Part shown: positions 1 through 32,000 of the stretch, one piece after another
How the letters are laid out: every line of letters starts with the position of its first letter
Numbering within the stretch: position 1 is the stretch's first letter
Source: Erysipelotrichaceae bacterium
GTDB taxonomy: Bacteria; Bacillota_I; Bacilli_A; Erysipelotrichales; Erysipelotrichaceae
Direction: 5' to 3'
Length of the DNA: 32,000 nt
Assembly (NCBI GenBank): GCA_963676105.1
Contig: OY781039.1
Coordinates: forward strand, 1,290,001-1,322,000
The notes under the pieces: generated by a model
The model's database searches: none
The model's input: only the letters and a program-made list of their open reading frames with translations
What the model was told of the DNA's origin: nothing
Made by a program: the position numbers and the translations under genes

Positions 1-18
1 TTAGAATAATCAGCTTCT

Positions 19-912
19 TCATCGAACACTCCGTAAGTAACGTGTCACAGAAATAAAACTACCAAATAAACCAATCACAATCCCTAGCATCACAAGTAAA
101 TATGAAAGTTGTAGAACAAAGGGAAAGACTGCTCTTAATCTAAATAATTCAGCGAATAATACACCATCTAAGACTTCATACAAACGATTATATCCCCAAA
201 TGGTTAAACCAACAGGAATCAATGATCCAAACAAACCAATAAAGATTCCTTCAAACAAAAATGGTGCCCGTATAAAATTGTTGGTTGCACCAATCGTACG
301 CATGATTTGAATTTCATGACTTCGATTTTGAATCGTTATTTTAATCGTATTAACAATTAATATAAGCGCAAGTAATCCTAATGCGCCAACTAAAATAAAA
401 CCACCATCCCGTACGTTATGTAAAAGGTCTACTAATTGTATGGTTGAATTACCACCATAGTTCGCCTTTAAAACACCAGTCATATTCGCAATACTTAAGG
501 TTGTGCTTTCAATTTGTAGATTATCACTGAGTTCAACAATAAGTGCATTCTTTAAAGGATTATTTTCACCTCGATACATTTCAAAGATGACACCCTCTTC
601 ACCATAAGATTCGATAAACTTATCGAGTTCTGCATCCTTAGATGAATACTCTACATTGATGACAGCGGGTAATTGTTTAATTTCATTTTCAATCGTTGAA
701 ACATTATCAATCGTATCTTCAAGTTGTACATGGATTTGAATCTTATCTTCAACTGTTGTGGTAATCTCTTGAATATTTACGGTTAACATCATAAAAAGTG
801 AGACTAAAAGCAAAGTCACACTTACCGCAACCATGGATGAAAAACTCATTGAAAAATGGCGTACAAAACCATAGAAGGCTTCTTTAATCGGCCGCATCAG
901 ATAATTCAACAC
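19..912 (-). CDS. ftsX: FtsX-like cell-division ABC transporter permease
   Basis: 297-aa ORF overlapping the 3' end of an FtsE-like ATPase gene. It has one N-terminal TM helix, a large external loop, then three C-terminal TM helices (FtsX topology). The start is uncertain: GTG at 912 (AAGGAGG 11 nt upstream) or ATG at 897. Confidence 0.8.
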   Translation of the reverse strand: MLNYLMRPIKEAFYGFVRHFSMSFSSMVAVSVTLLLVSLFMMLTVNIQEITTTVEDKIQIHVQLEDTIDNVSTIENEIKQLPAVINVEYSSKDAELDKFIESYGEEGVIFEMYRGENNPLKNALIVELSDNLQIESTTLSIANMTGVLKANYGGNSTIQLVDLLHNVRDGGFILVGALGLLALILIVNTIKITIQNRSHEIQIMRTIGATNNFIRAPFLFEGIFIGLFGSLIPVGLTIWGYNRLYEVLDGVLFAELFRLRAVFPFVLQLSYLLVMLGIVIGLFGSFISVTRYLRSVR

Positions 913-1594
913 GTGAATGATAGCCTCCTTTTGCTAAGTCTGTCGCAATATGACCAGACTCTAATACAATGGTTCTCTTTTTATATTTATTAACAATTTC
1001 AATATCATGCGTCACCATTAAAATTGTTGTTTTTTCTTCAGCACAAATGCGTTCTAAAAGTTTGATGATTTCTTGTGATTTCTTTGGATCTAAGTTTCCC
1101 GTAGGTTCATCCGCAATCAATATTTTTGGTTTATTCGCAATCGCACGTGCAATGACAACTCTTTGTTGCTGACCACCTGATAATTCACTTGGATAATGGG
1201 TTCCTTTATCACTTAAGTCAACCAATTTTAAGACTTCACGAACTCTTTGTCGTGCCTCTAAAACAGGTTGATGGGTAATCTCTAATGCATACATGACATT
1301 CTCAAAAACGGTTTTCTTTTCTAAAAGTTTAAAGTCTTGAAAAACAACGCCAATATGACGTCGATAGTATGGAACTTTACCATGTCTTAATCCACCCACA
1401 TCGATACCCGCAACTTCAACTTTACCTTTTGTTGGTTTTTCTTCCGCATCAAGGAGTTTAATGAGCGTACTTTTACCAGATCCAGTTGGTCCAATAATGT
1501 AGACAAACTCAGATTGGTCAATAAAGAGATTTATATTATGGAGCGCATTCACTCCGTTTTTGTAGGTTTTTGAAACTTTGCTTAGTTGTATCAC
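884..1594 (-). CDS. ftsE: FtsE-like cell-division ABC transporter ATP-binding protein
   Basis: Walker A GPTGSGKST, ABC signature LSGGQQQR, Walker B ILIADEPTGNLD. GTG start with TGAGGA Shine-Dalgarno 6 nt upstream. Paired with ftsX. Confidence 0.85.
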   Translation of the reverse strand: MIQLSKVSKTYKNGVNALHNINLFIDQSEFVYIIGPTGSGKSTLIKLLDAEEKPTKGKVEVAGIDVGGLRHGKVPYYRRHIGVVFQDFKLLEKKTVFENVMYALEITHQPVLEARQRVREVLKLVDLSDKGTHYPSELSGGQQQRVVIARAIANKPKILIADEPTGNLDPKKSQEIIKLLERICAEEKTTILMVTHDIEIVNKYKKRTIVLESGHIATDLAKGGYHSRVELSDAAD

Positions 1595-1618
1595 AAATTG
1601 TCCTCAATTCACTCTTGT

Positions 1619-1627
1619 ATTATATCA
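1619..1627 (-). promoter_or_regulatory. Extended -10 promoter element (TGATATAAT) for ftsEX
   Basis: The minus strand reads TGATATAAT about 25 nt upstream of the ftsE GTG. No good -35 is present, which is consistent with the TGn-extended type. Confidence 0.4.
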
Positions 1628-1836
1628 TTCACAAGCGGCCTATAAGCATCGCAAGATACATTGGAATATCATAAACTTTCTTTTTTTAATTGATATTTTT
1701 CTTCGAACATATAATACGCGACACTATTTCGTTATTAGCGATAAGTGTTTGTAGCGCCTTTACCTTGGTGTTATATGATGCTTTGATATCTATTCCAATG
1801 ATTTTCATCATTTACATTTTTTTGGACAAATGATAT

Positions 1837-2682
1837 CTAAACCTTGAAATCAAAACTAAATCCATTACCTTTAACTTCTGTCGCATCATTCACAATAATA
1901 AAGGCATGAGGGTCCACTTCATTACATAGTTGTGTAAGCATTGGATACTGTCTTTTCTTTATAACGGTTAAGATAACAGGCTTATCTGAATCTGAATAAT
2001 TCCCTTTACCTTGAAGCATGGTTGAACCACGGTCTAAATCAATATGTATCTTTTGTATGAGTTCTTGATATTTTTCAGAAATAATCATGACTGAATAGGC
2101 TTCAAGATCACCAAATACCATCACTTTTTGAATCGCAAAGGATGAAGCATAAACAGATATAAATCCAATTAAAACAGCTTCAATACTAAAGACATACCAA
2201 CCAAATAATACAGTGATGACATCTGTTGCCAAGACAAGTTTAGATAAATCAATATGAGTATACTTATGAACAATGAGTGGTGGAATATCCATACCACCCG
2301 TTGAAGCACCCACTCTAAAGGTTAATCCTATACCTAAACCTGCAATCGCCCCACCATATAAAGACGCTAATAAAGGTTCTGTGTTTACCGCTATATCAAA
2401 GTTATTGAGTATCGCTAAAAACATTGGATAGAGAATGGTTGAATGAAGTGTATGTATTGCGAATTTCTTACCTAAAAAGATTGAACCTAAAGCATAAAGA
2501 ATTAAAATCAATCCTGTAATCAATAAGTCTGATTGAATATTAGTTAACTTTGAGATCGCAACCGCTATCCCTGCGACTCCGCCCGTTAATATTTCATAGG
2601 GCAATATAAAGACATGGACAGCCAAAGCCAAAAAGAAATTGCCTAAGACAACCATGAAAATATCAAAGATTTTTTTACGCAT
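1837..2682 (-). CDS. YitT-family membrane protein (multi-TM N-domain plus C-terminal DUF2179-like soluble domain)
   Basis: Typical YitT N-terminus (MRKKIFDIFMVVLGNFFLALAV...) and C-terminal soluble domain. The ORF-track start at 2694 is a GTG inside the GTGAGG ribosome-binding site, so ATG at 2682 is preferred. Confidence 0.75.
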   Translation of the reverse strand: MRKKIFDIFMVVLGNFFLALAVHVFILPYEILTGGVAGIAVAISKLTNIQSDLLITGLILILYALGSIFLGKKFAIHTLHSTILYPMFLAILNNFDIAVNTEPLLASLYGGAIAGLGIGLTFRVGASTGGMDIPPLIVHKYTHIDLSKLVLATDVITVLFGWYVFSIEAVLIGFISVYASSFAIQKVMVFGDLEAYSVMIISEKYQELIQKIHIDLDRGSTMLQGKGNYSDSDKPVILTVIKKRQYPMLTQLCNEVDPHAFIIVNDATEVKGNGFSFDFKV

Positions 2683-2718
2683 ATTCAACCTCACTTATAA
2701 TGATACAATTATAACACT

Positions 2719-3162
2719 ATGATTCCACTAACTAGACATTCCAAGTTCAGGTTTAAATATACTTTTCTAACAGTTTTTGTCATTTTAATTATCTTTGCTT
2801 TCTCTTTACAATCAGGAGATGATTCATCCAATCAAAGTGGTTGGATTGTGCAAATCGTTGTAAACATTTTTACCTTTTTAAATATCCCTACAAGCGGTTA
2901 CCCACTATCTTTAATCGTTCGTAAAACAGCTCATTTTACAGAGTACTTTGTCTTAGGCTTAACTGTCCCAAAAACAGAAAAGGAACTTTCAGTCCCGTCT
3001 CTACATTATTTTCTTTATCTTATTCCTATCATCGATGAATCTATCCAATACTTCATGCCTGGAAGAGTCATGTCACCCATTGATATGGGAATCGATACAT
3101 GTGGTTTTACCTGTGGATATTTTATAAGTCAAAAATTAATCTCTCATAATTATTTCAAGTGA
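2719..3162 (+). CDS. VanZ-like family membrane protein
   Basis: 147-aa, four hydrophobic segments, VanZ-like RKTAHFTEYFVLG motif. Confidence 0.6.
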   Translation: MIPLTRHSKFRFKYTFLTVFVILIIFAFSLQSGDDSSNQSGWIVQIVVNIFTFLNIPTSGYPLSLIVRKTAHFTEYFVLGLTVPKTEKELSVPSLHYFLYLIPIIDESIQYFMPGRVMSPIDMGIDTCGFTCGYFISQKLISHNYFK

Positions 3163-3426
3163 AGCATCTAAACCTTCTAAAATTTTAAATAAAGTATCCA
3201 TTTTCGGGATATGTTTTTCACGTTCTAATCTAGAAATTGCTTGTTGAGATAATTCAGTTTTTTGCGCTAGTTGTTTTTGTGATAATCCTTTAAATTTCCT
3301 GATTTTAATTAATTGATCAGCTAAATCATATTGATGACTTATTTTTATATACTGCATTTTAAATTCATTATCTTTTAAATTATCATCAAGTATTTGATCA
3401 ATATTAATCTCTTTAAATGGACACAT
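3136..3426 (-). CDS. XRE-family HTH antitoxin (HigA-like)
   Basis: HTH core GLSQKQLAQKTELSQQAISRLE. ATG at 3426 lies 2 nt after the toxin stop, with AAGGAG upstream. The longer ORF-track start (3465) would overlap the toxin gene by 38 nt. Confidence 0.7.
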   Translation of the reverse strand: MCPFKEINIDQILDDNLKDNEFKMQYIKISHQYDLADQLIKIRKFKGLSQKQLAQKTELSQQAISRLEREKHIPKMDTLFKILEGLDASLEIIMRD

Positions 3427-3427
3427 A

Positions 3428-3751
3428 TTATGTAATCTCCTTTTTTCTTTTAATAGCTTTTTCAATATCTTTTATTTCTGTTTTATTCTTTTGTTTTTTA
3501 CATGCATGAAGTATATAGATTGCAGTATTTTCATAGTAAATATAGAACAATCTATTAAATCTTCTAAATTTTATTTCCCAAATCTTCTCTCTTAAATATC
3601 TCGTTTCAAGAAAATTTAAATATTCTATACCATTTGTCTCAATATTCTTAATTATCTTAAGTGCTTCAGCCTTTTCATCAACTGGCAAAGAATTAATAAA
3701 CGAAAATATCTCGTCCTTTCCACTTTTTCGACAATAAGTCAGTATTCTCAT
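3428..3751 (-). CDS. RelE/ParE-superfamily toxin, phage Gp49/HigB-like
   Basis: 107-aa. Pattern ...IWEIKFRRFNRLFYIYYENTAIYILHACKKQKNKT..IEKA is characteristic of the Gp49/DUF891 toxins that precede an XRE antitoxin. Confidence 0.7.
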   Translation of the reverse strand: MRILTYCRKSGKDEIFSFINSLPVDEKAEALKIIKNIETNGIEYLNFLETRYLREKIWEIKFRRFNRLFYIYYENTAIYILHACKKQKNKTEIKDIEKAIKRKKEIT

Positions 3752-3765
3752 ACTGCCTCTTTATT

Positions 3766-3785
3766 ATACATCATATTTGATGTAT
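3766..3785. promoter_or_regulatory. Inverted repeat ATACATCA-N4-TGATGTAT upstream of the toxin gene (candidate TA operator)
   Basis: Perfect 8-4-8 inverted repeat, 15-35 nt upstream of the start codon at 3751. Confidence 0.4.
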
Positions 3786-3848
3786 TTATTTTATATTTTA
3801 TTTGTTTCATATTATATGTATATGCAAATAAATTCATTTTCCCTAAAT

Positions 3849-3870
3849 AAAACATGATGTCTCATGTTTT
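3849..3870 (-). terminator. Intrinsic terminator of the opine-DH/B12 operon
   Basis: The minus strand reads AAAACATGA-GACA-TCATGTTTT followed by ATTT. The 9-bp stem abuts the stop codon of the 610-aa gene. Confidence 0.55.
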
Positions 3871-5701
3871 ATAAATTATTCTCTGCAAACTCAATTCTTT
3901 TCTTTGCATCCATTTCAATGCCCTCACCATCCACTAAGATGACTGATCCATCTTGATAGCGTGAATCAAAGTAAATCGCATTTGGAAAAATCTCTGTCGC
4001 ATTCCATAGATATGGTGTTGGCAAATAACCTGCTTCATATATATTATAAAAACCTTGAGCACTTAAATAATTGTCGACATGTTTTTCGATGGATTTAAGA
4101 ATAATTTTGGTTTCAGATACAAAGTGCTTTGTCAGTTTTTTGATATCCTTTTCAAAAACGGTACAATCTATTTTCTGTTCTTGTTTTTGTTTACGATAGT
4201 AGTCAATCGCAGAACAGGTAATTTGAATGCTTTCATTCATAACTTTTGGATTTGCCATATACAGCGCTTCTGAATAAGAAACCACATGTACAATAGGAGG
4301 ACTATTCTTCACTTCAGGTTCAATATCATCCATCAACATGCTGACCATGGCGAGTTGTTGTTTTGCTTTTTTTTCATCAGGTGAAAAGAAATCTAAACCC
4401 GCTCGTGGTTGAAGCATCACATTAAAGTCTTTTCCTTCTAAAGGTTTAATGAGTTCTAAGATCGCACGTGCTTTGGCGATATCTGTAATGCCCCAAGTAT
4501 ATCTTGGTGTGTTCAACATCACTTGTAGGATAAAGTCTTGTACACCATGTTTCTTTGCTAAGCGTGCCGCAAGTACGGCTGATAAGATATAAGTCACATC
4601 ATCTGCCCCTCTAAAGGCAAAGTGATGTGGGGTATTAGGTTCATACGGTTTTTTTGTATCCGCGATAAAATCTAAAGCTTTAACACTTTGTTTAAGATTA
4701 GTCAGTAAGTCATTAGGACCTCTTCCATCTAATTGATTAAACCACCATAAAGACAAAGCATGCCAAGCAATATTTAAACTTCTTTCATGAACATGCGCTA
4801 AATCATCGACGTGGTTTGTGCCTGAATAGGTACGTACTAACATGGGTCGACTAGCATCATAAATCGCATCATACTCTAATTCATTTTGAATTGGAACTCC
4901 ACCACCATTAGCGCTATCACCCCAGTTTTCATTAAATCGTGATTGTGTGAGTTGTGATGATCCAATAGATAAGATATCTAGATGTTTAGACTCAGCTAAT
5001 TCTTTACACCAATCTTTAAAGTCTTCTAAAGCTTTGAGTCTTTCTTGATGATAAGGTCCTACATGAAGTCGTGTTAATGGAGAGTTCGATGTTTTTCGAT
5101 GATGTTTTAATCGTAATACTAGACTATCTTTCTTTGTCCCAAATTCTGTATAGTCTTCATTTTTGATGACTCTATAGTTTGGATCAAAAGTATCCATAAA
5201 ATCATGGGCTAAAGACATCAGCTTATGATCATACTCAGATCCCTTAATAAGTGATTCTGGTATTTCATCTTCTTCTAAATCCAGCATCCTTAAAACATCC
5301 GCCATCTCTTCAGAACCTACAAATGTAATAACACGATTATTAAATGCTTCATTTATTTTTAGACACGAATTTGGTAAACCCGCAAAATAGATTTTTTCTA
5401 ATAATCCACCATTCTCTTTAAAGATATAGTTTGCCTCACAAACTTCAATAACTGTTCTTACAGTATTTAGGGCATCCTTCTCATCTAATCGATAGGATAA
5501 ACCTAGATGGGTTATATGATGATCAATCAACCAGTTAGCTAGGTCATCTTTATTTTCGATTTCACCTAAGTGATTCGTTTTTGAGATTTGTTCATCGGCT
5601 AGAAATACAATTTGATCACAGGCATTTAACTGACTCTTTATCGCATTAATCCCTAAGGTATGCGCATCATGAATCGGTTTTAAAAGTCCATAGCGTCTCA
5701 T
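3869..5701 (-). CDS. Cobalamin (B12)-binding-domain protein with a large uncharacterised C-terminal domain
   Basis: N-terminus RRYGLLKPIHDAHTLGINAI contains the DxHxxG cobalamin-ligand loop after a beta-strand-like segment. GLSYRL and FAGLP follow at roughly the positions of the SxL and GG motifs. The remaining ~460 aa is unassigned. There is no CxxxCxxC radical-SAM motif. Its ATG overlaps the upstream stop (ATGA). Confidence 0.5.
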   Translation of the reverse strand: MRRYGLLKPIHDAHTLGINAIKSQLNACDQIVFLADEQISKTNHLGEIENKDDLANWLIDHHITHLGLSYRLDEKDALNTVRTVIEVCEANYIFKENGGLLEKIYFAGLPNSCLKINEAFNNRVITFVGSEEMADVLRMLDLEEDEIPESLIKGSEYDHKLMSLAHDFMDTFDPNYRVIKNEDYTEFGTKKDSLVLRLKHHRKTSNSPLTRLHVGPYHQERLKALEDFKDWCKELAESKHLDILSIGSSQLTQSRFNENWGDSANGGGVPIQNELEYDAIYDASRPMLVRTYSGTNHVDDLAHVHERSLNIAWHALSLWWFNQLDGRGPNDLLTNLKQSVKALDFIADTKKPYEPNTPHHFAFRGADDVTYILSAVLAARLAKKHGVQDFILQVMLNTPRYTWGITDIAKARAILELIKPLEGKDFNVMLQPRAGLDFFSPDEKKAKQQLAMVSMLMDDIEPEVKNSPPIVHVVSYSEALYMANPKVMNESIQITCSAIDYYRKQKQEQKIDCTVFEKDIKKLTKHFVSETKIILKSIEKHVDNYLSAQGFYNIYEAGYLPTPYLWNATEIFPNAIYFDSRYQDGSVILVDGEGIEMDAKKRIEFAENNL

Positions 5702-6762
5702 TTTGGGAAGTATTCTTCAAAGAAGCCTTTCACATTTTGTCGACCGATGACACTAAAATCAATATAGTAAAGTGAGTTCGCGAGTTCTAAGACTAAATCC
5801 ATATGTTTATGAGGTGTATTTGCTAATTTAGCTAACTCAAGCATGGGCACAATTCCAGTTGGAATATCTTCATAGATATATCGAGTGGTGATATCTGTTG
5901 GTGATAGTATTTCATCATATTGCGAGGTTGCTTGTAGTCTTAAATATAAGCTTTCACCTTGAGATCCATATACAATATCTAACCATTCAAATGCACTAGG
6001 AATATCTATCCCAAATGCTTTCGCAAGCGCTAATCTTTCTTCATCTAGTTTTTCAATCATATTCGCAACTAAAGGAGTAATCCCTTCTTTATAGTGATGA
6101 TAAGAATCACCACATTCAATACGGGTTAGATTCATGAGTGCTGGAAATGGATGAAACAACATGCCGATATTTGAAAAGGATGTTGTTAAAACAGAATCTT
6201 CCATTTGAATCATATTGAAACTTGGTTTTAAACAGTTATAGATAATTTCACTGTGTTTTGGATTAAGCGCTGCAACTCTTAACTTTTTCTTACGTGAAAA
6301 GATTTGTGATACACCCGGTCTAACTCTTCGTGAAGTGAGTACAAAAGTATCTGTTTCACAGATCGGGATATCTAAGTCACATCCAGCATTTACTAAGTAC
6401 TGCTTAAATAAATAAGCACCTAAAGTACGACCAGGATTAATCACAATTTTATGGTTTTCTTTAAGTAAGGGTGCCATTTGAATCGCAATATCTTCATGAG
6501 CATGGGCAGGAATACAAATCATAATAATATCTGATTGGTCTAAGGCATCTTTTAAAATATGGGTTGCACTTATATTCTTAACCATGGTTTCGATCATGCC
6601 ATGAAGTTGTACGCCTCCCATGGAATTGATTTGATCAATAACCGTTTTAGTCCGATTAAATAAAACTGTTGGATTTGAAAGATGGGCTAAATAAGCAGCC
6701 AATGCTTGGCCACCATGACCAGCCCCAATTACACAATAATTTTGTTTTATTAGACTTGTCAT
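5698..6762 (-). CDS. NAD(P)-dependent octopine/nopaline (opine) dehydrogenase family protein
   Basis: Rossmann motif VIGAGHGGQALAAYLA. The C-terminal opine-DH signature region is FSNIGMLFHPFPALMNL...YKEGITP...LDEERLALAKAFG. ATG at 6762 has AGGAGG 5 nt upstream. The ORF-track extension to 6834 is unlikely to be translated. Confidence 0.7.
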   Translation of the reverse strand: MTSLIKQNYCVIGAGHGGQALAAYLAHLSNPTVLFNRTKTVIDQINSMGGVQLHGMIETMVKNISATHILKDALDQSDIIMICIPAHAHEDIAIQMAPLLKENHKIVINPGRTLGAYLFKQYLVNAGCDLDIPICETDTFVLTSRRVRPGVSQIFSRKKKLRVAALNPKHSEIIYNCLKPSFNMIQMEDSVLTTSFSNIGMLFHPFPALMNLTRIECGDSYHHYKEGITPLVANMIEKLDEERLALAKAFGIDIPSAFEWLDIVYGSQGESLYLRLQATSQYDEILSPTDITTRYIYEDIPTGIVPMLELAKLANTPHKHMDLVLELANSLYYIDFSVIGRQNVKGFFEEYFPK

Positions 6763-6913
6763 TGTATCCTCCTGTAAGTGCTTACATTTTAACCAATAAA
6801 AACCACACAACTGTGTGATTTGAAGAATATTCATAAAAATTTCATATAAAAAACATCAAAAAACTTAAGTTTAACTAAAGCTAGACATTTTCATTTTTTA
6901 AAAGTGTTATTGT

Positions 6914-7837
6914 ATGAGTATGAATAAAATTATTGAAATCAAGCATTTATCGAAATCATATGGAAGCTTAAAAGCTGTAGATAATATCAGTTTTTCAGTA
7001 GACGAAGGAGAGTTATTTGCTTTTTTAGGACCAAATGGAGCCGGTAAATCAAGCACCATTAATATCCTTTCTAGCCTTTTATTAAAAGATGAAGGCGAGA
7101 TTCGTATCAACCAACATCTTTTAGGTCAAGATGATGAATTGATCAGAGAAGATATTGGGATCGTCTTTCAAGAATCATTCTTAGATGACTTGTTAACAGT
7201 ACGAGAGAATTTATTAACGCGTGGGCTTTTTTATAAAATTGATAAGAAAGAAGTAAAAGAAAGAATTGAACAACTCTGTACACAACTTTCATTATCTGAG
7301 TTTATTGATCGACCATATGGAAAATTATCAGGAGGACAACGACGACGCTCTGATATTGCGCGCGCTTTAATTAATCACCCTAAAATATTGTTTTTAGATG
7401 AACCGACGACTGGTTTAGATCCACAAACACGCTTAAGTATATGGTCTTATATTGAAAGTTTGAGACATCAACATAAGATGACGATCTTTTTGACAACTCA
7501 TTACATGGAAGAAGCAGCTAAATGTGATCGTGTCTGTATCATTGATCATGGGAAAATTTTAGAGTTAAGTACACCACGTGACTTAAGAATTAAATATGCT
7601 CCTACACTTTTAAGACTAAAAACCAAGTCTTTAAAAGAAGAAGATTTAAATTCATTTAACCTTCCGTTTACTCGTATGAGTGATGGTTTTGAATTTGCCT
7701 TAAAATCGAGTGTAGACGCCTATCCTATCTTAGATAAATATCGTCTTCAAATCGAACAATTTGAAGTCTTAGAAGGGACGATGGATACCGTCTTTATCGC
7801 CTTAACCGGAAATACGATTAGGGAGGATAAAGCATGA
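6914..7837 (+). CDS. ABC transporter ATP-binding protein (ABC-2/DrrA-like exporter type)
   Basis: Walker A GPNGAGKSS, signature LSGGQRRR, Walker B ILFLDEPTTGLD. Stop overlaps the permease start (ATGA). Confidence 0.85.
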   Translation: MSMNKIIEIKHLSKSYGSLKAVDNISFSVDEGELFAFLGPNGAGKSSTINILSSLLLKDEGEIRINQHLLGQDDELIREDIGIVFQESFLDDLLTVRENLLTRGLFYKIDKKEVKERIEQLCTQLSLSEFIDRPYGKLSGGQRRRSDIARALINHPKILFLDEPTTGLDPQTRLSIWSYIESLRHQHKMTIFLTTHYMEEAAKCDRVCIIDHGKILELSTPRDLRIKYAPTLLRLKTKSLKEEDLNSFNLPFTRMSDGFEFALKSSVDAYPILDKYRLQIEQFEVLEGTMDTVFIALTGNTIREDKA

Positions 7838-8715
7838 ATACTATATTAAGTCTAAGTATTCGTAATCTTAAATTGTTCTATCGAAATAAGTCTTTAGTCT
7901 TCTTTTCTTTTTTATCTGTCTTTATTATTTTAGGTCTCTATGTTTTATTTTTAGCCGAAATACAAATCAATAATATTGAAGCTGAAATTGGGGCAGTAGA
8001 TGGGATTGATGCATTAATCTATGCTTGGATGTTGCCAGGGGTCATAGCGGTTGCCTCTTTGACTTTATCACTGGGTAATGTTGGTCAGTTAGTGGATGAT
8101 GAGGATGATAAAACACTCTTAGATTTCTTAGTTTCACCGATGAAAAGATCTCAGTTAATCCTTTCTTATCTATTTGCTTCTATTATCATTTCAACGATTA
8201 TATTATTACTTATGTTCAGTCTAAGTATTGTGATTGTTTATTTAAAAGGAGGAGACCTTTTAAATATTAGTCAAATCTTAGATGCCTTAGTTGTCATCTT
8301 TCTTCTCATTATTTCATCTTCTTTAACTTCACTTCTAATTGCTTCCTTTGTGAAATCACAAAATACCTATGGTGTAATCAACACCTTAGTTGGTACATTT
8401 ATTGGTTTTGTGACTGGTGCCTATATGCCGATGGGGATTATGCCTATTTTTGTCCAAAACACTTTTAATATTTTACCTGTCTCTATGGGAGCCAGTTTAC
8501 TTAGACAAATCTTTTTAAGAGAAATCATGTCAGATGTTTTTATGGGGGCACCTGCAGCTTATGTGAGTGAATATCGATATTTTCAAGGGATTGATTTAAA
8601 GGTTTTTGATCATCTATTAGAACCCTCATTTATGTTGACAATGATGCTTGTTTATATCGTTATTTTATTTGTCTTAAACTTAATTCGTTTTTCTCGATTA
8701 AATAAACGCAGTTAA
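7834..8715 (+). CDS. ABC-2 type transporter permease
   Basis: 293-aa, about six TM segments, translationally coupled to the ATPase gene. Confidence 0.7.
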   Translation: MNTILSLSIRNLKLFYRNKSLVFFSFLSVFIILGLYVLFLAEIQINNIEAEIGAVDGIDALIYAWMLPGVIAVASLTLSLGNVGQLVDDEDDKTLLDFLVSPMKRSQLILSYLFASIIISTIILLLMFSLSIVIVYLKGGDLLNISQILDALVVIFLLIISSSLTSLLIASFVKSQNTYGVINTLVGTFIGFVTGAYMPMGIMPIFVQNTFNILPVSMGASLLRQIFLREIMSDVFMGAPAAYVSEYRYFQGIDLKVFDHLLEPSFMLTMMLVYIVILFVLNLIRFSRLNKRS

Positions 8716-9254
8716 TCCTTTGGGTTGAGTAAACCATAAATATAATGGTCTTCCCACACTCCATTAATCTGTACATTCTTACGGTTGAGTCCTTCTTGGA
8801 TAAAACCGTTTTTTTCTAAGACTCTTTGTGAACCATAATTATCGACTAATACACCTGCTTCAATTCGGTGAAGTTTTAATTCTTTAAAGGCATAGTCACA
8901 AATTAGTTTTACAGCTTCACTTGTATAGCCTTTTCCTTGATAGGCTTCATCAATGCGATAACCCAAAAAACATGAGTTAATGCTTGGTACATCTAAGATT
9001 TCAAAAAGTGATACCCAAGCAATGAGTTGATTATCATGTGTAAACATACAAAAACTATGCGCTAGATTATCTTTGTGAGCTTGTATTTGTGATTTAACAA
9101 ATGCTCTCTTACCTTCTAGTGTAAAGAAAGCTTCAGATCTTGTGGGAGATGTCTTTGTGAAGAAGGCTCTATTTCTTAGTTCAAAATCTAGTAGTGCTTG
9201 TGTATCTTCTTCTGTGATGAGTTTTAAATAAAATTCTTTTGTTTCAAATATCAT
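8712..9254 (-). CDS. GNAT-family N-acetyltransferase (RimJ/RimL-like)
   Basis: 180-aa. Acetyl-CoA-binding core YQGKGYTSEAVKLICDYAF, followed by the HRIEAGVLVDNYGSQRVLEKNGF pattern. Confidence 0.8.
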   Translation of the reverse strand: MIFETKEFYLKLITEEDTQALLDFELRNRAFFTKTSPTRSEAFFTLEGKRAFVKSQIQAHKDNLAHSFCMFTHDNQLIAWVSLFEILDVPSINSCFLGYRIDEAYQGKGYTSEAVKLICDYAFKELKLHRIEAGVLVDNYGSQRVLEKNGFIQEGLNRKNVQINGVWEDHYIYGLLNPKD

Positions 9255-9259
9255 AGCTC

Positions 9260-9604
9260 TTATCCTTTATAGGGTTGTTTATCAAAAGGAATTTCACCAA
9301 AACCTTCAATACTATTTCGATAGACATAGGTATAGGCTTGTTGACCACTTTTAAGATTAACAGTCATACGATTATAGAGTTGTCCTACTCCTTCAATAAT
9401 ATCGAGTTCTCTTAAAACCTGATGATTAATTTGATAGACTTCACCTTTAACTTTATTATTCTGTTTTGCGATTATTCCCGGGTAATAACCTAAGTCAAAC
9501 ATTTGAAAGCCTTCAAGTTCATCTAAACCTAAAAAATGTGAATCCTTTAAAACATGTTCACGGCTATTACCTTTTAGTAGTGTTCCATAAACAAATACTT
9601 TCAT
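9260..9604 (-). CDS. Gamma-glutamylcyclotransferase-like (AIG2/GGACT family) protein
   Basis: N-terminal VFVYGTLLKG (YGTL motif). 114-aa, the typical size. It lies 5 nt upstream of the GNAT gene. Confidence 0.7.
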   Translation of the reverse strand: MKVFVYGTLLKGNSREHVLKDSHFLGLDELEGFQMFDLGYYPGIIAKQNNKVKGEVYQINHQVLRELDIIEGVGQLYNRMTVNLKSGQQAYTYVYRNSIEGFGEIPFDKQPYKG

Positions 9605-9618
9605 ATATCCATTTTAAC

Positions 9619-9652
9619 AAAAAAAGAAGAAAGCAATTAAGCTTCCTTCTTC
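9619..9652 (-). terminator. Intrinsic terminator after the two-component operon
   Basis: The minus strand reads AAGAAGGAAGC-TTAATT-GCTTTCTTCTT followed by TTTTTTG. Confidence 0.65.
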
Positions 9653-9709
9653 AATATCTAACAATTGACTTTCATTCACTTTTCTATTGATTGATGCAAT
9701 TCATTACAG

Positions 9710-11143
9710 CTATATCTCATTCTCACATTCTTTTACTACAAATCTGAAGGTTGTTCCTTCATTGATTTTACTATCTACTTCAATTTCAATATCGTGTTTC
9801 TCTGCAATCTTTTGAACGATCAGTAATCCTAGACCATTTCCATCAGGATTGTTTTCAGTATCTTTCTTATATCTGACAAAGAGTTCTTTGACTTGATCTT
9901 CACTCATACCTTTTCCGGTATCAGATATCGCAATAACCACTTTATCTTTACGTTTTCCAAGTGAAATACTAATCACTGAGTTTTCATCAGAGAACTTTGT
10001 CGCATTGTGGATAATAGCCAACAACATTTGTTTTAGTCGTTGAGTATCACCATTACCAAAGATAAGCTTGTCATCTTGAGTTAAAAGAATTTTTTGGTTT
10101 TTCTTTTTGACTAACTCATGAGCACTACGAACGACATCCGCAATGAGTTCATGACATTCAAATTTTACTTTTTCTACTTTAAAATCAGGATCTTCTAGTT
10201 TTGATAGTTCAAGTAAATCATTAATAAGTCTTTGCATATCTTTACTCTCCTTAAGGATTTGAGGTATGACTTCTTCCTGCTTATACACTTGATCTTTTAA
10301 ACCTTCTGTTAAACCACGAATAACTGTGACTGGTGTTCTAAGTTCATGAGTAATATCTGAGATAAAATTTTGACGCATTTTTTCTAAGTTATTACGCGCA
10401 TCACGTGCTGACTGTAGTTCATTGGATAGATTAACTAAATTGCACTGTAGAACACCCACTTCATCCTTACGTTTATTTTGTGCTTTTAAATTATAATTCC
10501 CTTCAGCTAATTCTCGAATAGAGTTCGTTGCTTCCTCTAGTGGTTTTGTAAAGATAGAAGCTAAAACTAATCCTAAGATAACCGCAAAGAGTAATCCAAT
10601 ACCTAAGGCTGTTAATAAGATATTAAAGCCAGTATCAGCGAGTGCAGAGATCGATTGTGTTGTCGCAGAAACAAACAAACCCCCTACTATATTATTCGCA
10701 ATCATCACAGGAGTTCCTACGGTAATCGCATCAGAATTGAAAAATCCACTGACTTCTTCAGTGGTGACTTGTTCTCCCGCAAAGACTTCATAAAGTACAG
10801 ATTGTGTTTGTTCAGATAATCGTGAAGCTGATCTCATCATTCCCATTCCGGTTAAATTATGAGTCGTTAAGTAATCAATATTTCCATAAGTATCAATATA
10901 AAAGATACGTACATCTTCAATATTAATGCGCGCTAAACTATTATCTAATACATTACTATCTATACTTACACCATAACTTAAATCCAGTTGTTCAACTAAG
11001 AAGTTAGATTCATTCACTAACTTTTCTGTTACGGCAGATTCATTTTGACTTTGATAAGTAAAAAGGAAAACCACGCCAATGATAATCGCAAAGAAAACCA
11101 TGGCTGATGTGAAGTATAAAACAAACTTCGTTCTTATTTTCAC
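9710..11143 (-). CDS. Sensor histidine kinase (two TM segments, extracytoplasmic domain, HAMP, HisKA, HATPase_c)
   Basis: H-box SDITHELRTPVT, N-box IIHNATKF, G-boxes DTGKGM and GLGLLIVQKIAEKH. The GTG start overlaps the regulator stop (GTGA). Confidence 0.85.
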   Translation of the reverse strand: MKIRTKFVLYFTSAMVFFAIIIGVVFLFTYQSQNESAVTEKLVNESNFLVEQLDLSYGVSIDSNVLDNSLARINIEDVRIFYIDTYGNIDYLTTHNLTGMGMMRSASRLSEQTQSVLYEVFAGEQVTTEEVSGFFNSDAITVGTPVMIANNIVGGLFVSATTQSISALADTGFNILLTALGIGLLFAVILGLVLASIFTKPLEEATNSIRELAEGNYNLKAQNKRKDEVGVLQCNLVNLSNELQSARDARNNLEKMRQNFISDITHELRTPVTVIRGLTEGLKDQVYKQEEVIPQILKESKDMQRLINDLLELSKLEDPDFKVEKVKFECHELIADVVRSAHELVKKKNQKILLTQDDKLIFGNGDTQRLKQMLLAIIHNATKFSDENSVISISLGKRKDKVVIAISDTGKGMSEDQVKELFVRYKKDTENNPDGNGLGLLIVQKIAEKHDIEIEVDSKINEGTTFRFVVKECENEI

Positions 11144-11817
11144 TCTAATACCTCAAATTTATAACCGACACCCCAAACTGTTTTTACTTCCCATTTTGGA
11201 TGTTCAAATTTATCTAGCTTAGCTCTAAGTCTGGTCATATGGGCATCTACTGTACGACTGTCCCCATAATAGGAATAACCCCAAACTTGATCTAATAAAT
11301 TATCTCTTGAGAATGCTTGTTTATGATTAGCCGCTAAAGTATATAACAGTTCTATTTCTTTTTTAGTTAAGTGTAAGTCTTCATTATCAATACTTGCCTT
11401 AAATGCATTTAAATCAACATGTAGATTATCGATAGCAATCGTATGTGGATTACTTTGAATATCCATACGTCTTAAAACGGCTTTTACACGCGCCATCACT
11501 TCGGCTGGTGAGAAAGGTTTAACAATATAATCATCTGCCCCGATATCTAAACCCATGATACGTTCATAGTCTTCACCACGAGCCGTAACCATGATAATTG
11601 GTGTTGTGGAATGTTTACGTATTTCCTTACATACACTAAAGCCATCTAACTCTGGCATCATGACATCTAGTAGAACTAGATCAATATCAGGTTTAAATAG
11701 ATCTAAGGCCATGGTTCCTGTTGTCGCAAGAACAGTTTCATAACCTTCCTTCTCTGCATAATCCTTAAGAATACTTGTGATTTGAACATTATCGTCCGCA
11801 ATTAATAGTTTTGGCAT
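11140..11817 (-). CDS. OmpR-family response regulator
   Basis: Receiver domain (LLDVMMPELDG, KPF) plus a winged-helix output domain (TVDAHMTRLRAKL, VWGVGYKF). Confidence 0.9.
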   Translation of the reverse strand: MPKLLIADDNVQITSILKDYAEKEGYETVLATTGTMALDLFKPDIDLVLLDVMMPELDGFSVCKEIRKHSTTPIIMVTARGEDYERIMGLDIGADDYIVKPFSPAEVMARVKAVLRRMDIQSNPHTIAIDNLHVDLNAFKASIDNEDLHLTKKEIELLYTLAANHKQAFSRDNLLDQVWGYSYYGDSRTVDAHMTRLRAKLDKFEHPKWEVKTVWGVGYKFEVLE

Positions 11818-11820
11818 AAT

Positions 11821-11858
11821 AAAAGACTCCTTACATATCTATATTATAGGAGTCTTTT
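11821..11858 (-). terminator. Hairpin (11-bp stem) between the XRE gene and the response-regulator gene; it contains TATAAT in the loop and the regulator RBS in its 3' arm
   Basis: The minus strand reads AAAAGACTCCT-ATAATATAGATATGTA-AGGAGTCTTTT, then ATTATG (the regulator start). Confidence 0.5.
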
Positions 11859-11878
11859 GTGACAAATGTATAACAGAC

Positions 11879-12094
11879 CTAATTTTCAACACTAAATACT
11901 TCAGTAATACTCACATCAAATGCTTGAGCTATTTTGAAAGCTAATTCAAGTGATGGTGTATATTTACTCGCTTCAATCGCCATAATTGTTTGACGTGATG
12001 CGCCGACTTTATCCGCCAATTCTTGTTGAGTCATTTCATTCGCAAAGAATCTTAGCGTTCGTATATTATTGCTTATGCTTAGTTTTTCTTTCAT
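11879..12094 (-). CDS. Small XRE-family HTH transcriptional regulator
   Basis: 71-aa. HTH MTQQELADKVGASRQTIMAIE. Confidence 0.8.
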   Translation of the reverse strand: MKEKLSISNNIRTLRFFANEMTQQELADKVGASRQTIMAIEASKYTPSLELAFKIAQAFDVSITEVFSVEN

Positions 12095-12096
12095 GA

Positions 12097-12570
12097 TTAA
12101 TAGCCTTTACGATAGAGATATAATACTACAGCTTCCTCGACCATTGAGCCAATACCATAAGTTATATAAATTAGCGCTAACATTTGACTTGCGCTAATGA
12201 TTTCAAAAGCGACTAAAACAATCGCAAGTAATAAACCAGCACCAGCCACTGCATAACCTATCTTTGTACCCTTTAGATCCATTAAACGATCTCTTTCATC
12301 TTCAACAAATTCAGCATTAACTCTTTGTGTAATGACTTCTTCACCTGCTTCACGATTCTTTACTGCAATTCCTACAGATAATCCAACATGGAAAACGATT
12401 TGAATAATAACAGTTAATCCCACCATATAGGCAATGTACTTAAGAATCATCATCGCTGTAGAGCTTAAATCGATACTTGAACACTGTGGTCCTATTTCTA
12501 GCGCAAAGAGGATAAGAATCCCTAGTTGACTTAAGATATTAACCAATCTTTTCTTTTCTTGGTATGACAT
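12097..12570 (-). CDS. Small four-TM membrane protein co-operonic with the XRE regulator
   Basis: 157-aa with four hydrophobic helices. Its stop is 2 nt before the XRE start. This is a common membrane-protein/HTH pair of unknown function. Confidence 0.6.
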   Translation of the reverse strand: MSYQEKKRLVNILSQLGILILFALEIGPQCSSIDLSSTAMMILKYIAYMVGLTVIIQIVFHVGLSVGIAVKNREAGEEVITQRVNAEFVEDERDRLMDLKGTKIGYAVAGAGLLLAIVLVAFEIISASQMLALIYITYGIGSMVEEAVVLYLYRKGY

Positions 12571-12604
12571 ATGTGTACTCCTTTAAACACTTTGTTTGTG
12601 TTTG

Positions 12605-12619
12605 TATACATAATGTATA
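12605..12619. promoter_or_regulatory. Palindrome TATACAT-A-ATGTATA in the promoter region of the membrane-protein/XRE operon
   Basis: Perfect 7-1-7 inverted repeat, 35-50 nt upstream of the start at 12570. Candidate autoregulatory operator. Confidence 0.35.
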
Positions 12620-12667
12620 ATATTTTTTACATTAAGGCAAGTGTTTTACACTTATTCTATTAAAATA

Positions 12668-12693
12668 TTTAAAAATCCAGAAAAACTGGATTT
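12668..12693 (-). terminator. Intrinsic terminator after the AlbA_2-domain gene
   Basis: The minus strand reads AAATCCAG-TTTTT-CTGGATTT followed by TTAAATATTTT. It lies immediately after the stop at 12697. Confidence 0.6.
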
Positions 12694-12696
12694 AAA

Positions 12697-14049
12697 TTAC
12701 TTCTTTTTAATTCGATAAGCTGATGTCGTCGTATGACCTATATTCTCGATTAAACCCTTATCAACTAAAGCTTTTAGTATATTACGCACTCTTCGATCTT
12801 TTACCTTTAAGACTTGAGATAAATCAGATGTACGTAAACTCTCATTAGCGCTCAGATATTTCATGACAGTTTCTTCTTGTACACTTAAATCTTCAGCATC
12901 AATTTCAATTGGATATGTTTCTTCAGTACGATAAATTTTTAAATCGACAAATTTACCTTTTTCTTCGATACTTGGACGTGTTAAACCTTTGTTTTTACAA
13001 GCACTAAGAATACGAGGCAAGCCGCTACCCCATGTTTCTATATAGTTTAATTCCTTAAGAACTCTTGCGATAACAGGATTACGTATTTCTGAACGACCTG
13101 ATGACATATCAATTGGAAATGTATCTACTAAAAACTCACCTGGAGAAACAATGTTTAACATATCATCAAACAATGCAACCTTAATATCACTTCCTCTTCG
13201 ACTGTAATCACGATGAACTATTGCGTTTAAAATGCTTTCTTTCAAAACCTCTATCGGAATTTCAAGTGTATCAATTCTTTGCATTCCACTAAAAGTTGAT
13301 GACAATTTAAGATAGTTTATGATAAAACTTTCTGTCGCATTGATTTGAGAAAACAAATCACCTTTATATTCTTTACGATCTACAAAAACTGACATATCAT
13401 TCCCTTTGAAAACAGCGCATTTCATAGTAACGTTTTCTAAAATTCCTAATAATATCAATAATCCATTAGTAGGAAATAATTGATTATTTTCTTCAGTGAT
13501 TAATTTTAGATTTATTAAATCTGATTGTTTTAAGTCCTTTCCAATTTCTTTGAATTTTAAATAGAGTGGACTTAAATCAAGATCTTCAAGAACATAATCT
13601 TTTCTTACAAGCTCATCAAAAGAAATGTGTCTTTTCTTTCTTTCTAAGTTTTGTATAGCTTCTACTCCTACTTTTCTATTACTTGAACCGATACGCATAT
13701 AAGTCCCATCTTCTTTTCCTTCAGTTTTACTGTAGTATGGATAATCCGGTCCATTCTTTACATCGACCACTAAAAGCAGTTTATTCTTAATGTTATATGT
13801 ATATAAGTCTGGAAATATATTTGGTGAACAATGATCAGCAATATGCGAAATGATACTCTCTTTTAATTCAAAAATATTTATACTATCGTCAATACCGATA
13901 ATCTTTCTATCGTTATTAACACCAATATATATTTTGCCTCCAGCCGTATTTGAAAAAGCAATAACTGTTTTATATAAGTCTTTAGTGAATTGTTCCTTAA
14001 ATTCAACAACTTTATTTTCACCAATTTCAAGTATCTGTTTTATTTCCAT
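12697..14049 (-). CDS. AlbA_2 (Schlafen-like) domain / HATPase_c_4 / C-terminal winged-helix protein (often mis-annotated as RecG-like or as a transcriptional regulator)
   Basis: N-terminal VVEFKEQF...AFSNTAGGKIYIGV (AlbA_2 signature), central ILNAIVHRDY (HATPase_c_4-like), C-terminal wHTH (RRVRNILKALVDKGLI). ATG at 14049 has GAAGGAG 6 nt upstream. The ORF-track start at 14076 is less likely. Confidence 0.65.
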   Translation of the reverse strand: MEIKQILEIGENKVVEFKEQFTKDLYKTVIAFSNTAGGKIYIGVNNDRKIIGIDDSINIFELKESIISHIADHCSPNIFPDLYTYNIKNKLLLVVDVKNGPDYPYYSKTEGKEDGTYMRIGSSNRKVGVEAIQNLERKKRHISFDELVRKDYVLEDLDLSPLYLKFKEIGKDLKQSDLINLKLITEENNQLFPTNGLLILLGILENVTMKCAVFKGNDMSVFVDRKEYKGDLFSQINATESFIINYLKLSSTFSGMQRIDTLEIPIEVLKESILNAIVHRDYSRRGSDIKVALFDDMLNIVSPGEFLVDTFPIDMSSGRSEIRNPVIARVLKELNYIETWGSGLPRILSACKNKGLTRPSIEEKGKFVDLKIYRTEETYPIEIDAEDLSVQEETVMKYLSANESLRTSDLSQVLKVKDRRVRNILKALVDKGLIENIGHTTTSAYRIKKK

Positions 14050-14060
14050 AACAACTCCTT

Positions 14061-14128
14061 CGGCACTCTTTGGCATTCTTAGGTATTCTTCGGTATTATT
14101 ATATACCTAGACTAATTTTTATAATACC
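14061..14128. repeat. Phased array of GGYAY/ATACC pentamers (four tandem 10-bp units, then two inverted copies) in the leader/promoter of the AlbA_2 gene
   Basis: Tandem decamers cggcactctt / tggcattctt / aggtattctt / cggtattatt (14061-14100), followed by ATACC at 14103 and 14124. Confidence 0.5.
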
Positions 14129-14168
14129 TATTACTCTTATTTATATTCGTGAAAACTATTTTCTCCTA

Positions 14169-14191
14169 TAAAAAAACTCCATTAGGAGTTT
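14169..14191 (-). terminator. Intrinsic terminator after the HigA-2-like gene (copy 1 of an identical 23-mer)
   Basis: The minus strand reads AAACTCC-TAAT-GGAGTTT followed by TTTTA. The plus-strand 23-mer TAAAAAAACTCCATTAGGAGTTT is identical to 15054-15076. Confidence 0.7.
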
Positions 14192-14517
14192 TAACCAATG
14201 ACTTCATGATGACTTTTTTGTTTCTTTGCTTTTTTTTCATTGTTAGGATCAATTTCTTCAAATGAATAAATCAAATTAATAATTTCAGGTTGCTTATTGA
14301 GTATATAAACAAGTTTTGCGGCCGTCCCTTTTATAGGATTATCTCCAGACTCCCACTTCTCAACTGTTTTAACACTTATCCCAAAGATACGAGCTAGTGA
14401 ACTTTGTGATACATTCAAACGTTCTCTTAGCTTTTTAACCTCGATTGGTTGAACACTATCTTCTACCGTTCTAAAAGAATAATAGGGCATTTTAAGTATA
14501 TCTTTTTTAATATTCAT
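14191..14517 (-). CDS. HTH antitoxin, HigA-2 / COG2944-like
   Basis: VKKLRERLNVSQSSLARIFGISVKTVEKWESGDNPIKGTAAKLVYIL parallels the Vibrio HigA-2 pattern (LSQSQFA...SKRTLENWEQGRR.PTGPA..LL). Its start overlaps the toxin stop by 11 nt. Confidence 0.7.
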   Translation of the reverse strand: MNIKKDILKMPYYSFRTVEDSVQPIEVKKLRERLNVSQSSLARIFGISVKTVEKWESGDNPIKGTAAKLVYILNKQPEIINLIYSFEEIDPNNEKKAKKQKSHHEVIG

Positions 14518-14950
14518 TTTTTCCTCCTTTAAAATCTAAATCAACTAGAATCTTTTTAAGAAGATTCTCTTCCAATTGTGTTAAATCACTTTTTTTATTT
14601 TTTGAGTACATATGAAATGGTAGTATGTATATTTTATTCCCTACATTCACAATAATAATTAATGCGATTACACGCAAACCATCTCTTTTAGATTGATTTC
14701 TATATGAAACATATAGTTTCTTAACGATTAGAGTATTATCGTCATTAGCCTGTAAACAACCTTTTGGATTTGTGAAATAATTAGGTTTTGATAAATCGTT
14801 CAGTACTTTTTGATATTCTTTTATACTAATATTGAATTTCTTCAGATCACGTTTTATATCAAAACCATGAATTTTAAAATAATCATAATATCTTTTAACA
14901 TTTGAACTTTCAGATAATATATCTACTACTTCTATTCGATTTATCAACAA
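14507..14950 (-). CDS. RelE-superfamily toxin, HigB-2 / COG4737-like, with a ~50-60-aa N-terminal extension
   Basis: The C-terminal half SKRDGLRVIALIII...KIYILPFHMYSKNKKSDLTQLEENLLKKIL matches the HigB-2 pattern GKRGGSRIIYY...FYLLTIYGKNEMSDL...Q...L. The only usable start is TTG at 14950. Confidence 0.55.
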   Translation of the reverse strand: MLINRIEVVDILSESSNVKRYYDYFKIHGFDIKRDLKKFNISIKEYQKVLNDLSKPNYFTNPKGCLQANDDNTLIVKKLYVSYRNQSKRDGLRVIALIIIVNVGNKIYILPFHMYSKNKKSDLTQLEENLLKKILVDLDFKGGKNEY

Positions 14951-14959
14951 ATTACCATC

Positions 14960-14976
14960 ACCCTATTTAATAGGGT
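14960..14976. promoter_or_regulatory. Palindrome ACCCTATT-T-AATAGGGT just upstream of the HigB-2-like gene (candidate TA operator)
   Basis: Perfect 17-bp palindrome, 10-26 nt upstream of the TTG start. Confidence 0.45.
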
Positions 14977-15053
14977 ATTTACATATTAATATAACTAAGT
15001 GAAATATGCAAATCTTTCTCACTTATTACTATGCTAAAAACTCATTTATTCCT

Positions 15054-15076
15054 TAAAAAAACTCCATTAGGAGTTT
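15054..15076 (-). terminator. Intrinsic terminator after the HAD hydrolase gene (copy 2 of the identical 23-mer)
   Basis: Same 23-mer TAAAAAAACTCCATTAGGAGTTT as 14169-14191. It lies directly after the HAD stop codon at 15079-15081. Confidence 0.7.
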
Positions 15077-15078
15077 AA

Positions 15079-15852
15079 TTATATCCATCCAAATTTTTTA
15101 CAAGCCTTATAAATTCCATCATCGATATTTCTTTGAGTCACATAATCTGCTTTAGCCTTTAACTCATCAACTGCATTACCCATCGCTATTGATGTCCAAC
15201 GTTTATCAAACATCACTAGATCATTGGTGTCATCACCAAAGACAACCACATCTTTTAAGTCCCCATTTAGATGTTCTATCATACTTTCAATACCACGATG
15301 TTTTTCATCATATTGAAAGATAAGATATGGTTTAACAAATCTTAAGTGACCTACTGTGTCTAATAGACTTAATTTATGTTCATCTTCAAGCGATACACTT
15401 AAATAAACTTTGTAAATCGCATCGAGCTTTTCATAGTCCAAATCTGGGTCAATAATTAATTCTGTAGGTTCTTGTCTTTCTCCTGCTTGTTGATTAAATA
15501 AGTCATTTTTCGCATAGACTTTTATTGAATCATCAAGCAAAACCATTACTCCGATATTTAAGCTTTCTGCTTCTCTTATTAATGCTTTAGCTTTCTCTAA
15601 ATCTAGTGGAATATTTTCAACAAGTTCATTATTAATAACTAATCCTCCACCACCACTACAAACCATGTTGTGAAGACCTAGTTCATCGAGTACCCAACGT
15701 GCTTTGTAATGTGCACGTCCAGTAGCGATGGCGACAAAGTGTCCATTTGCCTCTAAATCCTTTAATGTTTGTATGGCAGAGGGAACCACTTGATGTGTCT
15801 TAGTATCTGTTAGTGTTCCATCAATATCAAAGAAGAAGTATTTTTTATCCAT
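15079..15852 (-). CDS. Cof-type HAD-IIB family hydrolase (sugar-phosphatase-like)
   Basis: Motif I FFFDIDGTL, motif II ATGR, motif IV FGDDTNDLVMF. 257-aa. Confidence 0.85.
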   Translation of the reverse strand: MDKKYFFFDIDGTLTDTKTHQVVPSAIQTLKDLEANGHFVAIATGRAHYKARWVLDELGLHNMVCSGGGGLVINNELVENIPLDLEKAKALIREAESLNIGVMVLLDDSIKVYAKNDLFNQQAGERQEPTELIIDPDLDYEKLDAIYKVYLSVSLEDEHKLSLLDTVGHLRFVKPYLIFQYDEKHRGIESMIEHLNGDLKDVVVFGDDTNDLVMFDKRWTSIAMGNAVDELKAKADYVTQRNIDDGIYKACKKFGWI

Positions 15853-16065
15853 AATCTTGTCCTTTTACAACATAAATTCTAGCATCATTCATATGAAACA
15901 TTTTTCCAATATATTTTTGAAATCATATTTCAAAGAAAATTTAAAAATAACATGTAAATTTACTAAGACTATATATAATTCCTATAACTTGATACGCAAC
16001 AATCAAGTTATAAGTGTATAAGGAAAACCATCCATTTCTCCTTGGACATATTTAACACACTAACG

Positions 16066-16104
16066 AAAAGAGATAGATCCCTTCAGCAAGGCTCTATCTC
16101 TTTT
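16066..16104 (-). terminator. Hairpin terminator after AAA+/DUF4143 gene 2 (repeat copy A)
   Basis: 12-bp perfect stem AAAAGAGATAGA / TCTATCTCTTTT. Part of a 48-nt segment (16060-16107) repeated at 17669-17715. Confidence 0.6.
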
Positions 16105-16121
16105 CATATATATGATTAGTC

Positions 16122-17564
16122 TTAATTGTTCTTGATAAGCATTTTTTCAGCATGACCTAATAGATAAAGGAAGGCAAAGGCTGGAATTCTAATTAAGTCT
16201 TTCCCATTCTTATTATGATGGGCACCATAATCTTCTTTATTCTTAGTCACAACAAAAGAAGTTTCTGCATCATTACTTAGCAGTGATATGGCATCATCAT
16301 CAGAGATGCTTGCATGTTCTCGATATTTAACTTCAATAAGAACATTTTTAGAATTTGGGTTTTCTACGACTATATCAACTTCCTTTTGAGTTCTGTCACC
16401 TCTAAAATAACCTACTGAAGTTGATTTTTGATAATAGTATGAGACAACATGCTTATACACAGTTGTTTCAATTAATTTCCCCATTTCTATTGGGTTTGTA
16501 TATAGTGAGTCATCCATTAAAACTGCACTTAATATTGCTGGATCAGCAATGTAGATTTTTGGACTAGCTTTAAGTACTTTTTTACCACTAAGTTCGATTG
16601 GCCAACTTTGATAAATTAAATTAGCACTTTCTAAGTATTTAATATAGTTTTCAACCGTTGGTCTAGTGACACCTTGTAACTCTTTTGAAATAAGATCAAT
16701 GGATACAACCGATGAAGATACAGTACAAAGATATAAGAATATGCGTTCTAATTCAGTACTATTTCTAATGGGATATATGGATGGTAAATCACGTTTAATT
16801 ACTTTATCAACGACATCTTCTCTTAAAATTTGTTGCGTATATAAATTATTATCCGACATAACAAGTTCTGGAAAACCACCGACTTGTAAATATCGTACTA
16901 AATGGTTTTGTAGATTTGATAATTTGTTTACTATTAATGTTAATTCTTGATGTGACTTCTTAGACCATAATGAAATATTCTCGTTAAACTCTAATTGTGG
17001 TTTTTCAAGTCCTATAAACTCACAATATTCATAGAATGAAAGTGTTGGAACTTGTAAAACTGTCCATCGTCCACTTCCACTTTCTTGACTTCCTTTTATT
17101 AAGATTGGACTTGCAGACCCTGTCGCAACCACATGTGTTTCAACTCTTGTGTCATAAATTGTTTTTAACCACAGATCCCTATCTTTTGCATATTGTATTT
17201 CATCAAAGAATATATATATATCGTCATTAGGGTAAATATTCTCTTTGTAGCAATCTAAAATATCTCCAATTGTGCTCAGTTTAAGCATTGGATGATCCAT
17301 CGAGATATAGATTATCTTTTTAGCATCCACTTCCTTTAGAAGCATATCAATCATTTGAAATAGTATTGTAGTTTTCCCAACTCTACGTGTTCCAGATAAA
17401 ACAACAGCTCTTCTAATCGATTTGTTTTGCATTCGCTTAACTGCTTCATAATAAGCAAAACGCTTATAAGATTTTAAAAACATTGGATTCACTTCTTTTG
17501 TGTTCCACCATTGATTATATGAAAGCAGAACTTTTAAAAGAGACTCATTATTAATAATCGACAT
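16122..17564 (-). CDS. AAA+ ATPase with C-terminal DUF4143 / PD-(D/E)xK-like domain (COG1373-type)
   Basis: Walker A GTRRVGKTT, Walker B IFFDEIQ. The C-terminal segment KEVDIVVE...VLIEVKY fits a D...ExK nuclease-fold motif. SD GAGGT lies 5 nt upstream of the ATG. Confidence 0.75.
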   Translation of the reverse strand: MSIINNESLLKVLLSYNQWWNTKEVNPMFLKSYKRFAYYEAVKRMQNKSIRRAVVLSGTRRVGKTTILFQMIDMLLKEVDAKKIIYISMDHPMLKLSTIGDILDCYKENIYPNDDIYIFFDEIQYAKDRDLWLKTIYDTRVETHVVATGSASPILIKGSQESGSGRWTVLQVPTLSFYEYCEFIGLEKPQLEFNENISLWSKKSHQELTLIVNKLSNLQNHLVRYLQVGGFPELVMSDNNLYTQQILREDVVDKVIKRDLPSIYPIRNSTELERIFLYLCTVSSSVVSIDLISKELQGVTRPTVENYIKYLESANLIYQSWPIELSGKKVLKASPKIYIADPAILSAVLMDDSLYTNPIEMGKLIETTVYKHVVSYYYQKSTSVGYFRGDRTQKEVDIVVENPNSKNVLIEVKYREHASISDDDAISLLSNDAETSFVVTKNKEDYGAHHNKNGKDLIRIPAFAFLYLLGHAEKMLIKNN

Positions 17565-17577
17565 ACTTTACCTCATG

Positions 17578-17640
17578 CATTTATTATAAATATATTTATA
17601 ATATTTGTAAACATTTATTATAAATATATTTATAATATTT
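17578..17640. repeat. Two tandem 29-bp direct repeats (period 34 bp), each containing a 22-bp AT palindrome, overlapping the promoter of AAA+/DUF4143 gene 2
   Basis: catttattataaatatatttataatattt occurs at 17578-17606 and again at 17612-17640. The internal palindrome is TATTATAAATATATTTATAATA. Confidence 0.85.
17583..17611 (-). promoter_or_regulatory. Sigma-70-type promoter of AAA+/DUF4143 gene 2 (TTTACA-17-TATAAT)
   Basis: The minus strand reads TTTACA (17606-17611), a 17-nt spacer, then TATAAT (17583-17588), about 19 nt upstream of the ATG. The -35 is formed by the junction between the two repeats. Confidence 0.5.
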
Positions 17641-17674
17641 CCATCATCGATGATCCCATATTTTTATCCTAACG

Positions 17675-17712
17675 AAAGAGATAGATCCCTTTAGCAAAGT
17701 TCTATCTCTTTT
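17675..17712 (-). terminator. Hairpin (repeat copy B), near-identical to the terminator at 16066-16104
   Basis: Stem AAAGAGATAGA / TCTATCTCTTT. The segment 17669-17715 differs from 16060-16107 by one indel and three substitutions. Confidence 0.55.
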
Positions 17713-17791
17713 CATTATCATCAATATTAAAATAATATTAATAACTTAATTATGAAAACTTAGAAATGAAAATACTTTCTATTTTTCAAAC

Positions 17792-17910
17792 TTTCCACTA
17801 GATTTTAGTCGAAAAATCGAATTTTTTATAATTTCCACTAGATTCTAGATGAAAGTTAAATTTTTCATTCTTTCCACATATCTGGGAAGAATCACAATTT
17901 TTTTTAAATA
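17792..17910. repeat. Three degenerate tandem repeats of 39-40 bp, each starting TTTCCAC and containing AATTTTT
   Basis: TTTCCACTAGATT occurs at 17792 and 17832, and TTTCCACATATCT at 17871. Units 1 and 2 are about three-quarters identical. They lie in a 572-bp non-coding gap. Confidence 0.7.
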
Positions 17911-17956
17911 TATCCCAAATATTAGGAAATATTACTAATTTTTTATACTTAATACT

Positions 17957-17977
17957 AAAAAAGACTCCGAGGAGTCT
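17957..17977 (-). terminator. Intrinsic terminator belonging to the alcohol-dehydrogenase gene relic
   Basis: The minus strand reads AGACTC-CTCG-GAGTCT followed by TTTTTT. It differs by one loop base from the terminator of the intact adh gene at 19535-19555. Confidence 0.6.
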
Positions 17978-18124
17978 AATAAACACATTCTGTAAATTGA
18001 TTTGACATCCCCTTGTTTTAAGTCATATGTCCATAGTTTTTATCATCATCACATGCTAACGCGCAATTTCAGGAATATGAGTCTCATCGATATCAATCGC
18101 TGTCAAAGTTCTTGCATCCTGCTC
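17977..18124 (-). pseudogene. Relic of the last ~50 codons of an iron-containing alcohol dehydrogenase paralogue
   Basis: My translation gives EQDARTLTAIDIDETHIPEIAR*, then after a frame change KLWTYDLKQGDVKSIYRMCLL. The intact neighbour ends ELQLPGTLSAIEIDDTNFKDMAL...KGLMTLDEGDVEAIYRMCL*. The relic contains an in-frame TAG, a frameshift and a mutated stop codon. Confidence 0.65.
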
Positions 18125-18136
18125 TTTATTCATTCT

Positions 18137-19405
18137 TTAGTTTTTTAAACAAGCGATGGGGACAATATATATTCCATCCTCTCTTTTGTAAGCATATTCT
18201 GTCGCTGTGATAATCATCATGAAAGCAGGTAGATTCATCGTATCTGTATCAATCTTATCTCTCAACTTTATAAGATTTTTAGCTGATTCGTCTATTCTTT
18301 CTTGATTTCCTAGTTTAATTTCTATAAGCGCGTAATTTCCATCTCTTAATTGAATAACTGCATCTGCTTCCAAGTTTGTCTTATCTCTGTAATGGTAGAG
18401 TTTACCCCCAATAGTTTCGACGTAAATATTTAAATCACGGATGCAAAGATTTTCAAAAAGAAATCCAAATGTTTTCATATCTTTAAATAATCCGCTTGGA
18501 CCAACATTTAATGCTGCAGCCGCAATAGAAGGATCTGTAAAATATCTTTTATCAGTCGTTCTTATCGCTGTCTTTGATCTTAAATTAACATTCCAAGCTG
18601 GTAGATCTTCTAGTAAAAAGATGCGTTTAAATGCTTTTATATAGTCATAAATTGTATTCTCATGTAAACGGGTGTTTTCATTTTGCGAAGAATCTTCTAA
18701 TAATGTTTTTAAAGGTATCATGCTTCCAATATTTCGTGCATAAGATTTGATTAATCTTTGTGCTATTTGCCTATCTCTATTCTTGCCATCTATCGTAATG
18801 ATCTCACTATCTATAACACCATCAAGATAATCATAGGCGTGTTTTAATGCGATTTTGGGTGCATCTTCAATAGAACTCGGCCAGCCACCTCTACAAATCA
18901 AATAAGCCATTTGTTCGACAGTGACATTAGATTTCGCCTTAATATCGCAATTGCCATTAAACAATTCACCTAGCGAAATATCTCCACTTGAATCCATCGA
19001 TTCAAACAATGACATTGTCCTCATTTTTAAATGTACAATTCGTCCAATCCCACTATGCGAATCATCATCTTTTTCTATGGAGTTCGAGCCCGTTAAGATG
19101 AATTGACCGTATTCACCTCTCTCATCGACTACAAATCTGACTGTATCCCATAAATTAGGCGCTAGTTGCCATTCATCAATCAGTCGAGGTGTTTCACCTT
19201 CAAGTAATAATTTTGGCATGATTGTTGCCAATTCCAAATTCTGTTTTCGAGTTGTTGGGTCCTGCAAATAAAGAATGCTTTTAGCATGTTGCTTAGCAGT
19301 CGTCGTTTTTCCACACCACTTTAAGCCCTCGATAATCACTGCCCCTTTAGATGCCAGCGCTTCTTCTATTTGCTTATCTGCAAGTCTTTTCTTATATGAT
19401 TTCAT
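18137..19405 (-). CDS. AAA+ ATPase with C-terminal DUF4143 / PD-(D/E)xK-like domain (second, divergent paralogue)
   Basis: Walker A GLKWCGKTT, Walker B RLIDEWQ. The C-terminal segment EADAVIQLRDGNYALIEIKLG fits D...ExK. No Shine-Dalgarno is present upstream. Confidence 0.75.
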   Translation of the reverse strand: MKSYKKRLADKQIEEALASKGAVIIEGLKWCGKTTTAKQHAKSILYLQDPTTRKQNLELATIMPKLLLEGETPRLIDEWQLAPNLWDTVRFVVDERGEYGQFILTGSNSIEKDDDSHSGIGRIVHLKMRTMSLFESMDSSGDISLGELFNGNCDIKAKSNVTVEQMAYLICRGGWPSSIEDAPKIALKHAYDYLDGVIDSEIITIDGKNRDRQIAQRLIKSYARNIGSMIPLKTLLEDSSQNENTRLHENTIYDYIKAFKRIFLLEDLPAWNVNLRSKTAIRTTDKRYFTDPSIAAAALNVGPSGLFKDMKTFGFLFENLCIRDLNIYVETIGGKLYHYRDKTNLEADAVIQLRDGNYALIEIKLGNQERIDESAKNLIKLRDKIDTDTMNLPAFMMIITATEYAYKREDGIYIVPIACLKN

Positions 19406-19411
19406 ATATTT

Positions 19412-19440
19412 ATATTAATTTAAACTATGATCAATTTCAA
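19412..19440 (-). promoter_or_regulatory. Promoter TTGAAA-17-TAATAT positioned to start transcription at the ATG of AAA+/DUF4143 gene 1 (candidate leaderless mRNA)
   Basis: On the minus strand, TTGAAA is at 19435-19440 and TAATAT at 19412-19417. The hexamer ends 7 nt before the A of the ATG (19405). No SD is present. Confidence 0.4.
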
Positions 19441-19450
19441 TCTAAATATA

Positions 19451-19509
19451 GCAGTTGGACGTTTTTTAATGTGGTAGTTGGACAATTTTTGATGTGGCAG
19501 TTGGCTGCC
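19451..19509. repeat. 2.5 tandem copies of a 23-bp repeat upstream of the promoter of AAA+/DUF4143 gene 1
   Basis: gcagttggacgttttttaatgtg / gtagttggacaatttttgatgtg / gcagttggctgcc. Confidence 0.8.
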
Positions 19510-19534
19510 TTGATCTTAAAAAAAAGAATTCATC

Positions 19535-19555
19535 AAAAAAGACTCCGAAGAGTCT
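19535..19555 (-). terminator. Intrinsic terminator of the alcohol dehydrogenase gene
   Basis: The minus strand reads AGACTC-TTCG-GAGTCT followed by TTTTTT, directly after the stop codon. Confidence 0.65.
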
Positions 19556-20718
19556 TACAAACACATTCTATAAATTGCTTCGACATCACCTTCATCAAGA
19601 GTCATTAAACCTTTAATCTGTTTACCCTTGACTGCTTTAAGTGCCATGTCTTTAAAGTTTGTATCATCAATTTCAATCGCTGATAGTGTACCAGGTAACT
19701 GAAGTTCTATTTCGAAGAAATCAGCCAACTTTTGAATACCTGCTTTTGCAGTTAACATATCGTCACCTTTGTCTTCGACCCCAAAGACATTCATCGCAAA
19801 GCGTTTGAAACGATGAACATTTTCTTCACTTAAGACATAGTTCATCCACTTAGGTGTTAGGATTGCTAAACCTAGACCATGCGCAATATCATAATAGGCT
19901 GATAATTGATGTTCCATAGAATGGCATGACCAGGAAGTGGTTTTACCAACTCTAGTAAAACCATTTAAAGCCCAAGTACTTGCCCACATAAGATTTGCTC
20001 TTGCGTCGTAGTTTTCTGGATCATCAATCGCGATTGGGCCATACTTCACAATGGTACGCATAATCCCTTCTTGTATCTCATCCATCATATCCATGTATTC
20101 TAAAGAAAAATATTGTTCAAGTTGATGTGACATCATATCTGCTGCACCTGAAGCTGTTTGAAACTTAGATACTGTATAGGTATTCTCAGGATTTAAAAAT
20201 GAAGCTTTTGGTAGAAGAATTGGATGTCCTCCACCCCGTTTCTCATTTGTGCCTAGATTTGTAAGCACACCACCATTATTCATTTCTGTACCGGTTGCGC
20301 TTAACGTTAAAATCGTTACTATAGGTAAGGCTTTCTTAAAGTCTGTACCACCAATCCAGTGATCCCAGATGGATCCTTCTACAAAGGTACCTCCTGCCAT
20401 AGCTTTAGTCGCATCAATTGTGCTACCTCCACCAATAGGGAGTAAGACATCAATATCGTTCTCTTTAATATAAGCAATCGCTTTATCAACTGTTTCATAG
20501 CGTGGATTTGGTTCAATACCCCCAAACTCAAACCATTCTAAGCCAGCATCATCTAACTCTTTAACAACTTTATCAAATAAGCCAATCCGTTTAATCGTTC
20601 CACCACCATAGGTAATGAGAACTTTTGATCCATGTTGTTTTAGTTCATTGGCTAGATTCTTTAACTGATCTTTACCAAAGTAAATCTTTGTTGTATTTTG
20701 AAATATAAAATCGTTCAT
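19555..20718 (-). CDS. Iron-containing (group III) alcohol dehydrogenase, butanol-dehydrogenase/YqhD-like
   Basis: 387-aa. GGGSTIDATKAMA nucleotide/iron-ADH signature, and conserved His-rich metal region (HQLE..., HSMEHQLS, AHG). Confidence 0.85.
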   Translation of the reverse strand: MNDFIFQNTTKIYFGKDQLKNLANELKQHGSKVLITYGGGTIKRIGLFDKVVKELDDAGLEWFEFGGIEPNPRYETVDKAIAYIKENDIDVLLPIGGGSTIDATKAMAGGTFVEGSIWDHWIGGTDFKKALPIVTILTLSATGTEMNNGGVLTNLGTNEKRGGGHPILLPKASFLNPENTYTVSKFQTASGAADMMSHQLEQYFSLEYMDMMDEIQEGIMRTIVKYGPIAIDDPENYDARANLMWASTWALNGFTRVGKTTSWSCHSMEHQLSAYYDIAHGLGLAILTPKWMNYVLSEENVHRFKRFAMNVFGVEDKGDDMLTAKAGIQKLADFFEIELQLPGTLSAIEIDDTNFKDMALKAVKGKQIKGLMTLDEGDVEAIYRMCL

Positions 20719-20720
20719 AT

Positions 20721-20761
20721 AAAAACCTCACTTTTAACTATGATAACAGTTAGAGTGAGGT
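20721..20761 (-). terminator. Long hairpin between the YczE-like gene and adh; its 3' arm provides the adh RBS
   Basis: The minus strand reads ACCTCACT..TAACT-GTTATCAT-AGTTA..AGTGAGGT followed by TTTTATATG (the adh start). Confidence 0.45.
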
Positions 20762-20779
20762 CTAGGTCAAGTCATTTAA

Positions 20780-21403
20780 CTATGCTAATAATTTATTCAT
20801 GGGTTCATCAAAGTTATGAACCATAAACTGTATCGTATTACCCATTAGTAATACGGCAATAAGTGTTCCAAGTCCAATCCCAATAATTGAACCTGTAAAT
20901 ACTAATGATGTCACAACAGTTAGAGTTACAAAAGACGCATCGAATATTATCTTAACTCTACCAAATTTAACTTTGAATACATCACTCATGGTTTTAACAG
21001 CACCATCAACTGGATTTAAAATTAAGTCACTCTTAACCGCTAAGAAGACACCTGATGCGATAATAAGTATCGCTGTTAATAAAGTGATTAATCCTGTAAC
21101 TAATGTCGTCGCATGAATGGTTAAATTATTGTTGATAAAATCAAGTACCCATCCAAATACAATTGAGAATGGAATTTGTAAGATAATCTTCATATCTGCC
21201 TTACGTACAAGCACTAGTTGAACAAGTACTAAAGCTAAATACATGATCATTGATGCATTACCTAAAGATATTCCTGTTATTTGATTAATCGCAAATGGAA
21301 AGGAAGCAACTGCCGCAACCCCTAATCCACTACGTGTATTTAATACGATACCAAATGCTAATATCAGCATTCCTACTACATATACAATAATTCTCTTTGT
21401 CAT
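20780..21403 (-). CDS. YczE-like integral membrane protein
   Basis: 207-aa, about six TM segments. N-terminus MTKRIIVYVVGMLILAFGIVLNTRSGLGV is typical of YczE/DUF6198-type proteins. Confidence 0.6.
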   Translation of the reverse strand: MTKRIIVYVVGMLILAFGIVLNTRSGLGVAAVASFPFAINQITGISLGNASMIMYLALVLVQLVLVRKADMKIILQIPFSIVFGWVLDFINNNLTIHATTLVTGLITLLTAILIIASGVFLAVKSDLILNPVDGAVKTMSDVFKVKFGRVKIIFDASFVTLTVVTSLVFTGSIIGIGLGTLIAVLLMGNTIQFMVHNFDEPMNKLLA

Positions 21404-21474
21404 AAGTCACCTACATAAATATAATGCTTAGTCAGTTTAACACTATCCAGAACAATATACCAAATATTTAATGC

Positions 21475-21535
21475 ATTATTGACATATGCCAATAATATGC
21501 TAAGATGTAATCGATAAATGACATATGTCAATAAT
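21475..21535 (+). promoter_or_regulatory. Promoter of the DUF5320 operon (TTGACA-16-TAAGAT) flanked by two related 22-bp palindromic sites
   Basis: Site 1 is ATTATTGACATATGCCAATAAT (21475-21496, overlaps the -35). Site 2 is ATAAATGACATATGTCAATAAT (21514-21535, between the -10 and the RBS). Confidence 0.55.
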
Positions 21536-21551
21536 AAAAAGGAGATAAAAT

Positions 21552-21812
21552 ATGCCAAATAGAAATGGAACAGGACCAATGGGTCAAGGATCGAAAACAG
21601 GAAGAGGCTTAGGTCAATGTAATGTTGAATCCGCAAATATCAATCGAGCTGGATTTGGACGTGGCCAAGGACGATTAAGAGCTTGCCAAAATGGTAGGGG
21701 CTTTGCTCGTTCATACAACTTAGACAAGCCAAGAACTTTATCATTAAACGAAGAAAAACAGTTATTGGAAAAAAGATTAGACATGATTAATCAACAACTA
21801 GATAACAACTAA
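21552..21812 (+). CDS. DUF5320-family small protein (Gly/Arg-rich N-terminus, coiled-coil C-terminus)
   Basis: MPNRNGTGPMGQGSKTGRGLGQC is the hallmark DUF5320 N-terminus. The stop overlaps the next ATG (TAATG). Confidence 0.7.
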   Translation: MPNRNGTGPMGQGSKTGRGLGQCNVESANINRAGFGRGQGRLRACQNGRGFARSYNLDKPRTLSLNEEKQLLEKRLDMINQQLDNN

Positions 21813-22206
21813 TGCCTAGACCATTTAAATATCGAAAGGTACGATCCTTACCTGGGATTAGCCTTTTTGGACCACTAGGTCAACATGATCCTACACGTGA
21901 AATAGTAATTATGAGTATCGAAGAATTCGAGTCTATTCGTCTAATTGATCTAGAAGGATTAACCAAGAAGAGTGCGCCAGTCGTATGGAGGTCGCTCGCG
22001 GGACAGTGCAAAGCATTTATAGTCAAGCACGTTTTAAAATCGCAGAAAGTATTGTGAATGGTAAAAAACTCTCTATTGAAGGAGGTAATTATCAAATTCA
22101 TAACACAGATCATACTACGTTTGAAAACCCACGTCGTCATAAAGGTCGCGGGCAAGGAAAAGGAAGAGGTAGAAAACATGATTTTAGCCATACCGGTGAA
22201 GAATAA
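21812..22206 (+). pseudogene. DUF134/UPF0251-family predicted DNA-binding protein, interrupted by a 1-nt frameshift near 21962-21965
   Basis: Frame A encodes MPRPFKYRKV...EEFESIRLIDLEGLT. Shifting back one nucleotide continues QEECASRMEVARGTVQSIYSQARFKIAESIVNGKKLSIEGGNY.... Together these reconstruct a normal ~131-aa DUF134 protein. ACCAAG looks like ACCCAAG minus one C. Confidence 0.65.
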
Positions 22207-22537
22207 TTCAAAAGATACTTTAATTAATAAATCATTTGGACGAGCACCTTATTTTTGTATTATCGATTTAGAAAAAAATGCAAAACACTTTATTCCAAAT
22301 AATGCAGCTAACGATAATGGTGGAGTTGGGGTTAAAGCTTCTCAAATTTTAGTTGATCAAAATGTAGAAGCCGTTATTCTTCCACAATGCGGAGAAAATG
22401 CAGCTAAAGTATTTGAAGCAGCAAAGATTAAAATTTATAAAACGATTAATGAATCAATTGAAGATAATATTGAAGCGTATCACAAACAAGAATTATCATT
22501 GTTAGATGATATTCACGCTGGTCATCATGGAGCATAA
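22178..22537 (+). CDS. NifB/NifX-family (dinitrogenase Fe-Mo cofactor biosynthesis domain) protein
   Basis: MILAIPVKNNS...SFGRAPYFCIIDL...GGVGVKASQILVDQNVEAVI..QCGENAAKVFEAAKIKIY fits the NifX/NifB C-terminal fold pattern. ATG at 22178 has AGGAAGAGG upstream. The ORF-track N-terminal extension is the overlapping DUF134 tail read in another frame. Confidence 0.7.
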   Translation: MILAIPVKNNSKDTLINKSFGRAPYFCIIDLEKNAKHFIPNNAANDNGGVGVKASQILVDQNVEAVILPQCGENAAKVFEAAKIKIYKTINESIEDNIEAYHKQELSLLDDIHAGHHGA

Positions 22538-22540
22538 TCT

Positions 22541-23395
22541 ATGAACATTGCAGTCCTGAGTGGTAAAGGTGGCACAGGTAAAACATTGGTTTCAGTTAAT
22601 TTAGCTGCAGCGAGTGATAAGGCCAATTATATTGATTGTGATGTAGAAGAGCCAAATGGTGCTCTTTTTTTCAAACCGAGCAATATTAAGCAGACTGATA
22701 CCCTAGTAAAAATCCCTCAAATTAATCATGATTTATGCGCGTCATGTCGCAAGTGTGTCGATTTTTGTCGTTTTAATGCTATAGCCTTCGTAGGTAATAA
22801 ACCTTTAGTATTTGAAGAGATTTGTCACTCTTGTGGTGGTTGTTCACTTGTATGTCCACAAAAGGCTATTACAGAAAAAGATAAAGTGATTGGTCACATT
22901 GAAGAAGGTTTCAGTGACAATGTTTTTATTAATAGTGGTTTGCTCAACATTGGACAAGAATCAGGTGTACCGATTATTAATCAACTCTTATCTAAGATAG
23001 ATCATCATAATTTAAACATTATTGACTGTCCTCCTGGTAGTTCATGTTCAGTGATTGAAAGTATTAAAGATGCTGATTATTGTGTACTTGTTGCTGAACC
23101 AAGTATCTTTGGTGCGCAAAATTTAGAGATGGTTTATGACCTTGTTAAGTTATTTAATAAAAAACATGCTGTTGTATTAAATAAAACAATGGACATTGAA
23201 AATCCATCAGAGAACTTTTGTATTGAAAAAGATATTCCAATTCTTGAAAAAATACCCTTTGATCAAAGCTTAGGGAAACTTAATTCAGATGGTTTAATCG
23301 CTGTAAGAGAAAATAGTCACTACAAAAACTTGTTCTCATCATTGTTGAAAAAAGTACTAAAGGAGGCATCTAATGAAACAGTTACTCATCCTTAG
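22541..23395 (+). CDS. MinD/ParA-class P-loop ATPase with an inserted 2x[4Fe-4S] ferredoxin domain
   Basis: Deviant Walker A SGKGGTGKT, CDVEEPN, and two CxxCxxCxxxC clusters (CASCRKCVDFC, CHSCGGCSLVC). Confidence 0.8.
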   Translation: MNIAVLSGKGGTGKTLVSVNLAAASDKANYIDCDVEEPNGALFFKPSNIKQTDTLVKIPQINHDLCASCRKCVDFCRFNAIAFVGNKPLVFEEICHSCGGCSLVCPQKAITEKDKVIGHIEEGFSDNVFINSGLLNIGQESGVPIINQLLSKIDHHNLNIIDCPPGSSCSVIESIKDADYCVLVAEPSIFGAQNLEMVYDLVKLFNKKHAVVLNKTMDIENPSENFCIEKDIPILEKIPFDQSLGKLNSDGLIAVRENSHYKNLFSSLLKKVLKEASNETVTHP

Positions 23396-24224
23396 TGGTA
23401 AAGGTGGTACAGGTAAAACTACCGTCGCAAGTGCTTTTATTCGCTTACTAGATGCGAAAGCTTTTGCGGATTGTGATGTTGATGCACCAAACTTGCATCT
23501 CGTTTCTCATTTCGATCATCCTCCTCAAGTCAAAGATTATTATGGTTTAGATAAAGCACATATTAATTCTGAAACTTGCATATCATGTGGTCAATGTGTT
23601 AGTCATTGTCGATTTGATGCGATTGAAGTTAGCGATATTTATAAAGTCAATCCATATTTATGTGAAGGATGTGCTGTTTGTGAAATGGTATGTCCAACAA
23701 AAGCCATCGAAATGAAAGAAGCTGTGGATGGTCATATTGATTTATATAGAAACCATTCAACTTTCTCAACAGCTCAACTTAAAACAGGTAGTGGTAACTC
23801 TGGGTTATTAGTTACTGAAGTGAAGAAACAATTAGAAGAAAACACATCTGCAGATATTGCGATTATCGATGGTTCCCCAGGTATTGGATGCCCTGTCATC
23901 GCCTCATTAAATGCCATTGATTTGACACTAATCGTAACTGAACCATCACTCTCTGGAATCAGTGATATGAAGCGTATTATCACAACCGCTAAACGATTTG
24001 AGACAAAAATCGCAGTATGTGTAAATAAATACGATAATAATCTTCAAAACACAAAAGCCATTGAAACTTTCTGTAAAGAGAATGACTTAAGTTTTACAGG
24101 ACGTATTCCTTTTGATAAAAAAGCTATACAAAGTATAAATACATCTTCTACTATTGTAGACATAGACTGTATATCAGGCACTGCCGTTAAAGATGTCTTT
24201 CAGAAAACATTAGCGCTCTTATAA
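23373..24224 (+). CDS. Second MinD/ParA-class P-loop ATPase with a ferredoxin domain (paralogue)
   Basis: SGKGGTGKTT, CDVDAPNLH, CISCGQCVSHC, CEGCAVCEMVC. Overlaps the previous gene by 23 nt. Confidence 0.8.
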   Translation: MKQLLILSGKGGTGKTTVASAFIRLLDAKAFADCDVDAPNLHLVSHFDHPPQVKDYYGLDKAHINSETCISCGQCVSHCRFDAIEVSDIYKVNPYLCEGCAVCEMVCPTKAIEMKEAVDGHIDLYRNHSTFSTAQLKTGSGNSGLLVTEVKKQLEENTSADIAIIDGSPGIGCPVIASLNAIDLTLIVTEPSLSGISDMKRIITTAKRFETKIAVCVNKYDNNLQNTKAIETFCKENDLSFTGRIPFDKKAIQSINTSSTIVDIDCISGTAVKDVFQKTLALL

Positions 24225-24262
24225 AAATAGCTCGATTCACTTATGAATTGAGCTATTTTTTT
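24223..24262. terminator. Bidirectional intrinsic terminator between convergent genes
   Basis: AAAAATAGCTCGATTCA-CTTA-TGAATTGAGCTATTTTT, a 17-bp stem with one G-U pair. The A-run and T-run flanks serve both strands. Confidence 0.7.
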
Positions 24263-25259
24263 AATCAATAATTAAATTCGAATCATTATTTGTTTTAACT
24301 TTATGCTCTAACCAATTGTATTGCGAAGATAATTTACCAAACCAGGCTGCACTTTGCACTTGAAGAATAAATGCTACCGTTATGATTAAGGCAGTATCAG
24401 CACCAAATGATGTCATTGCTAGACCCAAAGCAATAGATAGATTACGCATAACTGAACCATACACTAATGCATAGCCATCGTAACGGTTAAAGAATAATCT
24501 AACGACAATTGTACTTACCAAAAAATTAATGACATAGAAAATAAATGGTATCAATATTATCTTTAATAGTAAATCAGGACGTGATGTAATGGCATTCGCC
24601 TTCATGCTTATACTAGAAAAGATAATAAACAACATTGGCCAAACACTTAATGCTGGGAAAATGGGTTTAATACGTGTCTTATACTCCTCTTCACTCACAA
24701 ACTTAAGTATAACTTGATAAGTAATGCCTCCTAAAATCATTGGAAGAATAACAATCTGAGCAATCGTTAAGAATGTTTCTAATAAATCAATTTCAACCAA
24801 TGTCCCCAAAGCTACAGATAAATAAACAGGTGCTAAAACAGATCCAACGATAAGACTTAACGCTGTGATTTTAATCGCTGCTGCCACATTACCTTTATTC
24901 AACATCGTCCACGATATTGTCATACCACTTGTTGGAAATAGGGCAATCATAAAGATACCTGCAAACAATTCAGGACTGTCACTTAGTAGTGCTTTCCCAA
25001 AAAAATAAGCAAATAATGGAATAAATATAAAGTTGAGTATACTTGTATAAATCACAACTTTAATATGTGATAAATCTACTGCTTCTTTGATTTTAAAACC
25101 GACCATAGTTGGATAGATCATAAAGAAAGTAAATATAAGAATATAATTCTTTAAAAAACTAAAGTTCATGTTTAGTCCTGCAACAAAACCAATGACCAAT
25201 ATAATTGGAATAACAATAACTAGATTTTTTGATGGGTAATAAAAAATTTTCTTAAGCAT
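24261..25259 (-). CDS. ACR3/SBF-like (BART superfamily) transporter, cysteine-free
   Basis: 332-aa, about ten TM segments. FFMIYPTMVGFKIKE resembles the ACR3 MMYPP..K motif. The whole protein contains no Cys. Confidence 0.6.
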   Translation of the reverse strand: MLKKIFYYPSKNLVIVIPIILVIGFVAGLNMNFSFLKNYILIFTFFMIYPTMVGFKIKEAVDLSHIKVVIYTSILNFIFIPLFAYFFGKALLSDSPELFAGIFMIALFPTSGMTISWTMLNKGNVAAAIKITALSLIVGSVLAPVYLSVALGTLVEIDLLETFLTIAQIVILPMILGGITYQVILKFVSEEEYKTRIKPIFPALSVWPMLFIIFSSISMKANAITSRPDLLLKIILIPFIFYVINFLVSTIVVRLFFNRYDGYALVYGSVMRNLSIALGLAMTSFGADTALIITVAFILQVQSAAWFGKLSSQYNWLEHKVKTNNDSNLIID

Positions 25260-25272
25260 TTTTCCTCCATAA

Positions 25273-25292
25273 TTATGAACATATGTTCATAA
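25273..25292. promoter_or_regulatory. Perfect 20-bp palindrome TTATGAACATATGTTCATAA between the promoter and RBS of the ACR3-like gene
   Basis: All 10 positions pair. It lies 14-33 nt upstream of the ATG at 25259. Confidence 0.6.
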
Positions 25293-25304
25293 CACAATGG
25301 CTTA

Positions 25305-25332
25305 ATTATAGAAGAACAGATAAAAAAGTCAA
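25305..25332 (-). promoter_or_regulatory. Near-consensus promoter TTGACT-16-TATAAT of the ACR3-like gene
   Basis: On the minus strand, TTGACT is at 25327-25332 and TATAAT at 25305-25310. Confidence 0.55.
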
Positions 25333-25380
25333 TTAAAATGCTTAATGCTATATACTCTGCATGAAAAGTTATTGATTCTA

Positions 25381-25414
25381 ATTAAAAATCCACGGTTTTA
25401 ATACCGTGGATTTT
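25381..25414 (-). terminator. Intrinsic terminator after the Abi gene
   Basis: AAAATCCACGGT-N6-ACCGTGGATTTT, a 12-bp stem. The T-run follows on the minus strand. Confidence 0.65.
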
Positions 25415-25490
25415 CACCCAGCATACACTGGATATCTCGTAGCTATAATATATCACCATGGACAATTATTTTCAATCGATTTGAGAAATA

Positions 25491-26474
25491 TTAGTATTTA
25501 TTGTAATTAATATTTTTCTTGTTTTTGGTAGCCAGATACTCTAAGTCATTTAAATCTCTTATACCCATATTTGAACGCACATAATCAAATGATGTAATAT
25601 TTAATTCATTTTGCAAATTAATTAGGTTTGACCTCAACTGAAGAACTAATTTTTCATAATCATTTGAATTCATAAAGTACTTCAAAGAAACTAACAAATC
25701 TACTAATTGCTGTTGTGGATTGTATTTAAAATAACGTCTATCTCCTAAAATATATTCTTTGAATGGTTGTTTGAATCGAGGAGATTTGGATTTAAAAAAA
25801 ATTACTCTCTCATTATGTGCGCACGAGTTTCTAACTTTTCTAATTAGATGCAACATTGATAGTAAAAGTGAGTAATAATTTTTACCTCTTTTATCTTTTA
25901 TATTATATAACTCACACAATGCATCCAATAATTGTGGTTTCGATATCTCTACTACACTTATTAAATCCCCAAATGTTATTAATTTTGTAAATATCCACGC
26001 TGGTACTCTTCCATACTTTTTTGAATAATGAAAATTATACTCATTTGTTGACTTATCAATTGTATGAAAACACTTTGAAATTACTCTAATAATATCTTGA
26101 GTATCCTTATTGGAATTATAAGCTTGAACATCATACCATTCAACCTCTTTAGGATTAATGAAATCTAATTTATACCCAACCAAATTTCTAATTTCCTCTT
26201 CTATTCTTGTAATAACTTGCAAAAGTATAATTCTCAAATCATCATCAAATAGTTTTAAACTTACAAAAGATTCGATAGTAATACCACCAATATAAATATG
26301 ATCATTATTTAAATCTTTTCCTTGTATAAATGGCTCTTTGTATGCATTTATTAAATTAAAATAACCATACTTGATAAGAAATTCTTTATGCTTACTGCCT
26401 TCACATCTTATTTTTTTCTTATCTCTAAGATACTTCATTTGTGTATTGAAAGTTTTAAATGGTTTTTCATTCAT
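25491..26474 (-). CDS. Abi_2 (AbiD/AbiF-like) abortive-infection family protein
   Basis: 327-aa. Conserved KVRNSCAHNERV motif (RNxxAHxxR) and the overall AbiD/F-like helical pattern. Confidence 0.7.
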   Translation of the reverse strand: MNEKPFKTFNTQMKYLRDKKKIRCEGSKHKEFLIKYGYFNLINAYKEPFIQGKDLNNDHIYIGGITIESFVSLKLFDDDLRIILLQVITRIEEEIRNLVGYKLDFINPKEVEWYDVQAYNSNKDTQDIIRVISKCFHTIDKSTNEYNFHYSKKYGRVPAWIFTKLITFGDLISVVEISKPQLLDALCELYNIKDKRGKNYYSLLLSMLHLIRKVRNSCAHNERVIFFKSKSPRFKQPFKEYILGDRRYFKYNPQQQLVDLLVSLKYFMNSNDYEKLVLQLRSNLINLQNELNITSFDYVRSNMGIRDLNDLEYLATKNKKNINYNKY

Positions 26475-26524
26475 ACTGCGCCACCCTTATATATTATTTA
26501 TATACACTAAATTATGAAAGTCCG

Positions 26525-26555
26525 TAAAAAAGAATGGCACTTTCGCACCATTCTT
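26525..26555 (-). terminator. Intrinsic terminator after the lipoprotein gene relic
   Basis: The minus strand reads AAGAATGGTGC-GAAA-GTGCCATTCTT followed by TTTTAC. Confidence 0.6.
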
Positions 26556-26568
26556 CATTTACTATTAA

Positions 26569-27222
26569 TTATTCCCAAAGATTAGCATTACCATAACGTG
26601 CATCAAGTTCTGCTGAGAACCAACGACCATTCATAACGTTAGAGATAACAAATTCTTTTAATCCATCAGGAATTGTAGTATCTGCATCCATCGCATCCAT
26701 GATTGCTTCATAAGATGTAGTATCATCCATTAATTCAACAATCGCAGATGTATCATCTGAATCAAATACCATTGATACAGTATTATCTACAGTGAATGCA
26801 TCCCAAGTAGCAAGTTCACCACCATTTGGATCACCTGTATCATTCAGAAGTGTTCCAAAAACAGATAAATCTATTTCATCTTTTTCAATCAAATGACTTA
26901 AGTCCTATAACTCATTATTATCAATTAATGTTGAATAAAAGCCACCCGACAACAACATCACATCGAAATACTCATCATATGTCTGTGATGGAAAGTTAAC
27001 AATCTCAACTTCTACATGAGGATATCTATTCTGAAAACTCTTAACAACTTCATTTAATATAGTTTCTTCTTCCCCTGAATCTACCTTTATATGATCATAG
27101 ACATCAAAGTCATAGTTCTTCTCAAAGTTATCAGTATTAATAACATTTTGACTACATCCACTCAATAACAAAAAACTTAGGATGACTGATATCTTGATTG
27201 TTCTATGACCTATCAATTTCAT
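26569..27222 (-). pseudogene. Lipoprotein with a solute-binding-protein-like N-terminus, split by one in-frame TAG (26905-26907)
   Basis: Lipobox LLLSGC. KSFQNRYPHVEVEIVNFPSQTYDEYFDVMLLSGG resembles the N-terminus of ABC substrate-binding proteins. The two ORF-track pieces are in the same frame: ...DNNEL*DLSHLIEKDE.... The total of ~217 codons is too short for a full binding protein. Confidence 0.5.
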
Positions 27223-27264
27223 ATCCTAAGTTTAGCATATACAAATTTTATAGTTTCAGAGTTA

Positions 27265-28452
27265 TTATCTACTTTTATCGAAATTGACATCCAACCATAA
27301 TTGCAATTCATTACGATTTTTTATGCCATTTTTTATTAATATCTCAATAATATCTTTCCCTGAAACTATAATGATTGGTAACTTTTCGTTGACTACTTCT
27401 TTATATGCATCAGCATTAACATATGAAGTGGTAACCATAATACCAAATTCTCTGTGTTGGATTCTTGAGACTAGTCTTGACATAATCTTTACATCAACAC
27501 TTGAAGAAGTTTTAGGATGAAAATATTTTGCTTCAACAACAAATGTTTTCTCAATATTATTCTTTGAATTTCCAATTCTATAGGTTCCTATTGCATCTTT
27601 ACCATGATCCTTAAAATAACTAGTACCTTCTATATCTATAATATTTTGATCCATGAACAAAACAATTTGAATTGCGCATTTTTCAAATGCGTACCCATCA
27701 TTAAAATATTCAGCTAATAAAAGCAACATTTTGCCTTCTTCAGTATTAAAATCTGGAATTTGTTCTATTTTTGATCTATGAAGAATTGGATTCTTTTCTG
27801 TAATTAGGGGAGAATATTTCCCTTTATTAATCCATTCTAACCAAACTTTAGGTGCATGTTCACTTGTATTCGCATGTCCAATTAAAACATCGTTCAACCA
27901 TTCACGAGGTATTTGTGGGATATCTAAAATTGTAAAAATAGATTTGTAATTTTGATATCGCCCTTCTGAGTTTTGTGCCCAAACAATCTCTAAAGTTTCA
28001 TTAATGTTAATGTTTTTAGATCCTAAAACTGCTAATCCTAAGAACATAATATCTCGACCGGCATACTTTTTAAAAATAAAAACTGGTGGTATATTTTCTC
28101 GTTTACCATTCATTAGTTTTTCAAATGAATCTGATAAAAAAGTGTTTCCTTTAAATTTCGTGTTATGTATAGGGTTCCCAGCAGTTCTATTGTCTCCCCA
28201 ATAAGTAAAAGTTCCTAAGGTTCTGTCAATTTCATCGCGCCATTCTAGCTCTTCACCACTTGTATAAATGCATATATAAGCAAAACCAGGTTTTTTAACA
28301 TTATATTTTTTCTTCCGAAAGCCTCCTGAATTTTGAACTCCAAGAAGTTTTGTCAAAACTTCACCACTTATATTCTTTGAATCATTTGAACAATATACTG
28401 CATCAACAATCAAATCTGTATCAGTAAGTTTGCTAAAATCTACTCTATGCAT
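27265..28452 (-). CDS. Restriction endonuclease: C-terminal Mrr-like PD-(D/E)xK domain plus an N-terminal DNA-reader domain (possibly SRA/PUA-like)
   Basis: The C-terminal segment GKDAIGTYRIG...FVVEAKYF fits D...EAK, followed by GIMVTTS (Mrr_cat-like). ATG at 28452 has GGGGGAA 5 nt upstream, so it is preferred over 28482. The gene is divergent from a C5-MTase gene. Confidence 0.65.
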   Translation of the reverse strand: MHRVDFSKLTDTDLIVDAVYCSNDSKNISGEVLTKLLGVQNSGGFRKKKYNVKKPGFAYICIYTSGEELEWRDEIDRTLGTFTYWGDNRTAGNPIHNTKFKGNTFLSDSFEKLMNGKRENIPPVFIFKKYAGRDIMFLGLAVLGSKNININETLEIVWAQNSEGRYQNYKSIFTILDIPQIPREWLNDVLIGHANTSEHAPKVWLEWINKGKYSPLITEKNPILHRSKIEQIPDFNTEEGKMLLLLAEYFNDGYAFEKCAIQIVLFMDQNIIDIEGTSYFKDHGKDAIGTYRIGNSKNNIEKTFVVEAKYFHPKTSSSVDVKIMSRLVSRIQHREFGIMVTTSYVNADAYKEVVNEKLPIIIVSGKDIIEILIKNGIKNRNELQLWLDVNFDKSR

Positions 28453-28546
28453 TGTAGTTCCCCCAATTTTATAAGTAAGCATGTTTCATTTTTTAATAAA
28501 ATATTTATATACAAGATATAACTGTATTTTTTATTGATAATTAAAG

Positions 28547-28566
28547 TTTATCAAGATCTTGATAAA
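28547..28566. promoter_or_regulatory. Perfect 20-bp palindrome TTTATCAAGATCTTGATAAA in the divergent R/M promoter region
   Basis: All 10 positions pair. The right half supplies the TTGATA -35 box of the MTase promoter. An extra TTGATAA half-site is at 28534-28540. Confidence 0.6.
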
Positions 28567-28587
28567 TTAAACAAATAATTCTAATAT
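28559..28587 (+). promoter_or_regulatory. MTase promoter TTGATA-17-TAATAT, placed for a leaderless or near-leaderless transcript
   Basis: The -10 ends 8 nt before the A of the ATG at 28595. No Shine-Dalgarno lies between them. Confidence 0.4.
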
Positions 28588-28594
28588 TGATATT

Positions 28595-30265
28595 ATGAAA
28601 AATAAAAAATATACTGTTATAGATTTTTTTTGTGGTGCCGGAGGATTTTCAACAGGGTTTGACTTAAATGGTTTTGAGGTAATTATGGGTATTGATAACT
28701 GGGCGCCTGCCATCAAAACTCATAACGCAAATTTTAATCTAGAAGATACACCAATAGATGTACTTAAATTTAATGACATCAACAAAATATTTGAATTACC
28801 AGATACGGATATTATTATCGGTAGTCCCCCATGTGTTGTTTTTTCAACATCAAATAAGGGGGGGAATTCAAATAAGCTAGATGGTTTAAAACTTATTAAG
28901 ACATATTTAAAAGTAATAGCAGTAAAGAAATATAAAAATAATTCAAAATTAAAAGCTTGGCTTATGGAAAACGTTCCCAATGTGGGTAAATATATGAACG
29001 ACACATATACTTTTAGTGATTTGGATTTAACTGAATGGGCAATTTCTAGTGGATATAATCCAGAAATGGTAGCTCTAGACCTTAAGAATAAACAACATAT
29101 TGTTAATTCCTACAATTATGGTTCTGTTCAGAAGCGTTTAAGATATATTTGTGGTGAGATAATTGAATCAAATAAATTTCCAGAATTACATCCAATTGTA
29201 AATAAAAAAACAGTAAACTCGATTTTTAAAGATTTTCCAAAACCAAATGAAAAAAGTTTGACAAAATTCGAAAATATAGTTGATCCTAATTACACAAGTA
29301 TAAAAATTTCAAATTCATCGCTACACGATCATTTTTATGATACTGGTGTTTATAAAGTTGAATGGAAAAAAGCAATGGAAGCTAAACTTAATCACCCTTA
29401 CATGGGTAAAATGTCTTTCCCAGAGAATCTAGACAAAGAAGCTAGAACAATTATGGCAACCATGTCAGCGAGTAGTAGAGAATCCATATTAATAGAATCT
29501 GAAATTAGCAGAATTGGTGATGGACAATATAGATTATTAACTGTAAGAGAAGCCGCAACAATTATGGGTTTTCCAATTAATTATCAATTTTATGGAAATG
29601 AATCTTCAAAATGGAGACTTGTTGGTAATGCTGTAGTTGTACAACTTTCATATACTTTAGCAAAATCAATAAAGAGTAATTTAGGTTTGAATTTTCAAGG
29701 ATCTAAGATGAAAAAACTAGATTTTTCTGACTTCATATTTTTTGATAATTTTGAATTAAAGGATTTTAATAATCCACCTAAAAGAAATCCAAATAGTATA
29801 TTTCGTCTCCATCCAATAAAAGCAGGAAATATGACCGTAGAATTAACGAATAGATTATTAGTTAAATATCAAGACAAAACAATTTCAAAAAAATGGAAGA
29901 TAGTTATTAATGTTGGAACTGGGAAAAAAGCCAGACATATACTTATACATGAGAATCATAAGCTTGAAGCAGAGGAATTACTATTAAAACATTCACCTAT
30001 TTTTTTGGAAGAATTAAACAATGACAAAGTTATTCACAAATATACTGATTCACATTTTAACAATCAAAACAGAGAATATGGCTATATATCTGAATCAAGA
30101 ACACATCCATATAATCTTGTATACAAAATCAAAAATCATATTGAGAATCAGACAGACAATACAATTTATCTTAATCCAGAATTAGAATTATTCAAAATTA
30201 AAGCAACGATGCCACTTCATCAATTGATGGCTATTTATGCACTGGGTAAACTTTTGTACAGTTAA
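28595..30265 (+). CDS. DNA (cytosine-5)-methyltransferase with a ~200-aa C-terminal extension of unknown function
   Basis: Motif I DFFCGAGGFSTGF, IV GSPPCVVFS, VI MENVPN, VIII GSVQKRLRY, IX RLLTVREAATIMGFP, X VGNAVVVQL. Residues ~360-556 lie beyond motif X. Confidence 0.85.
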   Translation: MKNKKYTVIDFFCGAGGFSTGFDLNGFEVIMGIDNWAPAIKTHNANFNLEDTPIDVLKFNDINKIFELPDTDIIIGSPPCVVFSTSNKGGNSNKLDGLKLIKTYLKVIAVKKYKNNSKLKAWLMENVPNVGKYMNDTYTFSDLDLTEWAISSGYNPEMVALDLKNKQHIVNSYNYGSVQKRLRYICGEIIESNKFPELHPIVNKKTVNSIFKDFPKPNEKSLTKFENIVDPNYTSIKISNSSLHDHFYDTGVYKVEWKKAMEAKLNHPYMGKMSFPENLDKEARTIMATMSASSRESILIESEISRIGDGQYRLLTVREAATIMGFPINYQFYGNESSKWRLVGNAVVVQLSYTLAKSIKSNLGLNFQGSKMKKLDFSDFIFFDNFELKDFNNPPKRNPNSIFRLHPIKAGNMTVELTNRLLVKYQDKTISKKWKIVINVGTGKKARHILIHENHKLEAEELLLKHSPIFLEELNNDKVIHKYTDSHFNNQNREYGYISESRTHPYNLVYKIKNHIENQTDNTIYLNPELELFKIKATMPLHQLMAIYALGKLLYS

Positions 30266-30284
30266 ATAATTTTTATATTATTTT

Positions 30285-30293
30285 TGATATAAT
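30285..30293 (+). promoter_or_regulatory. Extended -10 element TGATATAAT upstream of the ParB-like gene
   Basis: It lies 22 nt upstream of the ATG at 30316, with the AAGGGGGT RBS in between. Confidence 0.4.
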
Positions 30294-30315
30294 CAACTAA
30301 GGGGGTACTTAAATC

Positions 30316-31686
30316 ATGAATAGAGAGAATAGAATAGAACAAATAAAAAAAATTACTTCTAATGATGAGCTGAAATTTGGAAAAGAAGAAATTGTATGGG
30401 AAGACTCACTGCAATCGATGGATGTTCGCAAAATTCCACTACAGTATTTGATTTACAACAAATATAATGGTCGTATTTTAACTCGAACTAAATCATTAGA
30501 AGCACAAGGAAAAGTAATTGATGCAGAGACTGATACTGGGAAATTAATTATAGAAAAATTACTTTGGGAATCTAAACCGGAAAGAAACAAAACAACAAAA
30601 AACGATTTAGAAAAATATGGTCAAAAAAGAATAGGAATTGTCACTGCTGATGGAATCATTATTGATGGTAACAGAAGAGCAATGTTACTAAATCAAATTG
30701 ATAAATATGATTATTTCAAAGCAATAGTCTTACCTGTCAGATTAGATGAAAATCCTATTGAAATAGAAAAGCTTGAAACTTCTTATCAAATGGGTGAAGA
30801 CGAAAAGCTTGGATACAATGCTAATGAAAAATATCTAAAAGCAAAAACCTTAAGGGAACGCGGGGTTCCAATCGACACAATAGCTAATTGGATGGGTGAA
30901 TCAAAAAGTGAAATCGAAAAGTATTTACGTACTATGGAAATCATGGATGATTATCTCGACTTCTTTAGTTACAACAATATGTATACTCAACTAGATGGTC
31001 GTGAAGATTTATTTTTATCGGTCGAAAAATGGACGAATAATTTTTATGGTTCAAATTCCGCAAAGGCTTTTGATGGATATAGTGATAACGACGTTGATGA
31101 CCTAAAAGCAATTTGTTACGATTACATTAGATCTGATATAGATGGTAAAACTTTTAGAAATATTGCAGAAGGCAATCAATCATCACATGTTTTTGGAGAC
31201 CAAGAATTGTGGAGAGATTTTTCCGATAAACACTTTGAATTTATTCAAGAAATTAAAGATAGTGAATCAAAAATTGATTTAAATGTTCCAGATGTAGAGA
31301 AAAGTCTAAAAAGTAGAGATAACAAGTTCAAAGTAGACTCTTTAGACTATTTGCAAGAAAACCTTGATAATCAACGGAGTAGGCTTGCAAATAAAAAATA
31401 TAGAGATGAACCATCAAAATTGGTTTCTAAAGCACTAGATGCAATAGAAATTGCTTCTTCTAATAAAAACTTATCAAATCAAGAAACTGTTGATAAAATT
31501 GAAAAATTAAATACTATAACAACTAATCTACTTAAACAAAAGTCTATAACAAAATTACTTGATCATATTTACTCGCTATTAGATGGATTAGATTTTTCAG
31601 GTATTAATGATAATGATTTAGATGGAATTGAATCTAAATTAATATCAATACAAAAATTAGCATATAAATACTCGAAAGAAATCTAA
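30316..31686 (+). CDS. ParB/Sulfiredoxin-like N-terminal domain protein with a long helical C-terminal region
   Basis: KIPLQYLIYNKYNGRI ... IGIVTADGIIIDGNRRAMLL matches the ParB-N/ParBc pattern (I.L..N.R ... y.iiDG.hR..A). The remaining ~330 aa is unassigned. Confidence 0.55.
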   Translation: MNRENRIEQIKKITSNDELKFGKEEIVWEDSLQSMDVRKIPLQYLIYNKYNGRILTRTKSLEAQGKVIDAETDTGKLIIEKLLWESKPERNKTTKNDLEKYGQKRIGIVTADGIIIDGNRRAMLLNQIDKYDYFKAIVLPVRLDENPIEIEKLETSYQMGEDEKLGYNANEKYLKAKTLRERGVPIDTIANWMGESKSEIEKYLRTMEIMDDYLDFFSYNNMYTQLDGREDLFLSVEKWTNNFYGSNSAKAFDGYSDNDVDDLKAICYDYIRSDIDGKTFRNIAEGNQSSHVFGDQELWRDFSDKHFEFIQEIKDSESKIDLNVPDVEKSLKSRDNKFKVDSLDYLQENLDNQRSRLANKKYRDEPSKLVSKALDAIEIASSNKNLSNQETVDKIEKLNTITTNLLKQKSITKLLDHIYSLLDGLDFSGINDNDLDGIESKLISIQKLAYKYSKEI

Positions 31687-31688
31687 TA

Positions 31689-32000
31689 ATGATTGATTCA
31701 TTTTATACACTATCTTTAACAGAGGATTCATTTTTAAAAATTGAAGGTGAAACAGATATATTACTTAATAATCCTAGATTGAAGATTTCATTAGCTCGAT
31801 TGCACGCTAACTACGAAGATGATTACATTTTAATACCTGTTATCGATAATAATTCAGAGTATTTAATTAGAGAAATTTCACAATTGTTATTAAAGTTTAA
31901 TTACAAATCCAAGCTTGACTCTAGCATTGATGAAATATTAGATAATTTTAGAAACGAAATGGAAAATTTTGAAATTTTTTCTAAAAAAGCTTTGGATATC
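31689..32000 (+). CDS. 5' part of an unknown ORF, truncated by the window edge
   Basis: The ATG lies 2 nt after the ParB-like stop (TAATAATG). I read 104 codons with no stop to position 32000 (MIDSFYTLSLTEDSFLKIEGETDILL...). It is absent from the ORF track because it has no stop in the window. Confidence 0.5.
   Translation, partial: MIDSFYTLSLTEDSFLKIEGETDILLNNPRLKISLARLHANYEDDYILIPVIDNNSEYLIREISQLLLKFNYKSKLDSSIDEILDNFRNEMENFEIFSKKALDI

Follow-up and report, generated by a model that had tools for sequence, protein, structure and literature searches.

How did three accessory cassettes come to lie side by side, each between two copies of a different terminator, with no recombinase gene in sight? 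We investigated this question in an Erysipelotrichaceae locus between an alcohol dehydrogenase gene (adh) and an AlbA_2-domain gene. The window is the whole 32-kb stretch of DNA analysed, and all features described below lie on its minus strand.

Terminator repeats in the window

A repeat search of the window found exactly three bracketing pairs, as the initial annotation had claimed, and these are the top three direct-repeat families in the whole 32 kb. T3 and T3' enclose ATPase-1 (19535-19592 and 17957-18014; 58 nt, 88% identity), with a second match in the adh tail (19661-19682 and 18081-18102); by local alignment, this relic of adh reaches about 155 nt of the gene's tail. T2' and T2 enclose ATPase-2 (17675-17715 and 16067-16107; 41 nt, 93%, or 52 nt by local alignment), and T1 and T1' enclose a TA-like gene pair (15037-15076 and 14152-14191; 40 nt, 85%, 23 nt being identical). 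All six copies fold into a stem-loop with a T-run behind it (-8.5 to -24.4 kcal/mol), and a consensus scan of the window includes T3 and T3' among its terminator-like sites.

The cores of T1, T2 and T3 occur exactly twice apiece in the window. Elsewhere in 1.69 Mb of related DNA (the window and 122 loci) they are absent, save for orthologous adh ends and local duplicates; all related loci have the T3 core at the 3' end of adh, and the T1 and T2 cores have no match in viral contigs. Among 3917 pairs of nearby intergenic gaps in the same 1.69 Mb, only 24 reach a score of at least 50, and three of these (81, 75 and 63) lie within 7 kb here. The bracketing repeats are thus real and unique within the 1.69 Mb compared, and, as had been supposed, they are neither chance pairs nor members of a dispersed family. 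The absence of a recombinase also holds: none of the ORFs of the 32 kb encodes an integrase, a transposase or another recombinase or mobility protein. We found no terminal inverted repeats on the cassettes, and nothing that resembles the ends of an insertion sequence (IS) present in the related locus L001.

Gene organization of the array

The conserved left anchor, adh (19555-20718), encodes an iron-containing alcohol dehydrogenase (Pfam Fe-ADH and ADH_Fe_C). The gene is mosaic, with nt 841-1020 being 90-92% identical to the L025 gene and the rest 63-80%. Its functional tail (~135 nt) and the T3 hairpin and T-run (19535-19556) form the left copy of repeat 1 (19535-19690). The ATPase-1 cassette (18137-19534) comprises an ORF (18137-19405; AAA_14 and DUF4143, PADLOC PDC-S01) and its own upstream region, where three ~23-nt units are found (19445-19510); it lacks a terminator of its own. 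The C-terminus of ATPase-1 is native for the family, and its closest database relative is 59% identical. Directly after the stop codon starts the right copy of repeat 1 (17957-18128), a non-coding relic of the adh 3' tail with the T3' hairpin and T-run. The coding tail of this relic is 82% identical to the adh tail of L035 and only 62% identical to the window's own functional adh tail, which is closest to that of L025. The alignment with L035 continues beyond the relic (window 17777-18111 against L035 11028-11365; 80% over 339 nt); the L035 segment takes in the adh tail and T3 and runs through the intergenic region to the start of a 405-aa ATPase gene. By this alignment, the segment at 17777-17956 is a putative promoter/operator region of an ATPase gene since lost, and the 40-bp repeats (17781-17860), which the initial annotation had listed as a separate item, belong to this orphaned adh-to-ATPase intergenic region. 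Judging from these identities, the T3/T3' pair is not a simple in situ duplication: the relic needs a donor-derived copy or a later allelic replacement, and the mosaic adh makes the latter plausible, not proven. Since the relic is allelic (82% to a sister against 62% to its own gene), homologous exchange between lineages also seems to shape the locus.

The left copy of repeat 2, T2' (17669-17718), is a strong predicted terminator hairpin (-19.4 kcal/mol). It is followed by the ATPase-2 cassette (16112-17668), with an ORF at 16122-17564 (AAA_14 and DUF4143, PDC-S01) and a perfect 29-nt tandem repeat in the promoter region (17578-17640). An 86% identical orthologue with the same promoter is found in L123. 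At the end of ATPase-2, the sequence TTATCAAGAACAATTAAGACT (16118-16138) aligns with the post-stop sequence TTATCAATAGTCTAAGACTC of L123 and gives ATPase-2 the non-native C-terminus MLIKNN, the family C-terminus being NGYKG...; it is probably a vestige of a T3-type 3' flank. The right copy, T2 (16060-16111; -24.4 kcal/mol), runs without a break into the conserved region that precedes a HAD-family phosphatase gene, and window 16015-16106 matches L001 15007-15094, which is the terminator before HAD in L001. The HAD gene itself (15079-15852; Cof-type, Pfam Hydrolase_3) is a conserved gene within the hotspot, with amino-acid identities of 94% to L025 and 76% to L001.

The left copy of repeat 3, T1 (15037-15076), starts at the HAD stop codon; over its final ~17 nt it is also similar to the 5' end that the TA-like cassette has in L025. 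The TA-like cassette of the window (14192-15036) has its own upstream region and two genes, a 147-aa putative toxin ORF (14507-14950), for which we found no family match in Pfam, and an MqsA-like HTH protein gene (14191-14517; Pfam). In L025, a homologous pair (57% and 68% amino-acid identity) occupies a different position, upstream of HAD, and has other flanks. The right copy, T1' (14152-14191), is continuous with the leader of the right anchor, an AlbA_2/HATPase_c_4/wHTH gene (12697-14076; Pfam). This leader (14055-14097) contains four 10-nt units and is the same in the L025 and L123 orthologues; the true start of AlbA_2 is probably the ATG at 14048 rather than the previously given 14076. 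The gene is followed by a single-copy terminator hairpin, T4 (12670-12696), of which the repeat search of the window found no second copy.

Empty sites and recurrence in related loci

We compared loci of sister species and other related genomes, all from species other than that of the window; none of them shows a fresh insertion with 100% identical copies beside an isogenic empty site. The initial annotation had looked to such genomes for insertion states, and they hold empty sites with one terminator copy. A single T1 lies between HAD and AlbA_2 in L025, T2 is followed by HAD in L001, and L035, L025 and L001 have adh, T3 and the intergenic region in succession. Likewise, adh comes after the terminator of a DUF6198 gene in L001, L035 and the window. 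The hairpins are therefore already present at empty sites and belong to the target, not to the element. On the other hand, flanking duplications are absent from some related cassettes: the TA-like pair of L025, the 404-aa ATPase gene in both L025 and L001, and ATPase homologues that lie in four further contexts.

Beyond the window, sister genomes have other cassettes between copies of other terminators. In L026-L031, a RhuM gene (PDC-S05) lies between 39-45-nt copies (97% identical) of the DUF6198 tail and terminator. Copies of the adh stop codon and T3 flank the ATPase genes behind adh (404 aa in L026-L029, 405 aa in L035). In L138/L139, an ATPase-2-family gene is flanked by copies, ~76 nt long, of yet another terminator, and these show a compensatory stem change. 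The duplication pattern thus recurs independently, at no fewer than five different terminators, and these recurring brackets point to a common acquisition route directly 3' of genes, as had been proposed. The sequence shared by the copies also includes non-hairpin parts (adh codons and stop, DUF6198 codons, CGTTAG and stretches after the T-run). The repeats, 28 to ~210 nt in length, extend variably, 0-155 nt into coding tails and 0-48 nt into downstream sequence, and the five different repeat sequences have no common core. As to nearest relatives, the T1, T2 and RhuM repeat copies each pair with their own partner, above the orthologous terminators.

The 3' side of a given cassette differs between genomes. 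ATPase-2 is followed by T2 in the window and by a T3 hairpin and the AlbA_2 leader in L123, indicating that the 3' terminator copy is target-derived and not cassette-borne; the TA-like pair is followed by T1' in the window and by the local T2 in L025. The 3' ends of the 404-aa and 405-aa ATPase genes are 93-95% identical while the proteins share only 56% identity, which suggests that homologous exchange between lineages is common here. An IS30-family element is inserted inside this locus in L001 (12628-13841), with a target duplication of ~18 nt as compared to the empty site of L025.

Origin of the duplications

We propose, with moderate confidence, that the cassettes were inserted behind intrinsic terminators with duplication of a target segment and without a recombinase, most likely by host repair or template switching. 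The stretch from adh to AlbA_2 would be a fast-turnover hotspot for candidate anti-phage genes, its candidate defence cargo being PDC-S01 and PDC-S05 genes (PADLOC) and the TA-like pair. Compact cassettes of a promoter and an ORF, with no terminator of their own, would land directly behind the terminator of the preceding gene. The duplicated segment would comprise the hairpin and T-run with the variable tail and downstream sequences given above, so that the upstream gene and the new cassette would both end in a working (predicted) terminator. As for the enzymology, we infer that break repair or template switching by host enzymes at the hairpin is most likely. A strand extended past the terminator may switch to foreign DNA at a short microhomology, such as TAGGARAAAT, found at the 5' end of the TA-like cassette and just after T1, and may then re-enter upstream of the hairpin, so that the hairpin is copied twice. 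Afterwards, the flanks would be reshuffled by ordinary homologous exchange among related lineages, which would account for the allelic adh relic and the mosaic adh.

A less probable explanation, though one to be taken seriously, is additive homologous/illegitimate recombination between diverged relatives, by homology-facilitated illegitimate recombination or a Campbell-type single crossover. The incoming DNA would already consist of an upstream-gene tail, terminator and cassette; one end would recombine homologously in the conserved gene, and the other would form an illegitimate junction upstream of the terminator already there. That terminator and the resident tail would persist as the second copy, and the two copies would be alleles of two lineages rather than a duplication. 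The adh relic fits well with this 'homology-facilitated' option, also raised in the initial annotation: the relic, T3' and the next intergenic region are collinear with and closest to L035, the functional adh tail is closest to L025, and adh is mosaic. The frequent lineage exchange seen in the ATPase 3' ends is likewise consistent with it, and L025 and L001, with adh, T3 and an ATPase gene without a second copy, look like fitting donors. However, this scheme merely shifts the origin of the tail, terminator and cassette unit one step back, and leaves unexplained why ATPase-2 carries T2 in one genome and T3 in another and why the T1, T2 and RhuM copies are mutual closest relatives. The Campbell route also requires circular intermediates that already hold the target sequence.

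It is unlikely that a structure-specific recombinase or transposase acting in trans recognised the terminator hairpins, whether an IS1630-like IS30-family transposase, an integron-type integrase or an HUH/Y1 enzyme encoded elsewhere in the genome. The hairpin in every repeat and the IS30-family element with its ~18-nt duplication in L001 would suit such an enzyme, but no such gene exists within the 32 kb and the cassettes lack terminal inverted repeats and any likeness to the L001 IS ends. Furthermore, the repeats are longer, run variably into non-palindromic coding tails and lack a common core, and, in contrast to IS200/IS605 ends or attC sites, their hairpins are already there at empty sites. 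The hairpin-recognising integrase or HUH transposase put forward initially thus finds no support here. Coincidence or convergence, in which common terminator families or independently arisen similar hairpins would make the flanking pairs meaningless, is effectively refuted by the shared non-hairpin sequence, the two-copy cores and the rarity of high-scoring gap pairs, even though short terminators of A-tract, stem and T-tract are generally alike and T1 and T3 share an ACTC/GAGT stem core.

Comparison with known systems

Homology-facilitated illegitimate recombination in transformable bacteria traps foreign DNA through one homologous anchor in a conserved gene and one illegitimate junction, which would suit both the mosaic adh and its allelic relic. 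In the usual descriptions of this route recipient DNA is deleted, whereas duplicates are retained here. CIME/ICE in streptococci and pseudo-SCC arrays at rlmH grow by tandem accretion at an att site in a gene 3' end; their successive elements, some without a recombinase, share a direct repeat formed by the target gene 3' end, much like the series adh-T3, ATPase-1, relic-T3' and (lost) ATPase. Such arrays rely on a dedicated recombinase and a single att sequence, in contrast to the three unrelated repeat sequences at three neighbouring genes here.

Integron arrays and CALINs resemble the locus in that they consist of compact cassettes of one function each, with a hairpin-forming sequence behind every cassette; TA cassettes occur among them, and CALINs have no adjacent integrase. 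However, the hairpins here are ordinary target terminators with no conserved core, each cassette has its own promoter region, and the bracket is two copies of a neighbour's terminator, not a cassette-specific attC. IS1630-type IS30-family elements of Mycoplasma duplicate targets that contain an inverted repeat, variable in length and sequence, and the L001 element belongs to the same family. Those elements are autonomous: they encode a transposase, end in terminal inverted repeats and make duplications of 16-26 bp. The cassettes here lack both a transposase and inverted-repeat ends, and are flanked by repeats of 28 to ~210 nt.

The closest description for this class of locus is the recombinase-free 'insertion with long target duplication' of restriction-modification genes (Nobusato et al. 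2000, as cited in Furuta, Abe & Kobayashi 2010, PMC2853133), and we regard the locus as a real, recurrent example of this poorly understood pattern, in a variable hotspot of gut Erysipelotrichaceae. The initial statement that no described mechanism matches is therefore only partly right: the pattern has been described, with 46-420-bp repeats overlapping the 3' ends of genes (PMC2853133), but without a known mechanism. In both cases, defence-type genes have been inserted without an integrase or transposase between long and variable direct repeats (>30 bp); an empty site has one copy of the repeat, which is unique in the genome in the described pattern and unique within the 1.69 Mb compared here. 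The H. influenzae repeats, of 46 bp, take in the final 2-15 bp of the gene upstream (PMC2853133), and an overlap with the upstream gene 3' end is also seen here. The cargo differs, being PDC-S01 ATPase-nuclease candidates, a TA-like pair and RhuM rather than restriction-modification genes, as does the host, an Erysipelotrichaceae relative, and three events are stacked here in one 7-kb array. Every repeat here is centred on an intrinsic terminator, a feature that goes unmentioned in PMC2853133, where the word 'terminator' occurs 0 times; the terminator-centred repeats and the different cargo set the locus apart from the described pattern.

Gene content of the hotspot

Reading the minus strand, we found a DUF6198 gene (20780-21403) and adh (19555-20718), an iron-containing alcohol dehydrogenase gene, followed by two genes for ATPases with AAA_14 and DUF4143 domains (ATPase-1, 18137-19405; ATPase-2, 16122-17564), the phosphatase gene HAD (15079-15852), a 147-aa ORF of no assignable family (14507-14950), its partner, an MqsA-like HTH protein (14191-14517), and a gene with AlbA_2, HATPase_c_4 and wHTH domains (12697-14076), after which come two small genes and a two-component system. 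Both ATPases belong to the PADLOC family PDC-S01 by profile match (E = 4e-61 for ATPase-1 and 1e-63 for ATPase-2) and by their AAA_14 + DUF4143 architecture in Pfam, and share only 25% identity with each other; the 404-aa ATPase of a sister species matches the same profile with E = 5e-121. PDC-S01, an ATPase fused to a PD-(D/E)XK-superfamily domain, is among the commonest candidate defence genes and still has candidate status (PMC12988326). Searches for relatives of ATPase-2 and the 147-aa protein among solved structures found none. Since the match of the HTH protein is below the curated cut-off and its 147-aa partner has no assignable family, 'TA' is used here as an architectural label only.

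The region is a defence island. More defence-type genes lie at 27265-30265 and 3136-3751, namely an AspBHI-N/Mrr_cat (AspBHI/Mrr-type) endonuclease adjoining a divergent C5 cytosine methylase, and a Gp49/HTH addiction-module pair. A small ORF and an Abi_2 gene (25491-26474) lie in a block at 25380-26835 that shares 92% identity with positions 4403-5553 of a sister MAG (L001; L-numbers denote homologous loci from other genomes and metagenome contigs), while core genes are ~75% identical to the same MAG, indicating a recent exchange of this Abi_2 defence cassette. Rfam and tRNA scans of the 32-kb window returned no match and no tRNA gene.

Three cassettes lie between duplicated terminators

The three bracketing repeat pairs that the initial annotation had claimed were returned by a repeat search as the top direct-repeat families of the 32-kb window. 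T3' and T3, around ATPase-1 (17957-18014 and 19535-19592), match over 58 nt with 88% identity, to which local alignment adds ~155 nt of adh coding tail. T2 and T2', around ATPase-2 (16067-16107 and 17675-17715), match over 41 nt with 93% identity (~52 nt by local alignment), and T1' and T1, around the TA-like pair (14152-14191 and 15037-15076), over 40 nt with 85% identity, including 23 identical nt. A stem-loop followed by a T-run is present in all six copies, with fold energies from -8.5 to -24.4 kcal/mol.

As a chance test, each intergenic gap of the window and of 122 loci, extended by 60 nt on either side, was compared with the three gaps that follow it (1.69 Mb, 3917 pairs). Only 24 gap pairs scored at least 50, and the three pairs of the window scored 81, 75 and 63. 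Most of the remaining high-scoring pairs come from sister species and show the arrangement seen here; ordinary causes account for the others, namely a tRNA att site (L068), tRNA paralogues (L121), tandem adh paralogues (L007) and paralogous gene starts. The T1 and T2 cores are confined to their two window positions, and the T3 core to adh 3' ends and local duplicates, throughout the window and the 1.69 Mb of related loci. The dispersed terminator family that the initial annotation had named as one possible refutation is thus not seen within these sequences.

Empty sites in related genomes

An exact-protein look-up of the window adh found no record, a scan of genome contigs reached other species only, with adh identities of 77% at most, and a metagenome scan with HAD gave nothing above 67%. 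The nearest relatives are Erysipelotrichaceae MAGs and Logan contigs of other species, whose adh is 73-78% identical; the species itself is represented by the source genome only, and the empty-site comparisons rest on other species, not strains. The content from adh to the next conserved gene is different in every relative. After adh, L025 has a 404-aa ATPase, a PDC-S30 gene, a TA pair, HAD and AlbA_2; L001 has a 404-aa ATPase, an IS30-family element, a PDC-S30 gene and HAD; L026 has a 404-aa ATPase and then a LytS/LytTR system; L035 has a 405-aa ATPase and then Mga/PTS genes; L036 has no ATPase. One copy of T1 lies between HAD and AlbA_2 in L025, a homologue of T2 lies directly before the HAD upstream region in L001, and T3 is single at the empty sites of L001, L025, L035 and L036.

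The region from adh through T3 into the following intergenic sequence in L035, L025 and L001 is collinear with the window from the relic (a non-coding adh 3' tail directly after ATPase-1) through T3' to 17777..17956, with 80% identity over 339 nt for L035. The '40-bp repeats' of the window are therefore an orphaned promoter/operator region whose ATPase gene has meanwhile disappeared. A relic of the PDC-S30 gene was sought upstream of T2' without a significant match. In L026, the 269 nt from the ATPase stop to a second T3 copy (4628-4895) read as a C-terminal protein fragment (…DENDKVMEYSMSYPPEDKNKYTFTVRNNQASNTQN*), which suggests that the hotspot has undergone a further round of gene loss; a search for remains of the AlbA_2 leader after this T3 copy gave nothing significant.

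The second terminator is supplied by the site

An ATPase-2 orthologue with 86% identity and the same promoter is found in L123, where its stop codon is followed by a T3-type hairpin and then by the AlbA_2 leader and gene. The same cassette is therefore followed by T2 in the window and by a T3-type hairpin in L123. The window ATPase-2 ends in a non-native C-terminus (MLIKNN, as against NGYKG... in its family), and its last 21 nt align with the post-stop sequence 'TTATCAA..TAAGACTC' of L123; we read them as a probable vestige of an earlier T3-type context. ATPase-1 has its native stop, directly after which the relic begins. The comparison with L123 and this junction together indicate that the mobile unit is 'promoter + ORF' and that the site provides the terminator copy at its 3' end. 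For T1, T2 and the repeat around a RhuM gene in sister species, the two copies of each pair are closer to each other than to the orthologous terminators of sister species, as expected for duplication in place.

Similar AT-rich boxes (TGTAAAGTATAC type) precede ATPase-2 homologues in the distant contexts of L132, L138 and L124, indicating that the upstream region travels with the gene. The ATPase-2 promoter (17578-17640) contains a perfect 29-nt tandem repeat; in L123 the same promoter region is at 1-56. Between T3 and the start of ATPase-1 (19445-19510, minus strand), three direct units of ~23 nt (GCCAACTGCCACATCAAAAATT, GTCCAACTACCACATTAAAAAAC and GTCCAACTGCTATATTTAG) look like operator-type repeats.

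The same signature at other targets

A RhuM gene (PDC-S05) lies between DUF6198 and adh in L026-L031 and is flanked by 39-45-nt copies, 97% identical, of the last DUF6198 codons, the terminator and CTTAGG. The DUF6198-adh site is uninterrupted, with a single terminator copy, in L001, L035 and the window. In L026-L029 and L035, 'TGTTTATAA + T3' recurs behind the post-adh ATPase (28-29 nt, 96-97%), and in L035 this second copy additionally carries ~30 nt of decayed adh tail. In the unrelated context of L138/L139, an ATPase-2-family gene lies between ~76-nt repeats of another terminator, whose stems show a compensatory A-T to C-G change between the two copies. Thus, the bracket is recurrent, at at least five different target sequences, extending 0-155 nt upstream and 0-48 nt downstream of a hairpin that is always inside.

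We excluded that the bracket is a constant property of the ATPase families, since no flanking repeats exist at the ATPase-1 homologues of L037-L042, at the ATPase-2 homologues of L124-L131 and L132-L137, or in the Holdemania contexts of L140-L147. The TA pair of L025 is at a different position and has no flanking repeats either. In the gut metagenome contig L083, a phage-like stretch contains two small genes (DUF4406 and crAss001_48-like) that lie between repeats of a gene tail and a GC-rich terminator (5187-5303 and 5790-5908); here the signature recurs in the setting of a phage 'moron'.

Homologous exchange and the adh relic

The relic is only 62% identical to the functional adh tail of the window, as against 82% to the adh tail of L035, and the functional tail itself is closest to L025 (75%). 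The window adh is a mosaic, with nt 841-1020 being 90-92% identical to L025 and the other parts of the gene 63-80%. The 404-aa and 405-aa ATPases of the relatives have 3' ends that are 93-95% identical and bodies with 56% protein identity; the shared end covers the last ~110-130 nt (L035 12477-12607 compared with L025, L026 and L001) and marks a recombination boundary inside the ATPase 3' end, adjoining a palindrome and a T-run. The mosaic adh and the shared ATPase 3' ends indicate that homologous exchange between diverged lineages is frequent here. The divergent relic can be explained in either of two ways: ATPase-1 came on a donor fragment with its own adh tail and T3, which underwent illegitimate joining within the resident adh, or one side of a true duplication was overwritten afterwards.

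Comparison with known systems

The initial annotation had found no described mechanism for this arrangement. The pattern itself has been described for restriction-modification (RM) genes as 'insertion with long target duplication', in which repeats longer than 30 bp, unique and present once at the empty site, surround the inserted genes and mobility genes are absent; these repeats overlap the 3' end of the upstream gene, and the cases are mostly from competent species (PMC2853133). At our locus the repeats measure 58 nt (plus relic), 41-52 nt and 40 nt, and elsewhere 39-45 nt (L026) and ~76 nt (L138), while two sister cases have 28-29 nt plus a degraded extension. T1, T2, T3 and the DUF6198 terminator are single at related empty sites, and Pfam shows no mobility gene in or adjoining the inserts within the 32 kb. 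The uniqueness of the repeats holds for the window and the 1.69 Mb of related loci, where T3 recurs only at adh ends and their local duplicates. In contrast to RM genes, the cargo consists of PDC-S01 ATPases and a TA-like pair, and of PDC-S05 RhuM in the sister species, so this locus is a variant rather than a strict member of the class. Three further features differ from the RM cases: an intrinsic terminator is always included, which the text of PMC2853133 does not mention; three events are stacked in 7 kb; and one cassette has different site-derived terminators in two genomes.

A hairpin-recognising recombinase, one of the candidates of the initial annotation, would account for the hairpin in every repeat. 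However, the hairpins are already present at the empty sites, the repeats have no common core and include non-palindromic coding tails, and the cassettes have no inverted-repeat ends. In agreement with the initial annotation, no integrase, transposase or resolvase turned up in a Pfam search over the 32-kb window, which took in the ORFs from 90 aa upwards and several shorter ones. These observations argue against such an enzyme.

IS30-family transposases of the IS1630 type duplicate inverted-repeat targets, and this is the sole feature in common with our locus; the window has no such transposase, no inverted-repeat cassette ends and no match to the ends of the IS element in L001. This element (12628-13841; HTH_38 + rve, split ORFs) has a ~18-nt target duplication (AATATATAATTAAnCTAA) compared with the empty site of L025, which is unusually long for the IS30 family and within the range reported for IS1630. 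No link between this copy and the cassettes was found. A non-autonomous transposon was rejected since the cassettes have no terminal inverted repeats besides the hairpins and the window does not match the L001 IS30 ends. IS200/IS605 (HUH) elements or their non-autonomous derivatives own their sub-terminal hairpins and do not duplicate the target, whereas here the hairpins pre-exist in a target that is duplicated, and the window has no TnpA. An integron or CALIN is argued against by the lack of a shared attC-type core and of an intI integrase in the window; unlike attC sites, the hairpins are GC-stem + T-run terminators also present at empty sites. CIME and pseudo-SCC arrays have one att core common to all units and a cognate recombinase; with three different repeat sequences within 7 kb and no recombinase in the window, this type of site-specific array is also unlikely. 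A phage origin finds no match for the T1 and T2 cores and the 147-aa protein in viral contigs, or for the ATPases in PHROG.

A possible route of cassette entry

The repeats are derived from the target, contain a terminator, vary in length and surround cassettes that lack a terminator, with no recombinase nearby. We infer that insertion occurred via host break-repair or template switching at the hairpin, and that selection would then favour outcomes in which both genes retain a terminator. Around the TA insertion, the two copies agree at all 23 nt of hairpin and T-run. Beyond these, ~17 nt of the left copy are similar to the target (TAGGAGAAAAT) as well as to the 5' end of the homologous L025 cassette (TATAGGAAAAAT), a trace to be expected from a switch guided by microhomology. 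At several junctions the T-run is followed by the motif (C)TTAGG(A), which is enriched in the clade (10 of 117 terminator-like sites, as against 18 of 1609 elsewhere). It is a weak lead only, since most of the matches are orthologues or duplicates.

That intrinsic terminators are general landing pads of recombinase-free cassette acquisition, with the terminator being copied automatically, is an unlikely extension. Insertion would then proceed by a hairpin-provoked host repair or template-switch reaction, or the ATPase-PD-(D/E)XK nucleases encoded by the cassettes would carry it out, in which case PDC-S01 genes would be self-inserting selfish elements. If so, captured defence genes would arrive insulated and ready for expression, in what would functionally be an integron without an integrase.

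Mobility genes are not visible in most defence islands or 'hotspots'. At this locus the mark of entry is unusually clean and repeated, namely promoter-plus-ORF cassettes, with the terminator of the neighbour recurring after each. An observation on RM genes that has gone unexplained for 25 years is hereby extended to TA, RhuM and PDC-S01 genes, the last being among the most abundant candidate defence families, and is tied to a concrete DNA structure, the intrinsic terminator. If general, the signature would allow computational searches by which gene gain in hotspots could be dated and mapped. It also suggests an enzymology open to testing, be it breakage of the hairpin, template switching or a nuclease encoded by the cassette.

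The AlbA_2 leader

T3 in L123 (1499-1650) and T1 in L025 (15766-15800) and in the window are different hairpins that are directly followed by one and the same stretch of AlbA_2 leader, CTTAGGAGAAA...; thus, the synteny blocks break exactly at the end of the T-run. This leader contains four tandem 10-nt units, (A/G)T(A/G)CC(G/T/A)AAGA, running into the RBS GGAG (14055-14097, minus strand), and the units are kept in two other genomes (L025 15860-15905 and L123 1600-1645), which suggests a regulatory or protein-binding function. The start codon of the AlbA_2 gene is probably the ATG at 14048, not 14076.

Follow-up and report, generated by a model that had tools for sequence, protein, structure and literature searches.

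A conserved 22-bp inverted repeat as putative operator of DUF134 proteins at an ORP-like operon and a neighboring SBF transporter gene

Two promoters in the 32-kb stretch of DNA analyzed here (the window) carry similar inverted repeats. One of them precedes an operon that begins with genes for DUF5320 and DUF134 proteins, and the other precedes a transporter gene on the opposite strand (Table 1). Which protein reads these repeats, and do the operon and the transporter belong to one regulatory circuit? DUF134 proteins (UPF0251, COG1342) form a family of about 3,400 clusters at 50% identity (E <= 1e-10) that for two decades has been labeled merely as 'predicted DNA-binding protein'. Our literature search found no paper that assigns this family a site, a regulon or a signal, nor one that publishes the present operator. 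With a probability of about 80%, we propose that the three dyads are DUF134 operators, and that DUF134 represses its own operon and the neighboring SBF transporter gene. This analysis provides the family with a precise putative operator of 22 bp, a conserved promoter architecture and a candidate regulon.

Three dyads at two promoters

The dyads O1, O2 and O3, which an earlier note had described from the sequence of this DNA, were reproduced at their coordinates, together with a center-to-center distance of 39 bp between O1 and O2. The claim that all three share one core needs correction for O1, which contains ACATATGC and not ACATATGT. O3 represents a half-site variant, TGAACAT. The pattern TTATNNACATATGTNNATAA with up to three mismatches occurs six times in the window compared to 1.31 expected matches, and none of 100 shuffled sequences reached six. 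The dyads themselves rank first among the six, with mismatch counts of 0, 1 and 2. For scoring we used a 22-bp position weight matrix (PWM) derived from other genomes, with a score of at least 16 as the threshold for calling a DUF134 operator. All three dyads pass this threshold, while the runner-up in the window scores 12.6. The O2 22-mer is identical in one relative (L174), and O3 is kept in another (L161).

Promoter scans also confirmed the placement that had been described for the dyads, with O1 over a -35 hexamer and O2 and O3 each between a -10 hexamer and a ribosome-binding site. The left half of O1 provides TTGACA (21479-84), the -35 hexamer of the operon promoter, which is separated by 16 nt from TAAGAT. 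O2 begins 8 nt past this -10 hexamer, covers roughly positions +1 to +22 of the operon transcript, and ends 5 nt ahead of the ribosome-binding site AGGAG. O3 begins 13 nt past the -10 hexamer of the transporter promoter and ends 4 nt ahead of GGAGGA.

Table 1. Putative operators, promoter elements and genes in the window
Feature	Position	Strand	Basis
O1, distal operator (putative), ATTATTGACATATGCCAATAAT	21475..21496	.	PWM 23.5, promoter scan, ortholog position
-10 hexamer TAAGAT, between O1 and O2	21501..21506	+	promoter scan; TATAAT at this place in orthologs
O2, proximal operator (putative), ATAAATGACATATGTCAATAAT	21514..21535	.	PWM 25.7, conserved template
DUF5320 gene, 86 aa, first gene of the operon	21552..21812	+	Pfam PF17253, 9.6e-17
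DUF134/UPF0251 gene, candidate repressor, frameshifted	21812..22206	+	PF02001 on both fragments; alignment to L173/P0241
NifX-like/orange-protein-like gene (Nitro_FeMo-Co domain)	22178..22537	+	Pfam PF02579, 1.5e-22
MinD/ParA-type P-loop ATPase with inserted 2x[4Fe-4S] ferredoxin domain (Orp3/Orp4-like)	22541..23395	+	Pfam and NCBIfam
Second MinD/ParA-type ATPase with 2x[4Fe-4S] ferredoxin domain	23373..24224	+	Pfam and NCBIfam
SBF-family transporter, 332 aa, ACR3-like by annotation only	24261..25259	-	PF01758, 1.7e-27
O3, putative operator in transporter leader, TTATGAACATATGTTCATAA, perfect 20-mer	25273..25292	.	PWM 19.6
Transporter promoter, TTGACT (25332-27), 16 nt, TATAAT (25310-05)	25305..25332	-	11/12 matches

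The motif accompanies DUF134 genes in six phyla

The earlier note had suggested searching for the dyad at orthologous loci in other anaerobes. A 22-bp inverted repeat of approximately GTTATTGACAT followed by ATGTCAATAAC (short form: TTGACATATGTCAA) adjoins DUF134 in 69 of 80 orthologous loci from six phyla, where a locus counts if a site falls between positions -900 and +600 relative to the start of DUF134. The 808 kb surrounding these 80 genes contain 138 sites with scores of at least 16 compared to one site in shuffled sequences, and 57 of the 138 are not part of the PWM seed set. No site was found in 454 kb of control anaerobe loci. Four of the 11 loci without a site also lack upstream DNA, and five others contain no site despite sufficient upstream DNA (L017, L026, L039, L048, L050). 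The motif-bearing taxa are Bacillota, Synergistaceae, Bacteroidales, metagenome-assembled Poseidonibacter and Leptospira, and Desulfovibrio litoralis. The motif follows DUF134 and not the neighboring genes, since it is also present at loci without adjacent DUF5320 or orp-like genes and at operons that combine DUF134 with an SBF transporter. This distribution agrees with the designation of DUF134 as the candidate binder, and it supports the view that the three dyads represent a single regulatory motif.

Most orthologous promoters follow the same template: TTGACA in the distal dyad serves as the -35 hexamer, TATAAT occupies the space between the dyads, and the transcription start falls within the proximal dyad, which is followed by the Shine–Dalgarno sequence (SD) and ATG. 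Among 64 tandem pairs in orthologs the spacing is 38 bp in 24 and 39 bp in 18. The operon promoter of the window shows the same arrangement (a spacing within 38-39 bp, the -35 hexamer inside the distal dyad and the -10 hexamer between the dyads), and O1 occupies the position of the distal dyads in 60+ orthologous promoters. Operators at the -35 hexamer and at the transcription start would fit repression.

The gene calls of the earlier note (DUF5320, DUF134, NifX-like, two MinD/ferredoxin proteins and SBF) were reproduced by Pfam. DUF5320 heads 34-45 of the 80 orthologous operons. The NifX-like gene overlaps the 3' end of DUF134, and its product is probably the sensing partner of DUF134. With a Nitro_FeMo-Co protein and MinD-type ATPases with inserted 2x[4Fe-4S] ferredoxin domains in a single operon, the locus has the domain composition of an ORP cluster (for a description of orp genes see PMC8359166, PMC6345978). 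Matches to the NCBIfam equivalog MrpORP are partial and score 28-42 bits, far below the cut-off of 450, and therefore the resemblance to ORP holds at the domain level only. The core regulon appears to consist of this ORP-like Fe-S/cofactor cluster and redox proteins. Candidate members are ORP-like Fe-S ATPases, NifX-like proteins, Glu_synthase-domain Fe-S flavoproteins, C_GCAxxG_C_C redox proteins, Mrp/NUBPL and several transporters. The earlier note had proposed DUF134 as repressor of a metal/metalloid regulon. The operator positions are compatible with the first part of this proposal, but 'metal/metalloid' is too specific a description of these genes.

The transporter was examined as a possible ACR3 arsenite pump, and this assignment could be eliminated: it scores 57.9 bits on TIGR00832 (ACR3) compared to the equivalog cut-off of 282.8. 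The protein that had been called ACR3-like thus shares the SBF/ACR3 superfamily fold (PF01758) but is no genuine ACR3. Unlike ars operons controlled by ArsR, the gene has DUF134 and orp-like genes as conserved partners, and arsR, arsC and arsA are all absent from its vicinity. The label 'arsenic resistance protein', which several database records attach to this family, is misleading, and is hereby corrected for one clade of SBF transporters. In four lineages DUF134 and SBF genes form operons behind tandem dyads. Orthologs from Fusibacter carry a single dyad 62 bp upstream, much like the solitary O3, and F. bizertensis also contains a DUF134 gene with a dyad (L019). The TGAACATATGTTCA variant found in O3 is the promoter-proximal operator at two DUF134-SBF operons (L166, L167), provides one half-site in a third (L168), and recurs as the promoter-proximal member of tandem operators at orp-type operons (L011, L035, L042, L058). 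These observations support the idea, already raised by the earlier note, that the transporter belongs to the same regulatory circuit as the DUF134 operon. Conservation of the dyad extends over orthologous operons and Fusibacter transporters, but not over transporter homologs of <=59% identity or one homolog of 65% (L081). Its absence from these more distant homologs indicates that regulon membership of the transporter is specific to one clade.

DUF134 as the candidate DNA-binding protein

DUF134 gives weak Pfam matches to Sigma70_r4/r4_2. The core of the AlphaFold model (pLDDT 88-95) superimposes best on region 4 of SigR, SigB, SigL and SigE (rmsd 0.6-1.0 Å, Foldseek probability 1.0), with E-values of merely 0.03-0.3 because the aligned region comprises only about 47 residues. 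We are confident that this model represents a three-helix helix-turn-helix (HTH) fold that can be superposed on sigma-70 region 4. The HTH residues are nearly invariant, which parallels the near-invariant operator, and they are preceded by an invariant basic N-terminal arm (MPRPRKWRK). Judged by co-occurrence, on which this assignment rests, DUF134 is by far the best candidate binder of the dyads.

As the earlier note had recognized, the DUF134 gene of the window is frameshifted. A 1-nt deletion in a CCC run (~21963-21964) divides the PF02001 match into two fragments (profile positions 6-57 and 60-97, 27.3 and 28.2 bits compared to a cut-off of 27), and alignment to a close relative (L173/P0241, 97% identical) with an intact 131-aa gene called as PF02001 confirms the lesion. 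The repaired product has 131 aa and is 59-65% identical to intact members, and dN/dS for this gene is ~0.16. We consider this a lesion at the level of the strain; an error in the assembly is also possible. If real, the frameshift should leave both promoters constitutively on in the present strain.

The repaired protein is also unusual for its cysteines. In the window and in two close relatives, VRSLP replaces the N-terminal VCCLP and C-terminal cysteines are missing. The sole cysteine left in the repaired protein is the invariant Cys55 in the HTH. In contrast, all of the 119 other homologs contain at least one C-terminal cysteine, and most contain three or more. Cys-rich tails, often with a fused NifX-like domain, are the norm of the family; among ten long members tested, nine are fusions of DUF134 with Nitro_FeMo-Co. 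By its sequence, the DUF134 of the window belongs to an atypical Cys-less branch. The operators are intact even though the DUF134 of the window is frameshifted and has none of the presumed sensing cysteines. This could mean that the lesion arose very recently or reflects an assembly error; alternatively, the sites are bound by another protein.

There is little chance, in our view, that this other protein is DUF5320 or a different product of the conserved cluster, or else an unlinked regulator whose distribution follows that of DUF134. DUF134 would then have another role, e.g. as an accessory factor of a sigma-like or anti-sigma-like type. In favor of this reading, DUF5320 often heads the operon behind the dyads, and co-occurrence alone does not separate tightly linked genes. 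However, dyads accompany DUF134 without DUF5320 at many loci, including L035, L038, L041, L049, L051, L166-L169, L171 and L175. Moreover, Pfam recognizes no DNA-binding domain in DUF5320, whereas DUF134, with its confident fold, is the sole HTH protein consistently present. We also find it improbable that O3 serves a regulator encoded elsewhere, either as a LexA box (SOS, 'Cheo') or as a 12-2-12 operator of the ArsR/SmtB type, with a fortuitous likeness to the operon dyads. O3 fits a Gram-positive LexA box and is similar to ArsR/SmtB operators: LexA boxes of Bacillus have the sequence CGAACATATGTTCG, and ArsR/SmtB proteins use inverted repeats of the TGAA..TTCA type. O3 does contain a perfect GAAC-N4-GTTC (GAACATATGTTC, 25277-25288), the only one in the window, and the gene behind it is from the loosely annotated 'arsenic resistance' family. 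A single such match is not significant, as 21 of 100 shuffled sequences contain at least one. The flanks of O3 (TTAT...ATAA) agree with the DUF134 consensus, as does its PWM score, and both the recurrence of its variant in tandem DUF134 operators and the operonic association of transporter orthologs with DUF134 speak against this reading. The gene downstream is a transporter, and the window contains no lexA, arsR or SOS gene.

Even less can be said for the idea that the palindromes are no protein operators and instead act as promoter elements, with two -35 hexamers arranged back to back to serve divergent transcription, or as RNA hairpins in 5' untranslated regions; we regard this as very improbable. 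The distal dyad does supply the -35 consensus, and the leader that contains O3 may fold into a hairpin of -12.3 kcal/mol (z = -3.2) that touches the SD. On the other hand, proximal dyads lie downstream of the -10 hexamer without a -10 partner of their own, distal dyads are untranscribed, and the hairpin of O2 reaches merely -2.9 kcal/mol (z = -1.1). Conservation over 22 bp at the sequence level with tolerance for asymmetric half-sites (e.g. ATGCCAA) is also unlike the compensatory changes of an RNA stem.

Proposed mechanism and related systems

Repression by DUF134 could operate as follows. DUF134 would be a small dimeric regulator with a DNA-binding core of the sigma region-4 type, reading a half-site, TTGACAT, that includes the -35 hexamer. 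Two dimers may flank the -10 hexamer of the operon promoter, one bound to the -35 hexamer and the other to the transcription start, 38-39 bp further downstream. Together they would block RNA polymerase and repress the DUF5320-DUF134-NifX-like-MinD/Fer4-MinD/Fer4 operon, which would amount to autoregulation. The SBF transporter would be repressed through one operator directly downstream of its -10 hexamer. What makes the repressor dissociate is probably an Fe-S, redox or metal-cofactor signal. In canonical members, Cys-rich tails at both termini and/or the NifX-like partner may read this signal.

More tentatively, DUF134 and its NifX-like partner could constitute a previously unrecognized two-part sensor that is widespread in anaerobes. 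This mimic of sigma region 4 would occupy the -35 and start sites until the partner or the Cys tails load an Fe-S or Mo/Cu-S-type cofactor. Its targets would be a new, dedicated clade of SBF transporters along with Fe-S flavoproteins and the ORP complex. Instead of arsenite, these transporters would carry a cofactor precursor, e.g. an oxyanion or thioanion of Mo, W, S or Se. The Cys-less, repeatedly inactivated copy found here would be a natural 'locked repressor' undergoing loss. That all these parts hold jointly is rather unlikely.

DUF134 as repressor invites comparison with OrpR, the Fe-S redox sensor that controls orp operons in Desulfovibrio vulgaris Hildenborough (PMC8359166, PMC3897727, PMC6345978) and is reportedly restricted to delta-proteobacteria (PMC8359166). 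Both regulators are encoded within clusters that contain a Nitro_FeMo-Co ('orange protein') protein and MinD/Mrp-type Fe-S ATPases, and both are associated with palindromic sites at the cluster promoters. A [4Fe-4S] cluster with Cys ligands serves OrpR as redox sensor, and conserved cysteines are likewise a feature of canonical DUF134 proteins. The two differ in that OrpR, with its PAS-AAA+-HTH architecture, is an activator of the sigma54 enhancer-binding kind and recognizes GGGCGYRTTTTGCGCCC ahead of -24/-12 promoters, whereas DUF134 comprises ~125 aa and has an HTH of the sigma-r4 type. The DUF134 motif is unrelated to the OrpR site, and its overlap with sigma70-type -35 and +1 positions implies repression. 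D. litoralis carries DUF134-type dyads. DUF134 may be the functional counterpart of OrpR outside delta-proteobacteria, which offers a proposal for how ORP-type clusters could be regulated where OrpR is absent.

TTGACA, the half-site assigned here to DUF134, is identical to the -35 consensus of sigma70, and region 4 of sigma factors such as SigR, SigE and SigL is the module for -35 recognition. Since DUF134 lacks regions 1-3 it is no sigma factor, and the inverted repeat implies a dimer; unlike sigma region 4, DUF134 also has sites downstream of the -10 hexamer. Another parallel is EnfR (TON_1525), a Tfx-family repressor from Thermococcus onnurineus (PMC10570040; PDB 8HNO/8HNP). EnfR is absent from the PDB sequence matches of DUF134 at E <= 1, indicating no detectable sequence relationship, but it is found among the structural neighbors of the DUF134 model (ranks 3, 8 and 46). 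It is likewise a small stand-alone dimer with a sigma70 region-4-type HTH, and it represses by binding a pseudo-palindrome over the promoter, as we propose for DUF134. An N-terminal loop aids DNA binding by EnfR; DUF134 has its invariant basic arm at the same end.

The operator and its promoters

The earlier note had placed three related dyads at two promoters, O1 and O2 (distal and proximal) at the DUF5320-DUF134 operon and O3 at the SBF-family transporter gene, and we could reproduce all of their coordinates exactly. A generic dyad pattern with up to three mismatches matched the window six times (1.3 expected; none of 100 shuffles reached six), and O1, O2 and O3 were the matches with the fewest mismatches. 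The core ACATATGT that had been assigned to O1 is wrong: this dyad contains ACATATGC. Promoter scans confirmed the geometry claimed for both promoters. O1 lies on the operon -35, O2 separates the -10 from the ribosome-binding site, and O3 starts 13 nt downstream of the transporter promoter.

Dyads, promoters and genes of the operon and transporter loci (window positions)
Feature	Position	Strand	Detail	Source
O1	21475-21496		ATTATTGACATATGCCAATAAT	
O2	21514-21535		ATAAATGACATATGTCAATAAT; centre 39 bp from O1 centre	
O3	25273-25292		perfect 20-mer TTATGAACATATGTTCATAA	
Operon promoter	21479-84 and 21501-06		TTGACA, 16 nt, TAAGAT	promoter scan
Transporter promoter	25332-25305	minus	TTGACT, 16 nt, TATAAT	promoter scan
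DUF6198/YczE-like membrane protein	20780-21403	minus		Pfam/NCBIfam
DUF5320	21552-21812			Pfam/NCBIfam
DUF134	21812-22057 and 21985-22206		two frames	Pfam/NCBIfam
Nitro_FeMo-Co (NifX-like) protein	22178-22537		directly after DUF134	Pfam/NCBIfam
Two MinD/ParA ATPases	22541-23395 and 23373-24224		inserted 2x[4Fe-4S] ferredoxin domains	Pfam/NCBIfam
SBF-family transporter	24261-25259	minus	convergent with operon	Pfam/NCBIfam

Before homologs of DUF134 were collected and aligned, the frameshift in its gene was mended in silico; the nearest intact homologs are 59-65% identical to the mended protein. Reference genomes (Bacillota, Synergistaceae, Bacteroidales, Poseidonibacter and Leptospira MAGs) supplied 80 DUF134 loci with a total of 808 kb. 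These contain 42 copies of the dodecamer TGACATATGTCA, most of them no more than 500 bp upstream of DUF134 and many of them paired at a spacing of 38-39 bp. The operator motif, in short form TTGACATATGTCAA, was described by a 22-bp symmetrised position weight matrix (PWM, consensus approximately GTTATTGACAT-ATGTCAATAAC). With a threshold score of 16, we found 138 sites in the DUF134 loci compared to one after shuffling, and none in 454 kb from unrelated loci of anaerobes, a control made of SBF-homolog loci originally fetched to seek transporter dyads. The exact seed core is absent from 57 of the 138 sites, so this result is not circular. Between -900 and +600 relative to the DUF134 start, 69 of the 80 loci have a site, and four of the other 11 have no upstream sequence. 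The dyad is therefore conserved at orthologous loci of other anaerobes, which the earlier note had proposed to check.

Alignment of 64 tandem pairs revealed an almost invariant layout; 24 pairs are spaced by 38 bp and 18 by 39 bp. The left half of the distal dyad (TTGACA) forms the -35, the 16-17 bp that separate the dyads hold a near-perfect (G)TATAAT, and the proximal dyad is followed by AGGAGG and the ATG of either DUF5320 (MPRRDG...) or DUF134 (MPRPRK...). The operon promoter of the window is a clear instance of this template, with TAAGAT as a weaker -10. Repression by promoter occlusion classically relies on operators at the -35 and over +1, and by their position these dyads would repress in the same way.

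Desulfovibrio litoralis carries tandem dyads too (PWM 24.5 and 27.7). Here, a split ArsP_1-family permease (L171, 1176-1916) is encoded divergently from the DUF134 operon across a common dyad-bearing intergenic region, and may be a further transporter under DUF134 control. In the window, the right half of O1 reads TTGGCA on the minus strand, with -10-like hexamers 17-18 nt further on (region 21463-21503), and the divergent DUF6198/YczE-like gene could share this dyad. Since divergent neighbours vary among genomes, such sharing is not conserved.

DUF134 as the candidate repressor

Conservation across genomes strongly supports DUF134 as the cognate repressor, with the transporter in its regulon. 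As the earlier note had held, DUF134 is the sole nearby product predicted to bind DNA: the remaining helix-turn-helix (HTH) genes of the window, toxin-antitoxin-type antitoxins and an OmpR-type response regulator, are each more than 7 kb away, and the window contains no arsR, lexA or fur gene. Dyads are present at DUF134 loci without nearby DUF5320 or orp-type genes (e.g. L035, L038, L041, L049, L051) and also at DUF134-transporter operons. DUF5320, for which Pfam gives no DNA-binding signature, was rejected as the binder because many dyad-bearing loci lack it. The dyads could also be read as RNA hairpins or as pure promoter elements, a reading that we rejected based on the tandem-pair alignment and hairpin folding. 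The transcribed O3 palindrome (25257-25304, minus strand) can form a hairpin of -12.3 kcal/mol (z = -3.2) with pairs that reach the first Shine-Dalgarno G residues, and could exert a secondary influence on translation.

The fold of DUF134 suggests how such a repressor may work. The protein matches Sigma70_r4/r4_2, and the core of its AlphaFold model (residues 30-93, pLDDT about 90) aligns with the -35-binding region-4 domains of sigma factors at 0.6-1.0 Å; a sequence search found no solved DUF134 structure. Across the family the HTH residues hardly vary, in parallel to the near-invariant operator. Region-4 modules read the -35 hexamer TTGACA, and since the half-site is this very sequence, DUF134 may be a repressor that mimics sigma region 4. 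Binding, sign of regulation and effector are what we infer from comparative genomics and this fold. EnfR of the Tfx family, an experimentally characterised repressor that acts as a dimer on a pseudo-palindrome through a sigma-r4-type HTH, provides a precedent for this type of repressor, although the two proteins share no sequence kinship (PMC10570040). In literature searches with thin coverage of subscription journals we found no published site, regulon or signal for DUF134/UPF0251/COG1342 and no mention of the motif in a DUF134 context; an earlier description of the operator is possible. These searches returned no literature on the function of DUF5320 or COG1433/COG1149.

Canonical DUF134 proteins contain conserved cysteines in an N-terminal VCCLP motif and a C-terminal CxxC-rich tail. 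These Cys-rich tails are modelled with low confidence (pLDDT < 50), as is expected for cofactor-dependent segments. The family comprises about 3,400 clusters at 50% identity (E <= 1e-10), and 34 of the 149 top representatives are 200 aa or longer. Nine of ten long members tested (family representatives P0252-P0341) are DUF134-Nitro_FeMo-Co fusions. By this Rosetta-stone link, the product of the NifX-like gene that follows DUF134 is probably the partner or sensor of DUF134. In another protein (P0366), DUF134 is fused to an AP_endonuc_2 TIM-barrel domain.

The frameshift reported for the window DUF134 stands as the loss of one C from a CCC run (around 21963-21964) relative to a 97%-identical metagenomic locus (L173), although a true lesion is not its sole explanation. 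The L173 protein (P0241) is intact, 131 aa long, and differs from the mended window protein at four residues. With seven synonymous and four non-synonymous differences between the two genes, dN/dS is about 0.16, which indicates purifying selection. Given the intact copy and this selection, the window lesion would either have arisen recently or be a homopolymer assembly error. Another relative, L174 (2x coverage), contains TAT->TAA at the invariant Tyr70, so that two of the three available sequences of this lineage carry independent inactivating lesions. If the window lesion is real, the operon and transporter promoters should be derepressed in this strain. Of the family cysteines, all three proteins keep only the invariant Cys55 in the HTH, a state found in none of 119 other homologs. 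For these Cys-less proteins, sensing through the NifX-like partner is the candidate route, and the sole one offered.

The transporter and the wider candidate regulon

The transporter scores 57.9 bits on the ACR3 equivalog model against a cut-off of 282.8, so that the label "ACR3-like" describes a superfamily resemblance and assigns no function. No dyad scoring 16 or more was found in 80 loci of SBF homologs from metagenomes (40-65% identity), which limits the transporter link to the closest clade; the distant homologs without a dyad have 40-58% identity, and one has 65%. Within this clade, sequence comparison makes a strong case. O3 is kept in a 97%-identical relative (L161). In Fusibacter bizertensis and one related species, a single dyad (17.8-21.8) precedes the transporter ortholog by 62 bp, and the DUF134 gene of F. 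bizertensis (L019) bears a dyad too. Four further lineages (L166, L167, L168/169, L175) have the ortholog directly behind DUF134, with tandem dyads in front. These arrangements uphold the earlier placement of the transporter in the same regulon.

O3 could alternatively be a LexA or ArsR operator, as it offers one match to GAAC-N4-GTTC, but 21% of shuffles give one too. The promoter-proximal operator in L166 and L167 is TTGAACATATGTTCAA, which has the half-site variant of O3; one half of the proximal operator in L168 is of the O3 type, and this variant also occurs at orp-type operons (e.g. L011, L035, L042, L058). Since the variant is found at both DUF134-SBF and orp-type operons, the LexA/ArsR reading loses most of its force, and we dropped it on these comparative grounds.

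Other dyad-bearing genes in the fetched loci code for Glu_synthase-domain proteins (about 520 aa, four loci), C_GCAxxG_C_C redox proteins, an Mrp/NUBPL ATPase, an ECF S-component, a TehA/SLAC1 channel divergent from a Fur-family gene, and DUF169, flavodoxin-type and flavodiiron-type proteins. The core DUF134 operon shares its domain composition with the orange-protein (ORP) cluster of Desulfovibrio. The activator of this cluster in D. vulgaris is OrpR, a sigma54 enhancer-binding protein whose Cys-ligated [4Fe-4S] centre senses redox potential; OrpR is reported to occur only in delta-proteobacteria (PMC8359166). Given this restriction and the ORP-like core, DUF134 is a good candidate to regulate ORP-type clusters in other groups. 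The proposed label of metal/metalloid handling is unsupported; an Fe-S/redox/cofactor regulon fits the dyad-bearing genes and the ORP-like core better.

The genomic contexts of the SBF clade (L162-L165, L170, L176) hint at transport of ions or cofactor precursors, not arsenic. They include a ZnuABC/CobW/ArsP_1 cluster in Fusibacter, YeeE/TusA/DUF302 genes in Carboxydocella (L170), and a molybdate/tungstate-type ABC system with an HTH_17-PBP_like regulator and YeeE/TusA/Se_S_carrier genes (L176).

Other genes of the window

An Abi_2 (abortive-infection-like) block at 25382-26525 is missing from L161, where the transporter promoter region directly joins sequence matching window 26526-26835. By this comparison, the block is a recent insertion or deletion beside the O3 promoter. 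Together with an AspBHI-like/Mrr-type restriction endonuclease (27265-28482, minus strand) and a divergent C-5 cytosine DNA methyltransferase (28595-30265), it forms a small defence island. The window also contains a paralogous pair of AAA_14/DUF4143 ATPase genes (16122-17564 and 18137-19405) and two toxin-antitoxin-like pairs (3136-3751 and 14191-14950), namely Gp49/HTH_3 and an MqsA-like HTH_3 protein with an unannotated partner. Two neighbouring ORFs of about 105 aa without a Pfam match (26569-27222, minus strand), the upstream one with a lipoprotein-like signal peptide, look like remnants of a single disrupted gene; part of this region is kept in L161 with 94% identity.

Follow-up and report, generated by a model that had tools for sequence, protein, structure and literature searches.

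Judged by its sequence, the open reading frame at positions 27265-28452 of the 32,000-nucleotide stretch of DNA analysed here (the window) encodes a Type IIM/IV restriction endonuclease that belongs to the MspJI/AspBHI family and is intact. It lies beside a C5 cytosine methyltransferase that has conserved partner genes of its own. The nuclease and the methylase system probably represent two independent defence layers that are compatible through non-overlapping sequence contexts, with the nuclease not being the cognate partner of the methylase. Linkage between AspBHI-like genes and C5 methylases is nevertheless recurrent across homologous loci, and it is promiscuous as to the type of methylase involved.

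An AspBHI-like nuclease with an intact 5mC pocket

27265..28452, reverse strand: AspBHI/MspJI-family modification-dependent restriction endonuclease gene, 395 aa (Pfam, PADLOC and PDB matches)
28459..28464, reverse strand: Shine-Dalgarno-like GGGGGA, 6 nt 5' of the ATG at 28452 (read from the sequence)

Counted from the first ATG, the open reading frame of the nuclease spans 27265..28482 on the reverse strand (405 aa). The start at 28452 (MHRVDF..., 395 aa) is the better choice: GGGGGA is present 6 nt upstream of it, nothing similar precedes the ATG at 28482, and the alignments of homologues and of the PADLOC family profile begin at residue 1-3 of the 395-aa protein. All of the strings quoted in the preliminary description of this locus, i.e. 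FAYICIYTSGEELEWRDEIDRTLGTFTYWGDNRTAG, KFKGNTFL, IPPVFIFKK, FVVEAKYF and GIMVTTS, are contained within the frame.

The encoded protein comprises an SRA-like 5mC reader (approximately aa 1-215), a linker, and an Mrr_cat PD-(D/E)xK domain (approximately aa 250-375). Both modules had been proposed in the preliminary description, the N-terminal one as a 5mC-flipping reader of the kind found in AspBHI and MspJI, and both proposals were borne out. The reader matched Pfam RE_AspBHI_N (PF18062) over aa 26-212 with E 3.1e-54, covering profile positions 2-185 of 185, and the C-terminal module matched Mrr_cat (PF04471) over aa 252-372 with E 4e-10. Over its full length the protein matched the PADLOC model mREase_II (“methyl-directed restriction enzyme”; E 1e-125, profile positions 1-393 of 393). 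The suggested comparison with the sequences of MspJI, AspBHI and LpnPI structures returned matches to all three, at E 1e-16 for MspJI (4f0p), E 1.5e-75 for AspBHI (4oc8, across nuclease aa 9-388) and E 1e-37 for the LpnPI N-domain (4rzl).

At the residue level, the 5mC-pocket positions D73, Y84 and D87 correspond to AspBHI D71, Y82 and D85 and were invariant in 19 aligned homologues, and the catalytic motif D286...E307-A308-K309 (D-X20-EAK) has the same 21-residue spacing as AspBHI D282...E303-A-K305 and was likewise invariant in the family alignment. In AspBHI, mutation of the D71/Y82/D85 pocket and of the catalytic residues abolishes activity, and the pocket residues are structurally equivalent to UHRF1 D474, Y483 and S486 (PMC3946040). 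The earlier mapping of the N-domain motifs onto the SRA order (EWRD... and TYWGDN against the SRA pattern D...YTGxGG) fits this equivalence. Relative to AspBHI (Azoarcus sp. BH72; 4OC8), the window nuclease has the same length, two-domain architecture, pocket residues and D-X20-EAK motif, but carries many substitutions along the full alignment. These include the replacement of the AspBHI specificity residues S41-R42 by Q-N, and for this reason the preferred sequence context is probably other than the YS(5mC)NS of AspBHI. LpnPI (Legionella pneumophila; 4RZL), which shares N-domain homology with the window nuclease, also has Asn at the position of AspBHI R42.

Members of the MspJI/AspBHI family act as homotetramers and cleave in a 5mC- or 5hmC-dependent manner at N12/N16 from the modified base. 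By homology, the SRA-like N-domain of the window nuclease would flip 5mC or 5hmC from the helix into the D73/Y84/D87 pocket, the loops flanking the pocket would read a few neighbouring bases, and the Mrr-type domain (D286, E307, K309), within a tetramer, would make a double-strand cut on the 3' side of the modified base, a fixed distance away. The enzyme is thus an ordinary member of an already known family, one further AspBHI-like nuclease that is probably active, and little is at stake in the nuclease itself. If its context preference does differ from that of existing enzymes, it could be of interest for 5mC/5hmC mapping, in which MspJI-family enzymes are used.

The neighbouring methylase and its four-gene cassette

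28595..30265, forward strand: C5 cytosine DNA methyltransferase, 556 aa (Pfam DNA_methylase E 5.3e-42; TIGR00675 E 2.7e-33)
30316..31686, forward strand: ParB/Noc/KorB-like protein, 456 aa, second cassette gene (AF2 and Foldseek)
31689..32000, forward strand: SNF2-family ATPase, N-terminal 104 codons, third cassette gene (reading frame continues past the window end)

The methylase gene is divergent to the nuclease gene, with 142 bp between it and the preferred nuclease start, or 112 bp if the first ATG of that reading frame is taken instead. The protein consists of a catalytic domain (aa 1-370) and a conserved 190-aa C-terminal extension. Its catalytic motifs were all invariant across 25 homologues, and the enzyme looks functional. 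The PCV present in motif IV in place of PCQ was considered as a sign of decay and ruled out, PCV being the subfamily consensus. PDB matches of the AF2 model (pLDDT 85.8) were confined to the methyltransferase domain, the core alone matching HaeIII, HhaI and DNMT1 at approximately 20-24% identity, from which no target could be derived. Foldseek PDB matches spanned only about the column count of the catalytic domain, and no fold was found for the extension (aa 370-556).

The methylase heads a cassette with the order C5 methylase with C-terminal extension, ParB/KorB-like protein, SNF2 ATPase and NOV_C nuclease. The second gene product had no family match in Pfam, NCBIfam or PADLOC, and its profile found nothing significant among PDB sequences, such that its kinship was identified by structure comparison alone. 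All of the top 26 Foldseek PDB matches of its AF2 model (pLDDT 89.7) were ParB-family proteins, at probabilities of 0.96-1.0, the best being Noc (7nfu, E 1.4e-4). As modelled, it has the features that characterise ParB/Noc/KorB proteins: an NTP-binding fold at the N-terminus bearing a GxRR patch, and after it an HTH region, with CTP binding being putative. The patch itself, GNRR (G118-N119-R120-R121), was invariant in 26 homologues. Within the truncated third gene, aa 38-104 are collinear with aa 38-104 of the SNF2 proteins from two homologous loci, L021 (E 4e-08) and L026 (E 6e-10). As the window ends at position 32000, the remainder of the SNF2 gene and the NOV_C gene are predicted here from the other loci.

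Among 83 cassette loci collected via the ParB-like protein, 45 contained the complete four genes in the same order, and a search of 417 kb of flanks found no AspBHI-like gene near the cassette in any of the 83. The cassette is thus autonomous. The preliminary description had placed the nuclease next to a C5 methyltransferase and read the two as paired; the adjacency stands, but the pairing as cognate partners does not, given a methylase that belongs to a cassette without an AspBHI-like gene at those 83 loci and a nuclease that is found beside unrelated C5 methylases. Nor do the two genes form a conserved two-gene unit, the methylase occurring without the nuclease as above, and the nuclease either lacking a methylase or being accompanied by one of at least four other types. 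The cassette genes thus appear to be the methylase's own conserved partners, and by sequence the methylase is not cognate to the nuclease.

A classical Type II pair, in which the nuclease would cut an unmodified site and the adjacent C5 methylase would protect the same site, is accordingly a very improbable reading of the locus. Its sole support is the adjacency and divergent arrangement of the two genes, an appearance under which MspJI was also initially mis-annotated (PMC3874153). Against it stand the ParB-like, SNF2 and NOV_C partners of the methylase and the identity of the N-domain as a 5mC reader of the AspBHI kind whose pocket is intact. The alternative raised in the preliminary description, a conventional sequence-specific Type II reader, is likewise not supported. 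Further, every characterised MspJI-family member requires a modified cytosine (PMC2938202, PMC3946040, PMC3874153).

The cassette is taken to be a methylation-based restriction-like system, and is more novel than the nuclease. It matched no PADLOC (v2), Pfam or NCBIfam system model, and literature on a system of methylase, ParB-like protein, SNF2 and NOV_C yielded only Hma and BREX-related systems, which have different components. Hma (PMC11232893) likewise combines an SNF2 ATPase and a NOV_C PD-(D/E)xK nuclease with a DNA methylase. However, HmaA is a single SNF2-NOV_C polypeptide, whereas SNF2 and NOV_C are separate proteins in the cassette; HmaB is a DUF1156 methylase, whereas the cassette enzyme is a PF00145 C5 methylase with a C-terminal extension; and in place of the DUF499 ATPase HmaC the cassette has the ParB-like protein. 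The cassette thus lies outside Hma by fusion, methylase and ATPase alike, and the PADLOC Hma model was not among the matches listed. With at least 1587 homologues of its ParB-like protein, all of them unnamed or hypothetical, the cassette is a candidate for a new and widespread methylation-based defence system and deserves a separate finding.

Recurrent linkage of AspBHI-like genes to C5 methylases

A C5 methylase was present within 5 kb in 13 of the 20 clusters of nuclease homologues, including 11 of the 12 clusters at 52% or greater identity to the window nuclease. The linked methylase was mostly upstream on the same strand, and translational coupling was frequent, with overlaps of 4 to 22 bp or gaps of 14-19 bp. 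Unrelated methylases, or none, accompanied the nuclease in 7 of 20 clusters. In complete genomes the AspBHI-like homologues number roughly 635 or more. Contexts of AspBHI-like genes included a Sau3AI/MutH-like nuclease with a methylase and Vsr, a HaeIII-like restriction-modification system with a second methylase, a methylase-Eco47II fusion, and the four-gene cassette. The cassette adjoins an AspBHI-like gene in the window and at loci L006, L007/L021 and L026. Two arrangements are represented, and the cassette sequences have diverged (34-40% identity). Adjacency in at least three loci besides the window, arranged differently from the window, keeps a specific association between nuclease and cassette in contention.

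Because the linkage is strong yet the types of methylase are varied, the pattern points to a general relation to systems that write 5mC, not to cognate pairing. Linkage of this kind has been known since 2010, when approximately half of the MspJI-family genes were reported beside C5 methylases (PMC2938202), and compatibility via sequence context has been argued in reviews (PMC3874153, PMC6765204), such that the self/non-self logic proposed as novel in the preliminary description is not new. LpnPI also lies close to a complete C5-methylase restriction-modification system (M.LpnPI), with compatibility ascribed to non-overlapping contexts (PMC2938202), although that neighbour is a Type II system and the neighbour in the window is the four-gene cassette. 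In the MspJI locus (MspJI, V.MspJIP Vsr, M.MspJIP), likewise, the Mrr-type nuclease is modification-dependent and has a C5 methylase for a neighbour. The Vsr gene of that locus has counterparts at the homologous loci L004 and L005; in the window none was seen. M.MspJI was reported to be inactive, whereas in the window methylase, a member of a conserved family, every catalytic motif is retained. The locus is a clean case of the puzzle posed by the frequent linkage of 5mC-dependent nuclease genes to C5 methylases, and this small survey sharpens that puzzle by showing the linkage to be both strong and promiscuous.

Under the favoured reading of two independent layers, the methylase would write 5mC in a context that the nuclease rejects, allowing the two to coexist. 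Unmethylated invaders would fall to the cassette, and invaders with foreign 5mC or 5hmC patterns to the AspBHI-like enzyme, possible targets of the latter being phages with modified DNA or with C5 methylases of their own, and the DNA of differently methylating hosts. A precedent for such complementary defence exists in the combination of BREX with a Type IV enzyme on the pEFER island (PMC8565348). By analogy, the window also has a Type IV nuclease next to a multi-gene methylation-based system, although the pEFER island combines an N6-adenine methylase with the GmrSD enzyme BrxU, in contrast to the C5 methylase and SRA-Mrr nuclease of the window, where complementarity is putative.

The linkage is, however, far above what loose clustering within defence islands would predict, a hint that nuclease and methylase may be functionally bound more closely than independent layers would be. 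Conceivably, though with clearly less than even likelihood, AspBHI-like nucleases have been selected to ride with 5mC-writing systems, so that nuclease and cassette together would provide two-layer 5mC immunity, perhaps co-regulated via a palindromic promoter. The cassette would then mark self and restrict unmarked DNA, and the SRA-Mrr nuclease would police foreign 5mC.

The divergent promoter region and the surrounding island

28547..28566, strand not applicable: palindrome of 20 bp without mismatch, TTTATCAAGATCTTGATAAA, between the divergent nuclease and methylase genes
25491..26474, reverse strand: AbiD/Abi_2 abortive-infection protein (Pfam Abi_2 E 3.2e-37; PADLOC AbiD E 1e-34)

The palindrome overlaps back-to-back -35-like TTGATA boxes. 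Of 1000 shuffled upstream regions of 260 bp, one had arms of at least 10 nt. The element may be an operator or a methylation-sensitive promoter element. No comparable palindrome was conserved upstream of other cassette methylases. A role as a conserved operator for the ParB/KorB-like protein was not supported as a general feature, since 50 upstream regions of cassette methylases showed no excess of palindromes over shuffles (observed mean arm 5.6).

An integrated arrangement is unlikely, in which the nuclease would serve 5mC writers, this cassette included, as a functionally coupled fifth part or a reserve effector, co-regulated with the methylase through the divergent promoter and palindrome and under selection to accompany C5 methylases. 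The frequency and tightness of the linkage (overlaps or gaps of less than 20 bp where a methylase is near), the repeated placement of the cassette beside an AspBHI-like gene and the palindrome between nuclease and methylase are all consistent with it. However, the cassette occurs without the nuclease at all of the ParB-retrieved loci, in 7 of 20 clusters the nuclease has unrelated methylases or none beside it, other cassettes lack a conserved counterpart of the palindrome, and AspBHI, MspJI and LpnPI are each active alone in vitro (PMC2938202, PMC3946040).

A conflict between the two activities could also be avoided if the methylase did make cuttable sites but one partner were inactive, or if the nuclease promoter were silenced by methylation. 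Such arrangements have parallels in M.MspJI, which was reported to show no activity (PMC2938202), and in M.PcaRCI, which silences the promoter of the antagonistic methyl-dependent nuclease PcaRCII (PMC8989522), and the shared 142-bp divergent region does contain a palindrome bearing cytosines (AGATCT). This explanation is nonetheless improbable here, as both reading frames are intact and free of premature stops with all catalytic residues conserved, the nuclease has a good ribosome-binding site, and there is no indication that the methylase targets the palindrome. Separation of the nuclease and the methylase by sequence context remains the preferred account of their coexistence.

A prophage or phage origin was considered for the region and showed no sign, with two AspBHI-like loci found among 2.9 million viral contigs and no tRNA gene in the window. 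The GC content falls to 26-30% from approximately 25 kb to the window end, compared with mostly 30-37% earlier (window approximately 32%), and the nuclease and the cassette lie with AbiD in one horizontally acquired low-GC defence island.

The AspBHI-like nuclease

The nuclease under study is encoded as follows:

27265..28452 (-): AspBHI-like nuclease, 395 aa, beginning MHRVDF...; a longer ORF extends to 28482

The ATG at 28452 is preferable as a start to the upstream ATG at 28482, since the sequence reads GGGGGA 6 nt upstream of it and both profile and homologue alignments of the 395-aa form begin at residue 1-3. All sequence strings quoted in the preliminary description were found in the ORF 27265..28482 (-), and its guess of an SRA-like N-domain proved right. 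Pfam returned RE_AspBHI_N over the entire profile (aa 26-212, E 3.1e-54) and Mrr_cat (aa 252-372, E 4e-10), the PADLOC profile "Type II methyl-directed restriction enzyme" matched end to end (E 1e-125), and alignments were obtained to the structures of AspBHI (4oc8, aa 9-388, E 1.5e-75), LpnPI (4rzl, N-domain, E 1e-37) and MspJI (4f0p, whole protein, E 1e-16).

The AspBHI N-domain is SRA-like by structure, with the flipped 5mC modelled in a pocket of D71, Y82 and D85, all three of them needed for activity; the nuclease motif is D282-X20-E303-A-K305 (PMC3946040). The equivalent residues here are D73, Y84 and D87 for the pocket and D286...E307-A308-K309 for the nuclease motif. Because both sets align to AspBHI and show no variation across 19 aligned homologues, the by-eye match to the SRA pattern was correct residue for residue. 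Judged from its sequence, the protein is a new member of the well-characterised AspBHI/MspJI family, a common one with 635 homologues found at E <= 1e-10. Its nearest homologue shares 70% identity, and those relatives that are named come from Clostridia metagenome-assembled genomes (MAGs). The minor-groove specificity residues S41-R42 of AspBHI are replaced by Q-N, so the flanking preference need not equal the YS(5mC)NS of AspBHI.

The methylase and its cassette

Divergent from the nuclease lies a methylase, followed by two further genes:

28595-30265 (+): C5 cytosine methyltransferase (Pfam DNA_methylase, E 5.3e-42; TIGR00675, E 2.7e-33)
30316-31686: ParB-like protein, 456 aa, second cassette gene
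31689 onwards, leaving the window: start of a SNF2 ATPase, aligning collinearly with SNF2 N-termini of related loci

The methylase carries a conserved C-terminal extension of 190 aa. Its motif IV is of the PCV variant; a lesion was considered and rejected, PCV being the subfamily consensus. The 456-aa protein had no Pfam, NCBIfam or PADLOC match; its predicted structure (pLDDT 89.7) resembled ParB-family proteins in all 26 best PDB matches (Noc, KorB, ParB, Spo0J and pNOB8 ParB; probability 0.96-1.0), and it shares with all its aligned homologues a GNRR motif where ParB has its arginine patch.

Metagenomes were searched with this protein and the resulting 83 loci annotated. The order C5-MTase, ParB-like protein, SNF2 ATPase, NOV_C nuclease was complete in 45, the remainder being truncated at contig ends or showing a larger distance between methylase and ParB-like gene. 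Complete cassettes come from diverse bacteria; a Hellea MAG (Alphaproteobacteria) is among the hosts, and some named homologues of the ParB-like protein are from candidate-phyla-radiation MAGs. An AspBHI-like protein was encoded at none of the 83 loci (417 kb of flanks; in 25 loci, 1.5 kb or more on each side), which, together with the conserved gene order, indicates that the methylase is part of an autonomous four-gene system. The adjacency to a C5 methylase that had been described stands, but the two are not a cognate pair. A classical Type II pairing of nuclease and methylase, the alternative offered in the preliminary description, is effectively excluded by the AspBHI-type 5mC reader domain and by the fact that the methylase has conserved partners of its own.

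The NOV_C domain, earlier called DUF3883, is a nuclease of the PD-(D/E)xK type and occurs in HmaA, a SNF2-NOV_C fusion defending against T4 (PMC11232893), and in DUF3427-DUF3883 modification-dependent enzymes (PMC6765204). PADLOC v2 gave no model for the ParB-like protein and gave generic matches only for the cassette SNF2 (ZorD, DpdE, DrmD) and NOV_C (PD-T4-1, TmtA, PDC-S36) proteins; no system match and, in literature searches, no description of the gene set were found. Going solely by its domains and the order of its genes, the cassette is probably an undescribed methylation-based restriction-like system and a candidate new defence system, and is part of what looks new in this neighbourhood.

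Two side observations concern related loci. P0212, a 749-aa database homologue of the ParB-like protein, has a PF00145 (C5 methylase) segment attached. This reflects either a genuine fusion or an artefact, by frameshift or gene call, at the point where the MTase stop and ParB-like start often overlap; if real, it would be a Rosetta-stone link between the two proteins. At an AspBHI-free cassette of Hellea sp., a 410-aa HNH_2-domain protein (L027:13652-14884, -) lies 1.3 kb downstream on the opposite strand and may be a different modification-dependent nuclease in the same accessory position.

Coexistence of nuclease and methylases

Nuclease loci were gathered from genomes, metagenomes and viral contigs, grouped at 95% identity into 20 clusters and scanned with an iteratively built C5-MTase HMM. 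A C5 methylase lay within 5 kb of the nuclease in 13/20 clusters, and in 11 of the 12 that were at least 52% identical to the window nuclease. Usually it precedes the nuclease in the same orientation, the two genes overlapping by 4-22 bp or lying 14-19 bp apart. This reproduces the linkage already reported for the family by Zheng et al. 2010 (PMC2938202). The methylases are of unrelated kinds, found in the following contexts:

Context 1: Sau3AI/MutH-like Type II system, Vsr often present
Context 2: HaeIII-like R-M with a second short methylase
Context 3: methylase-Eco47II fusion with a methylase/HATPase pair
Context 4: long methylase of the window type

Vsr mismatch endonuclease genes occur directly upstream of the methylase/nuclease pair at one locus (L004:8215-8718) and of the nuclease itself at another (L005:9511-9984), echoing the MspJI-Vsr-M.MspJI arrangement. 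A further AspBHI-like locus has a HaeIII-type methylase with a fused NUDIX domain, plus a separate NUDIX gene (L115:4615-6117 and 9208-9594). The enrichment of AspBHI-like genes beside C5 methylases of many kinds is, with the cassette, what looks new in this neighbourhood.

The best-supported reading is of two independent defence layers. The cassette would write 5mC, marking self, and presumably restrict unmarked DNA via SNF2 and NOV_C, while the 5mC-reading nuclease would attack DNA with other 5mC/5hmC patterns; the methylase target must then not form the nuclease's preferred context, so that the two specificities would be disjoint. The same explanation was advanced for LpnPI and M.LpnPI (PMC2938202), for the Type IV enzymes generally (PMC3874153) and for MDREs beside GAT5mC methylases (PMC6765204), and a functional analogue exists in BREX with BrxU, whose complementary protection was demonstrated experimentally (PMC8565348). 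The self/non-self logic suggested earlier is not new: the apparent paradox has been known from publications since 2010 and has a standard explanation, albeit one still not fully tested.

The nuclease may instead be an integrated accessory coupled to 5mC-writing systems, as the strong, tight linkage suggests. The AspBHI-like gene is an occasional cassette neighbour (the window and loci L006, L007/L021 and L026), recurring with this cassette type in two arrangements: divergently upstream in the window, and downstream on the same strand in the others. This recurrence also favours an accessory role. The cassette is nevertheless found without the nuclease, and the nuclease without the cassette. Alternatively, a real conflict may be neutralised, either because one partner is inactive, as reported for M.MspJI, or because the methylase silences the nuclease promoter, for which PcaRCII is a precedent (PMC8989522). 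One feature bears on the latter:

28547-28566: perfect 20-bp palindrome, TTTATCAAGATCTTGATAAA, inside the 142-bp divergent nuclease/methylase promoter region

Back-to-back -35-like TTGATA boxes overlap the palindrome, whose sequence includes AGATCT/GATC. Arms of at least 10 nt arose in 1/1000 shuffles; the palindrome could be a control element of the promoter-silencing type. Against a neutralised conflict, no counterpart of the palindrome is conserved ahead of other cassette methylases, and both ORFs appear fully functional.

The low-GC island

GC is 26-30% between ~25 kb and the end of the window, versus mostly 30-37% upstream. This stretch is a defence island containing AbiD (25491-26474), the nuclease and the cassette; elsewhere the window carries ordinary chromosomal genes. 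The low GC and gene content of the stretch point to horizontal acquisition. Neither a tRNA nor an integrase gene was found in the window. Two small orphan ORFs separate AbiD from the nuclease:

26569-26892 (-): no family match
26905-27222 (-): lipoprotein-type signal (…LLLSGC…) at its start

These ORFs (26569-27222) may be disrupted-gene remnants or small accessory genes. Just outside the island, and unrelated to the nuclease question, are two tandem MinD/ParA-like P-loop proteins (22541-24224, +) with inserted 4Fe-4S ferredoxin-type cysteine motifs, as judged from the translations alone.

Follow-up and report, generated by a model that had tools for sequence, protein, structure and literature searches.

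A conserved operon of C5-methylase, ParB-fold protein, SNF2 motor and exchangeable effector as a candidate restriction-modification-like defence system

The DNA examined in this paper, called the window, is a 32,000-nucleotide stretch of an Erysipelotrichaceae genome, and at its end a DNA methyltransferase gene is followed by a gene for a 456-aa protein, designated X, and by a reading frame cut off at the edge. What do these genes form, and what might they do together? As seen in Table 1, all features concerned lie on the same strand. The 456-aa ORF and the strings IPLQYLIYNKYNGRI and IIIDGNRRAMLL, from which a sequence-only reading had recognized a ParB-like protein, are both present in the translation. 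The TAA stop codon of X occupies positions 31684-31686 and the next ATG is found at 31689, leaving a gap of 2 nt (TAATAATG). From this ATG no stop is encountered through 104 codons up to base 32000, so the coordinates bear out the coupled second ORF that had been proposed. The frame is missing from the ORF list because it runs past the end of the window.

Table 1. Features at the end of the window.
Feature	Position	Strand	Basis or remark
C5 cytosine DNA methyltransferase (MTase), 556 aa, module gene 1	28595..30265	+	PF00145
Candidate extended -10 element TGATATAAT	30285..30293	+	within 50-nt MTase-X spacer; read in sequence
Shine-Dalgarno-like AAGGGGG, 9 nt before X ATG	30300..30306	+	read directly in sequence
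X, ParB/KorB/Noc-fold protein, 456 aa	30316..31686	+	AF2 and Foldseek
SNF2-family ATPase/translocase, N-terminal 104 of 660 codons in window	31689..32000	+	identity to P0150

The identity of the truncated gene, for which a helicase, an ATPase or a nuclease had been considered, can be settled from its remaining part. All 104 residues encoded in the window agree with the N-terminus of P0150, an SNF2 helicase of 660 aa from the 1,963,219-bp contig that also carries X; the ORF does not end soon after 32000. P0150 was recovered with a chimeric query, composed of the window fragment and the remainder of the SNF2 protein from the related locus L001, and the 104-aa fragment by itself gave 0 matches as a query. 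According to Pfam, P0150 contains PF00176 SNF2-rel_dom (E 1e-27) and PF00271 Helicase_C (E 9e-9), and motifs I, II and VI are intact (GSGKT, DEAH and QSKDRIHR). The N-terminal domain within the window was modelled as a small alpha/beta domain (pLDDT 82), with no significant match in the PDB (best aIF1, E 0.02, TM 0.44-0.52).

A scan of GTDB representatives supplied 82 related loci for comparison, and the source genome was absent from the loci returned. The SNF2 gene follows X in all loci with enough sequence (81/81), and a long C5-methylase, X, SNF2 and a NOV_C/DUF3883 nuclease are found in that order in 62 of the 82, with genes that overlap or abut. In 70 of the 82 loci a methylase gene precedes X in the same orientation. 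Median gaps are 2 nt between methylase and X and 3 nt between X and SNF2, and the SNF2 and effector genes overlap by 17-41 nt in 33 of 33 cleanly extracted loci. Gene order is the same around the X proteins closest to that of the window (57-61% identity), and the set occurs patchily, at about 50% identity, over Bacteroidota, Patescibacteria, Campylobacterota, Proteobacteria, Acidobacteriota and other phyla. The gene set is thus co-conserved elsewhere, and with P0150 and the order seen in relatives, the module of the window extends past its edge as a multi-gene set, as had been predicted. Locus L040 has X-SNF2-NOV_C and no C5-methylase within 4-7 kb, and a distant pair of X-like and SNF2 genes on Enterococcus plasmids adjoins neither methylase nor effector. 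A complete Type II restriction-modification pair or a Type II-like nuclease stands beside several variants (Sau3AI/MutH-like in L034, L035 and L065, BanI-like in Javan191).

In most loci the fourth gene is the effector gene. The NOV_C protein of about 324 aa and the SNF2 protein of about 660 aa are separate overlapping gene products in 33/33 cleanly extracted loci. The constant part of the effector is an N-terminal adaptor domain, about 190 aa long, which carries either the NOV_C PD-(D/E)XK nuclease or a TIR domain, the latter replacing the nuclease in 6 loci (TIR_2 in the fourth gene of the L069 type, E 1e-12). That the N-terminal domain is common to both variants is indicated by hhalign (98.9%, E 4e-17). 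The NOV_C domain of HmaA is a demonstrated nickase that is required for defence (PMC11232893).

No model of PADLOC-DB 2.0 matches X, and its partner genes have generic or partial matches only, in agreement with the earlier statement that no named system was recognized. Full-text searches of the openly accessible literature gave no description of the gene set. The operon is widespread, tightly conserved and apparently unnamed. With slightly better than even confidence, we consider that the window ends in a four-gene operon constituting an uncharacterised restriction-modification-like defence system, whose predicted effector gene lies beyond the edge; the defence role is read off the architecture.

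Another idea is that the module belongs to a mobile element and serves it, acting for partition, for establishment or against restriction, much as the ParB, methylase and SNF2 domain sets of polyvalent proteins do. ParB, DNA methylase and SWI2/SNF2 domains do recur jointly in phage and conjugative polyvalent proteins (PMC5512222), distant pairs of X-like and SNF2 genes exist on 66 Lactobacillales plasmids, and one copy is situated at the edge of the predicted prophage Javan191. However, defence cargo is common at prophage ends and on plasmids, most copies are in long chromosomal contigs amid housekeeping genes, X stands between methylase and SNF2 in nearly all loci, and nuclease or TIR effectors together with vsr fit host defence. 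A ParA partner is also absent from the operon. Service to a mobile element is judged a very remote prospect. As a component of a ParABS partition system in particular, X was ruled out: no ParA is found in the operon, intergenic distances of only a few nt are too short to hold parA, and X is flanked by C5-methylase and SNF2 in nearly all loci.

The methylase matches PF00145 in Pfam over residues 6-360 (E 5e-42, profile positions 1-323 of 324) and scores above the cut-off for TIGR00675 dcm. The translation shows FCGAGG, PPC, ENV and GNAV, and by its sequence the protein is a C5 enzyme with the full PF00145 catalytic domain, including motifs I, IV, VI and X. Behind this domain comes a C-terminal extension particular to the family, about 190 aa long, which is kept in most members and gave no Pfam match when searched alone. 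Over the full length, extension included, the window's methylase is 50% identical to the one upstream of X in L001. In P0092 and L082 the C-terminal half of the methylase is fused in frame to X, and a contact between methylase and X can be argued from these fusions and the conserved extension. Specificity was also sought from solved relatives, but only distant catalytic-motif matches to M.HaeIII, M.HhaI and DNMT1 were obtained and no inference was drawn. Across the family the target-recognition region is conserved as much as the remaining protein.

The mismatch-repair gene vsr adjoins the module in 26 of the 82 loci, and in L071, where the methylase is relocated, vsr moves along with it. This adjacency suggests that the predicted methylase acts on self DNA. 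It also bears on another explanation, that X, SNF2 and nuclease form a Vsr analogue for genome maintenance under C5-methylation, perhaps removing trapped methylase-DNA adducts or dealing with 5mC-related lesions. Besides the frequent vsr linkage, the conserved target-recognition region and the strict tie of the triad to C5-methylases of several kinds, including complete Type II restriction-modification pairs, would suit such a function. TIR effectors on the same adaptor, however, are out of place in a repair system, and so are the patchy, horizontally transferred distribution, the defence-gene neighbours and an insertion that interrupts a housekeeping gene; all of these are typical of conflict systems. 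Maintenance is accordingly judged improbable. Because several variants adjoin Type II restriction-modification genes, the triad may be an add-on to 5mC systems and not self-contained restriction.

What is X? The AF2 model (pLDDT 91, pTM 0.82) was matched by Foldseek to KorB 8qa9, Noc 7nfu and ParB 7bnk/6t1f/1vz0 in the PDB at probability 1.0, and equally to Spo0J and the pNOB8 ParB N-domain. These matches have E values from 4e-4 to 2e-2, about 250 aligned columns and a target-normalised TM of at most 0.61. The top matches in BFVD are ParB/RepB/Spo0J. The region shared with KorB, Noc and ParB, about 250 residues, consists of the ParB N-domain and the helix-turn-helix. Counterparts of box I (YNKYNGR, 47-53), box II (DGNRR, 117-121) and box III (ETSYQM, 154-159) are in the N-terminal NTP-pocket domain, followed by a helix-turn-helix at about 166-245 and a helical C-terminal region at about 296-455. 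The stretch formerly described as some 330 unassigned helical residues is in part the ParB-type helix-turn-helix, with the helical C-terminal region behind it. Boxes I-III are invariant among 61 homologues, and the ParB-N core is the best-conserved stretch of X. In box II, whose arginine motif takes the form GxxRxxA at the strand-helix junction in the superfamily, the invariant residues are D117-G118-N119-R120-R121.

Sequence libraries do not recover this relationship. X had 0 matches in Pfam, NCBIfam, PADLOC and PHROG, even at E up to 5 with the N-domain alone; a distant plasmid homologue matched ddrB-ParB below the cut-off (E 0.002). In a PDB profile search only a designed helical bundle and a chance hit were returned. 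By hhalign, IIIDGNRR falls on IVAGERRF, ETSYQM on ENLQRE and YNKYNGR on NPYQPR, and with an E of 0.06 the homology from sequence alone is marginal. By modelled structure, on the other hand, X is confirmed as a member of the ParB/Srx superfamily with the ParB-CTPase fold, in line with the previous ParB-like call. The family is large, with 1627 clusters at 50% identity and at least 137 GTDB species representatives, which span many phyla and extend to CPR bacteria, whose genomes are tiny; it is labelled 'hypothetical' in the source names returned. X ranks with the best-conserved members of the set, at about 50% identity between phyla.

Members of the ParB-CTPase family act as NTP-gated DNA clamps or switches. 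X resembles the clamps ParB, Noc, KorB, VirB and BisD in having an N-domain followed by a helix-turn-helix, with counterparts of boxes I-III. It differs in having no ParBc HMM match, ParA partner or known parS, in a 30-residue insertion after box I, in the box II change of Glu to Asn (GERR to GNRR), and in an unlike helical C-terminus, and it is encoded in a methylase-helicase-effector operon. A 2025 survey reported that the fold can bind CTP, ATP or GTP and that NTP specificity is unpredictable from sequence (PMC12704722). NTP binding and clamp formation by X are putative.

Among the best structural matches of X are ParB-type helix-turn-helix proteins and KorB, which represses as a CTP-dependent clamp. 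They could point to X as merely a transcriptional regulator of the operon, outside the effector machinery, whether a controller protein, a DndB-type protein or a KorB-type sliding-clamp repressor, that times methylase versus effector. DndB, which regulates a modification system, belongs to the ParB superfamily (PMC10853773), and X may possess its own -10 element in this window. The string TGATATAAT is indeed present where it had been noted. Only 3 matches to the pattern TGNTATAAT occur in the window versus 4.9 expected by chance; all 3 precede a start codon by 13-24 nt and read in the direction of the gene, so an independent promoter of X is plausible. A generic sigma-70 and terminator scan of 28300-32000 gave counts equal to chance. 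Since the gap between methylase and X in relatives is usually a few nt, co-transcription of the two appears to be the norm. Against a purely regulatory role stand the large size of X (456 aa) and its conservation across phyla, its translational coupling to SNF2 in nearly all loci, and its fusion to the methylase in two lineages. Moreover, X and SNF2 remain paired in loci from which the methylase has been relocated, although a regulator is expected to track promoters and not the motor. Such a role is considered unlikely.

Under the defence reading, the parts could cooperate as follows. The methylase would mark host DNA at a motif that is probably conserved family-wide, given the even conservation of its target-recognition region and the remaining sequence. 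X would hold a nucleotide triphosphate in its ParB-type pocket, contact DNA via the helix-turn-helix and dock onto the C-terminal extension of the methylase, so that a ParB-fold protein links the methylase to motor and effector. At an unmethylated site X, which may work as an NTP-gated clamp, would license or recruit the SNF2 motor, and the motor would carry or activate the effector held through the adaptor domain. The outcome would be DNA nicking or cleavage, or NAD+ depletion with TIR variants. All protein-protein contacts in this scheme, that of methylase and X included, are putative. A more specific version, which is tentative and on balance doubtful, holds that X is an NTP-gated ParB-type clamp or switch recruited as the non-self sensor or licensing subunit of immunity, loading at unmethylated methylase sites and passing DNA to an effector-activating SNF2. 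If true, it would be the first immune use of the canonical ParB-CTPase switch and would couple DNA-methylation sensing directly to NAD+-depleting effectors; a plugged-in nuclease would give restriction and a TIR domain abortive infection.

Should the operon be a defence system, a common one would be added that the annotation libraries tested do not detect. The X family also represents a ParB-CTPase fold that escapes Pfam-based surveys. The operon would offer a tractable case in which a chromatin-remodeller-type motor works together with a methylase and an NTP switch, and its modular slot for a nuclease or TIR effector would make it easier to separate sensing from killing. By analogy, the pairing of C5-methylase and SNF2 ATPase seems to echo the logic of eukaryotic DNMT5 and DDM1/HELLS.

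The nearest analogues of the operon are Hma and Menshen. Hma consists of HmaA, an SNF2+NOV_C helicase-nuclease, the methylase HmaB and the ATPase HmaC (PMC11232893), and like the present loci it groups an SNF2 motor and a DNA methylase with a nuclease of the NOV_C/DUF3883 PD-(D/E)XK type. However, HmaA is one polypeptide, whereas motor and nuclease are two separate overlapping genes here, and the PADLOC HmaA model matches only the NOV_C part of the fourth gene, weakly (E 1.5e-4). HmaB is a DUF1156 methylase and not a C5 PF00145 enzyme; in place of the DUF499 ATPase HmaC there is a ParB-fold protein (X has no DUF499 or PADLOC match); and the operon here can have a TIR effector.

Menshen comprises the ParB-DUF262 sensor NsnA, the ABC ATPase NsnB and the polymorphic effector NsnC, often near methylases (PMC12065111). 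Similar to it are the ParB-superfamily DNA-binding protein, the ATPase, and an effector with constant N-terminal docking and swappable toxic C-terminal domains. The ATPase here is SNF2 and not ABC, X is a canonical ParB/KorB/Noc protein with a helix-turn-helix and without Pfam DUF262 or PADLOC match, and the C5-methylase is integral and nearly obligatory.

Type III restriction-modification and DISARM class 2 are alike in that a methylase, which probably supplies or shares target recognition, marks self, and an SF2 ATPase and PD-(D/E)XK nuclease act against unmodified DNA. Type III differs in that Res is a single polypeptide of another helicase clade and Mod an N6/N4 enzyme. For DISARM, the core DrmA (helicase), DrmB (DUF1998) and DrmC (PLD) are absent; no operon gene matches DrmB or DrmC, and the weak PADLOC similarity to DrmD, DrmA and DrmMII comes from generic SNF2 and C5-methylase domains. 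Neither has a ParB-fold subunit or TIR variants.

The proposed novel combination had also included a reader-nuclease next to the methylase. While the set of methylase, X and coupled gene is conserved, this AspBHI-like enzyme occurs in 0 of the 82 loci and was ruled out as part of the module. In favour of a defence context, it adjoins the operon of the window together with AbiD in a low-GC stretch, and HNH, SoFic, PD-Lambda-5, TmtA and PDC-S04 are found in the flanks of other loci.

The ORF encoding X, a 456-aa protein that contains IPLQYLIYNKYNGRI and IIIDGNRRAMLL, is followed by a coupled frame that remains open to the window edge, with the spacing and length claimed in the sequence-only reading; the ORF track omits it, as ORFs running off the end are left out by the tool. 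That reading left it to be settled whether the truncated gene encodes a helicase, an ATPase, or a nuclease. As sole query, the 104-aa fragment returned nothing from the database search. Compared with the N-terminus of a 665-aa SNF2 helicase encoded 3' of an X homologue on a metagenomic contig, it displays 31% identity (E 5e-14). A chimeric query, the fragment plus the remainder of that helicase, was used to retrieve the full-length protein and recovered the 660-aa database protein P0150, identical to the fragment at 104/104 positions and derived, like the exact X copy P0001, from a 1,963,219-bp contig. P0150 gives Pfam hits to SNF2-rel_dom (E 1e-27) and Helicase_C, and the motifs GSGKT, DEAH, and QSKDRIHR are present. 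Therefore, the truncated gene encodes an SNF2-family ATPase, apparently active as far as its motifs indicate. The model of its N-terminal domain, the part within the window, shows a small alpha/beta fold (pLDDT 82), for which no significant structural match to a solved relative was found.

Table. Coordinates of the features discussed (window positions)
Feature	Position	Strand	Evidence or remark
MinD/ParA-like P-loop ATPase gene 1	22541-23395	+	4Fe-4S ferredoxin-type NCBIfam matches
MinD/ParA-like P-loop ATPase gene 2	23373-24224	+	similar Cys motifs by eye
AbiD/Abi_2 abortive-infection protein	25491-26474	-	Pfam E 3e-37, PADLOC AbiD
Two small ORFs	26569-27222	-	107 aa, very acidic; 105 aa, lipoprotein-like N-terminus (LLLSGC)
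AspBHI-like 5mC-dependent restriction enzyme	27265-28482	-	RE_AspBHI_N (E 3e-54), Mrr_cat, PADLOC mREase_II (E 1e-125)
C5-methyltransferase (MTase) gene	28595-30265	+	
Candidate extended -10 element	30285-30293	+	TGATATAAT, within the 50-nt MTase-X spacer
TGNTATAAT match	1619-1627	-	correct gene orientation
TGNTATAAT match	2708-2716	-	correct gene orientation
TGNTATAAT match	30285-30293	+	correct gene orientation
Ribosome-binding site of X	9 nt 5' of ATG	+	AAGGGGG
X ORF	30316-31686	+	
X stop TAA	31684-31686	+	
Downstream ORF start ATG	31689	+	2 nt past X stop; open 104 codons to window edge

When 1.84 billion cluster representatives were searched by profile, 1627 clusters of the X family were found at E <= 1e-3, 224 of them at E <= 1e-30, and a scan of GTDB species representatives yielded 137 loci encoding an X relative, 80 of which were kept. 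Relatives of about 40-53% identity exist in Bacteroidota, Patescibacteria, Campylobacterota, Proteobacteria, Acidobacteriota, Chloroflexota, Spirochaetota, and Bacillota, a range which points to horizontal spread across phyla. Among the 82 loci surveyed (ORF boundaries approximate, first start codon used), X is followed by an SNF2 gene in every one of the 81 whose sequence extends far enough, and the order long C5-MTase, X, SNF2, and NOV_C/DUF3883 protein is observed in 62. A detectable C5-MTase is missing only from locus L040. The genes abut or overlap, with median gaps of 2 nt between MTase and X and 3 nt between X and SNF2; in all 33 loci with a clean extraction, the SNF2 gene shares 17-41 nt with the fourth gene. 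The gene set suspected from the sequence is thus co-conserved; the neighbouring AspBHI-like reader-nuclease never is (0/82 loci). The window MTase is 50% identical to its counterpart in the related locus L001 over the full length, including a C-terminal extension of ~190 aa that matched no Pfam model. All closest relatives of the window X (57-61% identity) have the same four genes, and the window's own genome probably carries the fourth downstream of the window.

X had no match in Pfam, NCBIfam, PADLOC-DB 2.0, or PHROGs, including searches with the N-domain alone at permissive thresholds, and the only source name listed for its homologues is 'hypothetical protein'. The AlphaFold2 model, built with a 61-sequence alignment, is confident (pLDDT 91, pTM 0.82). 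Its top Foldseek matches in the PDB are solely ParB-family proteins (probability 1.0, ~250 columns), namely KorB (8qa9), Noc (7nfu, 7ol9), ParB (7bnk, 6t1f, 6sdk), Spo0J (1vz0), and pNOB8 ParB-N (5k5d); the aligned part comprises the N-domain and the helix-turn-helix (HTH), and the BFVD matches are phage ParB/Spo0J proteins. Profile-profile alignment with three PDB-derived ParB sequences gave marginal statistics (E 0.06) and the expected register, pairing X with ParB in box I (YNKYNGR, NPYQPR), box II (IIIDGNRR, IVAGERRF), box III (ETSYQM...LGYNANEKY, ENLQREDLSPLEEA), and the HTH (IANWMGESKSEIEKYLR, LAKRLGKSRPHIANHLR). These residues are invariant within the X family, whose most conserved stretch is the ParB-N core, and a distant plasmid homologue weakly matches Pfam ddrB-ParB (E 0.002). 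Residues of about 296-455 are modelled as long helices. On the Foldseek matches, box register, and invariant residues, the original ParB-type call is correct, and by its predicted structure X resembles canonical ParB/KorB/Noc switch proteins more than DUF262/DndB or sulfiredoxin.

In the database protein P0092 and the locus L082 (8365-11287), the C-terminal half of the MTase, which is broken at about residue 260-270, is joined in frame to X, giving a product of 739-749 aa; the arrangement was seen in a Spirochaetota MAG and in one further (ENA) contig. These could be true Rosetta-stone fusions or frameshifted pseudogenes, and they hint that MTase and X physically associate. KorB and DndB offer precedents for X being merely a regulator, but this is unlikely, as its size, conservation, SNF2 coupling, and MTase fusions do not fit. 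Within the MTase, the target-recognition region and the remaining sequence are conserved to the same degree, suggesting a common specificity in the family.

A TIR domain (Pfam TIR_2, E 1e-12) takes the place of NOV_C in the fourth gene of six loci, where the first ~190 residues share homology with the N-terminal domain of the NOV_C proteins (hhalign 98.9%, E 4e-17). The fourth protein is thus a constant N-terminal adaptor with a swappable effector domain. In two Patescibacteria loci, genes for a Sau3AI/MutH-like nuclease and a short C5-MTase lie 3' of SNF2, and L065 has an upstream MutH-domain protein and C5-MTase. Additionally, vsr (very-short-patch repair endonuclease) adjoins the module in 26/82 loci (including L004, L006, L019, L028, and L049), either directly 5' of the methylase or, in some, past the effector, and remains beside the MTase where the latter is relocated, which suggests that the methylase works on host DNA; the window itself yielded no vsr homologue. 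These vsr and Type II links would suit 5mC-associated repair or maintenance, but the TIR effectors and the conflict-type distribution do not, and such a role is quite improbable.

The predicted Streptococcus prophage Javan191 carries a BanI/DpnII-like fragment, then X-SNF2-NOV_C, with a convergent C5-MTase downstream. On 66 Lactobacillales plasmids, Enterococcus faecalis plasmid pQZ076-2 (L084, 3309-8984) among them, the gene of a distant X-like protein (26-28% identity) is coupled to SNF2, and the 5' neighbour of this pair encodes an 864-aa protein with a sigma-70 region-4-like HTH; the pair is flanked by neither a methylase nor a NOV_C gene, and IS elements lie downstream. Such plasmid and prophage copies, and the ParB, methylase, and SNF2 theme of polyvalent proteins (PMC5512222), would agree with a mobile-element function, e.g. 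partition or anti-restriction; with ParA absent, chromosomal settings, and effectors that do not fit, this is highly improbable. In the 579-kb metagenomic scaffold L086, the four-gene module lies exactly within lepA (EF4): the upstream ORF and the downstream ORF (4793-5863 and 12601-13560) match the lepA profile up to position 281 and over 281-594, respectively. Such an arrangement suggests that a 6.7-kb segment inserted precisely into a housekeeping gene and split it; no integrase was seen there. Flanking genes in the 36 loci scanned for them include HNH, SoFic, PD-Lambda-5, TmtA, PDC-S04, and other MTases.

C5-MTases mark self DNA in restriction-modification systems, SNF2 enzymes are dsDNA translocases, and TIR domains of bacterial immunity degrade NAD+. 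NOV_C of HmaA is a Mn2+-dependent nickase required for defence (PMC11232893), and proteins of the ParB fold act as NTP-gated clamps or switches on DNA, with CTP, ATP, or GTP as possible ligands (PMC12704722). Because these part functions combine with the operon anatomy, the module is, on balance, probably a defence system resembling restriction-modification. Host DNA would be protected by the methylase; X, docked on the methylase extension with its HTH on DNA, would act at unmodified sites as a licensing or clamp subunit that depends on NTP; the SNF2 motor would translocate, and the effector, held via its adaptor domain, would be carried or activated. Of this scheme, only the gene architecture is observed; we infer all protein contacts, the NTP, the trigger, and the methylation reader, and these details are less probable than the overall reading.

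Hma, Menshen (PMC12065111), Type III restriction-modification, DISARM, and ParB-CTPase clamps each have part of this logic. Hma, Menshen, DISARM, and ParABS were rejected as the identity of the module, as the defining components tested are absent. Full-text search outside subscription journals found no published description of the gene set, and a 2025 survey of the ParB-CTPase fold (PMC12704722) includes no mention of a group linked to SNF2. Therefore, the module is rated as putative methylation-gated helicase/effector defence whose new element is the cryptic ParB-fold component. That the combination is not a named system, as first supposed, agrees with the result for X in PADLOC-DB 2.0, the release searched.

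An extended -10 promoter of its own had also been ascribed to X. The motif is in place, but with 3 occurrences against an expected 4.9 the pattern shows no enrichment in the window, and a generic promoter scan stayed at chance level. As all 3 TGNTATAAT matches lie 13-24 nt 5' of a correctly oriented start codon, an internal promoter is possible, and the matches suggest that the organism uses extended -10 promoters with very short leaders. Since the gap is only a few nt in relatives, MTase-X co-transcription is the family norm.

The AspBHI-like gene is next to, and divergent from, the C5-methylase gene, and the two enzymes must have compatible specificities. Together with AbiD, it and the module form a defence island. 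From about 25 kb onward, through the end of the window, the GC content drops to 0.26-0.30, vs 0.33-0.36 upstream. AbiD and the AspBHI-like gene are separated by the two small ORFs. The MinD/ParA-like genes, arranged in tandem and overlapping, have no relation to X and do not serve as its ParA partners.
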